The notes: generated by a model from the letters alone, not told the origin. A DNA stretch of 64,000 nt from an uncultured Acidobacteriota bacterium (GCA_937864465.1 CALMJU010000081.1:10857-74856), one strand, 5' to 3'; positions 1 to 64,000 are shown, counted from the stretch's first letter. Numbers and translations: made by a program.

Positions 1-553
1 TCGCGTCGGCGTACCCCTCGCGGATGAGCCGGAACGACTCGCCGATCGCGTGGGAGCCGGTCGCGCACGCCGTCACGACCGCGAGATTCGGCCCCTTCGC
101 CCCGGTCAGGATCGACACCTGCCCGCTGGCGAGGTTTCCGATCATCCCCGGGATGAAGAACGGGGAGATCTTCCGGGGCCCCCGCTCCATGAGATCCCGG
201 TGCGTTCTCTCGAGGAGCGGCAGCCCTCCGATCCCCGACCCGATGAACACTCCCACCCGGTCCGCGTTCGAGGCGTCGATGACGACGCCGGAGCCCTCGA
301 GCGCTTCCCGGCTCGCAGCGATCGCGTAATGGATGAACGCATCCATCTTGCGGGCTTCTTTGCGGTCTATGTACCGCTCGATGTCGAAGCCCCGGACCTC
401 TCCCGCGATTCGACACGGGTACTCGGTGGCGTCGAACCTCGTGATCGGGCCGATCCCGCTCTTCCCCGCGAGCAGGGCCGCCCAGGTGGCGGGGGCATCG
501 AGCCCGACCGGAGTGATCAGGCCGATCCCCGTGACAACGACGCGTCGTCTCAT
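1..553 (-). CDS. fabF: 3-oxoacyl-ACP synthase II (FabF), N-terminal 184 codons; the 3' end runs off the window start
   Basis: My own minus-strand translation from ATG at 553 gives MRRRVVVTGIGLITPVGLDAPATWAALLAGKSGIGPITRFDA...PNLAVVTACATGSHAIGESFRLI. This is a typical KAS II N-terminus with the active-site Cys context (ACATG). It lies directly downstream of acpP, as in canonical fab clusters. It is absent from the ORF track because it has no in-window stop. Confidence 0.93.
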   Translation of the reverse strand, partial: MRRRVVVTGIGLITPVGLDAPATWAALLAGKSGIGPITRFDATEYPCRIAGEVRGFDIERYIDRKEARKMDAFIHYAIAASREALEGSGVVIDASNADRVGVFIGSGIGGLPLLERTHRDLMERGPRKISPFFIPGMIGNLASGQVSILTGAKGPNLAVVTACATGSHAIGESFRLIREGYADA

Positions 554-662
554 GAAGCCGACCTCGAGCATGCGCGGGGCTGGCACGGGGTCGGGAACGA
601 TCCGTCCGCGCGCCCCGGAAGCCTCCGGCTCGCTTCCGCCGCAGGCACGATCCACCCGAAGG

Positions 663-902
663 TCAGGGCTTGGCGTGGCCCTCGATGTATTCGATCGCCT
701 GCTTCACGGTGCCGATCTTCTCCGCGTCCTCGTCGTTGATCTCGAGGCCGAACTCCTCCTCGAGCGCCATCACGAGCTCGACGACGTCGAGCGAGTCGGC
801 GCCGAGATCGTCCACGAAGGACGCCTCGGGCTTTACCTCGTCCTCGTCCACTCCGAGCTGGTCCACGATGATCCGCTTGACCTTTTCCTCGACAGAAGCC
901 AT
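663..902 (-). CDS. acpP: acyl carrier protein
   Basis: This is the last 79 codons of track ORF 663..1382, starting at ATG 902. The sequence is [52 protein letters not shown], with the DSLD phosphopantetheine-attachment Ser motif. Confidence 0.97.
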
Positions 903-955
903 CGATGCAACCTCCTGGCGCTCTGGACCCGGGGGCCTCGGCTCCGGGTCCCGGG

Positions 956-1696
956 CTACATGTACATACCGCCGTTGACGTTGAGGACGTGACCCGTCAC
1001 GTAGGAAGCCTCTTCTCCGAGCAGGAACAGGACGGCGCTTGCGACGTCGGCGGGGCTCCCGAGCCTTCCGAGAGGGACGAGGTCGAGAAGTCTTGCTCTC
1101 GCCTCCTCCGACAGCGCCCGGGTCATCGCGGTGTCGATGAATCCGGGAGCGACGGCGTTCACGGTGATGTTCCGCGATGCCAACTCTCGCGCCAGCGTGC
1201 GCGTCAGCCCCTCCACCCCCGCCTTGGACGCCGCGTAATTCGCCTGGCCGGGGTTGCCGAGCCCGGCAACCACCGACGACACGTTGACGATTCTCCCGTA
1301 CCGGGCCCGCACCATGGCGGGAACCACCGCCCTGCACATGCGGTACGTGCCGGTCAGGTTCACGGAGATCACGGTGCTCCACTCCTCCTTCTTCATGCGC
1401 ATCAGGAGGCTGTCCCTCGTGATCCCCGCGTTGTTCACGAGAAGCGAGATCTTACCATACGACTCCAGGATCCCCGCGACCCCGGTCTCGACCGAGACGC
1501 CGTCCGACACGTCCAGGACGGCGCGCTCGATCCTCCCCTCCTCGCCGCCCGGCTGCGTCTCGGGCGGGTCGTCGAAACGGACGTCGGCCGCCACCACGAG
1601 CGCGCCCGTCGCCGCGAGGCGCCGGGCGATCTCCCGGCCGATCCCCCGCGCCGCCCCCGTCACGACGGCGACCTGCCCCTCGAACCCTCCCCTCAT
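956..1696 (-). CDS. fabG: 3-oxoacyl-ACP reductase (SDR family)
   Basis: 246 aa from ATG 1696. Motifs present: [16 protein letters not shown] (Rossmann TGxxxGIG), NNAG, and YAASKAG (catalytic Tyr/Lys). The start overlaps the fabD stop (ATGA). Confidence 0.95.
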
Positions 1697-2634
1697 GCCG
1701 CCTCCTCCACCCTCCCGACAGCCGAGAGGATCTCCTCGGAGCCGCAGGCGGGCAGGACCTCCGCCTCCCTCGCGATCCGGCGCACGAGCCCCGCGAGGAC
1801 CCGTCCGGGGCCCACCTCGAGGAAGAGGCGCATTCCGCCCTCCGCCATCCTGCGCACCGTTTCCTCCCACCGCACGGGGGAAACGACCTGGCGCACCAGC
1901 GCGTCCCGCGCGGCCGCCGCGGTCGTCACCGGAGCCGCGTCGGCGTTCGCGAACACCGGCACCCGGGGATCGCGGAACTCCATTTCCTCGAGCACGGGGC
2001 GCAGCCGCTCGCGCGCCGGCTCCATCAGGGCGCAGTGGAACGGGGCGCTCACGGCCAGAGGGACCGCCCGCCGCGCGCCCGCCTGCAGCGCCCGCGCGGA
2101 GGCGCGCGCGACGGCCGCCGCGTGCCCCGCGATCACGATCTGGCCCCCGCCGTTGACGTTGGCGGCGGAGACGACCTCCCCCTCGGCGCACTCCTCGCAG
2201 ATGCTCCGCACCTGCTCCGCGTCGAGCCCGAGAATGGCGGCCATCGAGCCCGCCCCCAGGGGCACCGCCTCCTGCATGAATCGGCCGCGCAGGCGAACCG
2301 CCCGCACCGCGTCCTCGAACGAGATCGTTCCGGCGGCCACGTGCGCGGAGTACTCCCCCAAGCTGTGCCCCGCCGCGGCGAGAGGCCGCACCCCACGGGA
2401 TTCGAGAGCGCGCTGCGCCGCCACCGACACGGTGAGGATCGCGGGCTGCGTGATCTCCGTTCGGGCAAGCTCGTCCGCCGCTCCCTCGAAGCACATGCGG
2501 GACAGGTGGAAGCCGAGGGCCTCGTCGGCCCGCTCGAACACCTCCCGCGATTCCGGAAAGGCCCGGTGGATCTCCCGCCCCATCCCCGGCTGCTGCGAGC
2601 CCTGCCCCGGAAAGAGGAACGCGACCCGGCTCAC
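1693..2634 (-). CDS. fabD: malonyl-CoA:ACP transacylase
   Basis: 313 aa from GTG 2634: VSRVAFLFPGQGSQQPGMG...AAGHSLGEYSA (GHSLGE active-site Ser). The GTG overlaps the fabH stop (GTGA). Confidence 0.95.
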   Translation of the reverse strand: MSRVAFLFPGQGSQQPGMGREIHRAFPESREVFERADEALGFHLSRMCFEGAADELARTEITQPAILTVSVAAQRALESRGVRPLAAAGHSLGEYSAHVAAGTISFEDAVRAVRLRGRFMQEAVPLGAGSMAAILGLDAEQVRSICEECAEGEVVSAANVNGGGQIVIAGHAAAVARASARALQAGARRAVPLAVSAPFHCALMEPARERLRPVLEEMEFRDPRVPVFANADAAPVTTAAAARDALVRQVVSPVRWEETVRRMAEGGMRLFLEVGPGRVLAGLVRRIAREAEVLPACGSEEILSAVGRVEEAA

Positions 2635-3617
2635 CACCGCACCACCGATGCGGCCCAGGTCAGACCGGCGCCGAACGCCGCCATCAGGACGACGTCGCCC
2701 GCGCGGACCCGCCCGGACCGAACCGCCTCGTCGAGGGCGATCGGGATCGAGGCCGCCGACGTGTTTCCGTACCGGTCGACGTTCACGCAGCACCGCTCCT
2801 CCGGGATCGCGAGCCGCTTGGCGACGGCGTCGATGATCCTCAGGTTCGCCTGGTGCGGAATGAACCAGTCGACGCGCTCGGCGGGGATCCCGGCCTGGTC
2901 GAGGGCCTCCCTCGCGACGTCCTCGAGCATCCGGACCGCGATCTTGAAGGTCTCGTTCCCGCGCATCCGGATGAAATGCATCCCCCGGCGAAGCGTCTCC
3001 TCGCTCGGCGGGTGGAGGGTTCCCCCCGCCTCCAGGGTGATGAAGTCCCCCATGTTGCCGTCGGTGTGCATCACGGAGGCCAGGACCCCTCGCGGCGCTT
3101 CCCCCGCGCTCATCAGGGTCGCCCCCGCCCCGTCCGCGAAGAGCACGCAGGTGGTGCGATCGCTCCAGTCGACGAATTTGGTCAGGAGCTCCGCTCCGAT
3201 GACGAGGATGTGACTGCACCGCGACGTCAGCAGGAACTGTTTCGCCACCGACTGCGCGTAGATGAACCCCGAGCACCCCGCCTGCATGTCGAACGCCGCC
3301 GCCTTGCCGCACCCGAGCTGCTGCTGGATCGAGCAAGAAGTTGCGGGAATCGGCATGTCGGGAGTCACCGTCGCGCAGACGACCAGGTCCACGTCCTTCG
3401 CGTCGACCGCGGCCGCCTCGAGAGCTCTGCGGCTCGCTTCCACCGCGAACTTCGACATGCACTCGTCCTCGCGGGCGACGTGCCGCTCTCGAATCCCCGT
3501 GCGGGTGCGGATCCACTCGTCGCTGGTGTCGACCAGCTTCTCGAGGTCGGCATTGGTGACGACACGCTCCGGCACGCTCATGCCGGTCCCGGAGATCACC
3601 GCGCTTCGAGACGCCAT
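2631..3617 (-). CDS. fabH: 3-oxoacyl-ACP synthase III
   Basis: 328 aa from ATG 3617. Motifs present: AAFDMQAGCSGFIYA (active-site Cys), IPHQANLRII, GNTSAASIPIAL. The 40-codon upstream extension in the track ORF is Gly/Arg-rich and not FabH-like. Confidence 0.95.
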   Translation of the reverse strand: MASRSAVISGTGMSVPERVVTNADLEKLVDTSDEWIRTRTGIRERHVAREDECMSKFAVEASRRALEAAAVDAKDVDLVVCATVTPDMPIPATSCSIQQQLGCGKAAAFDMQAGCSGFIYAQSVAKQFLLTSRCSHILVIGAELLTKFVDWSDRTTCVLFADGAGATLMSAGEAPRGVLASVMHTDGNMGDFITLEAGGTLHPPSEETLRRGMHFIRMRGNETFKIAVRMLEDVAREALDQAGIPAERVDWFIPHQANLRIIDAVAKRLAIPEERCCVNVDRYGNTSAASIPIALDEAVRSGRVRAGDVVLMAAFGAGLTWAASVVRW

Positions 3618-3839
3618 CACGCCTCCCAGGCCGCCGAAGCGGCTCTCGCCGCGATCGGCCCCGGAACCTCGCCGGCCGTGCTCCCCCGGAGGCCGCCCGG
3701 AGCCCGCCGGATCATACCCCAACCCCGCCCCGCCCACCGTCCGCGCGCCGAGAGGAAGCAGGCCCCCGCGGCCTTGCCGCCTCGCAGGTTCGGCGCTCTT
3801 TCGTGCGTGGAAGGGCCGGGCGGGACGATCGCCCGAGCG

Positions 3840-4022
3840 CTAGGCCTCCGGCGGCTCGACGACCTCCCGACCTTTGTAGTGACCGCAGTGCGGGCACACC
3901 CGGTGCGGGAGCTTGCGCTCGTGACAGTTCGGGCACACGGACATTCCGGTCTGCGGCAGCGCGTCGTGTGCCCTCCGCTTGTCGCGTCGGGCCTTGGAAT
4001 GGCGTCGTTTCGGATTCGGCAT
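3840..4022 (-). CDS. rpmF: 50S ribosomal protein L32
   Basis: 60 aa: [20 protein letters not shown]...[20 protein letters not shown]. This is the L32 signature with two CxxC pairs. Confidence 0.96.
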
Positions 4023-4079
4023 CGTCGTTTCCCGTCGGCGACCGGCCGTGACGGCCGGCGCGCCGCTCCCGCAAGATCG

Positions 4080-4601
4080 CTACTGCGGTTTCCTGAACCG
4101 GAGCAGGGGCGCCAGCCGCGGATCCGCGCACTCTTCGCCGCAGCCGCACTCCGTCCGGTTGCGATTCGCCCCGCACCGGGGGCACAGCCCCTTGCAGCCG
4201 CTCGAGCAGACCGGCTTGAGGGGAAGGTTGAGATAGATCTGCTCGGAGCAGATGTCCACGAGATCCGCGCGGCCGTCGGGCGCGTGATACAGCGCCGCGT
4301 CCTCTTCCTCCGCGCCCTGGGCCCCGGAGCCCGGCCGCTCCTCTCCCGCGACCAGAACCAAGAAGAACTCCACGGAAAGACCGATCTCGAAGCTCTCGTT
4401 GCACCGGCTGCAGGGCATCCGCACCGTCGCCCGGAGGCTCCCCTCGAGGTCCGCTCCCCGCTCTCCCCTTCGCGCCGTCCCCCGGACGCGCGCTCGCTCC
4501 ACGAGGATCGTCTCGTCGGCGATCCCGAGGAGCGGGGGCACCCGGAGCGGCTCGTCGAACACGAGCCCCTCTCCACGTATCTCGTTAACATCAATGAACA
4601 T
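4080..4601 (-). CDS. yceD: YceD/DUF177 family protein (large-subunit accumulation protein)
   Basis: 173 aa. It has a Cys-rich C-terminus (CKGLCPRCGANRNRTECGC) and ends PRLAPLLRF. It occupies the conserved position immediately upstream of rpmF. Confidence 0.88.
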   Translation of the reverse strand: MFIDVNEIRGEGLVFDEPLRVPPLLGIADETILVERARVRGTARRGERGADLEGSLRATVRMPCSRCNESFEIGLSVEFFLVLVAGEERPGSGAQGAEEEDAALYHAPDGRADLVDICSEQIYLNLPLKPVCSSGCKGLCPRCGANRNRTECGCGEECADPRLAPLLRFRKPQ

Positions 4602-4621
4602 GGCGCGTCCGCGACCGGCGG

Positions 4622-4649
4622 ATTATAGCATCGGGCGGGGGGGTGTCAA
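4622..4649 (-). promoter_or_regulatory. sigma70-type promoter for the yceD-rpmF(-fab) unit
   Basis: The minus strand reads TTGACA (4649-4644), a 16-nt spacer, then TATAAT (4627-4622). The -10 is preceded by TGC (extended -10-like). The -10 ends 20 nt upstream of the yceD ATG. Both hexamers match the consensus exactly in otherwise GC-rich DNA. Confidence 0.6.
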
Positions 4650-4684
4650 GACGGAGGCATCGCGGCCCGGCGCGCCGGGCGGGA

Positions 4685-6181
4685 TCAGGAGATCTCTTTC
4701 ATCTCTTCCGCCGCGCCGCCGTGGTTCGGCACGATCTTGAGAGCCTCCTCGAAATGCCTCTTGGCGCGGAGAGAGAGCCCTTGCTTCTTGTAGAAGCGGC
4801 CCAGGGTCACGTGATACTCGGCGTTCCAGGGGTCGCACTCGATGGCCTTCAGGTAGCTCTGCTCCGCCATCCTTTGCCAGCGGGCCTCCGGGTTCCTGAT
4901 CTGGCAATCCCCCAGCAAGAAGTACAGGCGCGAGTCCTCCGGACTGTAGGAGATGGCGAGCTTCGCGTACTGGATGGCGTTGTGGTAATCCCCTCCTCGC
5001 GCGTACTGCTTGGCCTTCGCGTAATAGGAGTCCGACAGCTTCTGGTTCTCCTCGATCGCCTTCTTGGTGCGGGACTTGTCGAGCTCGACGCGGACGAGCA
5101 GGTCGTCGACCCCTATGTTCTCCTTCCCCGCGCCCGCGTCCTCGTCCTCCGCCCGAGCGATCGGGTCGGCGGAGCGCGCCTGGCAGAGCGTCAGATAGGC
5201 CTCGACCAGCCGGCTGTCGACGACCGCCAGCTCGCTGCGGTACCGATCCCGGATCCTCGGGGCGATCCGGTCCCGGGCGAATCGCTCCTTGGCCTCGCGG
5301 TAGGCGTACTCGATCTCCTCCCGTCCCGCCGAGGCGGCGACGCCGAGGGTCTCGTAGGGATTCTGGCTCTTCAAGCTCTCGTACGCCTGGAGGATCTGCT
5401 TCTCCTGGAGCGTCTCGAGCGCCAGCTGATCCGCGTGGTCGCGCAGGATCGTGGCCACCTGGAACGGCCCCTCTCCGATCGGAGGATCGTGGAAGACGAC
5501 CCCCATCACGAGGAGCCCGTACAGGAAGCGGCACGCGGGCTCCTCCTCGCCCGGCGGGAGCGTCCGGAGGATGTCGGCCAGGCGGCTCGCGCCGTCCACC
5601 CGGGAGAGGATGAAACCGTGGGACGGGGAGAGAGCCAGGCGCTCGATCGGGACCGGCATCGGCACGCGGATGCGAAGCGTGTTGTCGAGTCCCTTGAGCG
5701 CCTCCTTGATCGGCTCGAACCCGACCATTCCGGAGATCGCCTTCAGGATCACCTCGAGCGTCGTCAGGATGTCGGCCTCGAAGATCTCCTGCAGGAGCGA
5801 CCCCTCCGAGAAGCGAGCGGTTCCACCTTCCCACCGGAAGACGCTCTCCACGACCCGCTCGACGAGGAAGCGGACCGTGTGAGACAGGGTCTCCTTCGCG
5901 ATCAGCCCCCGGTTGACGAGCGCCTGCGCCAGGTCCTTCGGCTCGCTGATGGCGCGGCGCGCTTCCACCAGCGCCCCCGCCGAGATCTTGCCCTCGCTGA
6001 CGAGCCGGCGTCCGAGGTCCTCGTCCTCGGAGCTCGACTCCGCGAAGAGGATCATCCCCCGGTCGAAGTAGATCCTCTTTTCGATCCCCGCCCGCTCCAG
6101 GTGCAGAACGCCGGAGCGCTCCCCCAAGTACAAGTCCCGGAAGACCTCCGCCAAGCTGTGGCTGCTGAACTGGATCGCCAT
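4685..6181 (-). CDS. DUF4388-like N-terminal domain / J-like domain without HPD / C-terminal TPR protein
   Basis: 498 aa from ATG 6181. The N-terminus (LAEVFRDLYLGERSGVLHLERAGIEKRIYFDRGMILFAES) resembles DUF4388. The middle (NPYETLGVAASAGREEIEYAYREAKERFARDRI) resembles a J-domain but has ARD where HPD is expected. The C-terminus carries TPR-like repeats (YYAKAKQYARGGDYHNAIQYAKLAISYSPED...). Confidence 0.85.
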   Translation of the reverse strand: MAIQFSSHSLAEVFRDLYLGERSGVLHLERAGIEKRIYFDRGMILFAESSSEDEDLGRRLVSEGKISAGALVEARRAISEPKDLAQALVNRGLIAKETLSHTVRFLVERVVESVFRWEGGTARFSEGSLLQEIFEADILTTLEVILKAISGMVGFEPIKEALKGLDNTLRIRVPMPVPIERLALSPSHGFILSRVDGASRLADILRTLPPGEEEPACRFLYGLLVMGVVFHDPPIGEGPFQVATILRDHADQLALETLQEKQILQAYESLKSQNPYETLGVAASAGREEIEYAYREAKERFARDRIAPRIRDRYRSELAVVDSRLVEAYLTLCQARSADPIARAEDEDAGAGKENIGVDDLLVRVELDKSRTKKAIEENQKLSDSYYAKAKQYARGGDYHNAIQYAKLAISYSPEDSRLYFLLGDCQIRNPEARWQRMAEQSYLKAIECDPWNAEYHVTLGRFYKKQGLSLRAKRHFEEALKIVPNHGGAAEEMKEIS

Positions 6182-6238
6182 CCCCTGCCAGCACCTTCCG
6201 CGCAGACCGCCCCTCGCGGGATCCGGGGCGCCCGCGGG

Positions 6239-6244
6239 TACAAT
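6239..6244 (+). promoter_or_regulatory. candidate -10 element (TACAAT) for the 6264 gene
   Basis: TACAAT lies inside the only AT-rich patch (ggtacaatatatgcgtcttt) of the divergent spacer, 19 nt upstream of ATG 6264. I see no convincing -35. Confidence 0.3.
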
Positions 6245-6263
6245 ATATGCGTCTTTGGAGGAA

Positions 6264-7727
6264 ATGAAAACGTCGATCGGAGCGATTCTCGGCCTGCTCG
6301 CCGTCCTCTCGACGGCCGGGGTTTCGTCCGCCCCCGCTCCCGCCTGGCGCGCGGACGCCATCCGCATGGTGCACGATGCCCGCTTCCTCGAGGCCGAGGA
6401 CCTCGCGGCGCGCGCGGGAGATCGAGAGCACGGGCCCGCGCCGGCGTTCTTCCGGGCGCTCGCGGCCTACTGGCGCCTCCTCTACGATCCGGACGACCCC
6501 GGCCTGCAGGCGGACTTCGACGCCCGTCTTCGCCGCGCGATCCGCGACGCCGAGGAGCGCCTCGAGGCGGCACCGGGCGACGCCGAGGCCTGGATGTTCG
6601 CCGGAACCTCTCGCCTCTTCCTCGCGGAGCTCCGCGCGCGCCAGCGCCACCCGCTGACCGCCGCTCGCGAGTTGCGGCGGGCGCGGCATGCCCTCGAGTC
6701 CGCGATCTCGCTCGACCCCGCCCAGGCCGACGCCCGCTTCGGACTGGGCACGCTCGACGTCGTGGCGGGACGGGCCCCCTCGCTGGCCCGCGGATTCGCC
6801 TCCCTTCTCGGGGTCGCCGGGAACCCCGATCGCGGTCTCGAGAGCCTCGCGGTCGCCTCGCGCGACGGAGAGATCCTCGCCCTCGAGTCGTCGATCTCCC
6901 TCCTGACCGTGCACTCGAACCGCCGGGCCCCGGATTACGCGGAGGCGGAGCGGACGGCACGCGAGCTCGCGGCGCGCTCGCAGAGCGTCGGGGCGCTCGA
7001 CGCCGCGGCTCGCGTCCTCCTGTCGCTCGGGGACGCGGATCGCGCGGCGGGCCTCCTCGACGCCGCCCTCGAGCGGCTTCGTGCCGCGCCGCGGTCGGAT
7101 CCGGGCGTCGCCGCCGCGCTTCGGTGCGCGCGTGCGCGCGTGCGCCTCGCGCAGCTCCGCCCCGACCTCGCCCTCGAGGACCTCCGCTGGGTGGCGAGCC
7201 TCCCGGCCACGCTCCCGCGAGGCGTGCGCGAGGACTCCGCCGAGCTCCTCCGCGACGCCGCCGCTGGCGGGGCGCGTCCCTCATGGCTCCGGGATGTGGC
7301 GGCGAGGCTCGGCGCCGCGCTCCCGGACGATCGCGCGACCCTCGAGGCGGCCGCCTCGTTCGCCAGGGCCCTTCCCGACCTGGAGAGCTCGGGCGCCGAC
7401 TCCCCTGCCGAGCTTGCCGGCCGTCTCGCCGGGCTGGCGGCCTCGGCGCCCGACGATGCCGTGCTCGCGGCCCTGGCGGGCAGGGCCTCGCTCGAGGCGG
7501 GCCGCGTGGAGGACGCCCGACGCTGGCTCGATCGCGCGTCGTCGAGCGACCGGCTTCCCCGGCCGTGGACCGGGCCCTGCCTGCTGCTCGCGGGGATGGC
7601 CGCCGATCTCGATGGCGACCGCGCATCGGCCCTGGCCCTCTACCGCCGCGCGGCAGAGGCTCCCGCCTTCTCTTCGCGCGCCGCCGCGGCCGCCCTCCAG
7701 GAGCGGCCTCACCGGACGGTCCCGTGA
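6264..7727 (+). CDS. secreted Ala/Arg/Leu-rich helical (TPR-like) hypothetical protein
   Basis: ATG 6264 gives MKTSIGAILGLLAVLSTAGVSSAPAPA, a signal-peptide-like start. The track start at 6255 is a TTG 3 codons upstream. The body is a long helical-repeat-like sequence. I recognise no specific family. The stop overlaps the next gene's start (GTGA). Confidence 0.75.
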   Translation: MKTSIGAILGLLAVLSTAGVSSAPAPAWRADAIRMVHDARFLEAEDLAARAGDREHGPAPAFFRALAAYWRLLYDPDDPGLQADFDARLRRAIRDAEERLEAAPGDAEAWMFAGTSRLFLAELRARQRHPLTAARELRRARHALESAISLDPAQADARFGLGTLDVVAGRAPSLARGFASLLGVAGNPDRGLESLAVASRDGEILALESSISLLTVHSNRRAPDYAEAERTARELAARSQSVGALDAAARVLLSLGDADRAAGLLDAALERLRAAPRSDPGVAAALRCARARVRLAQLRPDLALEDLRWVASLPATLPRGVREDSAELLRDAAAGGARPSWLRDVAARLGAALPDDRATLEAAASFARALPDLESSGADSPAELAGRLAGLAASAPDDAVLAALAGRASLEAGRVEDARRWLDRASSSDRLPRPWTGPCLLLAGMAADLDGDRASALALYRRAAEAPAFSSRAAAAALQERPHRTVP

Positions 7728-9193
7728 GAAGGGCGGCCGTCGGTCCCCTTGCGGTCGCCGCGCTGGTAGCTCTCGGAGTGCTGGCCGCCGCGGGAGCCTC
7801 TCGCCTCGGGACCTGGCTCGATCTCCGGAAGGACCCCGCACGCCTGGTTCCCGCCTCGGGCCTTCTCCTTTCCGTCGCCGCCGACGATCTGCGAGGGCGC
7901 ATCGAGGATCTCCGCGCGATCCCCGTGTACCGCTCCCTCGTCGGGAGGAACCGGAGGCGCCTCCTCGCTCGATGGCTGGACTGGGACGACGCCGTGCCGG
8001 ATCCGCTCGACGCGATCCCGCCCGACGGCCCGAGCGCGGTCGGCCTCTACGCCGCGGGATGGGCCCTCGTGCGCCCCGCCGCGGAGCCGGGGACGCCGGA
8101 TCTCCCGCAGCGACGAGACGGCTCGTTCCTGGTCGTCGCGTCTTCCGCTCGAATCCTGGGCTCCGAGGGATCGCGCACCTCGGGGCCGATCCGTGCGCCG
8201 GACGACGCGGTCGTCGTGCGCCTCGATCTCGCCCCCTCCCTCGCCTCCTCGCCCCGTGGCCGCCTCGCGTGGGCCCGGTTGCTTCCGGACGAGGCGGCCG
8301 GGAGCGTTCGAGCGTCCGGCGGACGCCTGCGCGAGATCTGGAGGCTGCGCTGCGCCTCCAATTGCTGCCTCGACCTCCTGGATCCCGAGCCCCGAGAGGG
8401 ATGCGAGGCGCAAGGGTGGGCCGCGATCCCGCCGCACGCGCTCGCGATCGAGTGGCTGCGACTCTCCCCCGAGCGCCTCGGCTCCTGGGCGGCGACGGCC
8501 GAGGCGGAGGACCCCGAGGGGGCCCTCGGCCGGATCCGCCGCATCGAGCGCTTTCTCGGGGTCCCCTTTCTGGCCGAGATCGGCGCCGCGCTCGCCGGCC
8601 CGTGCGTCGTCGCGGCGGTTCCGGCCGCCTCTTCCGGCACCGAGCCCCTGTTCGTCTTCGACCTCCGCTCCCCCGATCGCGCGCGGGCCGTTCTCGACCG
8701 CGTCGTCGCGCTGGCCGTGCTGAGCGGATCCGTCGTCGAGGAGCCGTATCGCGGAGTGCCGATCGCCACCTGGCGGGGCGGGAGCGCCCGCGACGGCATC
8801 GAGCCCTCGGCAGCCGTGGACGGGAACCTCCTCCTCCTCGGGCTCCGCCGCCTCGCCCTGCGCGATGCCATCGATCGGAGACGCTCCGCCCCCGGGCTCC
8901 GATCAGGAGCGCCTCTCCGTCGGGAGATGGACGCGCTCGGCCCGGGCTCCTGGAAGGCGGTGAGCCGCTCGCCGCAGCTCCTCGAATCGTGGGGAATCGC
9001 ACTCGGTCTCGGCGCGGGGTCGCCTGCAGGGTCCGTCGAGTCCCGAGGCGTGCTCGCCCGCGAGGGCGACGGCTGGGTCCTCCGCGGCGACGGAACCGCC
9101 CCCGCGTGGCTCGCCGATCAGGTTCTCCCCTGCCTTCGCCGCCTCGCGCGCTCGCTGCGACTCTCCGGGCCGACCAGCGCCTCAAGAAGGTGA
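7724..9193 (+). CDS. membrane-anchored hypothetical protein
   Basis: This is the last 489 codons of track ORF 4643..9193, starting at GTG 7724. The start VRRAAVGPLAVAALVALGVLAAAGAS contains a single N-terminal hydrophobic segment. The composition is coding-like (W, F, Y, C, I present), unlike the Arg/Pro-rich upstream part of the same track ORF. I recognise no family. Confidence 0.7.
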   Translation: MRRAAVGPLAVAALVALGVLAAAGASRLGTWLDLRKDPARLVPASGLLLSVAADDLRGRIEDLRAIPVYRSLVGRNRRRLLARWLDWDDAVPDPLDAIPPDGPSAVGLYAAGWALVRPAAEPGTPDLPQRRDGSFLVVASSARILGSEGSRTSGPIRAPDDAVVVRLDLAPSLASSPRGRLAWARLLPDEAAGSVRASGGRLREIWRLRCASNCCLDLLDPEPREGCEAQGWAAIPPHALAIEWLRLSPERLGSWAATAEAEDPEGALGRIRRIERFLGVPFLAEIGAALAGPCVVAAVPAASSGTEPLFVFDLRSPDRARAVLDRVVALAVLSGSVVEEPYRGVPIATWRGGSARDGIEPSAAVDGNLLLLGLRRLALRDAIDRRRSAPGLRSGAPLRREMDALGPGSWKAVSRSPQLLESWGIALGLGAGSPAGSVESRGVLAREGDGWVLRGDGTAPAWLADQVLPCLRRLARSLRLSGPTSASRR

Positions 9194-9203
9194 GCGCCGC
9201 AGG

Positions 9204-9884
9204 TCATGGGGCCGCGACGAGATCCTCCGCGCGGCCGAGCACCCGCACGACGTAGTCCAGGGTCTCGCGATACGGCGGGATCCCTCCGTGGCGATCCACC
9301 GCCGCTTCTCCCGCGTTGTAACCGGCGAGAGCCAGATCGGTCTTCCCCTGGAAGCGGTCGAGCAGCCACCGCAGGTACCTCGCGCCCCCCTCGAGATTCT
9401 GCTCCGCGTCGAAGACGTCCCTGGTGCCGAACCGCCGGGCCGTCCCGGGCATCAGCTGCGCGAGGCCGCAGGCCCCTCTCGAGGAAACCGCGAACGGGTC
9501 GAAATTCGATTCGACCTTGACGATCGCCGTCAGGAGCTCCGGATCCACCCGGTTGCGCGAGGCGGCCGCCGCGATCCGATCGGCGTACGACCCCGCCACC
9601 TCCCGCCAGCGCGCCTCCGGCCGCAACGCTTCCGCGAGGAGTCCCGCCGCCGCCGCGAGGTCCCCCTGGGGAGCCGCGTCCGGCCGGACCTCCTGCCCCG
9701 CGATCCTCGCGGCGGGAACGACGAGGTTCCCTCCCTCCGCGAGCTCCAGATAGGCCTGCCCGTCCCGGATCTCCACGCTTCGGACGGCTAGGGCGCGCCC
9801 GTCGTCGAAGACGACCAGGGGGCCTCCCACCGCCGCCCCCCCGGCGCACACCGCCATCGCGAGGAAAAGGACCGCGCCGCGCAT
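9204..9884 (-). CDS. lytic transglycosylase (SLT domain) with signal peptide
   Basis: 226 aa from ATG 9884: MRGAVLFLAMAVCAGGAAVGG... The SLT catalytic region is present (LLTAIVKVESNFDPFAVSSRGACGLAQLMPGTA...AGYNAGEAAV). Confidence 0.9.
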   Translation of the reverse strand: MRGAVLFLAMAVCAGGAAVGGPLVVFDDGRALAVRSVEIRDGQAYLELAEGGNLVVPAARIAGQEVRPDAAPQGDLAAAAGLLAEALRPEARWREVAGSYADRIAAAASRNRVDPELLTAIVKVESNFDPFAVSSRGACGLAQLMPGTARRFGTRDVFDAEQNLEGGARYLRWLLDRFQGKTDLALAGYNAGEAAVDRHGGIPPYRETLDYVVRVLGRAEDLVAAP

Positions 9885-9891
9885 GCCATTC

Positions 9892-9920
9892 TTTATACGG
9901 AAGCTCCCCGGAACCGTCAA
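9892..9920 (-). promoter_or_regulatory. sigma70-type promoter for the SLT gene; predicts a leaderless or near-leaderless mRNA
   Basis: The minus strand reads TTGACG (9920-9915), a 17-nt spacer, then TATAAA (9897-9892), then GAATGGC, then ATG (9884). Only 7 nt separate the -10 from the start codon, and there is no SD. The -35 abuts the mutL stop (9922-9924). Confidence 0.5.
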
Positions 9921-9921
9921 C

Positions 9922-11697
9922 TCAGCGCCTCCGGAAGGCCCGCTCGATCTCGTCGAACGAAAGACGAAAGAGCACCGGCCTCCCGTGCGGGCACGTCGTG
10001 GGGCTCGAGGTCGAGAAGAGGCTCTCGAGCAGGGCGGCCATCTCCCCGCGGGACAGCGGATCGCTCGCCTTGACCGCGGCCCGGCAGGCCGCCGTCGTCA
10101 CGAGCCGCCGTCTCAGGCTCCCCACCGACGAGGCGGCGGACCGGCTCCGACCGGCCTCCCCCACGAGCTCCCGGAACAGCGCCGCGGCGTCGACGCCGGC
10201 CGCCAGGGACGGCACGGCGTCGAGCCGGACCGTGTTCCCTCCGAACGCTTCCAGACGGAACCCGAGGCGACGGAACTCCTCGATCTCCTCCTCGACGACC
10301 GCGAGCTCGTGGGGCAGGAGCTCGACCGCGAGCGGGAACAGGAGCGCCTGCGTCTCCGCGGCGCCCTCCTCCACCTGCCGCAGGAACCGCTCGAACAGGA
10401 TCCGCTCGTGCGCGGCATGCTGGTCCACGACGACCACCGCTTCCCCGTCGTCCGCGAGGATGTACGCGCCCCGGAACTGCGCCAGGGGAACCGGGGCCGC
10501 TCGCTCGTCGCGCCGGAACGAAAGCCCACCGGCCTCGCCCTCTCGCCCATCGCCGAGGTCGATCGCGCGGATCTCCGGCTCGACCCCGGGTGCCGACCAC
10601 GCCGCGGCGGGGGGAGCCGGAGGCGTCTCGCCCCGATCCCGGCTCGCCGGAGCGCCCTCTGCCACGCGCTCCGACCCGGAAGGGCGCAGGTCCTCCAGCC
10701 GCGGAACCGCGCGGCGTCCCGAGAGCGTCGAGGCCAAGGAGTCCCGCACCAGATCGTGCACCCACGACGACCGGGAGAAGCGCACCTCCAGCTTCTGCGG
10801 GTGCACGTTGACGTCGACTCCCCCCGGATCGATCTCCAGGAACAGGACGACCGTCGGGAATCGGCCTCCCGCGACGGTGTTCGCGTACGCTTCGGCGACG
10901 GCGTGGGAGAGCACCCGGTCCTGCACCACCCGCCCGTTCACGAACAGGTGCTGCGCGCCTCGACGGGGCTGGGCGTCGGCGGGGCGCCCCGCCAAGCCGT
11001 GCACCCGGGCCCCCTCGCGCTCGAGCGAGAACGGGACGAGCCGCCGCGCCGCGTCGGGGCCGAAGAGTCGCGCGGCGCGCCCTTCGAGGCTCGCGGTCCC
11101 CGGAAGATCGAGAAGGTGGGACTCGCCATGCCGCAACGAGAACCGCACACCCGGCCACGCCAGGGCGTATCGCGTCGCCCACCGCAGAACGTGGGAGATC
11201 TCCGTGGCTTCCGAGCGCAGGAACTTGCGCCGCGCGGGAACGTTGAAGAACAGCGACTGGACGTCGATCGAGGTGCCTCGCGGCAGCCCCGCCTCGCGCA
11301 CCGAGACGATCCTCCCCGCCCGCACCTCGATCTCGCTCCCCTGCCCGTCTCGGACGGCCGAGCGCAGGAGGAGCCGGGAGACCGCCGAGATGCTCGGGAG
11401 CGCCTCGCCGCGAAACCCCAGCGTCGAGATCGCCTCGAGGTCTCCTGCTTCGGAGAGCTTGCTCGTCGCGTGGCGCTCGAGCGCGAGAAGCGCGTCGTCC
11501 CGGTCCATCCCGCAGCCGTCGTCCCGCACGCGAATCCGGCGCTTCCCCCCGGACTCCACGACGATCTCCACGGACGAGGAGCCGGCGTCGAGGCTGTTCT
11601 CGACCAGCTCCTTGACGACCGACGCGGGGCGCTCCACCACCTCTCCCGCCGCGATCCGGTTGACGATCTGGTCGCTGAGGACCCGGATCCTCCCCAT
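9922..11697 (-). CDS. mutL: DNA mismatch repair protein MutL (endonuclease-motif type)
   Basis: 591 aa: MGRIRVLSDQIVNRIAAGEVVERPASVVKELVENSLDAG (GHKL ATPase). The C-terminal DQHAAHERILFE and CPHGRP motifs are those of endonuclease-proficient MutL. Confidence 0.96.
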   Translation of the reverse strand: MGRIRVLSDQIVNRIAAGEVVERPASVVKELVENSLDAGSSSVEIVVESGGKRRIRVRDDGCGMDRDDALLALERHATSKLSEAGDLEAISTLGFRGEALPSISAVSRLLLRSAVRDGQGSEIEVRAGRIVSVREAGLPRGTSIDVQSLFFNVPARRKFLRSEATEISHVLRWATRYALAWPGVRFSLRHGESHLLDLPGTASLEGRAARLFGPDAARRLVPFSLEREGARVHGLAGRPADAQPRRGAQHLFVNGRVVQDRVLSHAVAEAYANTVAGGRFPTVVLFLEIDPGGVDVNVHPQKLEVRFSRSSWVHDLVRDSLASTLSGRRAVPRLEDLRPSGSERVAEGAPASRDRGETPPAPPAAAWSAPGVEPEIRAIDLGDGREGEAGGLSFRRDERAAPVPLAQFRGAYILADDGEAVVVVDQHAAHERILFERFLRQVEEGAAETQALLFPLAVELLPHELAVVEEEIEEFRRLGFRLEAFGGNTVRLDAVPSLAAGVDAAALFRELVGEAGRSRSAASSVGSLRRRLVTTAACRAAVKASDPLSRGEMAALLESLFSTSSPTTCPHGRPVLFRLSFDEIERAFRRR

Positions 11698-11829
11698 CGC
11701 TCCTCCACCGGCCCCGCCGCCGCTTCAGGACGCCCCGCGTCATTTTTGCACACGACCGGCATCGTGGTGTCAGCGCGACGCGCCCGGACGGGCCGAGGCG
11801 GATTTCCTAGTATGCCAGTCGGGATGGTA

Positions 11830-11877
11830 GGCGGAAAATGGGACCGCCAACGTCGTTTTGCGGCCCAAATTTCCGCC
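11830..11877. repeat. imperfect inverted repeat / long stem-loop in the mutL-sigma fragment spacer
   Basis: The left arm is GGCGGAAAATGGGACCGCC (11830-11848). The reverse complement of the right arm GCGGCCCAAATTTCCGCC (11860-11877) is GGCGGAAATTTGGGCCGC. This gives 8 consecutive pairs plus two 3-bp blocks, interrupted by a small internal loop and a bulge. Confidence 0.4.
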
Positions 11878-11953
11878 CGGCGGCGCCCACGTCCGCCCTC
11901 CCAGGTCGGCACGATCGTTGCTCAGCGTTTCGCCGAGGGGTAAGGAGCCGACG

Positions 11954-12313
11954 ATGCTGATCCCGATGTTGCAACGAGAGCTCTCGATCGACGATTACGT
12001 CGATCACGAGGAAGAGTGCAGGCTCGGAACACTCATCGCCGACCCGAACAGCGACAGCCAGGAGCAGAGGCTGTACGCCAAGGAGGTCACGCTGCTCGTC
12101 GACCGCGCCCTGGGGAACCTCGACGAGCGGGAGCTCCACATCATCCGGAATCGCTTCGGCCTCCACGGCGGGAGCGAGATGACCCTCGAGGAGATCGGCA
12201 GGGGCCTCAACTTGAGCCGGGAACGAGTGCGGCAGCTCGAGAGGGAAGCCAAGGACAAGCTGCGCGCGACCCTCGGACGCCACCGCGGGAACCTGCGCTT
12301 CTCCTTGGCCTGA
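11954..12313 (+). CDS. orphan sigma-70 family C-terminal fragment (regions 3.2-4 only); intact ORF, either a stand-alone domain protein or a gene remnant
   Basis: 119 aa from ATG 11954, preceded by AAGGAG (11942-11947). ELSIDDYVDHEEECRLGTLIADP resembles region 3.2. LDERELHIIRNRFGL resembles region 4.1. MTLEEIGRGLNLSRERVRQLEREAKDKLR resembles the region 4.2 HTH of RpoD/RpoS-like sigmas. No region 1.2-3.1 sequence is present in any frame of the 256-nt upstream spacer. Confidence 0.6.
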   Translation: MLIPMLQRELSIDDYVDHEEECRLGTLIADPNSDSQEQRLYAKEVTLLVDRALGNLDERELHIIRNRFGLHGGSEMTLEEIGRGLNLSRERVRQLEREAKDKLRATLGRHRGNLRFSLA

Positions 12314-12333
12314 GAGCCGCGCGAACGCTTCAC

Positions 12334-12390
12334 GGCCCGCCGGCGCACGTTGTTTGCCCCCCGCGGCGCCGGCGGGCCATCTTTCTTCTC
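12334..12390 (+). terminator. intrinsic terminator after the sigma fragment (convergent with the end of the TamB-Omp85 ORF)
   Basis: A perfect 13-bp stem pairs GGCCCGCCGGCGC (12334-12346) with GCGCCGGCGGGCC (12366-12378) across a 19-nt loop. It is followed by the T-rich ATCTTTCTTCTC. Confidence 0.6.
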
Positions 12391-12426
12391 GGGAGAGCCG
12401 ACCGCGCGAGCTTCCTCGCGCCCGGG

Positions 12427-15400
12427 TCAGAACAGAATTCCGATCGCGAAGTAGAACTGACCCGGCGTCTCGTCCGGACGCCGGTCGAGCTTCCAGGCGT
12501 ACTCCGCCCGCACCGGCCCGATCGGCGTCAGGATCCTGAGACCGACCCCGGCATCCTCTCGAAGCCCCTCCGCGTCGATGCTCGAGAGGTCCTCCCACAC
12601 GCTCCCCGCGTCCGCGAAGAGCACCCCCCGAACCGGACCCCGCACCGGGAAGAGCCACTCCACGTTGACGATTCCGAGCGCCTCCCCTCCCGAGGGAATC
12701 CCCTCGACCGACGGGCCCACGGCGTCGCGCGCGAAGCCGCGGAGCGTCGACTCCCCCCCGGCGAAGTACCGCTCGGACAGCGGAACGCGATCCGTCGAGC
12801 CGAGGGGCAGCGCGAGGCCCAGCCGCGCCGCCCCCGAGACCGACACGTCGTTCCGGTACGTCTTCGTGAACGCCCCCCGAAGGAACAGCTTCGCGAACGT
12901 CTCCTCGGAGAGGAGCAGCGGCCCGAACACCGACAGCTCGGCGCTCGCGATCCCACCCCGAGTCGGGGAGAACACGTCGTCCCTCGTGTTCCGCACGACC
13001 GCGAAGGAGAGGTTCCCGAGCTGCACGTCCTCCAGCTTGTCCTCGAGGGCCGCGAGGGCGTCCTCCACGTTCGACAGCGTGACGTCCTGGTAGCTGTAGC
13101 GCAGGTGCCCGACCCACCCCGGCTTCGGACGCCGCTCGACACGGAAGCCGAGCGAGCGGGTGAACACGTCGTAGCCCGTCTCCTCGCGGCGCTCCCGGAA
13201 GATCGTGAACAGCGTGTCGAGCCTTCGGCCGAACAACCGCGGCTCCCGCGCGACCACCTGCATCCGGTTCTCCACGCCGCTGTACTTCCCCTGCAGCGCC
13301 ACGCTTCGCCCATACCCCCCGACGTTGTCGTGCCCCAAGGAGTACGTGGCCTGCGCCCCTCCCTCCGTGTCGTATCCCAGTCCCGCGGACACGTGGTAGG
13401 GGGCCGCCTCCTCGACCGAGATCCGGACGTCCTGCCCGCCCCCTCCGGCGCCGCCGCCCGGCGGGAAGTCGACTCGGACGCTCCGGAAGATCCCGAGCTG
13501 GTACAGGCGCCGCTGGGTCTCGAGGAGCCGCGCCCTCGACGCGGGATCCCCCGGAGCGAAGCCAACCTCGCGGAGCACCGTCGCGTCGCGCGTCCGCTCG
13601 TTCCCCTCGATCCGTACCGAGGCGACCGTCTTGCGCTGGCCCGGGGCGACGTCGAACTCCACGACGACTCCCCCGGAGTCGTCCGCGGATGTGCGGAGCT
13701 CGACGCGAACGTCGGGGTACCCCATCTCGTCGAAGCGCGCCCGGAGGGCGTTCTCGGCGCGGAGCCCGCGCGCGGGAGAGAAGACCTCCCCTTTCTCGAT
13801 CCCGGCCCATGCGCGCATCGTCGCCGGCGGGACGACGAGCCCCTCGGGAACGCGCACCTCCCTCACCGTGAAGCGGCGCCCCTCCTCGATCCGGAACGTG
13901 ACCGACGCTTCGCGGCCGTCGAGAGACAGGCTCACCTCCGGATCCCCGACCCGGACGCCCAGGAACCCGCGCTCCAGGTAGAGCGCGCGGATCGTGGCCG
14001 CGTCCTGTCGTAGCCCCTCCGAGTTCACGTGGCGCCGGCTCCACGCCGTGTCGGGACGTGTCATGAGGTGGCTCCGGATCTCGTCCCGCGAGAGCGACTC
14101 CCCTCCTTCGACGGAGACCTCGGCGATCCGAACGCGCCTTCCGCGATCCACCGAGTACCGGACGAGCTTCCGCACGCCGCGGAGGTTCTCCTCGCGGACC
14201 ACGTCGACGGCGTAGTAGCCGCGGTCGCGGAAATATCGGCGAATCTCCTCCTCTCCGTCCGCCGTGAGGTCCTCGGGCGCCGCCGGCTCGCCCCACAGCC
14301 CGACGAGGCGCCGGCGGATGCGCCGGCGATCCCAGATGGGGACGCCTCGAATTTCCAGATCGACCTCCGGTCCCGGCTCCACGCGGTAGGTCACCGCCAC
14401 CCCGCCCTCGATCTCGACCGCCTCGGGGATCACTCGGGCGAGGAAGCGGTCCCGGGCCGCCTCCGCTCGGCGGATCTCGTCGGCGCTCTCCATCATCCGC
14501 GACCGCCGGAACGCGTCGCCCTCGCGGAGCGGAAGCTTTCTCGCGAGGCGCGCCCCCTCCTCGGAACCCGCCCCCGCGAAGGCGACCGACTCGACCGTCA
14601 TGCCGTCGAGGGAGGCGCCCGCCGAGGCGACCGGCAACGGTTGCGGGGAGAACAGCCCGCGGGGGCGGCCGAGCCGGAACCTCCGCGAGTACCGGATGTC
14701 CCCCGCGCTCGATCCGCTCGTGTCGTAGAGACCGGCGATCTGAAAATGCCGCGTCGCCTGCCACTCCACCTTGTAGATGCTCTTCTCCGCATCCCCGAGA
14801 TCGACCGAGTACACCAGTCGCACGTCCTCCGCCAGCTTCTTCCCGACGGTGACGCGGGTCGACGGATCGGCTTGCCCTTCGACGAGGAACGGGTCGATCC
14901 GCAGCTGGTCGAGGCCGAACGACTTCTTGATCGGCTCCCCGAGGACGCCCGCCACCGCGCCGGCCACGTAGGCGCCCGACACGTGGCTCGCGGCGAGCCC
15001 CCCGGCCCCGACGCCCGCCGCGACCTCGCTCCAGTCCTCGGCCGTGCTACCGGTCAGGAGCAGCGCCATGACGTCCTGCTGCGAGAGCGGGGGATCGCTC
15101 GTCAACTCGTAGTCGAACTTCTCGAGCCTCCCTTCCGCGCGCAACCGCACGTCGTACCGATCCACGCGCGTCTCCGCGCTCACCGCGAGGTAGGGATCGA
15201 TTCGATCCGGGTCGCTGAAGTCGAGCGTGCCGGAGAGGATCCGGTAATCGACCCCGCGAAACGTCAGCACTCCGCCCTCGAGCGCGGAGATCCGGCCGAT
15301 CACCTCCGGTCTCTCGAGGTCGCCGCCGAGATCGAGGGACACCGCCGATTCGAGCCTCGCCATGTTGTTCCGAACCCACACGCCGTCCTCGGCCCGCACC

Positions 15401-18400
15401 CGGACCCCGAGCGCGACTCTCCCGAGGAATCCCTCCTCCGACGTCTCCACGGGCTCGATCCCCCTGGTCCCCAGGAGCGCGGCGACGTCGAAGTCGGTCG
15501 CGTACGACCCGCGCAGGATCTTCAGTTCGCCCGACAGGCGGGATCGCCCCTCCCGTCCCGCTAGGACGAGCCTTCCCTCGTAGACGCCCCGGAATCCGGG
15601 CGGGTACTCCACCGCGACGCGCGAGACGCCGAACTCGATCTCGTGCTCGCGGATCCCGTCGCCTCCGACGGCTCCTCCCCCCCGGACGAGGATCTCGCCG
15701 CCCCCCGACAGGGCGCGCACGTCCTCGAGCTCGAACCTCCTCCCCTCGAACCGCACCCGGCCGTCCAGTCCGTCCAGGCGAAGGGGGAATCCCTCGAGGC
15801 GCAACCGTCCCTCCTCGACGCCGGCGGCCCCGCGAATCTCGGGGGCATCGGCCCTCCCCTCGACCTCGAGATCCAGCCGCAACCGGCCCGACGCCTTGAG
15901 GCCGGGCACGAGCGAGGAGAGCGCAGAGAGATCGATCGAGCCCCGCGCGCGGCCGGAGAGCCCCTCGTCGGCGAACCGATAGGCGAAGACGCCCTCGACA
16001 TCGATTCCTCCGCCCGTGATCCGGCAGGGGCCCGCCTCGAACCGTCCTCGCGAGAGCCGGAGCGGCACCGGCGCAGCGATCGAGGCGGAGCGGCCCCCGG
16101 AAACCACCTCCGCGTCGGTCAGGCTTCCCGATCCCTCCATCTCCTCGGGGGTCGCCAGGGGACCGTCGACCGCGATCTCGGCGCTCACCCGGAGTCTCGG
16201 CCCCGAGCCACCCTCCGCGGAGAGGGGGATCTCCGCCCTTTGCAGCACCGCCGTCGCGCGGATCGGAAGCGAATCCTCCCATCCCACGCTCCCGGCGACC
16301 CTCCACCTCGCCTCCTCTCGTCCCTCCACCTCGAAGCCGAGCGCATCGGGGGACACGCGCAGGATTCCGCCGATCTTCCCGAGCCTCCCCTCGCCGATTC
16401 GAAACTCCGACCCCGCCAACGAGACCTCGCCCGTCGTCCCGTCGGCGCCGAACCGGACCTGTCCCTGCGCGAGGAGCTCGCCCCCGACGTCGAGCCCCCG
16501 GCGCCGAAGGGCCGCGACCTTGGAGACGTCGAGGCGCGCGGATTCCACGCGGACATCCCCCGAGCCCGACTCCATGCCGACGCGAACGGAGAGCCGCCCC
16601 TCCAAGGCGAGGCCGGAGACCTCGACGTCTCGCGCCTCCAGGACTCCATCCCTCGCCTCGAGCCTGACGCGTCCCAGCTCCAGCGGCTCCCCGAGGACCC
16701 GCCCCTCGAGGAGCATGGCCTCTCCTCCCCCCTCGAGCCCGGCCGCGCCCCGCCGGAGGGCCAGGGACCCGCCGATCCTCCCGTCGGCGTCGAGATCGGA
16801 TCCCAGGCGCCGCAGCACGCGCGCGAGCCTCACGTCCTCCATCTCGAGGTCCACCCGCTCGATCGAGGACGAAGCCGTATCGAGGACGCAGGATGCGCGC
16901 AGGCGCTGCGAGGCGTCCTCGAGCGCGAGGCTTCGGAGATCGAGGCGGCCTCCCGCCACCCGGAGGGAGAGCGTCCCGCGGTCGAACGTCTCGCCGCTCC
17001 AAGATCCCTCGGCCAGGTCGACGTCCACCTCCACCGCGGGGTCTTCCCCAAGCTCGACGGCGGTGCGGAATCTCCCCTGCCCTGCGATCGGCTCCCTGAC
17101 GATCGCGGGCAGCTCGATTCCGAGCGATCCCAGGACGCGCAGCACTTCCTCGAGGGTCCGCCCCCCGGACCGCGTCTCGCCCGAGATCGCCGCCCGGCTC
17201 ATGCCCGCCTCCGGCGCGAGCGCGACATCGACCGCGAGGTCCAGCCTCGTCGCCTCGGTCTCCAACGCAGCGCCCGGGATCACGAAACGCCCCGTCCGGA
17301 ACTCGAACGGCCCCTCCATGCGGGCGGGGATGCCCAGCGCGGCCGGTCCCGGCTCCGCCGCGATCCTCCCGCCCCCCTCCCAGGTCTCCGGCGCGGCCGG
17401 CTCCCCGCGCAGCTCGAGGTCGACGGCCGCCCGCGCACTCACGGGGAGCGGAAGCCGCGCCAGGGCGAGGACCGAGCCGACGTCGACCTCGCTCCCGCTC
17501 ACGCGCGCATCGAAGCGCACGGGGTCGGAGAGATCGACGTCCACGGACCCGCGGAGGCTCCCGCCGAACGCTCTCGCCTCGAGTCCGCGGACGGCGAGAC
17601 GTCTCTCGTGGAACTCGACCCGCCCCGAGGCCTCCGTCGCGCGGATCGGCCCCAGCCGGCCCTCCCGGACCCGAACCGGCCCGACGGCGCGGAGGTCCCC
17701 CTCGAGGCCGTCGAGCACCAGATCGGCCCGCGCCTCCCCCGCGATTTCCGGGAACGACGGATCGAGCCACTCGCCCAGCGCGCCGAGATCGGCCACCAGC
17801 GACACGCGCCCCGTGTACGGAGCCCCCTCGCTCCTCGCGACGTTGGCGCGGAACGTCCCGTCGAGGCCCGGTGCGGTGACCCGGGAGCCGCGCAGCTCGA
17901 CCCTCGACTCCGTCAGGACGAAGCTCGAGCGGACCCGCAGAGGATACGGCCGGGCGAACGGAGGGCGACGCAACGAGATCGAGAGATCGGCCTCTCCGGC
18001 GAGCGCGCCCAGGAAGGAGGACCACGACGCCTCGATCGACACGTCCCGCGCCTCGAGGTCGAGCGGCGCCCGCCGATCGGCCCAGCGAACCAGGCCGTGC
18101 GCCACGTGCAGGCGATCGACCCGGATGTGCAGGCCCTTCCCCCGGGGCTCCCTTCGGGCGTACTCCGCCAGGAACTCCGGCGTGAGGGCGATCTGCGCCG
18201 CCTCCGTCTCGACCTCGGCGAGACGAACCCGCCCCAGTCCCAGCGAGACGAGCCCCTGCCAGGCGAGCTTGACGCGAAGGCGGGCGGCCGAGGCCTCGAG
18301 GGGCTCCGCCCCCTCGGCGGGCACCGATGCCGAGACGTCGCGCGCCTCCGCCTCGAGCCGCAGAGGGTGGACGCAAAGCGATCCGATCCGCAGCGAGCCC

Positions 18401-18567
18401 CCCGTGGCGGCCGCAAAGGCGCTCTCGATCCGAGCCCTCGCCTTTCCCTCCAGATCGGCCCGGGACAGCGCCAGCGCGCCCGCGCCCAGGCCCGCGGCGA
18501 GGACCGCGAGAGCGCCCGCCGCGAGCGCTCGGCGGCTCCGGCGCCGCGCAAGGGGCGCGGGACTCAC
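12427..18567 (-). CDS. single ORF fusing a TamB-like (DUF490) translocation-and-assembly protein to a POTRA-repeat Omp85 (TamA/BamA-like) beta-barrel
   Basis: 2046 codons from GTG 18567, which overlaps the rlmI-like stop (GTGA). The N-terminus is a signal-anchor-like segment (RRRSRRALAAGALAVLAAGLGAGALAL). The TamB-type C-terminal region (...LTSDPPLSQQDVMALLLTG...WQATRHFQIAGLYDTSGSSAGDIRYSRRF) ends near 14677. A 25-residue linker follows. From 14601 there are about five POTRA-like repeats and an Omp85 barrel ending ...GQFYFAIGILF. I re-translated 14581-14760 by hand and found no stop. Confidence 0.85.
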   Translation of the reverse strand: MSPAPLARRRSRRALAAGALAVLAAGLGAGALALSRADLEGKARARIESAFAAATGGSLRIGSLCVHPLRLEAEARDVSASVPAEGAEPLEASAARLRVKLAWQGLVSLGLGRVRLAEVETEAAQIALTPEFLAEYARREPRGKGLHIRVDRLHVAHGLVRWADRRAPLDLEARDVSIEASWSSFLGALAGEADLSISLRRPPFARPYPLRVRSSFVLTESRVELRGSRVTAPGLDGTFRANVARSEGAPYTGRVSLVADLGALGEWLDPSFPEIAGEARADLVLDGLEGDLRAVGPVRVREGRLGPIRATEASGRVEFHERRLAVRGLEARAFGGSLRGSVDVDLSDPVRFDARVSGSEVDVGSVLALARLPLPVSARAAVDLELRGEPAAPETWEGGGRIAAEPGPAALGIPARMEGPFEFRTGRFVIPGAALETEATRLDLAVDVALAPEAGMSRAAISGETRSGGRTLEEVLRVLGSLGIELPAIVREPIAGQGRFRTAVELGEDPAVEVDVDLAEGSWSGETFDRGTLSLRVAGGRLDLRSLALEDASQRLRASCVLDTASSSIERVDLEMEDVRLARVLRRLGSDLDADGRIGGSLALRRGAAGLEGGGEAMLLEGRVLGEPLELGRVRLEARDGVLEARDVEVSGLALEGRLSVRVGMESGSGDVRVESARLDVSKVAALRRRGLDVGGELLAQGQVRFGADGTTGEVSLAGSEFRIGEGRLGKIGGILRVSPDALGFEVEGREEARWRVAGSVGWEDSLPIRATAVLQRAEIPLSAEGGSGPRLRVSAEIAVDGPLATPEEMEGSGSLTDAEVVSGGRSASIAAPVPLRLSRGRFEAGPCRITGGGIDVEGVFAYRFADEGLSGRARGSIDLSALSSLVPGLKASGRLRLDLEVEGRADAPEIRGAAGVEEGRLRLEGFPLRLDGLDGRVRFEGRRFELEDVRALSGGGEILVRGGGAVGGDGIREHEIEFGVSRVAVEYPPGFRGVYEGRLVLAGREGRSRLSGELKILRGSYATDFDVAALLGTRGIEPVETSEEGFLGRVALGVRVRAEDGVWVRNNMARLESAVSLDLGGDLERPEVIGRISALEGGVLTFRGVDYRILSGTLDFSDPDRIDPYLAVSAETRVDRYDVRLRAEGRLEKFDYELTSDPPLSQQDVMALLLTGSTAEDWSEVAAGVGAGGLAASHVSGAYVAGAVAGVLGEPIKKSFGLDQLRIDPFLVEGQADPSTRVTVGKKLAEDVRLVYSVDLGDAEKSIYKVEWQATRHFQIAGLYDTSGSSAGDIRYSRRFRLGRPRGLFSPQPLPVASAGASLDGMTVESVAFAGAGSEEGARLARKLPLREGDAFRRSRMMESADEIRRAEAARDRFLARVIPEAVEIEGGVAVTYRVEPGPEVDLEIRGVPIWDRRRIRRRLVGLWGEPAAPEDLTADGEEEIRRYFRDRGYYAVDVVREENLRGVRKLVRYSVDRGRRVRIAEVSVEGGESLSRDEIRSHLMTRPDTAWSRRHVNSEGLRQDAATIRALYLERGFLGVRVGDPEVSLSLDGREASVTFRIEEGRRFTVREVRVPEGLVVPPATMRAWAGIEKGEVFSPARGLRAENALRARFDEMGYPDVRVELRTSADDSGGVVVEFDVAPGQRKTVASVRIEGNERTRDATVLREVGFAPGDPASRARLLETQRRLYQLGIFRSVRVDFPPGGGAGGGGQDVRISVEEAAPYHVSAGLGYDTEGGAQATYSLGHDNVGGYGRSVALQGKYSGVENRMQVVAREPRLFGRRLDTLFTIFRERREETGYDVFTRSLGFRVERRPKPGWVGHLRYSYQDVTLSNVEDALAALEDKLEDVQLGNLSFAVVRNTRDDVFSPTRGGIASAELSVFGPLLLSEETFAKLFLRGAFTKTYRNDVSVSGAARLGLALPLGSTDRVPLSERYFAGGESTLRGFARDAVGPSVEGIPSGGEALGIVNVEWLFPVRGPVRGVLFADAGSVWEDLSSIDAEGLREDAGVGLRILTPIGPVRAEYAWKLDRRPDETPGQFYFAIGILF

Positions 18568-19739
18568 GGTACCGCCAGGACGAAGCACTTGAGGTAATGG
18601 CTCTCCGGAAATCCGAGCCGGATCGGGTGGTCCCTCCCCTGCGTCCGCTTCTCGACCACACGGAGGACCCGGCCCGCATCCGCCGCCGCCTCGGCGAGCA
18701 CGTCGAGGAAATCCGACTCGCGGAGGTTGTACGAGCACGACGAGGTCACGAGGATCCCGCCGGCCCCGAGGAGCCTCATGGCGCGGAGGTTGACCTCCTT
18801 GTAGCCTCGGCGCGCCTCCGCCGCCTCCCCGCGGCTCTTGGCGAACGCCGGGGGATCGAGGATCACCTGATCGAAGCGCTCCCCGCGCCGCTCCCGTGCG
18901 CGCAGGTCCTCGAAGACGTTCGCGACCGAGAAGCGGACCGATGAGGCGAGCCCCGCCGCCGCCGCCGCCGCCGCGCCGCGCGCCACCGCCTCGGCCGAGG
19001 AATCGACGGCCTCGACCTCGGCCCCGCGGAGAGCGGCCGCGAGACCGAATCCGCCCTGGTAGCAGAAGGCGTCGAGGACGCGTCCCCGGCTCCACTCCGC
19101 CGCGGCGATCCGGTTCTCGACCTGGTCCAGGAAAGCCCCAGTCTTCTGGCCCCGACGGCAGTCGATCCGCTGCACGATCCGCCCTTCCCGGACCTCGATC
19201 TCGTCGGGTGTCCGCCCGCGCAGCTGCCGCACCTCCCTGGGCAGCCCCTCGAGCGCGCGCACCGCCGGGTCGTTCCGGGCGAGCACCGACTCCGTCTCCA
19301 CCCGCTCCACGAGCAGGTCCACGAGGAGATCCAGGAGGCGTTCCGTAGCGGCGGTCAGAGACTGGACGACCAGGTGGCTCCCGTAGCGGTCCGCGACCAG
19401 GCCCGGGATCCCGTCGCTCTCGCCGAAGACGAGCCGCATGGCCTCGGAAGCGGGCCGCACTCGCGATCGCCACTCGAGCGCTCGCTCGATCCTCCCCTCC
19501 CAGAACGCGCGGTCGGGCTCCTCGGCCGAGAGCGTCACGAACCGCAGCGCGATCTTCGAGGTCGCGGAGTAGAAGGCCCAGCCGAGCCGCTCCCCCCGCT
19601 CGGTCTCCGCCGGGATCAGGTCGCCGTGCGCGGCGCCGCGAGGATCCGGCACGTCGTCCCGGAAGACCCAGGGGTGGCCCGCACGCACCCGCCTCGCACC
19701 TCGGCGGCTGACTCGTACGGGGACCCTAGTTCCCGACAT
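18564..19739 (-). CDS. rlmI: class I SAM-dependent rRNA methyltransferase, RlmI-like (PUA-like N-terminus plus MTase)
   Basis: 391 aa. It contains RRVRAGHPWVFRDDV, GIPGLVADRYG, and VLDAFCYQGGFGLAAA...VILDPPAFAKS, which is the RlmI/YccW-type architecture. Confidence 0.85.
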   Translation of the reverse strand: MSGTRVPVRVSRRGARRVRAGHPWVFRDDVPDPRGAAHGDLIPAETERGERLGWAFYSATSKIALRFVTLSAEEPDRAFWEGRIERALEWRSRVRPASEAMRLVFGESDGIPGLVADRYGSHLVVQSLTAATERLLDLLVDLLVERVETESVLARNDPAVRALEGLPREVRQLRGRTPDEIEVREGRIVQRIDCRRGQKTGAFLDQVENRIAAAEWSRGRVLDAFCYQGGFGLAAALRGAEVEAVDSSAEAVARGAAAAAAAGLASSVRFSVANVFEDLRARERRGERFDQVILDPPAFAKSRGEAAEARRGYKEVNLRAMRLLGAGGILVTSSCSYNLRESDFLDVLAEAAADAGRVLRVVEKRTQGRDHPIRLGFPESHYLKCFVLAVP

Positions 19740-19808
19740 CGGAGCTGCCTCCCGGTGCGGGCTTTGCAGCGGGGGGGCCGGGCGGAACGCGCTCCCGGGA
19801 GCCGGGCG

Positions 19809-20612
19809 CTAGTCCTCTTCGGCCTCCTCGGAATCGTCGTCCTCGACGCCGAGGGGCTCCTCCTCCAGATCCTCCGCCCCCTCCGGAGCAATCTCGGTGT
19901 CGTACTCCTGCGACGGCGACTCCTCGGCCTCGTCTTCCTCTGCCTCGTCGGCATCGAGACGGCTCGGATACTCGGGCAGGAGCCCCTGCTCCTCCAGGCC
20001 TTGGCACCGGATGCAGTAGCGGGCCCAAGGCGCCACCTCGAGCCGCTTGCGCGCGATCTCCTCGCCGCACTGGAGGCAGGATCCGTAGTCCCCGTGCCCG
20101 ATGCGGGCCAGGGCCTCCTCGACCAGCACGAGCATCTTCCGGTCCATCTCGCTCAGCGACAGCCCGAACTCCTTCGTGTAAGAGTTCACCGCGTAGTCGA
20201 TGTAGTCCTCGGTCCCGCTGTCCGGGTGCGTCCGGCTGTCTCCGGTCGACAGGCTGTACGCCCGGACCAACTCCCGGTGCCGCTCCAGCAGGAGCCGCCG
20301 GAACTCCTCGGCCTCCTTCCGACGCATTCTCCGCTTCGGCGCGACCCGCCTCTTCGGCTCGGCCACGCGCGTCTCCACGCCGGCCTTCGTCCGCCCCGTC
20401 GGCGCGGGCACCGGCGCCGGCCCCTTCGGCGGCGCGCTCGTGCGCGGGACCGCCTTCCGCGCCGCCGGCCTCCGCGGCCGAGGCTCGCTCTTCCTGTCGC
20501 GCGCCTTCGGCGCCGCCTTCGGCTTCGCCTTGATCTTCGGGGCTCGCGCGGCAACCCGCTTTGCGCCCTTCGACGCTCCGCTCCCCTTCCGCTTGCCGGC
20601 TCTCGTCGTCAT
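19809..20612 (-). CDS. dksA: DksA/TraR-family C4 zinc-finger regulator with a basic N-terminal extension and an acidic C-terminal tail
   Basis: 267 aa. Residues 1-98 are K/R/A/P-rich (KIKAKPKAAPKARDRK...). The core carries the coiled-coil tip motif DYIDYA (DxxDxA) and the zinc finger CLQCGEEI...(17)...CIRC. The last 50-odd residues are D/E-rich (DADEAEEDEAEE...DDDSEEAEED). Confidence 0.9.
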   Translation of the reverse strand: MTTRAGKRKGSGASKGAKRVAARAPKIKAKPKAAPKARDRKSEPRPRRPAARKAVPRTSAPPKGPAPVPAPTGRTKAGVETRVAEPKRRVAPKRRMRRKEAEEFRRLLLERHRELVRAYSLSTGDSRTHPDSGTEDYIDYAVNSYTKEFGLSLSEMDRKMLVLVEEALARIGHGDYGSCLQCGEEIARKRLEVAPWARYCIRCQGLEEQGLLPEYPSRLDADEAEEDEAEESPSQEYDTEIAPEGAEDLEEEPLGVEDDDSEEAEED

Positions 20613-20674
20613 GGCCCCCTCCCGCCGCCCGTGCCGCGGGCTCCCGCTCCCCCGGCCCCCGAAAAAAGCGTGTA

Positions 20675-20703
20675 AATATAGCCTCGGCGCCCGGCACGGT
20701 CAA
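20675..20703 (-). promoter_or_regulatory. sigma70-type promoter upstream of the dksA-like gene
   Basis: The minus strand reads TTGACC (20703-20698), a 17-nt spacer, then TATATT (20680-20675). It lies about 60 nt upstream of ATG 20612, which has a GGGAGGGGG SD. Confidence 0.55.
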
Positions 20704-20731
20704 GGATTTCCGGCAGAAGTCCAGCCCCCGA

Positions 20732-23476
20732 TCAGGCCGTTCCCGACCCTCCCCCTCCCTGCTCCGCGAGCGCCGCCTGGGCGGCCGCCAGCCTCGCCAC
20801 GGGAACGCGGTACGGGGAGCAGGACGCGTAGTCGAGCCCCACGCGGTGGAAGAAGGCAACCGATTCGGGGTCGCCCCCGTGCTCGCCGCACACCCCGACC
20901 TTCAGTCCGGCTCGTCCCCTGCGGCCCTCCTCCACGCCCATCCGCACGAGGCGTCCGACCCCTTCCTCGTCGATGCCCTGGAACGGGTCGCGCCGCAGGA
21001 TGCGGCGCTCGAGGTAGGCGCCCAAGAACTTCCCGACGTCGTCCCGGCTGTAGCCGTACGTCATCTGGGTCAAGTCGTTGGTGCCGAAGGAGAAGAACTC
21101 CGCCTCCCTCCCGACCGCCTCGGCGATCAGGCAGGCGCGAGGGATCTCGATCATCGTCCCGACCAGGTACGGAACCGCGATCCGCGTCCTGCGATGCACC
21201 TCCTCGGCGATCGCCCGCGTCCTCGCGGCGATGTCGGTGAACTCCCGAACGGTTCCTACCAGCGGGATCATCACCTCCGGAAGGACGCGGATCCCCTTCT
21301 TGACGCACTGGGCGGCCGCCTCGAAGATCGCGCGCGCCTGCATGTCGTAGATCTCAGGAAACGTCACTCCGAGCCGGCATCCGCGGTGGCCGAGCATCGG
21401 ATTCGCCTCGTGCAGCTGCGCCGCCTTCTCCTCGAGCGTCCGCGCCGGCACGCGCATCTCTCGCGCGAGCTTCCGGAACTGCTCGGGCTGCGTCGGGAGA
21501 AACTCGTGCAGCGGGGGGTCCAGGAGCCGGATCGTCACCGGGAGCCCGTCCATCGCCTTGAAGATCCCGGCGAAGTCGCGGCGCTGCATCGGAAGCAGCT
21601 TCGAGAGCGCACGGCGGCGCTGCGAGACGTCCTCGGAGAGGATCATCTCCCGCACGGCCGCGATCCTGTCCTCGGCGAAGAACATGTGCTCGGTCCGGCA
21701 CAGACCGATCCCCTCGGCGCCGAAGGCTCTCGCCACCGCCGCATCGTGCGGGGTGTCGGCGTTCGTGCGGATCTTGAGCCTCCTCGTCGCATCGGCCCAC
21801 TCCATGAGGGCGGCGTACCTCCGGTACAGCGGGGACCGCTCCGCCTTGAGCGCGCGGCGAACCAGGACCTGCTGGACCTCGGAAGGGTGGGTGTCGAGGG
21901 CTCCCAGGATCACCTCGCCGGTGGAGCCGTCGATCGACAGCGCGTCGCCTTCCTTGAGCACCTTCCCCGCGGCGCGGAGCCGGCCGGCGTCGGGGTCCAC
22001 GAGGAGCGCCTCCGCTCCGACCACGCACGGCTTCCCCATCCCTCGCGCCACGACGGCGGCGTGCGAGGTCATCCCTCCCCGGCTCGTCAAGATGCCCACC
22101 GCCGCCACCATGCCTGCCAGGTCCTCGGGACTGGTCTCCGCCCGAACCAGGAGCACCCTCGCGCCCTTTCCGGCCATCTCCACCGCCCGCTTCGCGGAGA
22201 ACGCCACGACGCCCGAGGCCGCGCCGGGCCCCGCGGGGAGTCCCTTCGCCAGGACCCGTCCCTCGCGGCGCGCGCGCTCCTTGTCCCGCGTGTCGAAAAT
22301 CGGGGCGAGGAGCTGCACGAGCATGTCGGGCTCGACCCGCTGCAGAACCGCCTTGCGGTCGATGACGCCGGCCTCGTGGAGGTCGAAGGCGATGTGCAGC
22401 GCCGCCAGTCCCGTCCGCTTGCCCGTACGGGTCTGCAGCATGTAGAGGCGCCCGCGCTCGATCGTGAACTCGATGTCCTGCATGTCCTTGTAATGCGCCT
22501 CGAGCCGTCCCCGGATCTCGAGGAGCTGCGCGAAGCACCGCGGCATCGTCTCCTCGAGCGAGCCGCCCGCGTCCCCGCCGGCCTGTGCGCGGGAGATCGG
22601 CCGCGGCGTGCGGATCCCCGCGACGACGTCCTCCCCCTGCGCGTTCGGGAGGTACTCGCCGTAGAACACGTTCTCGCCCGTGGCGGGATTCCTCGTGAAC
22701 GCCACGCCGGTGGCGCAGTCCTCGCCGAGGTTCCCGAACACCATGCACTGGACGTTGACGGCCGTCCCGAGATCGTCGGGGATCGCGTACTGCCTCCGGT
22801 AGATGCGCGCCCTCTCGTTCATCCAGCTCCGGAACACCGCGGCGATCGCCCCCCAGAGCTGCTCCCGCGGATCCTCCGGAAACGGACGCCCCGCGGCCTT
22901 GCGGACCTTCTCCTTGTAGCGGCGCACCAGCGCCTCGAGGTCCCCGGCCGAGAGGTCCGTGTCGTGCCTGGCGTGACGGGCTCTCTTCATCGCGACCAGC
23001 AGGTGCTCGAACTCCTGCTTCTTCACTCCCAGGACGACGTCCGCGTACATCTGGATGAACCGGCGGTACGAGTCGAACGCGAAGCGCCGGTCGCCCCCCG
23101 CTCGGGCCAGCCCCTCCACCGCCCGGTCGTTCAGGCCAAGATTCAGGATCGTGTCCATCATCCCCGGCATCGAGAACTTCGCCCCCGAGCGCACGGACAC
23201 CAGCAGCGGGTCCGATTCGTCCCCGAAGCGCTTTCCCTGCGCCTTCTCGAGCCCGGCGAGCGCGCGCTTCACCTGCTCCTCGAGTCCCTCGGGCATCTTC
23301 CCGTCCGCCTCGAAATAGCGCACGCACGCCCGCGTCGAGATCGTGAAGCCGGGGGGAACGGGAATCCCGAGGTTCGTCATCTCGGCGAGGTTCGCTCCTT
23401 TCCCCCCCAGCACGTCCTTCATGCCGGCGTTTCCCTCGGCGGCACCGTTCGCGAAGAAGTACACGAGCTTGTCCAT
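20732..23476 (-). CDS. ppdK: pyruvate, phosphate dikinase
   Basis: 914 aa: [48 protein letters not shown]... The phospho-His region is GILTSRGGMTSHAAVVARGMG. The C-terminal PEP-utilising TIM barrel has FFSFGTNDLTQ. Confidence 0.97.
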   Translation of the reverse strand: MDKLVYFFANGAAEGNAGMKDVLGGKGANLAEMTNLGIPVPPGFTISTRACVRYFEADGKMPEGLEEQVKRALAGLEKAQGKRFGDESDPLLVSVRSGAKFSMPGMMDTILNLGLNDRAVEGLARAGGDRRFAFDSYRRFIQMYADVVLGVKKQEFEHLLVAMKRARHARHDTDLSAGDLEALVRRYKEKVRKAAGRPFPEDPREQLWGAIAAVFRSWMNERARIYRRQYAIPDDLGTAVNVQCMVFGNLGEDCATGVAFTRNPATGENVFYGEYLPNAQGEDVVAGIRTPRPISRAQAGGDAGGSLEETMPRCFAQLLEIRGRLEAHYKDMQDIEFTIERGRLYMLQTRTGKRTGLAALHIAFDLHEAGVIDRKAVLQRVEPDMLVQLLAPIFDTRDKERARREGRVLAKGLPAGPGAASGVVAFSAKRAVEMAGKGARVLLVRAETSPEDLAGMVAAVGILTSRGGMTSHAAVVARGMGKPCVVGAEALLVDPDAGRLRAAGKVLKEGDALSIDGSTGEVILGALDTHPSEVQQVLVRRALKAERSPLYRRYAALMEWADATRRLKIRTNADTPHDAAVARAFGAEGIGLCRTEHMFFAEDRIAAVREMILSEDVSQRRRALSKLLPMQRRDFAGIFKAMDGLPVTIRLLDPPLHEFLPTQPEQFRKLAREMRVPARTLEEKAAQLHEANPMLGHRGCRLGVTFPEIYDMQARAIFEAAAQCVKKGIRVLPEVMIPLVGTVREFTDIAARTRAIAEEVHRRTRIAVPYLVGTMIEIPRACLIAEAVGREAEFFSFGTNDLTQMTYGYSRDDVGKFLGAYLERRILRRDPFQGIDEEGVGRLVRMGVEEGRRGRAGLKVGVCGEHGGDPESVAFFHRVGLDYASCSPYRVPVARLAAAQAALAEQGGGGSGTA

Positions 23477-25590
23477 TAGGGTCTCCTGTCGGCGTCACCG
23501 GGAAGCTCCCGGATGTCGAAGTAGCGGGTCAGAAGGGAACCCAGCCTCGCCAGCAGCTCGTGCCGTTGATAGGTCCCCTGCGGGTCCTCCGGATCCACGA
23601 CGAGCACCTCGTCGAAGAAAGCGGCAACGGGCTCTGCGAAGTCCGCGAGATGGTCCAGCACCTCGGCGTACGCCCGCCGGTCCGCGGCGGTCCGGATCGC
23701 GGGCTCCTCGCGGCCGATCGTCTCCTCGAGCCGGCGGGCCGCCCCGGCCGCCGCGATCGCCGCGCCCGGCGCCCATCCCGCGTCCGCGCTCCGCTCGATC
23801 AGCGCCGCCGTCTGTCTCAGGATGTTCGAGGCGCGCTTCGTGAGCTCCACGAGCTTCCGGAAATCCGCCCTCTCCCGCACCGCGCGCACCGCCTCGAGCC
23901 TCGCCAGGACGTCGCCCAAGGGGAGGGCGGCCGCCGCGGTCCCGCCGCCGGCCTGAAGGACGGCGTCGATCTCGTGGAGCGTGAATCCCCGCTCGCGGAG
24001 GAAGTCGCCGAGGCGCTGCTCGAGATACGCGAAGATCTCGCTCCGCTGCTCTCCACCGGTCGCCAGCGCGCTCAGCTCCCACAGCGCCCCGATCGAGACG
24101 CCCCAGGAGCGCTCGCACGCGATCCGGAAGATTCCCGCCGTCGCCCGTCGCAGGCCGAAGGGATCGCGAGAGCCCGTCGGCCGCTCCCCCACCGCCAGGA
24201 GCGACGCCACGGCGTCGAGCTTGTCCGCCACCGACAGCACGGCCCCGAGCTCCGTGGCCGGCGGGTCGTCGTCGGGCCCTCGAGGCCGGTAGTGCTCGTA
24301 CACCGCCGCCGCGACCCTCTCGTCCACCCCCTCGCGGCGGAGCAGGAGTCCACCGACGACCCCTTGCAGCTCCGGGAACTCGGCGACCAGGCCGGTGAGG
24401 AGATCCGCCTTGCAGAGGAGCGACGCCCGCTCCGCCGCGCCCTTCTCCTCCTCCGGGAGCCCGAGCTGCCGTGCCAGCGCCCCGGCCAGCCCGGCGACCC
24501 GCTCCGCCTTCTCCCGGTACGTTCCGAGCTTCTCGTGGTAGACGATCCCGTCGAGCCGCGCGACGCGCGACGCCAGCTCCGTCTTCCCGTCCTCGCCCCA
24601 GAAGAACCTCGCGTCCTCGAGGCGGCCGCCCACGACCCACTCGTTCCCCCGGCGGACGTGTCCCGCGGGATCCCGATCGGTGTTCGCCACGGCGAGAAAG
24701 ACCGGCAGGAGGCGACCGTCGCGCTGCACCGAGAAGGCCTTCTGATGGTGGCGAAGGGTGGCCACGAGGACTTCCCTGGGCAGGTCGAGATACTCCGCCG
24801 CGAAGCGGCCCGTCACGACTCCCGGCCACTCGACGAGGTCCGCCACCTCCTCGAGGAGCCGCTCGTCCTCCACGATCTCGCCGCTCTCGGCCGCGGCGGC
24901 CTCGGCGAGCTGACGCGCCAAGGTGCCGCGGCGCGCCGCCGGATCCGCGAGGACGAACGCCCGCTCCAGCTCGGCGGCGTAGACTCCCGCGTCCGCGATC
25001 CGCACGGCGCCGGGCGCCAGGAACCGATGGCCCCGAGAGTGCCGGTCCGCCTCGATCCCGAACAGGACCAGCGGCAGCACCTCGCCGCCGTGCAGGGCGA
25101 CGATCCAGTGCACGGGGCGGACCCAGCGGTGCGCGCCCTCGCCCCAGCGCATCGTCTTGGGGAACGACATGCCACCCACCGCCTGCTCCAGCCCCGCGCC
25201 GAGGACCTCTCCCACCGACCGTCCGCGGACCGTCCTGCGGAACGCCGAGTACTCCCCCTTGTCCGTCCGCACGGCCACGAGGCAGGCAGGCGGGATCCCG
25301 TGCTTCCGCGCGAACCCGACCGCGGCGGCGGTCGGCGATCCGTCCCCCGCGAACGCGGCCCGGGCCGGCGGCCCGAGCACGGTCTCCTCCCGGTCGGCCT
25401 GCCTCTCCTCCACCCCCTCCACGCGGACGGCGAGCCTCCTCGATCCGCCCCACGCCGAGGCGTCCCCGTGGGCGAGCCCCGCCTGATCCAGGATCGCGAC
25501 GATCCGGCGGCCGAGGCTCTCCGCCGCTCCCGCGATCCCTCCCGCCGGGATCTCCTCGCAGCCGATCTCGATGAGGAGAGGGGCGCTCAC
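23476..25590 (-). CDS. glyS: glycine--tRNA ligase beta subunit
   Basis: 704 aa from GTG 25590, which overlaps the glyQ stop (GTGA): [18 protein letters not shown]...[10 protein letters not shown]...HRFLAPG. The TAA stop overlaps the ppdK ATG by 1 nt. Confidence 0.95.
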
Positions 25591-26510
25591 GACCTGCTCC
25601 CGGCGTCCGATCCCGAGAGGAGCGGGAAACCGGCCTCCTCCCGCTGCCGGAGGTACGCCTCGGCGCACCGGCACGCGAGGCGGCGGATCCTCTGGATGGA
25701 GGCCGCGCGCTCCGTCACGCTGAGGGCCCCCCTCGCGTCGAGAACGTTGAAGAGGTGCGAGCACTTGAGAGCGGCCTCGTACGCGGGAACGACGAGGGGC
25801 GCGGCGCGCTCTTCCCCCTCCGCCCGCACGGTCCGGGACAGCAGCCGCTTCGCCTCCGCCTCCCACCGCTCGAACTGTCCGCGAAAGAGAGCCACGTCGG
25901 CCTCGCGGAAGCTGTAGGCCGAATGCTCCACCTCCTCGCGTCGCCTGACCTCGCCGTAGGTCACCGAGTCGCTCCACGGGATCTCGAAGATGCTCCGGAT
26001 GTCGTTCAGGAACATGCAGATCCGCTCGAGACCGTAGGTCAGCTCCACCGAGATCGGCGACAGCTCGAAGCCGCCCGCCTGCTGGAAGTACGTGAACTGC
26101 GAGATCTCCATCCCGTCCATCAGGACCTGCCAGCCGACGCCGGCGGCCCCGAGGGTCGGCGACTCCCAGTTGTCTTCCTCGAAGCGGATGTCGTGCTCGA
26201 GCGGGTCGACTCCGAACGCCCGGAGCGAGTCGAGGTAGAGATCCTGCACGTCGAGGGGGGCCGGCTTCAGGATCACCTGGAACTGGTAGTGCTTGTACAC
26301 GCGCATCGGGTTCTCGCCGTAGCGCCCGTCGCACGGACGGCGCGAAGGCTGGCAGAAGGCGACGCGCCACGGCTCCGGGCCGAGCACCCGGAAGAAGGTG
26401 TCTGGGTGCATCGTTCCCGCTCCCACCTCGAGATCGTAGGGCTGCTGGAGGACGCACCCCTTGCCGGCCCAGTGGGCCTGGATGGAGAGGAGCAGCTGTT
26501 GGAACGTCAT
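25587..26510 (-). CDS. glyQ: glycine--tRNA ligase alpha subunit
   Basis: 307 aa from ATG 26510: [48 protein letters not shown]...[10 protein letters not shown]. The match to GlyQ is strong. Confidence 0.97.
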
Positions 26511-27283
26511 GAGGGATCCCGATCCGCCGCCCTCGTCGCGCGCTCCAGGTGACGGTACGCGCGGAAGGAGCGCTCCGTGAACGCCTCGATCGCCCCCCGG
26601 AGGAGAGCCTCGAGCGCCCCGCCCGGGCGGCTCGCCTCCCGGTGCGTTGCCATCTCCGAGGGGCCCCGGGCGGCGGCCTCGCGGAGGAACTCGAGATCCT
26701 CGCGCGAGAGCGTCCCCCTCCGCCCCCCGGCCGCCCGCTCGCACGCCGCGCACAGCGCGAACCCGCGCGCCTCCACGGGAATCCCCGCGGCCCCGCGCAG
26801 CTCTGCGCCGCAGGCCCCGCACGAGGACACGTCCGGCAGGAGACCGTGCAGCCTCAGGGTCCAGTACTCGAAGTAGCGCACCGCCACCCATGGATCGAGC
26901 CCGCCCTCGAGCGCGTCCAGGACGGCGCCGAGGAGACGGAACCCCTTCGGATCCGGTTCCTCCTCGCTCGCCAACGCCCCGGCGATCTCCGCCAGCACCG
27001 CGCAGGCGGCCTGCGTTGCCGGCTCCGACTGCATCGAGGAAAAGGACCGCGCCGGCTCGAGCGACTCGATGCGGTGCAGCTCGCGACCCTCCCGCTCGGA
27101 CCATGCCGCCCGGACGCGCGTCATCGGATCCAGGGCCCCCCCGAACCGCCGCCGGCTGCGCTTGGCGGAAGCCGCCACGCCCCGGAGCCGGCCCGCGTGC
27201 TCGGCCAGAAGCGTCACGATCAGGTCCGCCTCTCCCAGCGCCTGGGTCCGCAGGACGTACGCCTCGTCGCTCCGCCGGGCCAA
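26507..27283 (-). CDS. recO: DNA repair protein RecO
   Basis: 258 aa from TTG 27283, with a GAGAGGGG SD: [30 protein letters not shown] (OB-fold N-terminus). The Cys cluster is CGACG...CAAC. It occupies the conserved era-recO-glyQS position. Confidence 0.92.
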
Positions 27284-27355
27284 GACGCACCCCTCTCTTG
27301 CCGCTCCGTTTCCAGGAGCGGCACGAAATTCTAGCAGACCGCGTCGTCCGCGCCC

Positions 27356-28267
27356 CTACTCGATCCCGAGCTCCCGCAGCACGCTCGGGTCGTCCCGCCA
27401 GTCGCTCCTCGCCCGGACGCGGAGCCCCAGGTAGACGCGCGCCCCCAGCATCCGCTCGATCTCCCGCCGCGCCTCCGTCCCCGCCTGCTTGAGCAGCGCG
27501 CCCCCCTTCCCCACGACGATCGCCTTCTGCGACTCGCGCTCCACCAGGATCGTCGCCTCGATCTCGACGAGGCCGTCCGGACGGGATCGCCAGCTCTCCA
27601 CGAGGACGGCCACGACGTGCGGGATCTCCTGCCGCGTTCGCAGGAGGATCTTCTCGCGGATCCACTCCGCCGCGAGGTCCCGCTCCCGCTGGTCGGTCAG
27701 GTAGTCCTCGGAGAGCCAGGGCTCCGCCTCCGGGAGCGACGAGAACACCCGATCGAGCAGCTCGGGGCAGCCCTCGCCGGTGGCCGCGGAGACCGGGAAC
27801 GTCTCTCCGAGCCCCCAGTCCTCGCACAGCGTCCGCATCATCGGGAGGAGGCGGGACTTCGGCCGCACGAGGTCGACCTTGTTCAGCACCCCGAGCGCCG
27901 GCGTCCCCGCCCCTCGCACGAGGGCGGCCACGCTCTCGTCCCCCTCCCCCGGGCCGCGCGCCGCGTCCACGACGAGCAGCACGAGGTCCACGTCGCGGAT
28001 GCTGCGCCGCGCGTTCTCGACCATCACGCGATTCATGCGCCGCTCCGGGACGTGGAAGCCCGGCGTGTCCACGAACAACGCCTGCCCGCGCCCGGCGACG
28101 CGGAGCGCTCCGACGATTCTGCGACGCGTCGTCTGCGCGACCGGCGAGACGGCGGCGATCTTCTCCCCGACGAGCCGGTTCAGCAGCGTGGACTTCCCGA
28201 CGTTCGTCCACCCCGCGATGGACACGAACCCGCTGCGCTCCCGCGGCGGCCCGGCGTCCTCGCTCAA
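27356..28267 (-). CDS. era: GTPase Era
   Basis: 303 aa from TTG 28267, which overlaps the ybeY stop (TTGA). It has G1 [11 protein letters not shown]3 DTPG, G4 NKVD, and a C-terminal KH domain (VGKGGALLK). The start is less certain than the gene. Confidence 0.93.
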
Positions 28268-28731
28268 CCTCCGCTCCCCCGGCCTCCCCCGGACGCCTCT
28301 CTCGCCCCTCGCACCAGCTCGCGGGCGAGACGGCGCTCGAGCCGCCGCATCGCGCCGCCGTCCGTCTCGTGGTCGTGGCCGAGAAGGTGCAGGTAGCCGT
28401 GCAGGAGGAGGATCCGCACCTCGACGGCCGGCGGGTGCCCTCGCCGCTCGGCCTGCCGGGCCGCCGTTGCCCACGACACCGCCAGGTCCCCGAGGTGCAC
28501 GCCCCCCTCGGGAAGACGCTCTCCCGAGGGGAACGCCAGCACGTCCGTCGCGGCGTCCTTGCCGCGATACCTGCGATTCATCCCTCGGATCGCGCGGTCC
28601 CCCACGAGGGCCACGTCCACGGTGCGCCTCCCGGCGCCCGGCGGGGGAAGGCGGGAGGCGACGCGGCGCAGGAACCTCTCGAGGCCCGCTGCGGGCGGCG
28701 CCCCCCGCACCCCGGCCGTCCTCACCGTCAC
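28264..28731 (-). CDS. ybeY: rRNA maturation endoribonuclease YbeY
   Basis: About 155 aa from GTG 28731. The zinc motif [11 protein letters not shown] is present, preceded by ATDVLAFP. The rest of the very long track ORF 28264..31032 is an alternate frame of pgpH. Confidence 0.9.
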
Positions 28732-28769
28732 GACGAGCCGCGAGCGCCGACCTCCCGCCGCCGTGCGCC

Positions 28770-31127
28770 TCACCGGGCGGGGCCTCTCGCCCCCCGCCGT
28801 TCCGGCGGCTCCGAGGTGCCGCGGCCGTTCCCCCGCGGGCCCCTCCCGAAGTCGAAGCCCGGGTAGTCGACGCGATGGTGGTACATGCTGGCCAGCGCCC
28901 GCAGGAACGCCGCCTCGATCTTCTCCAGGTCCGCAAACGTCAGATCGCACTCGTCGAGCTGGCGGTCGAGAACGATCGCCCGGGTCACCTTGTGGACGAC
29001 TTCTCCGAGGCGTCCGGGAGTGGGATCGTCCACCGTGCGCGCGGCGGCCTCCACCGCGTCGGACAGCATGAAGATGGCCGCCTCCCGTGTCTGCGGCTTC
29101 GGTCCCGGATACCGGAAGTCGGCCTCCGACACGGGGCCGAGCGACGGATCGGCCGATCGCCGGGCCTTGTCGTAGAAGTACCCCATCACGCGCGTCCCGT
29201 GGTGCTGCGGCACGATGTCGACGATCTGCTCCGGGAGCCCGGCTTCCTGCGCGAGACGGATCCCGTCCTTCACGTGCGCGGAGATGATCAGCGCGGACAT
29301 GTACGGGGACAGCCGGTCGTGCGGGTTCTGACCCCTCTGGTTCTCGACGTAGTACTCCGGCTTCCGGATCTTGCCGATGTCGTGGTAGAAGGCGGCCACG
29401 CGGCAGAACAGCGAGTTCGCCCCGATGCTCTTCGCCGCTTCCTCGGCGAGCGTTCCCACGATGAGGCTGTGGTTGTACGAGCCGGGAGCCTTGACCGCGA
29501 ACTGCGACAGCAGCGGATTGTTGATGTTCGAGAGCTCGAGCAGCCGGACGTCCGTCAGGACCCGGAAGAGGCCCTCGAAGAGCGGGAGCGCGAAGGAGAC
29601 CAGGAGGCCGGTGCCCAACGCGCCCCCCGCGAACGCCAGCGTCGCGCCGTACAGGGCCGCCGCCAAGGAGCCGAGCCCCCCCCGCAACCCCTCGACCGCC
29701 AGCGCCGCCGCCGCGCCGGCGAGCCCCGCGAGCAGCCCCGCCCGGAGGAGCGCGGACCGCTCGCGGTAGGTTGTGATCGCGTACACGCCCGCCCACTGGA
29801 CCAGGAGGGCCCAGATCAGCGCGTACGCGTCGAACCCCCGCATCGCGCCGAACAGCAGCGCGGTGAACGCCGAGAAGACCATCGAGATCCGCCCGTTCGC
29901 GAGGAGAGCGACCAAGATCGCGCCCCCCGCCATCGGGACGACGTAGGCGTAGCTCCGGGGATCGTCGAACGGCGGCCCGAGATCGCTCACGGCCCCGTGG
30001 ACGATCCAGAAGACCGCCCGGGCGAGGAGGAGCATCGAGAGGATCGCGATCACGAGCAGCGCGTGGAGATTGCGGACCTTCCGGAAGTGCCTCTGGTGGT
30101 ACCTCGTGTAGCGGAACAGGAAGAACGCGAGCATCCCCACCAGGATCAGGAGCCCCGCGAGCTCCGGCGCCCGCGCGGCGCGCGAGGGCCGCGCCGACCG
30201 GGCCACCTCGAGACGCGCCAGCGTCTCGGCGGTGACGGTCTCGCCCGCGCGCACGAGCATGGTTCCGGCCGGGACGGCCTCGAGCACCGGCGCGACCTCG
30301 CGCTGCGCGGCCCTGCGGCGCTCCTCCGTGGCCCGGGGATCGAACGAGAGGTTCGCCTGCACGAACGCCGCTGCGATGTCGCCGAGCGCCTGCCGGCTCG
30401 CCGCCGGGATCGACGCCCTCGCGACGACCGCCTCGCGGGCGATCCGTCGCGCCTCGTCGAGATCGAGGATCGCGGAGAAGTCGGAGATCCGCTCCTCGCC
30501 GCGCCCCGGCTCGCGAACCACGAGGATCGCAGCGGCGCCGGCGAGCGCCGCGCGCCCCCCGACGATCGGTCGCGCCATGGTATCCGCGACGATGGCGCGC
30601 AGGTCCCTCTCCACGCTCGCGGAGAAGCCGGTCTCGACGAGGCTCCTCAGCGCGGGGACGGCCCTCTCCTCCCCGACCGCGACCCGGAGGGAGGCGCCTC
30701 CCTCCGGCGTCCTCCCGCTCTCGAGATCGAGGCGCCCCCGCCGGAAGACGTCGCCCAAGGCCTCGGACGCGCGCGCCCCTCCCTCGGCGTCGAGAAAGAA
30801 GACGGGCGGCACCCCGGCCGCCGCCTCCCGGCGGCGATCCGCGGTCCGCTCCAGATCCACGAGCCGGATCGGCTCGCGGGCGACGACGTCCCGCCGGAGC
30901 GTCTGCCCCTCGACGAGGAGATCCAGAGGCCTCGTCCTTCCGGGGGGCAATCCGAGGACCGCGACCGCGACGACGAAGAAGAGGAGGCTGAAGAACCAGT
31001 CGGAGCCGAGGAGACGATCCGCACTCCGCCAAAGCCCCTCGCGCACGCGCGTCGGGAAGCTCAGCCCCCGGGGGGCCCTCCGCACCTCGTGGCCGCGCTC
31101 CTTCCGGGAAAGCTCGTCCACCGTCAT
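28770..31127 (-). CDS. pgpH: 7TM-receptor/HD-domain membrane phosphohydrolase (PgpH-type, HDIG)
   Basis: 785 aa from ATG 31127, which overlaps the phoH stop (ATGA). It has an N-terminal TM segment plus an extracytoplasmic region, then multiple TM helices. The HD domain follows (GSYNHSLIVGTLAEEAA...AFYHDIGKI...QHHGT). Confidence 0.9.
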   Translation of the reverse strand: MTVDELSRKERGHEVRRAPRGLSFPTRVREGLWRSADRLLGSDWFFSLLFFVVAVAVLGLPPGRTRPLDLLVEGQTLRRDVVAREPIRLVDLERTADRRREAAAGVPPVFFLDAEGGARASEALGDVFRRGRLDLESGRTPEGGASLRVAVGEERAVPALRSLVETGFSASVERDLRAIVADTMARPIVGGRAALAGAAAILVVREPGRGEERISDFSAILDLDEARRIAREAVVARASIPAASRQALGDIAAAFVQANLSFDPRATEERRRAAQREVAPVLEAVPAGTMLVRAGETVTAETLARLEVARSARPSRAARAPELAGLLILVGMLAFFLFRYTRYHQRHFRKVRNLHALLVIAILSMLLLARAVFWIVHGAVSDLGPPFDDPRSYAYVVPMAGGAILVALLANGRISMVFSAFTALLFGAMRGFDAYALIWALLVQWAGVYAITTYRERSALLRAGLLAGLAGAAAALAVEGLRGGLGSLAAALYGATLAFAGGALGTGLLVSFALPLFEGLFRVLTDVRLLELSNINNPLLSQFAVKAPGSYNHSLIVGTLAEEAAKSIGANSLFCRVAAFYHDIGKIRKPEYYVENQRGQNPHDRLSPYMSALIISAHVKDGIRLAQEAGLPEQIVDIVPQHHGTRVMGYFYDKARRSADPSLGPVSEADFRYPGPKPQTREAAIFMLSDAVEAAARTVDDPTPGRLGEVVHKVTRAIVLDRQLDECDLTFADLEKIEAAFLRALASMYHHRVDYPGFDFGRGPRGNGRGTSEPPERRGARGPAR

Positions 31128-32134
31128 CGGGTGTCCCCCTCGACTCCCCCTCTCTCGCGGGGCGCCCTGCCTTCCTTTCGAGACGCGTCGCGACGGTCGT
31201 ACGCGAGGATGATCCGCTGCACCAGCGGGTGCCGCACGACGTCCGTCTCGTCGAAGTTCGCGAGCGCGATCCCCGGAATCCCCGCCAGGAGCTCCCGGCA
31301 CTCGACGAGCCCCGAGAGCCGCTCCGCCGGGAGATCGATCTGCGTCACGTCCCCGGTGACCACCGCCTTCGAATCGAAGCCGATGCGGGTCAGGAACATT
31401 TTCATCTGCTCCGAGGTCGCGTTCTGCCCCTCGTCAAGGATCACGAACGAGTCGTTCAACGTCCGCCCCCTCATGAAGGCGAGCGGGGCGATCTCGATGA
31501 TCCCGCGGTCGAGGAGGCTCTCGATCCGGTCGGGCTCCAGCATGTCGTAGAGCGCGTCGTACAGCGGCCGGAGGTACGGGTCCACCTTCGCCGCGATGTC
31601 GCCGGGCAGGAAGCCGAGCCTCTCGCCGGCCTCGACCGCCGGCCGCGCCAGGATGATCCGCTGGACGCGCTTCTCGTGGAGGAGGGTGATCGCCATCGCG
31701 ACGGCGAGGTACGTCTTCCCCGTTCCGGCCGGTCCGACCGCGATGACGAGGTCGTTGTCCCGCATCGCCTCGAGGTATTCCCGCTGGTGGGCGGACTTGG
31801 GGACCACCGTCTTCCTCGCCGACGGACGCAGTCGCGACTCGACGAAGTGGGCGACGAGGTCGGACGACGGGTCCCTGGCCAGGAGGCCGACCGCCGTCCG
31901 GAAGTCCTCGCGCTGCAGGGCGACTCCCCGGGCGTGGAGGGCCGCGAGCTGCGACAGCAATCGCTCGACGAGCGCCTCGCGATCCTCGGCCTCCGGCCCC
32001 TCCCCTTCGACGAACGCGCGGTCCCCCCGCGCCGTGATGCGGACCCGGAACCGCTCCTCGACGAGGCGCAACGTCGCGTCGAGGCTCCCCGCGAGGACCT
32101 CGAGGACCCGGCCTTCGAGGTGGATCGTCCTCAT
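31124..32134 (-). CDS. phoH: PhoH-like ATPase (YbeZ)
   Basis: 336 aa. It has Walker A VGPAGTGKTYLAV, ERLGFLPGD, FVILDEGQN, and VVTGDVTQIDL. Confidence 0.95.
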   Translation of the reverse strand: MRTIHLEGRVLEVLAGSLDATLRLVEERFRVRITARGDRAFVEGEGPEAEDREALVERLLSQLAALHARGVALQREDFRTAVGLLARDPSSDLVAHFVESRLRPSARKTVVPKSAHQREYLEAMRDNDLVIAVGPAGTGKTYLAVAMAITLLHEKRVQRIILARPAVEAGERLGFLPGDIAAKVDPYLRPLYDALYDMLEPDRIESLLDRGIIEIAPLAFMRGRTLNDSFVILDEGQNATSEQMKMFLTRIGFDSKAVVTGDVTQIDLPAERLSGLVECRELLAGIPGIALANFDETDVVRHPLVQRIILAYDRRDASRKEGRAPRERGGVEGDTR

Positions 32135-32146
32135 CGAGGCCCTCTC

Positions 32147-33934
32147 TCAATCCGCCTCTTCGAGACGGAGCCCGAGGTCGGCGAGCTGCCGCCCGTCCAC
32201 CGGGGCCGGGGAACCGGTCAAGAGACACGAGGCGCTCGTCGTCTTCGGGAACGCGATGACATCCCGGATGGAGTCCGCGCCGACCAGCATGGCGCAGATC
32301 CGGTCGAAGCCGAGGGCGATCCCTCCGTGGGGCGGGGCGCCGGCGTCGAGCGCGCGGAGCAGGAAGCCGAATTTGGCCTCCGCTTCCTCCGCCCCGATCC
32401 CGAGCGCCCGGAAGACGCGCTCCTGAACGTCCCGGCGGTGGATCCGGATGCTCCCTCCCCCGATCTCGGCTCCGTTGAGCACCAGGTCGTACGCCTGCGC
32501 CAGAACCGACGACGGCTCGCCCTCGAGCCGGTCGAGATCCTCCCAGCGCGGCGCCGTGAACGGATGGTGGCAGGCGACCCAGCGCTCCTCCGCCGCGTCC
32601 CACTGCAGCAGCGGGAATCGCTCGACCCACAGGAGGTCCCACCGGTCCTTCGGGGCGAGCCCCATCTCAGCGGCGATCCGGAGGCGGAGGGCGCCAAGCG
32701 CCCGCGCCGCCACCTCGACGGGTCCCGCCACGAGAAGCGCGGCGTCGCCGCGCTCCGCCCCCACCGCTGCGGCCGCCGCGCGCGCCCCGTCCTCGCCCAG
32801 CGCCTTGAGGGCCGGCGAGGATACGGCGCCCCCTTCCTCCGTCCGGATCCAGACGAGCCCGTTCGCCCCGGCCTCCCGAGCCCACGCGCTCCACGCGTCG
32901 AGCATCTTGCGCGAGGCCGACCCCCCGCCCGGAACCGCGATCCCGCGCACGACGCCGCCCTCCGCGAGGGCCGCGTCGAAGACGGCGAATCCCCTCCCCG
33001 CGACCGCGGGCGCGGCGTCGCGGATCTCGAGGCCGAACCGGGTGTCCGGCCGGTCGGTTCCGAACCGATCCATCGCCTCGGCGTAGGACATCCTCGGGAG
33101 CGGCGTCTCGATCTCGACGCCCACCTCCCGCAGCATCGCCGCCACGAGCGGCTCCGCCACGCCGTAGACCTCCGACGGGGTCGCGAACGCCATCTCGAGG
33201 TCGATCTGCGTGAACTCCGGCTGCCGGTCCGCCCGCAGGTCCTCGTCCCGGAAGCATCGCGCGAACTGGTAGTAGCGGTCGAACCCCGCCACCATCAGGA
33301 GCTGCTTGAAGAGCTGGGGCGACTGCGGCAGCGCGTAGAACCGCCCCGGATGCACGCGGCTGGGCACCAGGTAGTCCCGAGCCCCCTCCGGCGTCGACCG
33401 CGTCAGAATCGGCGTCTCGATCTCGAGGAACCCCAGATCGTCGAGAACCCGCCGCGCGGCGCGCGCGAGCGCGTGCCGGGTGCGCAGGGCGCGCTGCAGC
33501 CGGGGCCGCCTGAGGTCCACGTAGCGGTGGGCCAGCCTCGCCTCCTCGTTCGACTCGCTCTCGTCGTCCACGGGAAACGGAACCGCCCTCGCGCGGTTGT
33601 GGATCGCGATCTCCGCCGCGCGGATCTCGACCCGCCCGGTCGGATGGGAGGGATTCACCGCCTCGCGCGGGACCACCGTCCCGCGAACCCCGATCACGTC
33701 CTCCGCGTGGACGTGCTGCGCCGATTCGTGGGCGTCGGGAGCGCTCGACGGATCGAGCACGACCTGGACCCGCCCCGAGCCGTCCCGCACCTCGAGGAAG
33801 ATCAGGTTCCCGAGGTCGCGACGGCGATGCACCCATCCCGTGATCACGACTTCCCGGCGCCCGGCCGCGTCGAACTCGCCGACGAGACCGCACCCGATCG
33901 TTCGGCGGAGCAGAGACGGGGCTTCACTCGCCAT
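32147..33934 (-). CDS. aspS: aspartate--tRNA ligase
   Basis: 595 aa from ATG 33934: ...VVITGWVHRRRDLGNLIFLEVRDGSG (OB anticodon-binding domain). Class II motifs are FRDEDLRADRQPEFTQID and GGGSIRIH. The bacterial insertion domain is present. Confidence 0.96.
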   Translation of the reverse strand: MASEAPSLLRRTIGCGLVGEFDAAGRREVVITGWVHRRRDLGNLIFLEVRDGSGRVQVVLDPSSAPDAHESAQHVHAEDVIGVRGTVVPREAVNPSHPTGRVEIRAAEIAIHNRARAVPFPVDDESESNEEARLAHRYVDLRRPRLQRALRTRHALARAARRVLDDLGFLEIETPILTRSTPEGARDYLVPSRVHPGRFYALPQSPQLFKQLLMVAGFDRYYQFARCFRDEDLRADRQPEFTQIDLEMAFATPSEVYGVAEPLVAAMLREVGVEIETPLPRMSYAEAMDRFGTDRPDTRFGLEIRDAAPAVAGRGFAVFDAALAEGGVVRGIAVPGGGSASRKMLDAWSAWAREAGANGLVWIRTEEGGAVSSPALKALGEDGARAAAAAVGAERGDAALLVAGPVEVAARALGALRLRIAAEMGLAPKDRWDLLWVERFPLLQWDAAEERWVACHHPFTAPRWEDLDRLEGEPSSVLAQAYDLVLNGAEIGGGSIRIHRRDVQERVFRALGIGAEEAEAKFGFLLRALDAGAPPHGGIALGFDRICAMLVGADSIRDVIAFPKTTSASCLLTGSPAPVDGRQLADLGLRLEEAD

Positions 33935-35234
33935 GCCTGCCTCCCAGCCTCGCGACGAGATCCTTCTCCTGCACGCTGCTCTGCTCCCCCGTGGCCAGAT
34001 CCTTGAGGCCGTAGCGCCCGCTCGCGATCTCGCTCTCCCCCACGAACAGGGCAAAGCGAGCCCGCACGCGGTCCGCGCGCTTGAGCTGCGCCCCCATCGG
34101 CCGCGAGGACATCGGCATCGCGACGCGCACCCCCGCGGCGCGCAACCGCCGGGCGAGCGCGATCGAGGCCCGCCACGCCGGCTCGCCGAGCGAGACCACG
34201 AAGACGTCCGTCCCCGCCGGAAGTCCTCGATCCCCGGGCATCAGGGACACGAGACGCTCCAGGCCGATCGCGAAGCCGAATCCGGGCACGGCGGGCCCGC
34301 CCAGGTCCTCCACCAGGCCGTCGTATCTTCCGCCCCCAAGGATGGCGCTCTGGGCGCCGAGGTCCCTCGACAGCACCTCGAAGACGGTTCGCTCGTAGTA
34401 GTCGAGCCCTCGGACGATCCGCGAATCCGCGCGGTACGGGATGCCGTACGCGTCGAGCGTCCGGCACACCTCCTCGAAGTGCTCCCGGCACCCTCCGCAC
34501 AGCAGGTCGAGGATCGTCGGAGCCCCCAGGAGCAGCTCCCGATCCGCCTCCACCTTGCAATCGAACACGCGGAGCGGGTTCTCCCGCGCGCGTCTCCGGC
34601 AATCCTCGCACAGCCGGTCGAGCCGAGGCTCGAGCCACCGGACCAGAGCCTCGCGGAAGCCCGGCCTGCACCGCGCGTCGCCGACCGAGTTCACGACCAG
34701 CTCCCGGTCCTCGATGCCGATCGCGTCGAGGAACGACCAGAGCATCTCGATCGTCTCCGCGTCGGCCAGCGGCTCCTTCGCCCCCAGGATCTCCGCTCCT
34801 ATCTGATGGAACTGGCGCTGGCGCCCCTTCTGCGGGCGCTCGTAGCGGAACATCGGCCCGATGTAGTAGACGCGCTCCGGGAAGCCGGCCGCGATGGTCC
34901 GGTGAAGGGAGTGCTCCACGAAGGCCCGGGCGACCGAAGCGGTCGCCTCCGGCCGCAGCGTGACCGACTCGCTCCCGGCCGAGAACGAGTACATCTCCTT
35001 CCGAACGATGTCGGTCGCCTCTCCGACGGAGCGGGTGAACAGCTCCGTCGGCTCGATCAGCGGCGTCCGGATCTCGCGGAAGCCGTAGCGCTCGAACACG
35101 GAGCGGGCCGCTCCCTCCACGTACTGCCAGCGAGCCGCCTCGTCCGGCAGGACGTCGCGCGTCCCTCGCACCGCCTGACACCGTGGCTTCACGACGAGCG
35201 CACCTCGGACCGCCCGGGCGCCCTTGTAGCACAT
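33924..35234 (-). CDS. hisS: histidine--tRNA ligase
   Basis: Contains ...QAVRGTRDVLPDE...YYIGPMFRYERPQKGRQRQFHQIG...GGGRYDGL. The start is set at ATG 35234. An in-frame GTG 14 codons downstream (35192) is an alternative. The 3' end overlaps the aspS start by 11 nt. Confidence 0.94.
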   Translation of the reverse strand: MCYKGARAVRGALVVKPRCQAVRGTRDVLPDEAARWQYVEGAARSVFERYGFREIRTPLIEPTELFTRSVGEATDIVRKEMYSFSAGSESVTLRPEATASVARAFVEHSLHRTIAAGFPERVYYIGPMFRYERPQKGRQRQFHQIGAEILGAKEPLADAETIEMLWSFLDAIGIEDRELVVNSVGDARCRPGFREALVRWLEPRLDRLCEDCRRRARENPLRVFDCKVEADRELLLGAPTILDLLCGGCREHFEEVCRTLDAYGIPYRADSRIVRGLDYYERTVFEVLSRDLGAQSAILGGGRYDGLVEDLGGPAVPGFGFAIGLERLVSLMPGDRGLPAGTDVFVVSLGEPAWRASIALARRLRAAGVRVAMPMSSRPMGAQLKRADRVRARFALFVGESEIASGRYGLKDLATGEQSSVQEKDLVARLGGRHGE

Positions 35235-35340
35235 AACCTCAAGCCGGGCAAATGGTTGCACGCATACGGCGTGGTAAGATCGGTCCGAGCGGCCCGTCGG
35301 CGGGAAACCCGGCCGAGGCGCCGGCTCGGAGCTCGAGCGG

Positions 35341-36222
35341 ATGTGGTCCCCGGTCCAGGCCCGCCTCGCGGTCTTCCTCGGTGCGATCCTCTTCCTCCTC
35401 ACTCAGGCGCCGATCGCGCAGACTCCCACGACGACCCGGGACTCGCCCAACCTCTATCCGGCGGCCCTCCCCCCGAGAAAGGGCCCTCTCCCGACGCGCT
35501 TCGCGTTCCGCGCCGAGGCCGACATTCCGATCCCGGCTCCGCGGCCCGGCTCCCGCCTGCAGTGGACCGGAGAGCGGGTGCGGTTCGAGACCGACTCCGG
35601 CCCCATGGAGATCGAGCCGGCGCCGGGGGCCGACCCCGCTCCGAGCGTCCCCGCGATCGAGGAGCCGCCGTGGGTGACGGCGGCGGGGGAGCGGTTCCGC
35701 GTCCGCACGCTTCCCGAGGGACGGGTCGAGGCCCAGAAGAGGTCGAGGCTGACCAAGAGCGGCTGGCGGCGGGCGTGGAGCCTCCACGTAGCGGGACGCA
35801 CTCCTTCTCCCCCCGTCCTCCTCGGTCGCAGGGTCTTCTTCGGCTCGGTCGACGGGCAGGTCTACTGCGTCCGCCTCGACAACGGCCACCGCAACTGGGC
35901 CGTGGACCTCGGCGATCGCGTGTCCATGGCGCTCGCCGCGGGAACATTCGCGCCCCCGGGGGCGGCCCAATCCCGCCCCACGCTCGAGTTCGTCCTCGCG
36001 GTCCCGGACGACGGAGCCTCCGTCGTGGCGCTCGATGCCTACGACGGGAGCCGCGTGGCCGTCCACCCGGCGGCCGACCGGGACATGCTCGTGACGCCTC
36101 CCCTTCTCCTCCCCGACGGCAGGGTCGCCGTCGGCCAAGTCGGGTACGTCGGATCGGGCGCGGAGCTGCTCGTGCTCCGGATGGAGCCGCTCCCCGAGGA
36201 GTCTGCGCCGGCGGCCCGCTGA
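35341..36222 (+). CDS. secreted hypothetical protein with one or two PQQ/BamB-like beta-propeller repeat signatures
   Basis: 293 aa: MWSPVQARLAVFLGAILFLLTQAPIAQ (signal peptide). FFGSVDGQVYCVRLDNGHRNWAV resembles a PQQ-like repeat. I recognise no firm family. Confidence 0.7.
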   Translation: MWSPVQARLAVFLGAILFLLTQAPIAQTPTTTRDSPNLYPAALPPRKGPLPTRFAFRAEADIPIPAPRPGSRLQWTGERVRFETDSGPMEIEPAPGADPAPSVPAIEEPPWVTAAGERFRVRTLPEGRVEAQKRSRLTKSGWRRAWSLHVAGRTPSPPVLLGRRVFFGSVDGQVYCVRLDNGHRNWAVDLGDRVSMALAAGTFAPPGAAQSRPTLEFVLAVPDDGASVVALDAYDGSRVAVHPAADRDMLVTPPLLLPDGRVAVGQVGYVGSGAELLVLRMEPLPEESAPAAR

Positions 36223-36263
36223 ACTATCATTCGCGAAGCGGAAGCGCGAGGCGCGGGAGCGCG

Positions 36264-37451
36264 ATGAGGCATCTGCCGAACCCGAGGGCGCGAAGGGAGG
36301 GTCCTCTCCGCGCCCCGATCCTCGACCGGGACGGCTTCGAGCGGGCGCGCTCCATCCTCGCCGCGTGGCCCGGGTACGCGAGGACGCCGCTCCGAGATCT
36401 CCGGGGACTCGCGGCGAGGCTCGGCATCGGCCGCCTCTTTTACAAGGACGAGGGAAGTCGCTTCGGGATCGGGAGCTTCAAGGCGCTCGGCGGCGCGTAC
36501 GCGGTGTTCCGGCACCTCGAGGAGGTCCTGGCGGGCGGCGCACCGGCGCGCCGCCCGTCGCTCCACGATCTCCTCGCGGGCCGCCGCCGCGAGGCCGCTT
36601 CCGCGATCACGGTGACCGCCGCAACCGACGGGAACCACGGCAGGTCGGTAGCGTGGGGGGCCTTCCTTCTCGGCTGCCGCGCAGTGATCTACGTCCCCGA
36701 GAGCGTGAGCCGGGCGCGGCGGGAGGCGATCGCGGGCCACGGCGCGAGCGTCGTCGTCGTCCCGGGCGACTACGACGACGCCGTTCGTGCCTGCGCACGC
36801 GACGCCACGCTCCACGGCCGCCGCGTCGTCACCGACACGTCCTACGAGGGGGAGAACGTCCTCCCCCTCGAGGTCATGCAGGGGTACCGGGTGATGGTCG
36901 AGGAGGTCCTCGATCAGCTCCCCCCGGGCGTCGCCCTCACCCACGCGTTCGTGCAGGGCGGCGTCGGCGCCCTTCCCGCGGCGGTGGTCGAGCACCTCGA
37001 GCAGGCGCTCGGCCCCGGCCGTCCTCGCGTCGTCGTCGTCGAGCCGGAGTCCGCCGACTGCCTCTACCGCTCCGCCGAGACCGGCGCCCCCGCGAGGGCC
37101 TCGGGGGACCTCCGCACCGTCATGGGCGGCCTCGCCTGCGGCGAGCCGTCCCGCGTCGCGTGGGAGATCCTCTCCGATCTCGCCGACGATTTCCTCGCCC
37201 TGGGAGACGACCCCGCCCTCGAGGCCGTCCGGACGCTCGCGCGGGGCGAGGGAGGCGATCCCCCGATCGAGGCCGGCGAGTCCGGCGCGGCGGGGATCGC
37301 CGCTCTCCTCGAGGCGGCGCGCCTCCGCGGCCTCGCGGGGAGGCTGGGCCTCGACGCAGCGAGCCTGGTCCTGACGTTCGGAACGGAGGGTGCCGTCGAT
37401 CCGGAGGCCTTTGAGCGGGTCGTCGGCCGGCCTCCCCGGAGGAAGCCATGA
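36264..37451 (+). CDS. dpaL: diaminopropionate ammonia-lyase (PLP-dependent)
   Basis: 395 aa from ATG 36264. It aligns by eye along its whole length with E. coli YgeX/DpaL: GSFKALGGAYA (PLP Lys), ATDGNHGRSVAW, MQGY, VEPESADCLYRS, MGGLACGEP, GESGAAG. Confidence 0.9.
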   Translation: MRHLPNPRARREGPLRAPILDRDGFERARSILAAWPGYARTPLRDLRGLAARLGIGRLFYKDEGSRFGIGSFKALGGAYAVFRHLEEVLAGGAPARRPSLHDLLAGRRREAASAITVTAATDGNHGRSVAWGAFLLGCRAVIYVPESVSRARREAIAGHGASVVVVPGDYDDAVRACARDATLHGRRVVTDTSYEGENVLPLEVMQGYRVMVEEVLDQLPPGVALTHAFVQGGVGALPAAVVEHLEQALGPGRPRVVVVEPESADCLYRSAETGAPARASGDLRTVMGGLACGEPSRVAWEILSDLADDFLALGDDPALEAVRTLARGEGGDPPIEAGESGAAGIAALLEAARLRGLAGRLGLDAASLVLTFGTEGAVDPEAFERVVGRPPRRKP

Positions 37452-37747
37452 AGGTCATCGCCGATCTCTGCGTCGTGCCCCTCGGGGTCGGGCTCTCCGC
37501 GTCCCCCTACGTCGCCGCCTGCCAGAAGGTGTTCGCCGAGGCCGGTCTCGAGAGCCGGCTGCACGGGTACGGGACCAATCTCGAGGGAGAGTGGGACGAC
37601 GTCTTCGCGGCGATCCGGAGATGTCACGAGGTCGTGCACGCCATGGGAGCGCCGCGCATCTCCTCGACCCTCCGGTTCGGCACCCGCACCGACCGCGAGC
37701 AGACGATCGAGGAGAAGATCGAGAGCGTGGAGCGGAAGCTTCGCTGA
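37448..37747 (+). CDS. MTH1187/YkoF-family (DUF77) small protein
   Basis: 99 aa: MKVIADLCVVPLGVGLSASPYVAACQKVF...GYGTNLEGEWDDVF. This pattern is typical of DUF77. The start overlaps the dpaL stop (ATGA). Confidence 0.85.
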   Translation: MKVIADLCVVPLGVGLSASPYVAACQKVFAEAGLESRLHGYGTNLEGEWDDVFAAIRRCHEVVHAMGAPRISSTLRFGTRTDREQTIEEKIESVERKLR

Positions 37748-37769
37748 GGCGCGACGCGCCTTGCCTCGC

Positions 37770-38942
37770 TCAGCGGATCGCTTCGAGATCGTCCGGCCAG
37801 GTCCCTCCGCAGCCCTGGAACGATCTTCCCCGGCCGCCCCCTTTTGCTCCGAGGGCCCCCCGAAGCCTGGCCGCCAGCTCCGCGACGTCCGAAGGTCCCG
37901 AGGCTCCCGACTGCACGAGGAAGCAGGTCTCGGGAGGCTCCCCCGCCCGGCCGACGAGCGCGACGACGGCCTCCGGCCGCGCCTTCAGCACCGCCGAGGC
38001 GATCGCGCGCAGCCTCTCGGGTCCCGCCCCGTCGATCCTCCGCGCGAGCAGAGGCCCCGCCTCCGCCGCCATCGAGAGCGCCTCCCGCTCCGCGATCTCG
38101 CCTTCCAGACGGCGCAAGCCCCGCTCGAGCAGCCGGTGCCCCTCCTCCCGCACGTCGAGCACCGAGGCGAACTCCTCCCTGCGGGTGCCGAGCCTCGCCT
38201 TGAGGCCCTCCTCGATCTCCGCGCCTCGCCGGAGCTCCCGCAGGACCCTCTCTCCCGCCAGGAAGCGGATTCTCGCCCCTCCCCGGGCCGGAGCGGCGTC
38301 CAGCAGGCGCACCATCTGGATCTCGGCGAGGCGGCGCACGTGCGTCCCGCCGCACGTGTTGAGGTCGAGCCCCTCGATCTCGACGAGACGGATGTCGCCG
38401 CGGTGCCCCTCGGGCAGCCCCCTCGATCGCACGGGAAGGGACTCGTACTCCTCCCTCGTCACCCAGCGGGCGCCGACCCTCCGGTCCAGCCGGATCTCCG
38501 CGTTGACCTCGTCCTCGAACCCCGCGAGGCGCTCCCGCCCCGGCACCTCCCCCGCAATCTCGATCGCCGCGTACTCCTCGCCGAGATGGAACGCGGTCGT
38601 CGGGAGTCCGTGCCGGGAGAGGAGAATGGCGGTCAGGAGGTGCTGCGCGGTGTGCTGCTGGCTCCGCTCGAAGCGGAGCGGCGCGTCGATCCTCGCGACG
38701 GCGGGCCCCTCCGGGAGGGGGCGCTCGAGGACGTGCAGGATCTCCTCGCCGCGGGACAGGACGTCGAGGACCGGCACGTCCGAAATGGTGCCCCGGTCCG
38801 CCGCCTGCCCCCCGCCTCCGGGGTAGAACACCGTCGCCTCGAGCCGGACCCATGGCTTCCCGCCCGTGGCGCCCGTCGCGACGATCTGCGTCTCGACGAG
38901 ATCGAGCTGCGGGTCCTCGTGGAACAGCTTTCGGTCCGGCAA
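37770..38942 (-). CDS. alaX: alanyl-tRNA editing protein (AlaX-L type: editing domain plus C-terminal DHHA1-like region)
   Basis: 390 aa from TTG 38942. It has the zinc-binding editing motifs HTAQHLL and CGGTHV, as in the AlaRS/ThrRS second additional domain. Confidence 0.88.
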   Translation of the reverse strand: MPDRKLFHEDPQLDLVETQIVATGATGGKPWVRLEATVFYPGGGGQAADRGTISDVPVLDVLSRGEEILHVLERPLPEGPAVARIDAPLRFERSQQHTAQHLLTAILLSRHGLPTTAFHLGEEYAAIEIAGEVPGRERLAGFEDEVNAEIRLDRRVGARWVTREEYESLPVRSRGLPEGHRGDIRLVEIEGLDLNTCGGTHVRRLAEIQMVRLLDAAPARGGARIRFLAGERVLRELRRGAEIEEGLKARLGTRREEFASVLDVREEGHRLLERGLRRLEGEIAEREALSMAAEAGPLLARRIDGAGPERLRAIASAVLKARPEAVVALVGRAGEPPETCFLVQSGASGPSDVAELAARLRGALGAKGGGRGRSFQGCGGTWPDDLEAIR

Positions 38943-38972
38943 GGCAGCCTCGCGCGAAGCCGGCGCCGCGCC

Positions 38973-39569
38973 TCAGCGCACGACGACGAGCACCTGGCCC
39001 GCCCGGACCTCCGCCGCGTCCGCGCACCGGACCTCGACGACCGTCGCGCGATCGGGGAACCCGGGCCCGCCGTACAGGATCTGGTTGAACGTCTTCATGA
39101 CCTCCACGAGGCCGACCGGATCGCCCGAGGCCACCACGGCCCCCACCTCGACGAACGGCGGCGCTCCGGGGCTCGGGCTCCGGTAGAAGACGCCGTCGGT
39201 CGGCGAGAGAATCGCCCGGGTCCCCACGGCGAGACCGGCTCCGGCGGGATGCCCGACGACGGCCGCGTCCCCCTCGAGCGCGGCCGCGGTCTCGCCCCCG
39301 ACCGGAGACATCTCGAACAGGCACTGCCCGAACTCCACGGCCACCGATCGGAGAGCGGGGAGCCGGCCCGTCACCCGGCCGGCGGCTCCGTCCGGGAGCA
39401 CGAGGAGGACCTTGCGGTTCAGGTGGCGCACGACTCCCGCGCGACTCCCGGGTCCCAGGAAGGCCCCGGCGTGCGGCTGCTCCGACCAGGTTCCCACGAT
39501 CGGCGAGAGCACGCGGGCCGCGCCGCTCTCCCCCGTCTCGACCTTCGCGACGAGAATGTCCCCGTCCAT
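38973..39569 (-). CDS. biotin carboxyl carrier-like protein with tandem biotinyl/lipoyl-like halves
   Basis: 198 aa. The C-terminal half carries the biotinylation context (GLVEVMKTFNQI, EAMKM-like) within ILSPTDGVFY...GQVLVVV. The N-terminal half (VLSPIVGTW...GQCLFEMS) looks like a degenerate copy without the Lys motif. Confidence 0.85.
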   Translation of the reverse strand: MDGDILVAKVETGESGAARVLSPIVGTWSEQPHAGAFLGPGSRAGVVRHLNRKVLLVLPDGAAGRVTGRLPALRSVAVEFGQCLFEMSPVGGETAAALEGDAAVVGHPAGAGLAVGTRAILSPTDGVFYRSPSPGAPPFVEVGAVVASGDPVGLVEVMKTFNQILYGGPGFPDRATVVEVRCADAAEVRAGQVLVVVR

Positions 39570-39573
39570 CGTC

Positions 39574-41298
39574 TCACCCCGCCAGCGCGGCGATGTCGTG
39601 CAGCGACCAGATCCGCGGATTCTTGACCCGCCGGTACCCGATCGACTGGTAGGCCATCGCGATCGCCGACTCGATCCAGAGGCGCAGCTCGCCGGGACAG
39701 ACGATCTCGTCGACGTCCATCCGCGAGGCCGCGAGCACGGGGTCCATCTCCCGCTGGATCCGGGCCTCGACCGTCTCCATGCCTCGCCGGATCTCGGCCG
39801 CCTCCTCGGGCGTGGCGGCGACGACGTGGAAGTTGTCGTCGAGCCTGGCGTTGAACGCTCCGATCGCGAGCGTCTTCCCCTCCATCACCGCGAGCCGCGT
39901 GAGCGGCGTCGCGAGCTGCAGCACCGGAAGGTACGGAAGGCCCGCCAGCGCGTAGTAGCCGGCGCCCGACGCCTTCCGGAGGAGGACGGTGAACATCGGC
40001 ACATCGTTCGTCGAGTTCGTGTAGATCAGGCTCGATCCGTATCCGAGCAGCCCCTGGCGCTCCGCCTCAGGCCCGATGTCGAAGCCGGAGATGTCCTGCA
40101 GCCACACGATCGGGATGCCGTCGTCGTTGCACGCCCGCGAAAACTGCGAGACCTTCGCGATCCCCTCCCGGTAGAGGATCCCGCCCGGCCGCTTCGCTCC
40201 CCGGTGGACGGGATCGTCGGTCAGGAGGGGGTGGTTGGCGACGAACCCCGCGTACAGCCCCCCGACGCGCCCCACCCCGCAGATCATCTCGGGCCCCGCC
40301 CCCGGGAGCACCTCCCAGAACAGCGAGTGGTCCACGATCCGCGCGAGCACCTGCCGCATGTCGTACCCCATGCGGTGGTCGGCCGGGAAGAGGCCGTCCA
40401 GCTCCTCCGGCGGATACAGAGGGGGCGCCGGCTCGGCGCCGTAGCGGTAGTAGTCCCACGCCGGGCTCGGGAGCTTCGCCACCTCCGCCCGGACCCGGTC
40501 CACGAGGACGTCGTCGTCCGGCACGCGATGGTCGGCGCAGCGGCTCCCGTGGACGTGGACGTCCGGTCCCCCGATCGACAGCGACGTGATCTTCTGTGAC
40601 TTTCCCCCCTTCACCAGCGCCGCGCCCGCGATCACCATGTACGCCTGCTCGGTCATGTAGACGACGTCGCTGATGATCGGCATGTAGCCGCCGCCCGCGA
40701 TGCAGTCCCCGTGGACCCCGGCGATCTGCGGGACTCCGGCCGCCGACAGGATCGCGTTGCTGCGGAAGATCCCTCCGGCCCCCGTCCTTCCCGGGAAGGT
40801 CCGCGACTGCTCGGGAAGGAAGAGCCCCGACGAGTCCACCAGGTACACGACCGGCAGCCGCAGCCGGAGCGCCGCCTCCTGCGCGCGCTGGATCTTCTCG
40901 GGGGTCCTCGGCCACCACGATCCCGAGGCCACCGCGTTGTCGTTCGCGATCGCGACGACCCATCGTCCGTGCACGCGGACGAACGCCGTCACGACACCCG
41001 CCCCCGGCGACGTCCTCCCCTCCTCGCCGAAGGTCTCCGCGTGGTTGACGAGCGTTCCGATCGGGAGGATCGGAGAATCGGAGTCCCGCAGGCGATCCAG
41101 GCGCTCCCAGGTCGGGAGCTTCCCCTTCTCCCGGACGCGGGCCTGGTACTTCGGCCCCCATCCCGCCCGCACGCCCTCCCGCTTCGAGCGCAGCTCGGCG
41201 TTCAGCCGCTCGAGCGCCCCGCGCCGCTCCCGCCACTCGTCCTCGCGAAGGAACCGCTCCCGCGGCCCGCCGATCGGCTCCAAGAATACCTTCGCCAT
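39574..41298 (-). CDS. acyl-CoA carboxylase carboxyltransferase subunit (fused N and C CT domains)
   Basis: 574 aa. It contains [34 protein letters not shown], and VWLQDISGF. These belong to the propionyl/methylcrotonyl-CoA carboxylase beta / GcdA-type family. Substrate cannot be assigned. Confidence 0.9.
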
Positions 41299-41304
41299 GC
41301 TCTC

Positions 41305-42666
41305 CTAGCCCCGAAGAAGCCCGCTCGCCGCGAGGAAGCCGACGTCGTACTCCCCCTGCAGGAAGCGCGGATGGTCGAGCACCGAGCGCAGGAGCGACGC
41401 CGTCGTCTTGACCCCCCCGACGTGCAGCGACTCGAGCGCGCGTCGCCCCGCCTCGATCGCCCGAAGGCGATCCGGGGCGTGCACGATCAGCTTGCCGACG
41501 AGCGAATCGTAATGAGGAGGGATCCGGTAGCCCGGCTCGACCGCCGAGTCCCAGCGAACCCGGACCGAATCGCCCCCGCCGCCGGGCGCACGGAACTCCC
41601 GCACGAGCCCGGGATCGGGACGGAATCCCTCGGCGGGATCCTCGGCGTTGATCCGGAACTCGATGGCGTGCCCGTCCATCCGGACGTCGTCCTGGGCGAA
41701 ATGGAGCCGCTCGTGGGCCGCGATCCGGATCTGCTCGGCCACGAGGTCCACCCCCGTCACCATCTCCGTCACCGGGTGCTCCACCTGCAGCCGCGTGTTC
41801 ATCTCCATGAAGTACAGCGCCCCGTCGGGGGCGCGCAGGAACTCCACCGTCCCCGCGTTCCGGTAGCCGAACCCCGCCACCGCCCTCGCCACGCGCGCGC
41901 CCATCCCGTCGCGCGTCCCGCCGTCCACCACCGGCGACGGCGACTCCTCGATCAGCTTCTGGTGGTTCCTCTGCACGGAGCACTCGCGCTCCCCCAGGTG
42001 CACGCTCGCCCCGAACGCGTCGCAGAGCACCTGGAACTCGACGTGGCGGCCTCCCTCCAGGTACTTCTCCAGGTACAGGCCCGCGTTCCCGAACGCCTTC
42101 TCGGCCTCCAGGGACGCCTCGCCGAAGGCGCGCGACAGATCCTCCTCGCGCTCGCAGCGCCTCATCCCCTTCCCGCCTCCCCCGGCGGTCGCCTTGAGGA
42201 GCACCGGGTAGCCGATCTCCCTCGCCTCCAGGCAGGCCTGGTCGAGGCCGGAGAGAAGGCCGATCGTTCCCGGAATCGTGGGAACTCCGGCGCTCGCCAT
42301 CGTCCTCTTCGCCTCGATCTTGTCCCCCATCCTCCGCATCGCGGCGGGGCCCGGCCCGACGAACGCGATTCCCTGCTGCGCCGCCCTCGCCGAGAAGACG
42401 GCGTTCTCCGCCAGGAATCCGTAGCCCGGGTGGATCGCCTGGCAGGCGGTCTGCTCCGCCGCCTGGAGGATCGCGCCCGCGTCGAGGTAGGACCGGTCGG
42501 CCCTCGCCGGTCCGATGCACACCGCGGCGTCGGCCTCGCGCAGCCAGGGAGCGCCCCGGTCCGCCTCGGAGAAGACGGTCACGCTCTCGATGCCGAGGGA
42601 GCGGCACGCGCGGATCACCCGCAGGGCGATCTCCCCCCGGTTCGCCACCAGAATTCTGCGGAACAC
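41305..42666 (-). CDS. accC: biotin carboxylase
   Basis: 453 aa from GTG 42666, with a GGAGG SD 7 nt upstream: VFRRILVANRGEIALRVIRACRSLGI..., HPGYGFLAEN, GGGGKGMR, and EMNTRLQVEHPVTE. Confidence 0.95.
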   Translation of the reverse strand: MFRRILVANRGEIALRVIRACRSLGIESVTVFSEADRGAPWLREADAAVCIGPARADRSYLDAGAILQAAEQTACQAIHPGYGFLAENAVFSARAAQQGIAFVGPGPAAMRRMGDKIEAKRTMASAGVPTIPGTIGLLSGLDQACLEAREIGYPVLLKATAGGGGKGMRRCEREEDLSRAFGEASLEAEKAFGNAGLYLEKYLEGGRHVEFQVLCDAFGASVHLGERECSVQRNHQKLIEESPSPVVDGGTRDGMGARVARAVAGFGYRNAGTVEFLRAPDGALYFMEMNTRLQVEHPVTEMVTGVDLVAEQIRIAAHERLHFAQDDVRMDGHAIEFRINAEDPAEGFRPDPGLVREFRAPGGGGDSVRVRWDSAVEPGYRIPPHYDSLVGKLIVHAPDRLRAIEAGRRALESLHVGGVKTTASLLRSVLDHPRFLQGEYDVGFLAASGLLRG

Positions 42667-42695
42667 GCTCGTTCCTCCGCCGCGCGAACCGGGCG

Positions 42696-42724
42696 AGTCT
42701 AATCCCGGCCGCGGACGGCGGCAA
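42696..42724 (-). promoter_or_regulatory. candidate sigma70-type promoter for the accC-CT-BCCP-alaX unit
   Basis: The minus strand reads TTGCCG (42724-42719), a 17-nt spacer, then TAGACT (42701-42696). It lies about 30 nt upstream of the accC GTG. Confidence 0.35.
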
Positions 42725-42839
42725 TCGTCCCCCCGGACCGACCCGCCCGCTGCGCCGCGGCACGCGATCCGGTACACTACACCGGTCGAAGCGAATCGCG
42801 GCGTCGGGGCCGGTCGGCCGCGGCGCCGGGGAGACCGAC

Positions 42840-44066
42840 ATGGGTTCGAGGCCCGCCCTCTCGCAGCGCGCCAGGCAGATGCCCTCCTCCCCCATCCGGA
42901 GGCTCGCTCCGCACGCCGTGGAGGCGAGGAGAGCAGGGAAGACGGTCTACCCGCTGAACATCGGCCAGCCCGACATCCCGACTCCGAAGGAGGTCCTCGA
43001 CCGCCTCCGCTCGTTCTCGGAGCGGAACGTCGCGTACGGCCCCTCCCAGGGCCTTCCGGAGTTCCTCGAGGCGCTCCGCGACTACTACCGGCGCGCCGGC
43101 ATCCCCGCGGCCGTCGAGGACATCTTCGTGACGACCGGGGGCAGCGAGGCGATCTTCTTCGTGCTCTCCGCCGTCGGCGATCCCGGCGACGAGGCGATCG
43201 TCTTCGAGCCCTTCTACACGAACTACAACGGGTTCGCCGCCCTCGCCGGCGTGCGGCTCGTCCCGGTGACGACGCGCGCCGAGGACGGCTATCACCTGCC
43301 GGACCGGCGCGCCGTCGAGGCGAAGATCGGTCCGCGCACGCGTGCGATCCTGGTCTGCTCGCCCAACAACCCGACCGGCACCGTCTACACGGACGCCGAG
43401 ATGGAGATGCTCGCGTCCATCGCGAGAGACCGCGGCCTCTTCCTCGTCTGCGACGAGGTGTACCGCGAGTTCGCCTACGACGGCCGCCGCCAGCGCTCTG
43501 TGCTCACGCTCGAGGGGATCGAGGACCGGGCCGTGATGGTGGACAGCCTCTCGAAGCGGATCTCGGTGTGCGGGATCCGCATCGGGAACATCGTCTGCAG
43601 GAACCGGGACCTCATGGCCGCCGTCCTCAAGTTCGGCCAGGCGCGCCTCTGCCCCCCCACGCTCGGACAGTACGCGGCCTGCGCCCTCGGCGACGTCCCT
43701 CCGTCCTACATCGAGGGGGTGATCCGCGAGTACCAGCGCCGCCGCGACGTCGTCTTCGAGGCCCTCTCGGGCGCGCCCGGCGTCCTGGTCCGCAAGCCGG
43801 AGGGGGCCTTCTATCTCTGCGCCCGCCTCCCGATCGACGACGCGGAGCGCTTCTCGATCTTCCTCCTCCGGGATTTCTCCGCGGGCGGTGAGACCGTGAT
43901 GCTGGCGCCGGCCGACGGCTTCTACGCGACGCCCGGCCTCGGGAAGGACGAGGTCCGGATCGCGTACGTGCTGGAGGAGAAGAAGCTCGCGAGGGCGATG
44001 GAAATTCTCGGCGCCGCGCTCCTCGCCTACCCCGGGCGCGCCGTCGGCGCGCTTCCGGCGCGATGA
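42840..44066 (+). CDS. class I/II pyridoxal-phosphate aminotransferase (aspartate aminotransferase-like)
   Basis: 408 aa. It contains MPSSPIRRL, LNIGQPD, SPNNPTG, and SLSKRISVCGIRIG (PLP Lys). Confidence 0.92.
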   Translation: MGSRPALSQRARQMPSSPIRRLAPHAVEARRAGKTVYPLNIGQPDIPTPKEVLDRLRSFSERNVAYGPSQGLPEFLEALRDYYRRAGIPAAVEDIFVTTGGSEAIFFVLSAVGDPGDEAIVFEPFYTNYNGFAALAGVRLVPVTTRAEDGYHLPDRRAVEAKIGPRTRAILVCSPNNPTGTVYTDAEMEMLASIARDRGLFLVCDEVYREFAYDGRRQRSVLTLEGIEDRAVMVDSLSKRISVCGIRIGNIVCRNRDLMAAVLKFGQARLCPPTLGQYAACALGDVPPSYIEGVIREYQRRRDVVFEALSGAPGVLVRKPEGAFYLCARLPIDDAERFSIFLLRDFSAGGETVMLAPADGFYATPGLGKDEVRIAYVLEEKKLARAMEILGAALLAYPGRAVGALPAR

Positions 44067-44092
44067 GCGCCTCCCGCATCGAGGGACCATCC

Positions 44093-44926
44093 ATGCATCC
44101 CGTCGTCTCGAACACGAAGCTGTCGCCGAATGTCGTCCGGCTGGTCGTCGAGGCCCGGCGCGTCGCGGAGATCCGCCGGCCCGGGCAGTTCGTCATCGTC
44201 CGGATGGCGCCGGGCGCGGAGCGGATCCCCCTCACGATCGCGGACGCCGACCGGGAGGCCGGCACGATCGCCCTCGTGATCCAGGCGGTGGGGAGGAGCA
44301 CGACCGAGCTCTGCGCCCTCCGGCCGGGCGATTCCGTCCGGGACATCGCGGGCCCGCTCGGCCGCCCGACCGAGCTCATCGCCTCGGGCCGGGCGGTCTG
44401 CGTCGGAGGCGGGGTCGGCACCGCGGTCGTCCATCCGATCGCGCAAGCCCTGCACCGGGCCGGCGTCGAGGTCACGAGCATCATCGGAGGCCGGTCCCGC
44501 GAGTGGGTGATCTACGAGCGCGAGCTCGCGGAGCACGGCGAGGTGATCGTCTGCACGGACGACGGAAGCTACGGGCGTCCGGGGTTCGTCACCGAGGCCC
44601 TTCGGGACGTCCTCGCGGCCGGGACGATCGACGCCGTGTACGCCGTGGGACCGGTGCCGATGATGCAGGCGGTCGTCGCGATGACCCGTCCCCTCGGCGT
44701 CCACACCATCGTCTCGCTCAACCCGATCATGGTGGACGGCACCGGGATGTGCGGGGGATGCCGGGTCACCGTCGGCGGAGAGCCCCGCTACGCGTGCGTG
44801 GACGGCCCGGAGTTCGACGGGCACCTCGTCGATTTCGACGAGCTCCGGGATCGCCTCACGACCTACCGGGACTTCGAGCGGGCCGCGCTCGAGCGACTCG
44901 ACCACGACTGCAAGCTCGGATCCTGA
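44093..44926 (+). CDS. nfnA: ferredoxin-NADP+ reductase-fold FAD/[2Fe-2S] subunit (NfnA / SudB-like)
   Basis: MHPVVSNTKLSPNVVRLVVEARRVAEIRRPGQFVIV..., GGGVGTA, and the C-terminal Cys cluster CGGCRV...C. The start is set at ATG 44093 (GAGGGA SD). An in-frame ATG at 44063, overlapping the aminotransferase stop (ATGA), is the alternative used by the ORF track. Confidence 0.85.
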   Translation: MHPVVSNTKLSPNVVRLVVEARRVAEIRRPGQFVIVRMAPGAERIPLTIADADREAGTIALVIQAVGRSTTELCALRPGDSVRDIAGPLGRPTELIASGRAVCVGGGVGTAVVHPIAQALHRAGVEVTSIIGGRSREWVIYERELAEHGEVIVCTDDGSYGRPGFVTEALRDVLAAGTIDAVYAVGPVPMMQAVVAMTRPLGVHTIVSLNPIMVDGTGMCGGCRVTVGGEPRYACVDGPEFDGHLVDFDELRDRLTTYRDFERAALERLDHDCKLGS

Positions 44927-44945
44927 GCGCCGCCGAGGTACGACC

Positions 44946-46379
44946 ATGTCCGAACCCCGTCCGCTGACCCCGAAGGAGCGCATGGCGATCGAGCGCCAGC
45001 GCATGCCCGAGCAGGACCCGAGCGCCCGGCGAGCCAACTTCGAGGAGGTCAATCTCGGATACCCCGAGCGGCTGGCTATGCTCGAGGCCGAGCGCTGTCT
45101 TCGCTGCAAGACCGCCAAATGCGTGGAGGGGTGCCCCGTGGCCGTGGACATCCCTCTCTTCGTGCGCCACCTGGCGGAAGGGAACCTGCCCGCGGCGGCC
45201 TCGGTTCTCCTGCGGGACAACGCCCTTCCCGCCGTCACCGGTCGCGTCTGCCCCCAGGAGACCCAGTGCGAGGCGGTCTGCATCCGCGCCAACCGGGGCA
45301 CGCCGGTCGCCATCGGCTACCTCGAGCGCTACGTGGCCGACTGGGCCCGCACGCACGAGGAGGGGGTGACCTACGAGCCCGCGCCCCCGTCCGGCAAGAG
45401 GGTGGCCGTGATCGGGTCGGGGCCGGGCGGCCTGACGGCAGCCGGGGAGCTGAGCCAGCTGGGCCACGACGTCACGATCTACGAGGCGTTCCACGCCCCC
45501 GGCGGCGTGCTCGTCTACGGGATTCCGGAGTTCCGCCTCCCCAAGGAGATCGTCCACCAGGAGGTCGAGCGACTCGTCCGGCGCGGAGTTCGGATCGAGT
45601 ACAACGCCGTGATCGGGAAGAGCTACACGCTCGTGGAGCTCCGCCGGATGTACGACGCGGTCTTCGTCGCCGTGGGCGCCGGCCTCCCCGTCTTCATGAG
45701 CGTGCCCGGCGAGAACCTCAAGGGGGTCTACTCCGCCAACGAGTACCTGACCCGCGTCAACCTGATGGGAGCATGGGCCGAGTCCTCGCGGACACCCGTG
45801 CTGCGCGCGAGGCGCGTCGCGGTCGTCGGCGGCGGAAACGTCGCCATGGATTCCGTGCGCACCGCCAAGCGGCTCGGCGCCGAGGACGCGGTGATCGTCT
45901 ACCGCCGGAGCCTCAAGGAGATGCCCGCCCGAGTCGAGGAGGTGCACCACGCCGAGGAGGAGGGCATCCGCTTCGAGTTCCTCGTCGCGCCCGTGGAGGT
46001 CGTCGGGGACGAGCGGGGGTGGGTCTCCGGCCTGCGCTGCGTGCGCATGGAGCTGGGCGAGCCGGACGCCTCCGGCCGGCGTCGCCCGGTCGCGATCGAG
46101 GGGTCCGAGTTCCTCATCCCGTGCGAGGCCGTCGTGGTCGCGATCGGGACGAAGGCCAACCCGCTGCTGACGTCCACCAGCCCCGATCTGCGGCTGAACC
46201 GCTGGGGCTACATCGAGGTGGACTCGAACGGGATGACGAGCATGCCCGGCGTGTTCGCCGGGGGGGACATCGTGCGCGGAGCGGCCACCGTGATCCTCGC
46301 GATGGGCGACGGGAAGGCGGCCGCCAGGGCGATCGACGCCTACCTCGCCGGCAAGCCGTCCCTCCCGGTCGTTCCCTGA
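44946..46379 (+). CDS. nfnB: GltD-like NADPH-dependent oxidoreductase subunit (NfnB / SudA-like; two [4Fe-4S] motifs plus FAD/NAD(P) folds)
   Basis: 477 aa. It contains CLRCKTAKCVEGCPV and CPQETQCEAVC, the dinucleotide folds VAVIGSGPGGLTAA and VAVVGGGNVAMD, and GVFAGGD. Confidence 0.9.
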   Translation: MSEPRPLTPKERMAIERQRMPEQDPSARRANFEEVNLGYPERLAMLEAERCLRCKTAKCVEGCPVAVDIPLFVRHLAEGNLPAAASVLLRDNALPAVTGRVCPQETQCEAVCIRANRGTPVAIGYLERYVADWARTHEEGVTYEPAPPSGKRVAVIGSGPGGLTAAGELSQLGHDVTIYEAFHAPGGVLVYGIPEFRLPKEIVHQEVERLVRRGVRIEYNAVIGKSYTLVELRRMYDAVFVAVGAGLPVFMSVPGENLKGVYSANEYLTRVNLMGAWAESSRTPVLRARRVAVVGGGNVAMDSVRTAKRLGAEDAVIVYRRSLKEMPARVEEVHHAEEEGIRFEFLVAPVEVVGDERGWVSGLRCVRMELGEPDASGRRRPVAIEGSEFLIPCEAVVVAIGTKANPLLTSTSPDLRLNRWGYIEVDSNGMTSMPGVFAGGDIVRGAATVILAMGDGKAAARAIDAYLAGKPSLPVVP

Positions 46380-47416
46380 CCGCCGGACGCCGCGCGAGCC
46401 TCGAGCGCCTCGTCGAGTGCGGAGAGAACCTCCTCCGCACCGATCTCCCGCATGCAGCGGAAGTGCCCCAGCGGGCATCGATCGGGGCCGTGCCGATCGC
46501 ACGGGCGGCACGGGAGCCCGGGGCGCTCGACGACCCGGTTTCCGTCCCCGAAGGGGGCGTATCCGAACGCCGGGACGGTGGGACCGAACACCGTCACGAC
46601 CGGAGTCCCGACCGCGGAGGCCACATGGCCGGATCCGCTGTCGTTCGAGACCAGCGCCTCCGAGGCCCCAAGGACCGCCGCGAGATCCGGAATCGTCATC
46701 CGCCCTGCGAGCACCGCCGCGCCCACGCCCGCGGCCTCCGCGATCTCCCGGCACAGCGGCCGCTCTTCTCCCGAGCCGACGAGAACTGCCGCGAGCCCTC
46801 TCTCCGCCGAGCCCCGGAGCACCGCCGCGAACCCCGAGGGAAGCCAGCGCTTGGTTCCCCACACCGACCCGGGGGCGACCGCCAGCAGGCGCGCCCCCTC
46901 GGGAACCCCGCACTCCCGGAGCCGCTCCGCGATCCTCTCCCCCGCGCCCGCGAGAACCTCCAGCCGGGGACGGGGATCCGCCCCTTCGGGGCTTCCCCCG
47001 AGCGGCCGGGCCAGATCCAGGTACCGCGAAACCGCATGCCCCTCGGCCCTCCACGGAACCGCTTCCGTGTAGGCGAAGGCGCCCGGCGCTCCCCGGAAGC
47101 CGATCCTGTGGGGGGCTCCCGACAACCGGACGAGGAGCCCCGTCCGCGCCGATCGTTGAGCGGCCACCGCGGCGTCCGCGCCTTGCAGGCGCCCCGCGAG
47201 CGCGACCATCGCGAGCGGTCCCCTTCCCCGACCTCTCTTGTCGAATCTCTCGACGTCGTCGAGGAAAGGCTGGCCCTCGAGCGCCTCGGCCCCGACCGGC
47301 GTGGCGACGACGGAGATCCGCGCCTCGGGATGCGCGCGACGCAACTCCGCGAGCAGGGGCGTCGTGAGAACGACGTCGCCCAGGAACGCCGTCTGGACGA
47401 CGACGATCCGCCTCAT
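46340..47416 (-). CDS. glycosyltransferase family 9 (LPS heptosyltransferase-like)
   Basis: 358 aa from ATG 47416, which overlaps the upstream stop (ATGA): MRRIVVVQTAFLGDVVLTTPLL..., GSVWGTKRW, and LVSNDSGSGHVASAVGTP. The 3' end overlaps nfnB by 40 nt (convergent). Confidence 0.9.
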   Translation of the reverse strand: MRRIVVVQTAFLGDVVLTTPLLAELRRAHPEARISVVATPVGAEALEGQPFLDDVERFDKRGRGRGPLAMVALAGRLQGADAAVAAQRSARTGLLVRLSGAPHRIGFRGAPGAFAYTEAVPWRAEGHAVSRYLDLARPLGGSPEGADPRPRLEVLAGAGERIAERLRECGVPEGARLLAVAPGSVWGTKRWLPSGFAAVLRGSAERGLAAVLVGSGEERPLCREIAEAAGVGAAVLAGRMTIPDLAAVLGASEALVSNDSGSGHVASAVGTPVVTVFGPTVPAFGYAPFGDGNRVVERPGLPCRPCDRHGPDRCPLGHFRCMREIGAEEVLSALDEALEARAASGGQGTTGRDGLPAR

Positions 47417-48381
47417 CGTTTCGCGGCGGCGCGGCGGCCCCGCTCGATCGCGACGGCGGCGGCGAGCAGCGGGACCTGGATCTCGTGATGGCCGACCAGG
47501 GCGAACGACCGCCCCCTTCCGAGGACCGGCCGCCGGAGGACGTTCTCCTCCGTCCGGTAATGCCGGACCATGTCCAGATTCGCGGTGACGAACGCAGGGA
47601 GCCGCCCCCCGAGGTTCTCGGCGACCGAGAGCGCCTTCAGGAACACCTCCGGGAGCTGGACTGCGGAACCGCAGTTGATCCAGACCCCCCCCGCAAGCCC
47701 CCTCACGACCGATACGAGACGCCGGAAGTCGGTGTGCGTCGCCGCGCCGATCGCGGCGCCGTCCGCCGAGGGATGCTGATGCACGATGTCGCTTCCGATC
47801 GCCACGTGCACCGTCGCCGGGATCCCCAGATCCCACGCGCGAGCGAGGATGCTCGATCCGGCGTGCGGCCGACCGGACTCCACGATCCGCCGTCCGAGAG
47901 CCTCGCCCAGCCCCTCCTCCCCTGCGGCGGCTTCGGCCGCAGCCTCGCTCATCTCCCGGCCCGTCTCCTCGGCCATGCCGAAGCGCCCGAGGGACAGCGA
48001 CGCGGCGACGTCCTCGGAGGTCGCGCCGATCGCCGCGATCTCCCAGTCGTGGATCGCCCCGGCGCCGTTCAGCGCCAGCGCTCCGATCTCTCCCCTCTCC
48101 ATCATTCCGATCAGCACCGGCGAGAGGCCGACCTTGATCACGTGGGCCCCGATCGCCCAGACGATCGTCCTCGCCCCGTCCGCGGCCTCGGCCACGGCCG
48201 CCGCGAGGTCCCGGAGAGTCCCCGCCGCCAGCGAGGCGGGGAGCCCGTCGAGGAACGCTGCGAGGCTGGCTTGCGGGTCCACGGGACGGGCGAAATCCGC
48301 CACCGTCACCTTGTTCCGCCTCTCCGCCAAAGGATAGGTCCGCACCTTGGAGAGATCGGCCGGGGGAACGCGCTCGCGCAT
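47413..48381 (-). CDS. conserved protein, tentatively deoxyhypusine synthase-like (DS fold); function unknown
   Basis: 322 aa from ATG 48381, with a GGAGG SD. TIVWAIGAHVIKVGLSPVLIGMMERGEIGALALNGAGAIHDWEIA resembles, from my memory of the family, the DHS nucleotide-binding core. The family call is not verified. Confidence 0.7.
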   Translation of the reverse strand: MRERVPPADLSKVRTYPLAERRNKVTVADFARPVDPQASLAAFLDGLPASLAAGTLRDLAAAVAEAADGARTIVWAIGAHVIKVGLSPVLIGMMERGEIGALALNGAGAIHDWEIAAIGATSEDVAASLSLGRFGMAEETGREMSEAAAEAAAGEEGLGEALGRRIVESGRPHAGSSILARAWDLGIPATVHVAIGSDIVHQHPSADGAAIGAATHTDFRRLVSVVRGLAGGVWINCGSAVQLPEVFLKALSVAENLGGRLPAFVTANLDMVRHYRTEENVLRRPVLGRGRSFALVGHHEIQVPLLAAAVAIERGRRAAAKR

Positions 48382-48454
48382 CGTGACCTCCTGCGCGAAG
48401 GATACCGCGCCCCGGCGCCCCTCCCAAGCTCCCGCGCCCCGCGGCAGCCGCCCC

Positions 48455-48853
48455 TCACCGCCGGCGCGCGGCGTCCTCCCTGCGCGACGGCATGAGGCGA
48501 TGGAGGAGGCCCGCCGCCGCCACGGCCAGACCGGCGCCGACGGCGTCCGCCAGAAGATCCCCGCCGCTCGCGAATCTCCCCGGGACGAACGCCTGGTGGA
48601 GCTCCTCGAAGGCCCCGTACGCGACCGCGCCCAGAGCGCCGGCCGCGGCAAGCGCGGGCCGGAACCGGCCGAGCCCGCCGTGCAGCGCCCGGATGACGAG
48701 GAGCGCGAGACCCGCGTACGCTCCCGCGTGCAGCGCCTTGTCCCACACGCCGGCGAGCACGCCGGGGAGCGAGGCGCTACCGGAGAAATGGAACAGCACG
48801 GCGGCGTACACCGCCACCGGGCCCCAGCGCCAGAACGCTCGCACGGCTCTCAA
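48455..48853 (-). CDS. VanZ-like family membrane protein
   Basis: 132 aa from TTG 48853. It has hydrophobic segments plus WDKALHAGAY...EELHQAFVPGRFASGGDLLADAVG, a VanZ-like pattern. Confidence 0.8.
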   Translation of the reverse strand: MRAVRAFWRWGPVAVYAAVLFHFSGSASLPGVLAGVWDKALHAGAYAGLALLVIRALHGGLGRFRPALAAAGALGAVAYGAFEELHQAFVPGRFASGGDLLADAVGAGLAVAAAGLLHRLMPSRREDAARRR

Positions 48854-49023
48854 CGCGGGAACGCGTACATCAGGTAAGCGAGGACCAGGGTCCCGCCCAC
48901 CATCGTCGCCCAGATCATGGAACCCAGGCGGAACCGATCCCTCGCGCCGCGCCTCGCGAGCACCCCGAAGAAGGTGGAGACCACCGTCGAGTACAGCAGG
49001 AGGTGCAGGAGATGGCTTCGCAC
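48850..49023 (-). CDS. candidate small two-helix membrane protein (57 codons, below the ORF-track cutoff)
   Basis: My own translation from GTG 49023 gives (V)RSHLLHLLLYSTVVSTFFGVLARRGARDRFRLGSMIWATMVGGTLVLAYLMYAFPR. Its stop overlaps the VanZ TTG start (TTGA). Its start lies 1 nt after the upstream gene's stop. I have no homology evidence. Confidence 0.4.
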   Translation of the reverse strand: MRSHLLHLLLYSTVVSTFFGVLARRGARDRFRLGSMIWATMVGGTLVLAYLMYAFPR

Positions 49024-49024
49024 G

Positions 49025-49501
49025 TCAGGCCTTCCTGCCTCGGCCGATGTCCCACACGTCGAAGAGGAGCAGGAGGTTCATCAGGCCGGCGGTCCACAGG
49101 TACGCGGTCCCGTACATCGACAGCGCGGACCTCGTCCGATCCCGAAAGATCACGAGGCGACGCGACGACGGGTCCTGCGGCATCGAGTACGCGATCTCTC
49201 CGTAGACCGCCCACCGGGCCGCCGGGTCCGCGGGCCCGACGCCCGCGTTGGCCACGATCTGAAGCGTCGTCAGCACGCTCTGCCGCGGGTCGCGAAGCGC
49301 CAGGCGGCCGTCGTGGGCGAGCCCCAGGGCGAACGACCCGGCGATCAGCACGAAGAAGAGGATCCCGCGCCGCACCCGCCCGAGGACCACGTGCCCCAGG
49401 CCGGGCACGGCCCAGGCCAGCGCGACCGCGAGCAGCGTCTTCCCGCGGGAGAAGGCCCCCGCGGCGTCCGCGCCGGCATCCCGCGGCCCGCCGCCGGCCA
49501 C
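49025..49501 (-). CDS. hypothetical polytopic membrane protein
   Basis: 158 aa from GTG 49501, 4 nt after the rplI stop. Hydrophobic segments include TLLAVALAWAVPGLGHVVLG, GILFFVLIAGSFALGLA, and GTAYLWTAGLMNLLLLF. I recognise no family with confidence. Confidence 0.7.
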   Translation of the reverse strand: MAGGGPRDAGADAAGAFSRGKTLLAVALAWAVPGLGHVVLGRVRRGILFFVLIAGSFALGLAHDGRLALRDPRQSVLTTLQIVANAGVGPADPAARWAVYGEIAYSMPQDPSSRRLVIFRDRTRSALSMYGTAYLWTAGLMNLLLLFDVWDIGRGRKA

Positions 49502-49505
49502 GCGC

Positions 49506-49955
49506 CTACTCCTTCTCCGCGACGACCCGGAGAGGCAGCCTCGCCGTGACCTGCCGGTGCACCTTGATCGGAATCTCGAACGTGCCCAGCGTCCGGATCG
49601 GCTCGTCGAGGTGCAGCTTCCGCCGGTCCACCTCGAATCCGCGGGCGGCGAGGAGCTCCGCGATCTCGGAGCTCGTGACCGACCCGTACAGCGTCTCGTT
49701 CTCCCCCGCCTTCTTCGCCACCACGATGTCCAGGGCCTCGATGCGCTCCGCGAGCGCCCTGGCCTCCGCGATCTCCCTTCCCTCGCGCGCGATCCACACC
49801 TTCTTCTGCAGCTCGAACGTGCGCAGGTTCCCCGGCGTGGCCTCGAGCGCCAGTCCCTTCGGGAGCAGGTAGTTGCGGGCGAAACCGGGAGCGACGTTGA
49901 CGATCTGACCCCGCTCTCCGAGGTGCTCGACGTCCTGGCGCAGCACGACCTTCAC
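49506..49955 (-). CDS. rplI: 50S ribosomal protein L9
   Basis: 149 aa from GTG 49955, with a GGAGGGAGGA SD: (M)KVVLRQDVEHLGERGQIVNVAPGFARNYLLPKGLA. Confidence 0.96.
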   Translation of the reverse strand: MKVVLRQDVEHLGERGQIVNVAPGFARNYLLPKGLALEATPGNLRTFELQKKVWIAREGREIAEARALAERIEALDIVVAKKAGENETLYGSVTSSEIAELLAARGFEVDRRKLHLDEPIRTLGTFEIPIKVHRQVTARLPLRVVAEKE

Positions 49956-49973
49956 GGTGTGTCCTCCCTCCGC

Positions 49974-50273
49974 CTAGTCGCTCGTGAAGGGCAGCAGCGC
50001 GATGTTCCGGGCCCGCTTGATCGCCCGCATCAGCTGCCGCTGATGGGTCGCGCAGGTCCCCGAGATCCTGCGCGGAAGCACCTTCGCCCGCTCCGGCACG
50101 TAGTTCTGGAGCGTGCGCAGGTCCTTGTAGTCGATCCACCGCGCCTTGTCCTCGCAGAACTTGCAGTACTTCCGCCTGCGGAACAGGAACCGCCGCCGCC
50201 CGCTTCCCCGACCCGGCCTCGACCTCGGCCCGGCGTCGCCCCCGCCGCCCCTTCCGTCTCTCGTGTCGTTCAT
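49974..50273 (-). CDS. rpsR: 30S ribosomal protein S18 (Gly/Arg-rich N-terminal extension)
   Basis: 99 aa from ATG 50273: ...[65 protein letters not shown]. Confidence 0.96.
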
Positions 50274-50311
50274 CTTCGCGATCCTCCCGGCCCGCTCCCG
50301 CGGGGACCCGG

Positions 50312-50806
50312 TCAGGCCCTGTCGTCGCCCTCCGGCGGAGCCGCCTCGGCCTCCGCCGCCTCGGCCCCCTCCGCATCGGAGGCGCCCGGCGCCTCGCTCC
50401 GCCCCTCGGGAGCGCCCTCCGGGCCCTCGATGCCGGCGGCCAGCGCCTCCGCACGGGCCGCTTCCGCCTCGGCGCGAGCCTGTGCGTCCTTCACCGCCTG
50501 CTCCTTCGCGGCAACCGCCCAGTCGTCCTCGAGCCGCACCGTCATGTGGCGCAGAACGCGATCCGAGATCCGGAGGCGGCGCTCGAGCTCCCGCGGCAGC
50601 GAGGGATCGCTGTCGTAGAGGAACCGCGTGTAGATTCCGTCCTCGTTCTTCTTGATGGGGTAGGCGAGACGCCGCCGTCCCATGCGGTCGTTCGCGACCA
50701 GGACTCCGCGCTCGGCGACCAGCTGGCTCAGCGGCCCGACGGTCCCGCTCTCTTCCTCGTCGCTCAGGTTCGGAAGGGTGATGAAGATGGTCTCGTACGT
50801 CGGCAA
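50312..50806 (-). CDS. rpsF: 30S ribosomal protein S6 (long Ala/Glu-rich C-terminal tail)
   Basis: 164 aa from TTG 50806, with a GGAGG SD 6 nt upstream: (M)[18 protein letters not shown]...[20 protein letters not shown]. Confidence 0.93.
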
Positions 50807-50905
50807 CGCGCACCTCCTCACGGCGTTCCGCCCCCGGTCCTTTCGCCGGGAGCAAGGGGTGCCGGATTCCTCCCCGCCGGCTCGCGCCGGCGCGGGAAAG
50901 CCTGA

Positions 50906-50935
50906 ACGATAGCACCGGTCCGTCGGGGCCGCCAA
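50906..50935 (-). promoter_or_regulatory. candidate sigma70-type promoter for rpsF-rpsR-rplI and downstream genes
   Basis: The minus strand reads TTGGCG (50935-50930), an 18-nt spacer, then TATCGT (50911-50906). The -10 is preceded by TGC (extended -10-like). It lies about 100 nt upstream of the rpsF start. Confidence 0.4.
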
Positions 50936-50952
50936 CCCCGGCCTCCGCGGTC

Positions 50953-51546
50953 TCAGGCGCCGGCTCCCGCCCGCAGGCCGTGAAAACGGCCCCTCGCGCT
51001 CTCGACCCCCTCGGCGAGGACGGCCTCGACGGCCTCGGCTCCGAGGACCACGAGCCGCTCGACGACCGGCCGCTCCTCCGGATCGAAGTCCGCCAGGACG
51101 TAGTCGGCGAGCTCGGCCGACTCGCGCCCCACCCCCCGGACACCGAGACGGATCCTCGCAAACTCCCTCGTCCCAAGCGCGTCGATCAGCGAGCGAACGC
51201 CGTTGTGCCCCCCGGCCCCCCCCTCCGGCAGGATCCGGATCCGCCCGAGGTCGAGGTCCGCCTCGTCGTGGACGACCAGGAGTTCTCCCGGCCCCGCCCC
51301 GCAGGCGCCGAGCAGCGCCAGGGCGGCCCGGCCGGAGCGGTTCATGTACGTCCTCGGCTTCGCGAGGATGGAGTCCTGCTCTCCCGCCCGGAACCGCGCC
51401 GTCTCGCACACGCCCCCGAGCCCCGGCTCGCGCACGAACCTCGCCCCCGCGCGGGACGCGAGGAGATCCGCGACGCGAAACCCGATGTTGTGGCGATTCC
51501 CCGCGTAGCGGGCCCCGGGATTGCCCAGGGCGAGGACGACCTTCAA
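50953..51546 (-). CDS. pth: peptidyl-tRNA hydrolase
   Basis: 197 aa from TTG 51546, with a GGAGG SD: (M)[22 protein letters not shown]..., YMNRSG, and GGHNGVRS. Confidence 0.95.
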
Positions 51547-51608
51547 CGGCTCCTCCGCGGCACGGGAGAGCGTCCCGCCCCATGGGCGGGGACGGCCGTC
51601 CCGGCCGC

Positions 51609-52319
51609 TCACTTCTCCTTGGGGGATTTCTCCCTCGGGGACTTCTCCTTCGCAGGAGGCTCCTCGCTCTCGCCGGCCTCCTTCCCCTTCTTGATCACCT
51701 CGGGCTCCGCGGCCTCGGCCTCGGCGCCCTCGGCAGGGGCCGGCGTTTCCTCCGCGCGAGGCGGAGCGACGACCACGACGACGCCCTCCAGGTCGCCGAG
51801 GATCTTCACGCCCTCCTTGAGCCGCAGGTCCTTCACCGGGATCCCCTGGTTCACGTGGAGCCCCGAGACGTCCACGTCGATGTGCTCTGGGATCTCCCTC
51901 GGCAGGCACTCGACCTCGATCTCCCGGATCACGAACTCCAGGACGCCGCCCTCGTTCTTCACCCCCTCGGCCAGGCCGAGGAGACGCACGGGCACCTTCA
52001 CGTGCACCGCCCGGTCCAGCCGGACGCGCACGAGGTCCACGTGGCGGTAGTCGTCGGTCACCGGATCGCGGTCGAGCGCCTTGATCATCACGGCACCCGC
52101 CTCGCTCTTTCCCGAGACGCTCAGCGAGAAGATCGTGTTGCGGCCCGCCTCGAGCTTCAGGATCTCGTCCACCCTGTGCGGGTCCACCAGCACGGAGACC
52201 GCCGGCTGCCCGGCGCCGTAGATCACGGCGGGGACCTTCCCGGCCCGCCGGTACCTCCGGCTCGCGTTCTTTCCCAGATCGGTCCGAGGCACGACGTCGA
52301 CGACGATGTCTGTGATCAT
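51609..52319 (-). CDS. rplY: 50S ribosomal protein L25 / general stress protein Ctc (long form)
   Basis: 236 aa: ...RTDLGKNASRRYRRAGKVPAVIYG... It has a two-domain Ctc architecture plus a K/E/P-rich tail. Confidence 0.94.
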   Translation of the reverse strand: MITDIVVDVVPRTDLGKNASRRYRRAGKVPAVIYGAGQPAVSVLVDPHRVDEILKLEAGRNTIFSLSVSGKSEAGAVMIKALDRDPVTDDYRHVDLVRVRLDRAVHVKVPVRLLGLAEGVKNEGGVLEFVIREIEVECLPREIPEHIDVDVSGLHVNQGIPVKDLRLKEGVKILGDLEGVVVVVAPPRAEETPAPAEGAEAEAAEPEVIKKGKEAGESEEPPAKEKSPREKSPKEK

Positions 52320-52337
52320 GGCATCCGCTCTCTCTCT

Positions 52338-52377
52338 CGCCCCGCACCGTCCGCGCCCGGCGGGGACGGACGGGGCG
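52338..52377 (-). other. GC-rich stem-loop in the prs-rplY spacer
   Basis: CGCCCCG (52338-52344) pairs with CGGGGCG (52371-52377). An inner CCGTCC (52347-52352) pairs with GGACGG (52364-52369). The loop is 11 nt. On the transcribed (minus) strand it lies 18 nt upstream of the rplY ATG. Confidence 0.35.
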
Positions 52378-52469
52378 TCTCGCCCGTGGGATCCTTGCCG
52401 GCCTCCTTCGCGAGGCCCGCGGCCGCAACGGGCGGATCCTTGTCCCCCGCGGCCGAACTGCAGCCGTCG

Positions 52470-53411
52470 TCACACGAACAGCGAGCTGACCGACGAGTTC
52501 CCGTGGATCCTCGCCATCGCCTCGCCGAGAAGGTTCGCGAGCGACAGGACGGTGATCTTCCCGCTCGCCGCCTTCTCCGGCGCCAGGGGGATCGTGTCGG
52601 TCACGACCACCCGATCGAGGTCCGACGCGGCCAGCCGCTCCATCGCCGGGCCCGAGAGGACCGCGTGGGTGAAGCAGGCCGACACGGAACCGGCGCCGTT
52701 CTTCTTCAGGGCTCCCACGGACCCCACCAGGGTCCCCGCGGTGTCCACGATGTCGTCGACGATCACGCAGGTCCGGCCGCGGACGTCGCCGATTACGTTC
52801 ATGGTCTCCGCGACATTCGCCTCGATCCTCCGCTTGTCGATGATCGCGAGCGAGGCCCCGAGCCTGCGGGCGAAGAACCGCGCCCGCTCGACCCCGCCCG
52901 CGTCGGGACTGACGATCGTCAGGCTCTCGAACCGCTCCTGCGCGATCCACTCGAGGAGAACCGGCGCCGCGAGCAGGTGGTCCACCGGGACGTCGAAGAA
53001 CCCCTGGATCGCGGGGGCGTGGAGATCCACGGCGAGCACGCGCTGCACGCCGGCCGCCTGCAGAAGATCCGCCACGAGCTTGGCGGAGATCGGGACCCTG
53101 GGCTTGTCCTTCCGGTCCTGTCTCGCGTACCCGTAGTACGGGACGACGGCGGTGATCCGCGCCGCCGACGAGCGCTTGAGCGCGTCCACGATGAGCAGCA
53201 GCTCGACCAGGTTGTCGTTCACCGGCTGACACGTCGGCTGGATGACGAAGACGTCGGTCCCGCGGACGTTCTCGAGCACCTGGCAGTAGGTCTCTCCGTC
53301 GCTGAAGCGGCTCAGCTTCAGCTGCCCGAGCGGGAGACGCAGGTAGTCGCAGATCGCCTGCGCGAGCCGCGGGTTTCCGTTCCCGGAGAACACCTTCATT
53401 TCGCTCTTCAT
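52470..53411 (-). CDS. prs: ribose-phosphate pyrophosphokinase
   Basis: 313 aa: ...KVFSGNGNPRLAQAI..., YYGYARQDRK, and the PRPP loop VIVDDIVDTAGT. A second in-frame ATG 4 codons downstream is an alternative start. Confidence 0.96.
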   Translation of the reverse strand: MKSEMKVFSGNGNPRLAQAICDYLRLPLGQLKLSRFSDGETYCQVLENVRGTDVFVIQPTCQPVNDNLVELLLIVDALKRSSAARITAVVPYYGYARQDRKDKPRVPISAKLVADLLQAAGVQRVLAVDLHAPAIQGFFDVPVDHLLAAPVLLEWIAQERFESLTIVSPDAGGVERARFFARRLGASLAIIDKRRIEANVAETMNVIGDVRGRTCVIVDDIVDTAGTLVGSVGALKKNGAGSVSACFTHAVLSGPAMERLAASDLDRVVVTDTIPLAPEKAASGKITVLSLANLLGEAMARIHGNSSVSSLFV

Positions 53412-53441
53412 GGCCGCAGCGCCCGTCTCCCCGCTCCTAGA

Positions 53442-53516
53442 TGGCTGGGGCGGGAGGATTCGAACCTCCGAATGCGGGTTCCAAAGACCCGTGTCTTACC
53501 ACTTGACGACGCCCCA
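53442..53516 (-). tRNA. tRNA-Gln (anticodon UUG), CCA encoded
   Basis: The 75-nt minus-strand sequence is TGGGGCG TC GTC AAGT GGT AAGAC A CGGGT CTTTGGA ACCCG CATTC GGAGG TTCGAAT CCTCC CGCCCCA G CCA. It folds as a cloverleaf, arm for arm like E. coli tRNA-Gln. The anticodon loop is C-T-TTG-G-A. Confidence 0.95.
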
Positions 53517-53536
53517 GCAAACGCCCCGCCCCCGGC

Positions 53537-53905
53537 TCACGCCCAGGGGGAGCCGTCTTCCTCCCGCGGAGCGAGGGGCTCCGCCCCGTCCGCCCCGTTC
53601 TCCGACGCCTCGCGGATCGCCCGGAGGTCCCCCGGCGGCGTCTCGCCGGACTCCGCCAGGACCTCGCGGTACTTCGCGACGATCCGGTCCTCGATCTTCT
53701 TCCTGGTCTCGCTGTTCAAGGGGTGGGCGATGTCGCGGAACATCCCGTTCTTCCGCTTCTTGCTCGGCATGGAGACGAAGAGCCCCTCGGCCCCCTGGAT
53801 GATCTTGATGTCGCTCACCACGAAGCACTCGTCGATGACGATCGAGGCGAACGCCTTCAGCTTGTCCTCGTGGACGGGAAAGACTTTCACCTGGGTGATC
53901 TCCAC
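53537..53905 (-). CDS. spoVG: SpoVG family protein
   Basis: 122 aa from GTG 53905, with a GAGGGAG SD: (M)EITQVKVFPVHEDKLKAFASIVIDECFVVSDIKIIQGAEGLFVSMPSKK. Confidence 0.93.
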   Translation of the reverse strand: MEITQVKVFPVHEDKLKAFASIVIDECFVVSDIKIIQGAEGLFVSMPSKKRKNGMFRDIAHPLNSETRKKIEDRIVAKYREVLAESGETPPGDLRAIREASENGADGAEPLAPREEDGSPWA

Positions 53906-53928
53906 GTTCGAGACTCCCTCTTCAGGCC

Positions 53929-54831
53929 TCAGTCGGCCCCGTCGTTCCCGCCGAAGCGGACGCCGCACGCCACCGTTCGCGACCCGAAGACCCGCCACCG
54001 CGCGAACCGCGATCCGAGGCACGCCACCGCCTCGCGCAGCGCGCGCGAGTCGTCGAACACGCCGAAGACCGTCGAGCCGCTTCCCGAGAGGAGCGCCGCC
54101 GCCGCCCCGGACCGCCCGAGTTCCTCTCGAAACTCCAAGAGCTCGGGCCTGCGGGCGACGACCCCGGCTTCCAGATCGTTGGGGCCGACCCGGAAGTCGT
54201 TCTCCTCAGGCGGGTTACCGCTTCGCGAACGCGGAAAGCTACCATCGTCGGAAGAGCGTGTCAAATCGCGGTCGAACGCGTCGTACGCCTCGCGGGTCGA
54301 CACGCCGAAGGGGGGCACCCCGAGGAGGAGAAGCCGGTCCCCCGGATAGGGAAGATCCGTGAGCCGCTCGCCCCTTCCCTCTCCGAGCGCGACGCCCCCG
54401 TGGAGGAAGAAGGGCACGTCCGATCCGATCTCCGCGGCCAGCGATTCGAGATCTGCCCCGACGAGGCCGAGGCCCCACAGCCGGTTGAGGAGGACGAGCG
54501 CTCCTGCCGCATCCGAGCTCCCCCCGCCCATCCCCCCCGCCACCGGGATCCTCTTCCGCAGCCGCAGCGCCGCCCCCCCCGCCGCCCTCCCCGCCGCGCG
54601 CCGCAGCGCCTCCGCGGCGCGAAGCACGAGGTTCTCCGGCCCCGACGGAACTCCGGGATCGTCGCACACCAGCGTGAGTCTCTCCGACGGACGGGCGCGC
54701 AACGAGTCCCAGAGATCGACCGCTTGGAAGACCGTTCGGATCTCGTGGTAGCCGTCGGGCCTTCGGGTGCCGACCCGGAGCGAGAGATTCACCTTCGCCG
54801 GGCAGCGGACCTCGAGACCGGAGGCGCTCAC
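53929..54831 (-). CDS. ispE: 4-diphosphocytidyl-2-C-methyl-D-erythritol kinase
   Basis: 300 aa from GTG 54831, which overlaps the upstream stop (GTGA): ...CPAKVNLSLRV..., the GHMP motif IPVAGGMGGGSSDAAG, and LSGSGSTVFG. Confidence 0.94.
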   Translation of the reverse strand: MSASGLEVRCPAKVNLSLRVGTRRPDGYHEIRTVFQAVDLWDSLRARPSERLTLVCDDPGVPSGPENLVLRAAEALRRAAGRAAGGAALRLRKRIPVAGGMGGGSSDAAGALVLLNRLWGLGLVGADLESLAAEIGSDVPFFLHGGVALGEGRGERLTDLPYPGDRLLLLGVPPFGVSTREAYDAFDRDLTRSSDDGSFPRSRSGNPPEENDFRVGPNDLEAGVVARRPELLEFREELGRSGAAAALLSGSGSTVFGVFDDSRALREAVACLGSRFARWRVFGSRTVACGVRFGGNDGAD

Positions 54832-55451
54832 CGCGTCCCCCCCTGCGCAGTCTCGGGAAGCCCGGGCAGATCGTCCGGACCCAGGCTCTCGATCGGGAGC
54901 ACCGCGAGCCCCGCGGGGGGCGCTCCGGTCCCTGTTCCCTCGCCGAGCGCCGCCGTCCGCACGCCGCGACGCACCAGACGGAGCCCCCGGCCCCCGGCTC
55001 GGATGACCATCCGCTCCGGGAGGCCGCCGCCCGCCGCCGGGATCCGCTCGATCTCGACTCCCGGAGCGGCGCGGACCTCCCCGCCGAGGATCGCGCGCGT
55101 CAAATCCTCGATCGAGAGGGGAGCTCCCAGGAGCCGCTCCACGATCGCCGCGCTCCCCTCCCCGACGTACGCGCGCCCCCGACGAGGAACCGACACCGAG
55201 AGTCGGCCGCCGCCGGCGTCCAGGACCACCTCGGGCCACCCCGAAGGGGACAGCGCCTCCGCGTGCAGCCTCCCCGGCTCGCCGACCCAGAGGAGCAGCC
55301 GGAACCTCCGGCCCTCTCCGCTCCCGGTCTCGATCGACGCGCGGTACGACGCGACCCGCGCGGTCCGCTCCGGTCCCCCGGTGCGGCGGCCCACGCACGC
55401 CGAGGCGGCGAGCGCCGCGATCGCCGCAAGGAGAACCGCCCGGCGGATCAC
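54828..55451 (-). CDS. lipoprotein, LolB/DUF4292-like by position and size (tentative)
   Basis: 207 aa from GTG 55451, which overlaps the TPR gene stop: (M)IRRAVLLAAIAALAASAC (lipobox-like LAASAC). It lies immediately upstream of ispE, the position lolB occupies in the E. coli lolB-ispE-prs cluster. The sequence itself gives me no firm family match. Confidence 0.6.
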   Translation of the reverse strand: MIRRAVLLAAIAALAASACVGRRTGGPERTARVASYRASIETGSGEGRRFRLLLWVGEPGRLHAEALSPSGWPEVVLDAGGGRLSVSVPRRGRAYVGEGSAAIVERLLGAPLSIEDLTRAILGGEVRAAPGVEIERIPAAGGGLPERMVIRAGGRGLRLVRRGVRTAALGEGTGTGAPPAGLAVLPIESLGPDDLPGLPETAQGGTR

Positions 55452-57451
55452 CGGCCGGCAGGCGGCGGCGCGCCGCGACCGTCGCCGTTCCCCCGGAGAA
55501 CGCCCCCCTCCGCGGGCAGCCCGCTCGCGAGCTTCTCGCGGATCGCATCCGCGTTCTCGGAGCCGGCCTCGAGGGAGCGCCGCCACATCGCGCGGGCCTT
55601 CTCCGGCTCGCCGAGCCGGCGGTAGACGTCGCCGAGGTGCTCGAGGACCGTGGGATCGAACGGATAGTCCCGGGATGCGCGCTCGATCGGAACCCGCGCC
55701 TCCTCGAACCTGCCGAGCCGGTAGAGAGCCCATCCGAGCGAGTCGAGATAGGCCGCGTTCCAGGGCTCGCTCGCCACCGCGCGCCGAATGAGCCCCAGCG
55801 CCTCCTCCACCGCGACGCCGCGATCGGCGAGGCTGTACCCGAGGTAGTTCAGGACGTTCGCGTTGCCGGGCTCGATCCGGAGCGCTGCGCGCAGCTCCGC
55901 TTCCGCCTCCGTGTAGCGCCGCTCCTGATCGAGAAGGGCGCCCAGCCGGAACCTCACCCTCGCGCTCTGCGGCTCCCGCAGCGCCCACGCGCGGAGCACC
56001 CGCTCCGCCTCGTCCGGGCGGCCGGCCGAAGCCCACGACACCGCGGCCTCTTCCCGAACCCCCGGCCCCAGGAGGGACTCCGCCTCTCCGAAGCGCACGC
56101 GAGCCCGGTCGGCCCGGCCCTCCAGGACCCAGCTCTCCGCCTCGAGAAGCGCAGCGATCCCGTCGCCGCCCCGATCGCGGAGCTTCCTGGCGATCTCCCG
56201 GGTTCGCGCGCCGTCCTGCGAGGCGAGCGCGATCCTCCCGAGGAGCTCCAGCGACTCGGCCGCTTCGGGGGCCTCGAGCTCCCTGGCCACCCGCTCCGCT
56301 TCCGCCACTCGCGAGCGCTCCAGCAGCAGCGACGCCATGCGGCGCCGAACCCCGTCCCGTCGCTCGCCGCCCTCCGGCTCCCCCTCGCGAATCGCCGCGA
56401 TCGCGGACCGGAACGCCGCCCCCGCCCCTTCCAGGTCCCCCTGCCGGCCGAGCATCTCTCCGAGGAACGACTGGATCCCGGAGTGGCCGGGGAGCTCCGC
56501 GGCGAGCCTTCGAGCGATCTCCACGGCATCGGCCAGCCGTCCGACCTCGCCGTACGCGGTCGCGAGCTGGAACATCGCCAGCCGGTTGTCCGGGACCAGA
56601 TCGCGCAGGGACTCGAAGTCCGAGACGGCCTCGACCTCCCGCCCGAGACGAAGCAGCGCCTCGCCCCTGAGAGCCCGGGGCGCCGGCCGGTTGGGCTCCG
56701 CGTCCAGCACCCGCGAGCAGGCCGCCACGACCGGGTCCCAGCGCCCCGTCTCCCGCGCGAGATCTCCGATGGTCGTGAGGATCTCCTCCGCGTCGGGGTT
56801 CGTGGCATAGAACGCCACGAGGACTTCCAGGGCCTCGTCCTTCCGGCCGTCTCGCTCGAGGTACTGCGCCAGGAGCCTGGCGGCCGCGGAATCCCCCGGG
56901 CGGCGGTCGGCGAAGCTCCTCGCCGCGGCGACCGCGCCCTCCGGATCCGACGCCAGGGCTCGAAGCCGCGCCAGGACCGGAAAGATCTCGTCGTCGGCGT
57001 CCTTCCGGCGGGAGATCTCCCCGTACAGGGCGATCGCACGATCGCGGGCCTCGGGATCGCCCTCGGGGCTCAAGGCCCGATGCGCATCGAGGTCCGCGGC
57101 GACCCGGAGCGCGGAAGACTCGCTCGGGTCGATCGCGAGGGCGAGCTTCGCCTCCTCCTCCGCCTCAGACTCCTTCCCGAGATGGAGGAGCAGCGCGGCC
57201 GACTCGCCGCGAAGCTCGGCGGATTCGGGTGCGGTCTCGATCGCCTCTCGCATCTCCGCGAGGGCCTCCGAGAGCCGGCCCTGCCCTGCCGCCAGCCGCG
57301 ATCGGATCAGATGGAAGTAGGCGTCGCCTCTCCGCGCGGTCGAGTCCACGGCGGGGTCGGGCACGGGGCCCCCGGCGGTCCCCGCGATACCGTGCGCGCT
57401 CACCGGCAGGAGAGCCGCCAGGAGGACGACCAGGGCGGGGCGCTTCGGCAA
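55448..57451 (-). CDS. secreted multi-TPR repeat protein
   Basis: 667 aa from TTG 57451, with a GGAGG SD 6 nt upstream: (M)PKRPALVVLLAALLPVSAHG (signal peptide). TPR-like repeats run throughout (e.g. NANVLNYLGYSLADRGVAVEEALGLIRRAVASEPWNAAYLDSLGWALYRLGRFEEA). Confidence 0.85.
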   Translation of the reverse strand: MPKRPALVVLLAALLPVSAHGIAGTAGGPVPDPAVDSTARRGDAYFHLIRSRLAAGQGRLSEALAEMREAIETAPESAELRGESAALLLHLGKESEAEEEAKLALAIDPSESSALRVAADLDAHRALSPEGDPEARDRAIALYGEISRRKDADDEIFPVLARLRALASDPEGAVAAARSFADRRPGDSAAARLLAQYLERDGRKDEALEVLVAFYATNPDAEEILTTIGDLARETGRWDPVVAACSRVLDAEPNRPAPRALRGEALLRLGREVEAVSDFESLRDLVPDNRLAMFQLATAYGEVGRLADAVEIARRLAAELPGHSGIQSFLGEMLGRQGDLEGAGAAFRSAIAAIREGEPEGGERRDGVRRRMASLLLERSRVAEAERVARELEAPEAAESLELLGRIALASQDGARTREIARKLRDRGGDGIAALLEAESWVLEGRADRARVRFGEAESLLGPGVREEAAVSWASAGRPDEAERVLRAWALREPQSARVRFRLGALLDQERRYTEAEAELRAALRIEPGNANVLNYLGYSLADRGVAVEEALGLIRRAVASEPWNAAYLDSLGWALYRLGRFEEARVPIERASRDYPFDPTVLEHLGDVYRRLGEPEKARAMWRRSLEAGSENADAIREKLASGLPAEGGVLRGNGDGRGAPPPAGR

Positions 57452-57476
57452 GCCGGTCCTCCCGCTCGCGACGCGC

Positions 57477-58640
57477 TCAGGCGGCTTTCTCGGCCTCGAG
57501 CGCCGCGAAGTCCTCGATCGCCTTCCGGAGGACGTCTTCGTCCACCTCTTCCCGCTTCGCGGTCGACCGGATGGGTCGGTTCGGGACGATGCCTTCCTCG
57601 TTCCACGTCGACCCTTCCGCCGTCTCCCAGACCGTCGCCGAGAGAAGCAGCGCCGATCCGTCCGGGAGATCGAAGAGCCGCGGCTCCGCCCCGAGCCCGT
57701 AGGTCGGCTCGCCGTACACGATCGCCCCGCGGCGCGTCTGCAGGATCTTGGCCAGGGCCTCCGCCCCCGAGGCGCTTCCCGCATTCGCGAGCACGGCGAT
57801 CGGGCCGGGCCATGCGTTTCCCGGACCGGGCGCTCGGATCGTCTCGACCTCTCTCCGGGAGGGATCCCGGAGCGTCAGCAGATCGCCGGTCGTGAACAGG
57901 CCCGCGAGCCCGGCTGCGTCCCGGGGGCTCCCGTCCGCCACGCTCCGCACGTCCACGAGCAGCTTCCCGGTCCCCGAGCCCGCCACCCGCTCCAGGTCCG
58001 CCGCCACGGCGTCGGCGGAGATCCGCGCGAGATCGCGAACGTGGAGCACCGTCACGCCGTCCCTCACCTCGACCTCGTGAGGCGGGGACGTCCTCAGGGC
58101 CCGCGCCAGCCTCACCTCCGCCCTCTGGAAACCGTCTCGAATCTTGAGGACGTCCAGCTTCACCTCGGTTCCGGGCCTCCCGCGGAGGAGGCGAACCGCC
58201 TGTGCCAGGGAGAGATCCCGCAACGGCCGGTCATCGATCCGGCGGATCTGGTCCCCCGGTGCCAGCCCCTCCGAGGCGGCCGGCGATCCGGCGCAAACGG
58301 CGACGATCACCAGCGCCCCGTACCCCTTGACGACCGACACGCCGGGATCGGCCGGACCGGCCTCCGGGGCCTCCCGGTACCGGGCGGCCTCCTCGGGCGA
58401 GAGATAGGCCCCCTGGGCGTCGAGGCCCGACATCATTCCCCGGAGGGCCCCCTCCAGGAGTCCCTCCGGATCCACCGGGTCCACGTAGTTGTCCACCACC
58501 AGGGAGAAGACCTCGGAGAAGAGGAGCGCCTGCCGGAACGACCCCTCGCGGGGCCCCATCTTGGCCGCGACGCTGCCGCCGAGCAGCGCCAGGACCAGGC
58601 ATCCCGAGAGGACGAGGAGCGTGATCCGGTTCGCCTTCAT
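57477..58640 (-). CDS. ctpA: carboxy-terminal processing peptidase (S41 family, PDZ domain)
   Basis: 387 aa from ATG 58640: MKANRITLLVLSGCLVLALLGG. It has a PDZ region (GSPAASEGLAPGDQIRRID), DVRSVADGSP, and the catalytic Ser/Lys context NAGSASGAEALAKILQ. Confidence 0.88.
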   Translation of the reverse strand: MKANRITLLVLSGCLVLALLGGSVAAKMGPREGSFRQALLFSEVFSLVVDNYVDPVDPEGLLEGALRGMMSGLDAQGAYLSPEEAARYREAPEAGPADPGVSVVKGYGALVIVAVCAGSPAASEGLAPGDQIRRIDDRPLRDLSLAQAVRLLRGRPGTEVKLDVLKIRDGFQRAEVRLARALRTSPPHEVEVRDGVTVLHVRDLARISADAVAADLERVAGSGTGKLLVDVRSVADGSPRDAAGLAGLFTTGDLLTLRDPSRREVETIRAPGPGNAWPGPIAVLANAGSASGAEALAKILQTRRGAIVYGEPTYGLGAEPRLFDLPDGSALLLSATVWETAEGSTWNEEGIVPNRPIRSTAKREEVDEDVLRKAIEDFAALEAEKAA

Positions 58641-58718
58641 GCGTCGATGGCCCTCGCCCGGCCGGCCGGGCGCCTTCGCGCACAAGCTACACTCCCGCCG
58701 GGGGCTTGGCAACCGATC

Positions 58719-59894
58719 TCAGCTCCGGGAGAGCCATTCCGCCGGATCGACGGGACGCCCGGATTCCCGGATCTCGAAGTAGAGGTACGGCCCGCGGAGC
58801 GAGCCCGAATCCCCGACGTAGCCGAGCACGTCGCCGGCCAGCACCTCTTGCCCGGGCTCGGCCGTCAGCGCGGAGGCGTGCGCGTAGACCGACATGACGT
58901 CGCCCCCGTGATCGACGATCACCGTGAGGCCGTACCCGTGGAGCCACGAGGCGAAGGCGACCCGTCCCTCGAACACGCTGCGGAAAGGCGTTCCCGCCTC
59001 CGCTTCGAAATCGAAGCCGGGATGCGGGACGACGGTCTTGAAACGCGGGTGCACGATCTCCCCGAACCCCTCCGACACCGCGCCGGCGACCGGCCGGTGG
59101 AGGAGACCGCGGAACCTCCGGACGTCGAGACGCCGGACCGCCCCCGAGCCGGAGAGACCGGAGACGAGATCCCCCAGCTCGTGGGCGGCCCCCGCCAGCT
59201 CGGCCAGCGCCGCCTCGTGCTTCCCCCGGTCGAGCCGGATTCCGTCCAGGAGCTTCGCCCGCTCCGCGCGGCTGCGCGCCGCAGCCTCCGTGGCGAGCCG
59301 CGCCTCCTCCCTCGATCGCTCCAGCCGGGAACGCTCGGCGAGCAGCGCCTCCCGCTCCGCGCGCGCCCGCGCCGCGTCCTCGCGGAACTCGCGGAGAAGC
59401 CGCGCGTCCCGCTCGCCGAGGTACGCCGCGTAGCGGAAGCCCTGCAGCAGCGAGTCGGCGCTCTCCTCGGTCAGGACCCGGCGCAGCTCGGCCGAGGAGC
59501 CCGCCTCGTAGGTCTCCCGGAGGCGATACGCCAGGTAGCGCGACCGCTCGGCCTGCTGGCGCTCCAGCCGCTCGAGATCCGCCGTCCGCGACTCGACGGC
59601 CGAGGTCACCGTCTCTAGGACGAGCGCCGCGGCGCGCTCCTCCTCCTCCCGGAGATGCAGCTCCGCGCCGAGCCTCGCCACATCTCCGAGCAGCCCCGCC
59701 TCCCGGCGTCCCAGCCCCTCGAGCTCCGTCTCGAGCCGGGAGATCTCGGCGCGCATCGCCCGCAATCGCGCGTCGCGGCCCTGGTCGGGGCCGGCGTCCC
59801 CGGCACCGCCGGGCGAGCCGACGGGAAAGGTCGCGGCGATCGCCGCAACCACAGCCGCCGCCACCCGCGACCTCGCCCTTCCCGAGCCGAGCAT
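58719..59894 (-). CDS. envC: murein hydrolase activator-type protein (coiled coil plus M23/LytM domain)
   Basis: 391 aa. A signal-like N-terminus is followed by a long coiled coil (LRAMRAEISRLETELEGL...). The C-terminal M23 domain has GFDFEAEAGTPFRSVFEGRVAFA...GLTVIVDHGG...YFEIR. Confidence 0.88.
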   Translation of the reverse strand: MLGSGRARSRVAAAVVAAIAATFPVGSPGGAGDAGPDQGRDARLRAMRAEISRLETELEGLGRREAGLLGDVARLGAELHLREEEERAAALVLETVTSAVESRTADLERLERQQAERSRYLAYRLRETYEAGSSAELRRVLTEESADSLLQGFRYAAYLGERDARLLREFREDAARARAEREALLAERSRLERSREEARLATEAAARSRAERAKLLDGIRLDRGKHEAALAELAGAAHELGDLVSGLSGSGAVRRLDVRRFRGLLHRPVAGAVSEGFGEIVHPRFKTVVPHPGFDFEAEAGTPFRSVFEGRVAFASWLHGYGLTVIVDHGGDVMSVYAHASALTAEPGQEVLAGDVLGYVGDSGSLRGPYLYFEIRESGRPVDPAEWLSRS

Positions 59895-60022
59895 CCCGCG
59901 CTCCCCGGGCCGCTCCCGCGTGGCCCCGCGAAGCCTACCATCTCCGGGGACACCCGGCCCGCCTCCCCGCGTTGTGCTACCATCCGCGCGCCGGCGGGAC
60001 GGGCTCGCGGCACCCCGATGAC

Positions 60023-61366
60023 ATGGCGCCGAACCTAGGGACCGATTCCCTTCCCCACTCCGAGGACGCGGAGCGCTCCGTGCTCGGCGCCGTCCTCCTC
60101 GACAACCATCTGGTGCACAGGGTCCAGGAGATCCTGCGGCCCGACGCCTTCCACTCCACCCGCCATCGCAAGATCTATGGGGCGGTCGTCACGCTCTCCG
60201 AATCCGGAGCGCCCCTCGACCTCGTCACGGTGCGGTCCGAGCTCGAGCGCACCGGGGAGCTCGAGGCCGCCGGCGGCGTCGCCTACCTCGCGACCCTCCT
60301 CGACGCCGTCCCTCGGTCGGCGAACGTCGAGCACTACGCGAGGATCGTCAAGGAAGCCTCGGTGCGCCGGGAGCTCATCCGCTCCGCGCAGCAGATCCTC
60401 GAGTCCGCCCTGAGGCCGGGAGGCCAGGCGGACGAGCTCCTCGACGAGGCGGAGAAGGAGATCTTCCGGGTCGCCGAGGACCGCCTTCGGGGAGGATTCC
60501 AGCCGATCAAGCTCCTCGCGGAGCGCAGCTTCGCGGTGATCGACGAGCTGACCAAGAAGCGCGAGCTGATCACCGGCATCCCGACGGGATACCAGTACCT
60601 CGACGAGCTGACGGCGGGGCTGCAGCCGTCCGACCTGATCATCCTCGCCGCCCGCCCCGCCATGGGAAAGACCGCGCTCGCCCTCAACATCGCGGCGCAC
60701 GCCGCGCTCCGCGAGGGGCGCAGTGTCGGGGTCTTCTCGCTCGAGATGTCGCAGCAGCAGCTCTTCTTCCGCCTCCTGAGCGCCGAGGCGAGGATCGACG
60801 CGCATCGTCTCCGGACCGGGCGCCTGGATCCGGAAGCCTGGAAGCGCATCACCCTTTCGTTCGGCGAGATCTCGGAATCGCGCATCTTCATCGACGACAC
60901 CGCAGGCCTGGGGGTCATGGAGGCGAGGGCCAAGGCGAGGCGCCTGAAGCTGGAGCACGGCCTCGACCTCCTCATCGTCGACTACCTCCAGCTGATGAGC
61001 GGCCGCGGCCAATACGAGAGCCGGCAGCAGGAGATCTCGGACATCTCCCGGTCGCTCAAGGAGCTGGCGAAGGAGCTCCGGATTCCGGTTCTCGCGCTCT
61101 CCCAGCTCTCGCGAGCCCCCGAGCAGCGCAGCGGGGACCGCAGGCCGCAGCTGTCGGACCTCCGCGAGTCCGGCGCGATCGAGCAGGACGCCGACGTCGT
61201 GCTCTTCCTCTACCGGGAGGAGGTCTACAAGAAGCTCGACCCGGACCTGCGCGGCAAGGCGGAGCTGATCATCGGAAAGCAGCGGAACGGCCCGACCGAT
61301 ACCGTGGATCTCGTATTCCTGCGGGAGTTCACCCGCTTCGAGAACGCCGCCTGGATGGAATCGTGA
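60023..61366 (+). CDS. dnaB: replicative DNA helicase
   Basis: 447 aa from ATG 60023: ...LPHSEDAERSVLGAVLLDN... It has Walker A ARPAMGKTALALN, Walker B LLIVDYLQLM, SQLSR, LRESGAIEQDADVV, and KQRNGPT. No intein is present. Confidence 0.96.
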   Translation: MAPNLGTDSLPHSEDAERSVLGAVLLDNHLVHRVQEILRPDAFHSTRHRKIYGAVVTLSESGAPLDLVTVRSELERTGELEAAGGVAYLATLLDAVPRSANVEHYARIVKEASVRRELIRSAQQILESALRPGGQADELLDEAEKEIFRVAEDRLRGGFQPIKLLAERSFAVIDELTKKRELITGIPTGYQYLDELTAGLQPSDLIILAARPAMGKTALALNIAAHAALREGRSVGVFSLEMSQQQLFFRLLSAEARIDAHRLRTGRLDPEAWKRITLSFGEISESRIFIDDTAGLGVMEARAKARRLKLEHGLDLLIVDYLQLMSGRGQYESRQQEISDISRSLKELAKELRIPVLALSQLSRAPEQRSGDRRPQLSDLRESGAIEQDADVVLFLYREEVYKKLDPDLRGKAELIIGKQRNGPTDTVDLVFLREFTRFENAAWMES

Positions 61367-61396
61367 GCCCTCGCGGGACCCGCAGGGCCGCCCGCG

Positions 61397-61402
61397 TATA
61401 AT
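61397..61402 (+). promoter_or_regulatory. candidate -10 element (TATAAT) upstream of the PIN/TRAM gene
   Basis: A perfect TATAAT lies 39 nt upstream of ATG 61442. It is followed by a 7-bp hairpin (CGGGGCG tgggat CGCCCCG) and a GGGAGGAAA SD. I see no convincing -35. Confidence 0.3.
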
Positions 61403-61441
61403 CGCCTCGGGGCGTGGGATCGCGCCCCGCGGGAGGAAACC

Positions 61442-62512
61442 ATGAGTCGGTGGCTGGCTCGCGGCGCGCTGGTGGCAATGTGCCTCCTGCTCGCGCTCGC
61501 CCTGCGCCCCGCCGCGGCCTTCGGCGACACGTGGGCGGGACCCTTCGGGAGCCTCCTCGCCGGCCTCGCCTTCGCCCTCGCGGCGCTCGCCGCCGAGCAG
61601 GTACTGCGCACCCGGGACATCTGGACCGTCGCGGGGGCGGCCCTCGGAGTCCTCGTCGGAGGGCTGGTCGGGGTGGTCGTGGTCCGGATCCTCCCCGAGG
61701 GGAGCGGGGGGCTGGCGACGGCTCCTCTGAGACCGTTCGTCTACCTGATCGCGCTCTACGCAGGGGGGTTCGCCGGAGCCCGCCTTGCTGCGGCGCTCCG
61801 GGGAGAAGACGTCGCGTCCGTCCTCGGCCGGGACGGCGCGCACACCCCCAGCGTCAAGATCCTCGACACCTCGGTCATCATCGACGGCCGGATCGCCGAC
61901 GTCTGCGAGAGCGGGTTCCTCGAGGGCCGGATGGTCATCCCCTCCTTCGTCCTGCGCGAGCTCCAGTACATCGCGGACTCCCAGGATCCGCTGCGCCGTG
62001 CCCGAGGGCGGAAGGGCCTCGAGGTTCTCCAGCGCCTCAAGAAGGCGGCGTCGGCGAGCGTCGTCTTCTCCGAGGAGGAGATCCCGGAGGTCCGGGAGGT
62101 CGACCTGAAGCTCATCGAGCTGGCCCGGCGCACGCACGCCAAGCTCGTCACCAACGACCTGAACCTGAACCGCGTCGCGTCGCTCCGCGGGATCGAGGTG
62201 CTCAACCTGAACGAGCTCGCGAACGCGATCAAGCCGGTGGTCCTGCCCGGCGAGTCGATGAAGGTGAGCATCCTGCGCGAGGGAAAGGAGCCCAACCAGG
62301 GCGTCGCCTACCTCGACGACGGCACGATGGTGGTCGTCGACAACGCCCGCAGCCTCATCGGGCGGAGCGTCGAGATCACCGTCACGAGCGTCATCCAGAC
62401 GACGGCGGGCAAGATGTTCTTCGGCCGCCTGTCGGGAACCGATGCCCAGTCCCTCCGGGCCGCCGCCGCGGCGCCCCCCCAGCCCGCTCCGGAGGCGGAG
62501 AAGTCCGCCTAG
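61442..62512 (+). CDS. membrane-anchored PIN/TRAM domain protein (YacL-like)
   Basis: 356 aa. N-terminal hydrophobic segments are followed by a PIN domain (KILDTSVIIDGRIADV...LVTNDLNLNRVA) and a C-terminal TRAM-like barrel (VVLPGESMKVSILREGKEPNQGVAYLDDGTMVVVDNA). Confidence 0.88.
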   Translation: MSRWLARGALVAMCLLLALALRPAAAFGDTWAGPFGSLLAGLAFALAALAAEQVLRTRDIWTVAGAALGVLVGGLVGVVVVRILPEGSGGLATAPLRPFVYLIALYAGGFAGARLAAALRGEDVASVLGRDGAHTPSVKILDTSVIIDGRIADVCESGFLEGRMVIPSFVLRELQYIADSQDPLRRARGRKGLEVLQRLKKAASASVVFSEEEIPEVREVDLKLIELARRTHAKLVTNDLNLNRVASLRGIEVLNLNELANAIKPVVLPGESMKVSILREGKEPNQGVAYLDDGTMVVVDNARSLIGRSVEITVTSVIQTTAGKMFFGRLSGTDAQSLRAAAAAPPQPAPEAEKSA

Positions 62513-63654
62513 ATCGTGTAACCGTCGTCGCGCCGGTCCAGCATCCGGACCTGCCTCTCCCACTGGTACTTGAGGATGAGCAGCATCCGGAACGTCAGGT
62601 CCGCCTCCTTGCGCGCGGGGCTCCGCCAGTCCTTCTCGATTCGCATCATGTCGGTCCAGCGGCTGCTCTCGTTGAGCAGCTTCCCGGGAAGGTTCCAGCG
62701 CCCCTCGCGGCTCTGCTGCGCGTGGATCCACTCGAGATGGGCCATCAGCATTGGGTACCGGTTGATCAGTCCGAGCCTCGCCAGGAGCTCGAGGTGGTGG
62801 AGCAGCTCGTCGAGCCCCCCGTGCTTCTGATAGAAATCGACCGGACGGATCCGGAGCCCGCCCCCCTTGACGATCGCGCCCTTGGCCGTCCGCACGAGGC
62901 CCAGATCGGGAGCCAGCCTCTGATAGGTGTCGGACATCACGTAGTCGTAGATCTTCTTGAGCTTCATCTTCGCGAGCTCGCCGTCCAGCAGCCACGGCGA
63001 GTACGCGAACACCCGCGTCAGGTACAGGTCCGGCAGGAACGGGTAGTCCCGCCTCCAGGCCGCAGCGCGGATCAGCGGGTGGCTCGCTCCGATCTCCTCG
63101 ACGGGATTCCGCGACACCGGGTCGTCCACGAACCCGGCGCACAGGTCGAGCAGCTCCATCACCGACATGCGGTGGCGGTCGTCCTCGTATCCCCCCCGGA
63201 TGAGCAGGCCGAGGCTCAGGATGCGCAGGAACCAGCGGTAGTACCGCTCGCGACGGTCGTCCGCCTTCACGACCCTCGCGAACTCGTACAGCTTGAGGTC
63301 CCTCTTGGAGCCGAGGAACGAGCGGAGCACGGCGGCGCCCTGCCGCACCGGCTTCGACTCCCTCCCCCAGCCGTACTCGAAGAGGGAGCACAGCCCGTGC
63401 TCGAGGCTCGGCTGCACCTTGCGGGCGTCGCCCGAATGCACCGCGCCCCCCCACGTGCCGTCCTTCCTCTGAAGCCTCTGGAGCCGGAGCGCCGGCGGGT
63501 AGCTCGCCGCCTCGTGACGGGCCTTCTGCACGTCGGGATCGTCGCGGCCCCGGTCCAGGATGTCCGTGAGCACGCGCCGACGGATCGGGGCGCACGCGGT
63601 CTCGAGCAGCCACGGCGTCGGATCCGCCCTGAGCGACGATTTCCAATCGGTCAT
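62509..63654 (-). CDS. hypothetical protein with two Q-x-x-DG-x-W type motifs (possible alpha/alpha-toroid, prenyltransferase/terpene-cyclase-like repeats)
   Basis: 381 aa from ATG 63654, which overlaps the upstream stop (ATGA). The composition is coding-like and rich in W/Y/K/L. Motifs are LQRKDGTWGGAV and AQQSREGRWNLP. I have no firm family assignment. Confidence 0.75.
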   Translation of the reverse strand: MTDWKSSLRADPTPWLLETACAPIRRRVLTDILDRGRDDPDVQKARHEAASYPPALRLQRLQRKDGTWGGAVHSGDARKVQPSLEHGLCSLFEYGWGRESKPVRQGAAVLRSFLGSKRDLKLYEFARVVKADDRRERYYRWFLRILSLGLLIRGGYEDDRHRMSVMELLDLCAGFVDDPVSRNPVEEIGASHPLIRAAAWRRDYPFLPDLYLTRVFAYSPWLLDGELAKMKLKKIYDYVMSDTYQRLAPDLGLVRTAKGAIVKGGGLRIRPVDFYQKHGGLDELLHHLELLARLGLINRYPMLMAHLEWIHAQQSREGRWNLPGKLLNESSRWTDMMRIEKDWRSPARKEADLTFRMLLILKYQWERQVRMLDRRDDGYTI

Positions 63655-64000
63655 GGAAAGACCTCCCGCGGGAGCGTCCCGGGGTCGACCGAGCCCTTTC
63701 GTTCCGCGGCGCGCGCGGAGGCCTCGCCCGCCGCCAGGTCTCCGAGCGGCTGCGCGCCGAGCCTTCCCTCCGCCACGCGGAGGGTCGCCACCGGCGTCTC
63801 GACGTCGTGCTGGAACACGAGGATCCAACCGTCCCGCGCCGCCTCGGGCAAGATCCGCTTCCGGCTCTCGATCGTCCGCAGCGGCTCGACGTCGTACCCC
63901 ATGACGTAGGGGTACGGGAGGTGGCTCGTGGTGGGCACCAGGTCGGCCAGGAACGCGACCTTCCCCTCGCCGGTCGCGATCACCGGAACCTGCATGTGCG
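63651..64000 (-). CDS. MBL-fold metallo-hydrolase, C-terminal part (5' end lies beyond the window)
   Basis: ...VIATGEGKVAFLADLVPTTSHLPYPYVMGYDVEPLRTIESRKRILPEAARDGWILVFQHD. The HLP...Y..D and terminal F.HD pattern is typical of the C-terminal metal ligands of MBL-fold proteins. The reading frame stays open to the window edge. Confidence 0.7.
   Translation of the reverse strand, partial: HMQVPVIATGEGKVAFLADLVPTTSHLPYPYVMGYDVEPLRTIESRKRILPEAARDGWILVFQHDVETPVATLRVAEGRLGAQPLGDLAAGEASARAAERKGSVDPGTLPREVFP

Follow-up and report, generated by a model that had tools for sequence, protein, structure and literature searches.

A Conserved Gene Fusion in Acidobacteriota Probably Encoding a Single-Chain TamB-Omp85 Module

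A Single Open Reading Frame of 2046 Codons

The window analyzed here is a stretch of 64,000 nucleotides from an uncultured Acidobacteriota bacterium (GCA_937864465.1, CALMJU010000081.1:10857-74856). Its minus strand carries one long gene, whose parts are given below together with the adjoining upstream gene.

18564..19739, minus strand: upstream gene for a PUA and SAM-methyltransferase (RlmI-like) protein, whose TGA overlaps the GTG start of the fused ORF as GTGA
12427..18567, minus strand: whole fused ORF, 2046 codons plus stop (12427-12429), without an internal stop on translation
18466..18522, minus strand: N-terminal hydrophobic segment, residues 16-34 (AAGALAVLAAGLGAGALAL), preceded by basic RRRSRR; putative Sec signal-anchor of the inner membrane
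15454..18462, minus strand: TamB/AsmA-like beta-groove body, residues 36-1038 (AlphaFold2 and Foldseek; weak Pfam DUF748 and YhdP matches)
14677..15453, minus strand: TamB C-terminal domain (DUF490, PF04357), residues 1039-1297 (Pfam TamB 137.3 bits, cut-off 22.4)
14677..14703, minus strand: last TamB strand GDIRYSRRF, residues 1289-1297, beta-signal-like but internal, not C-terminal
14602..14676, minus strand: linker of 25 residues, 1298-1322 (RLGRPRGLFSPQPLPVASAGASLDG), AlphaFold2 pLDDT below 50
13438..14601, minus strand: five POTRA domains, residues 1323-1710 (Pfam POTRA 131 bits over four stretches), without a preceding signal peptide
12430..13437, minus strand: 16-strand Omp85 barrel, residues 1711-2046, with loop-6 LRGF at 1942-1945 and a C-terminal beta-signal ...YFAIGILF

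An earlier note on this DNA had read one uninterrupted ORF of 2046 codons from GTG 18567 to the stop at 12427, with a TamB part ending in GDIRYSRRF at residue 1297, a 25-residue linker, and an Omp85 part that opens at Met1323 with MTVESVAFAG and closes with YFAIGILF. Our translation agreed with this reading and the borders held; the HMM search that the note had proposed gave matches of the TamB and Omp85 models to the two halves.

The open frame extends upstream of GTG 18567, to 19473 if the first start codon is taken and to 19725 from stop to stop. GTG 18567 is supported as the start because it overlaps the upstream TGA as GTGA, because the same four-nucleotide overlap is called in an orthologue of 72% identity, and because the N-termini of homologues line up with residue 1 of the fused protein. 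ORF length alone is weak evidence at 72% GC, as overlapping frames contain ORFs of 985 and 1210 aa by chance; the evidence for a fused gene is the domain content within one frame. The GC content at the three codon positions of the fused ORF was 0.78/0.56/0.84.

The overlap with the RlmI-like gene suggests translational coupling, and the same neighbor and overlap were present at two orthologous loci (L087 and L088); this gene is a neighbor and not a part of the machine. The genes around the fused ORF are ppdK, a dksA-like gene, the rlmI-like gene, a gene for a sigma-r4 protein, and mutL. The rseP-bamA-skp-lpxD context that is typical of BamA, without strictly defining it, is absent around the fused gene (P0177 provided the canonical context for comparison).

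The TamB Half

No 19-mer other than residues 16-34 (Kyte-Doolittle 1.99) is strongly hydrophobic, and these residues lie within a helix that AlphaFold2 placed at residues 10-34; this predicted segment would be the single N-terminal transmembrane anchor expected of a TamB. The model of residues 1-1190 (pLDDT 86.7) showed a continuous beta array, and the top PDB matches of the body in Foldseek were E. coli TamB 9xdd_B (TM 0.64), 9xdc_B, the TamB beta-taco 5vtg (TM 0.68), and LPD-3, so that the beta-taco, or repeating beta-groove, of TamB was found by both methods. The weak match to Pfam DUF748 covers residues 8-179. With the DUF490 domain at its end, the TamB-type groove runs to roughly 1250 residues. 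A profile of the fused family matched residues 721-1249 of E. coli TamB (9xdc_B) at E=4.5e-49, and the DUF490 region was modeled as helices and six strands, matching the description of E. coli TamB (PMC12800296). The score against NCBIfam NF047952 (autotransporter assembly complex TamB) was 27.4 bits, below the cut-off of 825, which we take to reflect distance from proteobacterial TamB proteins; the fold is TamB-like.

At the end of this half, 183 of 217 fused sequences have F, L, W or Y at the position of F1297, and the alternating pattern of the strand is kept. This beta-signal-like strand has no free C-terminus, as the linker and 724 further residues come after residue 1297.

The Linker and the Missing Signal Peptide

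Across the family the linker has a median length of 18 aa (range 11-29 aa) and is rich in G, A, P and R; in the 72% orthologue, the counterpart of the present linker lines up collinearly and in frame. The earlier reading that the Omp85 half has no signal peptide was upheld, with no hydrophobic stretch in residues 1290-1345 (none above KD 1.0). The same was true of the family, in which all 57 aligned homologues had a short linker free of hydrophobic stretches and a hydrophobic 12-mer was detected in 2 of 217 fused linkers. The fused Omp85 half thus has neither the cleavable N-terminal signal peptide nor the stand-alone status of a BamA.

The Omp85 Half Is BamA-Like

Pfam Omp85 matched residues 1748-2046 with 169 bits over profile positions 1-325 of 325. 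AlphaFold2 resolved the roughly five POTRA repeats and barrel of the earlier note into five beta-alpha-alpha-beta-beta units and a 16-strand barrel; in the model of residues 860-2046 (pLDDT 83.6, pTM 0.71) the C-terminal half was BamA-like and the barrel had high pLDDT. Foldseek aligned about 800 columns to full-length, five-POTRA BamA, and R1943, G1944, G2043, and F2046 were invariant among 57 homologues. The protein therefore has the five POTRA domains and 16-strand barrel with loop-6 RGF of a BamA. In addition, it passed the NCBIfam BamA model TIGR03303 (the whole protein scored 328.5 bits and the Omp85 half 333.7, cut-off 297.15), a model that cannot separate canonical from TamB-linked BamA because Omp85 proteins encoded separately beside TamB pass it too (303-332 bits). 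By contrast, the TamA model NF047950 was not passed (134.5-139.7 bits vs. 625), there are five POTRA domains rather than three, and the family profile scored 335 bits against BamA structures vs. 220 bits against TamA structures. The reading of the earlier note, a fused TamB and Omp85 module, is thus supported with the qualification that the Omp85 is of BamA-like and not of TamA-like type.

In a tree, fused and split TamB-linked Omp85s lay apart from stand-alone, BamA-sized proteins of 700-860 aa in 76% of bootstraps. By this placement, the fused Omp85 half belongs with TamB-associated paralogues and not with the BamA-sized stand-alone proteins.

The Fusion Is Widespread in Acidobacteriota

An identical protein of 2046 aa (P0001) is present in public collections, and a second contig carries P0106, a cluster-mate of at least 90% identity. 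Assemblies made independently (NCBI, ENA and Logan) place P0002 (72% identity) and P0003 (38% identity) in the same rlmI-like/fusion/sigma/mutL neighborhood. Between the two closest genes there are 514 synonymous and 565 non-synonymous codon changes, and the linker is in frame and collinear; synonymous-rich divergence spans both modules and, on this codon comparison, shows the fused ORF to be under purifying selection. Among the best 150 cluster representatives (50% identity) from a library of 1.84 billion proteins, 150 of 150 span the junction in one chain, and rank 150 still had E=4e-109. Judged from these collections, hundreds of Acidobacteriota lineages have kept the fusion.

Of 75 classifiable loci in GTDB Acidobacteriota, 24 have a single fused ORF; at the other 51, tamB is directly followed by omp85 as a separate gene. 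The split TamBs end at an aromatic residue (...RVRHTF*, ...QWQRRF*), and 46 of the 51 split Omp85s have a signal-peptide-like hydrophobic 12-mer, as is predicted if the fusion is real and has lost the signal peptide. Set against the 2 of 217 fused linkers, this count indicates that fusion removed both a stop codon and a signal peptide. Uniformly split orthologues, which the earlier note had named as evidence against a fusion, are not what we found: in the closest relatives both modules stand in one ORF, joined by a linker that is in frame and collinear.

These data confirm the gene as a genuine, anciently conserved fusion, and we consider it probable (roughly 70%) that it supplies Acidobacteriota with a single-chain TamB-Omp85 (TAM-like) trans-envelope module. 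Both halves of what is normally a two-protein bridge from the inner to the outer membrane of a Gram-negative cell are encoded as one protein of 2046 residues.

Proposed Working of the Single Chain

In our proposal, the N-terminal segment would direct the chain to Sec and, like that of E. coli TamB, remain as a signal-anchor in the inner membrane, while everything after it passes into the periplasm. A separate BAM would insert the fused barrel, and the DUF490 end would dock on the POTRA/barrel of its own chain. The groove might then carry phospholipids between both membranes, and perhaps aid outer-membrane protein assembly, as shown for E. coli TamAB. As the earlier note had proposed from the order of the modules, one polypeptide would bridge both membranes. 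The fusion would make partner choice and 1:1 stoichiometry obligatory and would spare the Omp85 half the need for its own signal peptide in export.

The AlphaFold2 model of residues 860-2046, a region that includes DUF490 and the Omp85 half, had a pTM of 0.71, with pLDDT of 77-90 in the C-terminal strands; mean-field DCA with an effective sequence number of 206 yielded noise and no coevolution signal. In the fused chain, a linker with a median length of 18 residues ties the last TamB strand to POTRA1, expected to be the POTRA most distant from the barrel, and docking in cis as in E. coli may therefore be under steric strain.

Alternative Explanations

Two adjacent genes could have been fused by an indel that arose in sequencing or assembly, or by the recent mutation of a stop codon, such that the ORF encodes no functional protein. 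Split tamB-omp85 pairs do occur in related classes, at three loci (L037, L078, and L079) the split genes are in the same frame with one stop between them, and the linker DNA has short C runs. However, the same architecture recurs in hundreds of divergent sequences, and the indel that the earlier note had allowed for is excluded by finding the same ORF, with synteny kept, in independent Illumina and long-read assemblies. Moreover, the signal peptide is gone from the linkers rather than merely read through, synteny and codon-level conservation cross the junction, and long-read errors at two loci (L023 and L028) break the ORF instead of fusing it, so that an artefact or pseudogene is effectively refuted. 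A genuine fusion might still be a precursor: after export through its single N-terminal anchor, a periplasmic protease would cleave the linker, giving a normal TamB whose beta-signal-like C-terminus is free and a signal-peptide-less Omp85, and these would form a two-protein, TAM-like assembly. The linker, being disordered (pLDDT below 50), short and rich in Arg, Pro, Gly and Ala, should be accessible to a protease; the docking strand in E. coli is a free C-terminus (PMC12800296) and split relatives end exactly there; and a cut would relieve the strain of a strand tied to POTRA1. We nonetheless regard processing as rather unlikely, since the linkers vary freely in sequence and length (11-29 aa) and hold no conserved cleavage motif, no dedicated protease gene is conserved beside the fusion in the neighborhoods compared, and linkers this short suit a tether more than a processing site.

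The fused Omp85 half could instead be the only BamA-type insertase of the cell, which would leave the essential insertase for outer-membrane proteins permanently tied to an inner-membrane-anchored lipid bridge. It scores above the BamA cut-off (333.7 vs. 297), has five POTRA domains like canonical BamA and is closer to BamA than to TamA structures (335 vs. 220 bits), and in Borrelia a TamB works with the only BamA of the cell (PMC5582053). None of the fusion-bearing contigs yielded a separate canonical BamA, in a weak search confined to 10-kb flanks and to the matches listed. Against this, split TamB-linked Omp85s are also above the BamA cut-off, the fused modules group with TamB-linked paralogues, the fused gene is outside the rseP-bamA-skp-lpxD context, and the Acidobacteria studied by Heinz et al. 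(2015) have a canonical BamA and a second, TamB-linked copy (PMC4494059). These points make a sole BamA quite improbable, and we favor a TAM-like single chain beside a separate BAM.

Comparison with Known Systems

No report of a natural TamB-Omp85 fusion was found in the full-text literature searched, and to that extent the novelty suspected in the earlier note stands. Fused proteins are numerous in public databases, where they carry generic names.

In cryo-EM structures of the E. coli system, DUF490 is the Omp85-docking domain and TamB the phospholipid conduit (PMC12800296, PMC13119328), and the last TamB strand, a free C-terminus, pairs with TamA beta1 (PMC12800296). The fused protein resembles E. 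coli TamA-TamB (9xdc/9xdd) in combining an inner-membrane-anchored TamB beta-groove and DUF490 with POTRA domains and a 16-strand Omp85 barrel; its TamB half matches by profile (E=4.5e-49) and fold, and a beta-signal-like last strand is kept. It differs in being one polypeptide instead of two: where a TAM complex consists of separate, non-covalently docked polypeptides, there is here a single ORF, conserved as such. The docking strand, unlike that of E. coli TamB, is internal and tied to POTRA1, and the Omp85 half, unlike TamA, is BamA-like with five POTRA domains, scores 140 vs. 625 bits against the TamA model and lacks a signal peptide. In addition, tamA precedes tamB in Proteobacteria, whereas TamB precedes Omp85 in the fusion.

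The split operons of Acidobacteriota (Thermoanaerobaculia and Vicinamibacterales) share the phylum, the modules and the tamB-omp85 order, their genes overlap or abut, and their Omp85s pass the BamA model and group with the fused modules away from BamA-sized proteins. They differ from the fusion in having two genes, an Omp85 that carries a signal peptide at 46 of 51 loci and is about 900-1000 aa long, compared with 724 residues for the fused half, and a TamB that ends at an aromatic residue. These operons probably include the “second BamA” of Heinz et al., who described this type of Omp85 with up to seven POTRA domains and reported the order BamA-TamB in the Acidobacteria sampled (PMC4494059). 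The BamA-TamB order also occurs at one of our loci (L086).

In chloroplasts, a TamB homologue, TIC236, is anchored in the inner envelope, and the outer envelope has an Omp85, TOC75. These are separate proteins and work in protein import, unlike the fusion. TIC236 is described as reaching TOC75 via its C-terminal domain (bioRxiv 10.1101/2021.04.25.441383). In Borrelia burgdorferi, the gene for TamB adjoins that of a five-POTRA BamA, not a TamA, in the order tamB-bamA, and TamB binds the POTRA domains of this BamA; in contrast to the fusion, the two are separate proteins, and the BamA is canonical, has a signal peptide and is the only one of the cell (PMC5582053, PMC11361582). PlpD-type (type Vd) patatin-POTRA-Omp85 proteins set a natural precedent for a functional module N-terminal to a POTRA-Omp85 barrel in the same chain, but the lipase they carry is secreted, has a cleavable signal peptide and lacks both an inner-membrane anchor and a periplasmic span (PMC11116518). 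A gene of the PlpD type lies near the fusion at one locus (L017).

A single reading frame encodes the TamB and Omp85 modules

Minus-strand translation starting with GTG 18567 and ending with the stop codon (12427-12429) gave 2046 residues without an internal stop, bearing out the proposal of an earlier note that TamB and POTRA/Omp85 modules are encoded here as one ORF. The sequence is 72% GC and chance ORFs of 985 and 1210 aa occur in overlapping frames; at this GC content ORF length is weak evidence, and the domain content was therefore the real test. The Pfam models that the earlier note had put forward as a check matched both the TamB half and the POTRA/Omp85 half, all in one frame:

N-terminus: weak match to DUF748
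Residues 1039-1297: TamB/DUF490, 137 bits
Four stretches: POTRA, 131 bits
Residues 1748-2046: Omp85, match over the full profile length, 169 bits

The protein scored 328.5 bits against the NCBIfam BamA equivalog TIGR03303 (cut-off 297), and its scores against the proteobacterial TamA and TamB equivalogs of NCBIfam were far under their cut-offs. The only strongly hydrophobic 19-mer spans residues 16-34, with none in the junction region.

In an AlphaFold2 model of residues 1-1190 (pLDDT 86.7), a helix at the N-terminus led into an uninterrupted beta array. Its closest PDB folds were TamB of E. coli as resolved in the TamAB cryo-EM entries, the crystal structure of the TamB beta-taco, and LPD-3, a bridge-like lipid transfer protein. 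The model of residues 860-2046, built with 57 homologues (pLDDT 83.6, pTM 0.71), began with a beta-groove and helices plus six strands and, after a linker of low confidence, went on to five POTRA units and a barrel. Helices plus six strands is the organisation given for the E. coli TamB C-domain in PMC12800296. In Foldseek, about 800 columns of the 860-2046 model aligned with full-length BamA structures. Searched against PDB sequences, the family profile matched BamA (335 bits), TamA (220 bits) and residues 721-1249 of E. coli TamB (E=4.5e-49); a phmmer search of PDB sequences with the TamB half alone gave no match, E. coli TamB being matched only by the family profile. In the barrel the loop-6 RGF motif is retained and the terminal Phe is invariant, and the last TamB strand (GDIRYSRRF, residues 1289-1297) keeps its alternating pattern, the final position being F, L, W or Y in 183 of 217 fused sequences. 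Together, the domain, profile and fold matches confirm the three-part anatomy first read from the sequence, that is, TamB, a short linker and a POTRA/barrel module.

Start codon and reality of the fusion

The gene lies in the following setting:

9922-23476, gene order: ppdK, a dksA-like zinc-finger protein gene, a PUA/SAM methyltransferase gene, the fusion, a sigma-70 region-4 protein gene (opposite strand) and mutL
18564-19739: the PUA plus SAM-methyltransferase gene (rlmI-like), in a different frame from the fusion, its TGA overlapping the fusion GTG as GTGA

The frame of the fusion stays open upstream of GTG 18567, to 19473 by the first start codon and to 19725 from stop to stop. A start farther upstream was rejected because the methyltransferase gene fills this region in another frame. 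Residue 1 is also the point at which the N-termini of homologues align, and the 4-nt overlap with the methyltransferase gene is present in the 72% identical orthologue P0002. Translation from an internal start at Met1323 was likewise rejected, since the product would have no signal peptide and could not be exported.

The earlier note had pointed to an indel in the linker as a possible source of a false fusion, and several observations led us to reject an assembly or frameshift artefact. Public collections hold an identical protein, and a cluster-mate (at least 90% identity) on a second contig. Orthologues were fused in independent NCBI, ENA and Logan assemblies: P0002 (NCBI GCA_964590285.1) and P0003, which has 38% identity to the window protein and was found in both an ENA megahit assembly and a Logan assembly. 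The window gene and the P0002 gene differ by 514 synonymous and 565 non-synonymous codon differences, and the linker remains in frame and collinear. In 57 aligned homologues, with identity down to about 20%, all junctions were short, rich in R, P, A and G, and had no hydrophobic segment. Residues 860-2046 were searched exhaustively with HMMER against 1.84 billion cluster representatives, and the best 150 matches all cross the junction in one chain, either as full-length proteins of about 1900-2460 aa or as fragments. The match at rank 150 still had E=4e-109, and the family must therefore hold well over 150 clusters at 50% identity. The neighbourhood was also conserved, as the core of dksA-like gene, rlmI-like methyltransferase gene, fusion, sigma region-4 gene (other strand) and mutL was kept at the P0002 and P0003 loci, with ppdK inverted and set apart by inserted genes at the latter. 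The genes around the fusion are housekeeping genes, not envelope-biogenesis genes. On these data the fusion is real, and the interpretation first made from the sequence is supported.

On the long-read MFD MAG contigs of four relatives (L023, L028, L071 and L079), the tamB/omp85 region was fragmented into multiple short ORFs, and at L023 and L028 the ORFs were broken rather than fused. Such broken ORFs are consistent with homopolymer frameshift errors, and fused or split calls on such contigs need care.

Fused and split relatives

A scan of GTDB species genomes, with an alignment of the 11 closest sequences as query, gave 584 relatives, of which the best 80 were examined. Nearly all of these 80 were Acidobacteriota MAGs; the closest (33-38% identity) were named Candidatus Polarisedimenticolia or Polarisedimenticolaceae, and Thermoanaerobaculia, Vicinamibacterales and one Holophagae were also represented. 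Six-frame HMM scans with models made from the family allowed 75 loci to be classified, of which 24 had a single fused ORF and 51 had tamB followed directly by omp85. Orthologues are thus not uniformly split, and the split Omp85 proteins carry a signal peptide, an outcome in keeping with the fusion proposed in the earlier note.

The split TamB proteins end at the aromatic residue of the last strand (e.g., ...RVRHTF*, ...QWQRRF*), and the split Omp85, which begins at the stop of tamB or close to it, opens with a classic signal peptide (e.g., MRLPVACLFVLLAAAPPAAQS, MRAAVLLLLLAALPVRPAFAQS). Using a hydrophobic 12-mer (Kyte-Doolittle score at least 1.5) as a proxy for a signal peptide, we found one downstream of the tamB stop at 46 of the 51 split loci, and in the linker of only 2 of 217 fused sequences. 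The stop and the signal peptide, kept in the split form and gone from the fused one, indicate that the fused form lost both, as a functional fusion demands. The two split genes were in different frames at 48 loci and in the same frame, with one stop between them, at three:

L037, 8148-8150: single stop codon; Omp85 retains its own Met and signal peptide
L078, 11411-11413: the same
L079, 11447-11449: the same

These three loci are one mutation short of read-through, yet are not fusions.

Both gene orders were found among unfused relatives:

L084, 6001-12476: tamB then omp85, with a 4-nt overlap
L086, 1986-10470: omp85, a SurA-like chaperone gene, then tamB

The second order, omp85 before tamB, is that reported for Acidobacteria by Heinz et al. 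2015 (PMC4494059). None of the Mb-scale contigs among the best 80 of 584 relatives carried fused and split systems together, a weak hint that the fusion replaces the split pair.

Origin of the Omp85 half

Neighbour-joining trees of POTRA5 plus barrel (100 bootstraps) set the fused and split modules, together with stand-alone proteins of 900-1000 aa, apart from stand-alone BamA-sized proteins of 700-860 aa in 76% of replicates. The fused modules fell into two robust groups, one of 61 sequences and one of 37 that includes the window protein; the two groups were jointly monophyletic in only 12-14% of replicates, so that either one or two fusion events are possible. Whichever the number, fusion would be old. 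The fused Omp85 originates from the TamB-associated paralogue and not from the housekeeping BamA. The Omp85 half alone scored 333.7 bits against the BamA model, and the split paralogues score as BamA too.

No canonical BamA was found on fusion-bearing contigs and flanks, or when Omp85 matches were compared with the fusion-carrying contigs. A canonical bamA, P0177, lies in an rseP-bamA-skp-lpxD cluster on a contig without any fusion found here. An extra Omp85 was present near one fused gene:

L017, 12-1268, plus strand: PlpD-like patatin-POTRA-Omp85 (type Vd) of one MAG, 8.6 kb upstream of the fusion

Its patatin-Omp85 make-up, of the PlpD type, led to its rejection as a BamA. The 3,516,849-bp contig CAWIIB010000009.1, which encodes the fused protein P0007, also carries part of an orthologue (the fragment P0382), and these two cases indicate that fusion-bearing genomes do hold other Omp85-family barrels. 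We consider it improbable that the fused protein is the only BamA-type insertase in at least some fusion-bearing Acidobacteriota. If it were, an essential insertase of outer-membrane proteins would be covalently tied to an inner-membrane-anchored lipid bridge, and the insertion of proteins would be coupled physically, in one chain, to the supply of phospholipids to the outer membrane.

Proposed mechanism and linker geometry

It is established for E. coli (PMC12800296, PMC13119328) that TamB has an inner-membrane anchor, carries phospholipids in its groove and touches all three TamA POTRA domains, while its DUF490 end docks into TamA such that the last, beta-signal-like strand pairs with TamA beta1. 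From the sequence and fold features observed, we infer the mature form, topology and activity of the fusion as follows. The N-terminal signal-anchor would target the chain to Sec, the remainder would be translocated to the periplasm, and the C-terminal barrel would be inserted in a BAM-dependent manner. The DUF490 end would then dock in cis and lipids would flow along the groove, with the fusion imposing pairing and stoichiometry.

Between the last TamB strand and POTRA1, whose N-terminus is at residue 1324, the linker is 18 residues long at the median (5-95% range 11-29; 217 fused sequences). POTRA1 is expected to be farthest from the barrel, and the strand before the linker at the barrel, so a tether of 11-29 residues may not permit cis docking of the E. 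coli type. For this reason we considered docking in trans, in which the TamB end would enter the barrel of a neighbouring chain and might build chains or rings of trans-envelope bridges. Docking in trans would relieve the geometric strain, and so would a possible cutting of the linker after export. Mean-field DCA of the last TamB strand against barrel beta1, at about residue 1711, gave only noise (217 fused sequences, effective number 206), the top pairs being without ladders even inside the barrel.

Comparison with known systems and significance

The phospholipid route to the Gram-negative outer membrane has long been sought, and TamB and the other bridges of the AsmA-like type are at present the candidates for it. 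The way in which TamB engages its partner Omp85 is under active debate: a stable hybrid barrel is described in one cryo-EM study (PMC13119328) and two states in another (PMC12800296). The fused protein is made of TAM parts and would most likely work like a TAM. It departs from two defining features of the described systems, being a single chain rather than separate polypeptides and having an internal rather than a free TamB C-terminus, and its Omp85 half is BamA-like and not TamA-like. The nearest arrangements described so far are the Borrelia TamB-BamA pair and, in Heinz et al. 2015, a second BamA of Acidobacteria whose gene accompanies that of TamB; in both the proteins are separate.

Searches of the full text of bioRxiv and of 7.7 million PMC papers, and the main papers on TAM evolution, reviews and structures, gave no mention of a natural TamB-Omp85 fusion, subscription-only literature being outside this scope; within the same PMC and bioRxiv scope, the novelty suspected in the earlier note holds. 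Database names are generic ('translocation/assembly module TamB domain-containing protein'; 'BamA/...TamB' at JGI). Since the fused proteins are already in databases, the sequence data are public, and what appears to be new is only that the fusion is recognised as such.

The fusion, natural and conserved widely, is independent 'Rosetta-stone' evidence for TamB and a BamA-like Omp85 as an obligate 1:1 unit outside Proteobacteria. With no more than about 18 residues between the docking strand and POTRA1, it also sets a hard limit on the geometry of the complex. For structural work it is of use as a single-chain object. It raises a problem of biogenesis too, since a chain of about 220 kDa would have to place one end in the inner membrane and, at its other end, a barrel that depends on BAM. 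Finally, it shows that an Omp85 is able to lose its signal peptide and be carried by the signal-anchor of its partner. We regard the fusion as of solid interest for outer-membrane biogenesis, the current picture not being overturned.

Other features of the window

The remaining features concern annotation of the window away from the fusion:

23495-25453, minus strand: chosen 652-aa ORF without a Pfam match
38631-38709, plus strand: tRNA-Ser(cga) by ARAGORN, without Rfam confirmation
53442-53516, minus strand: tRNA-Gln(ttg), ARAGORN and Rfam agreeing

At a syntenic orthologous locus glyS and glyQ lie between ppdK and recO, from which the 652-aa ORF is probably a wrong overlapping frame in a high-GC stretch. 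The tRNA-Ser(cga) is probably a false positive because it lies inside a high-GC3 minus-strand ORF (37770-38972).
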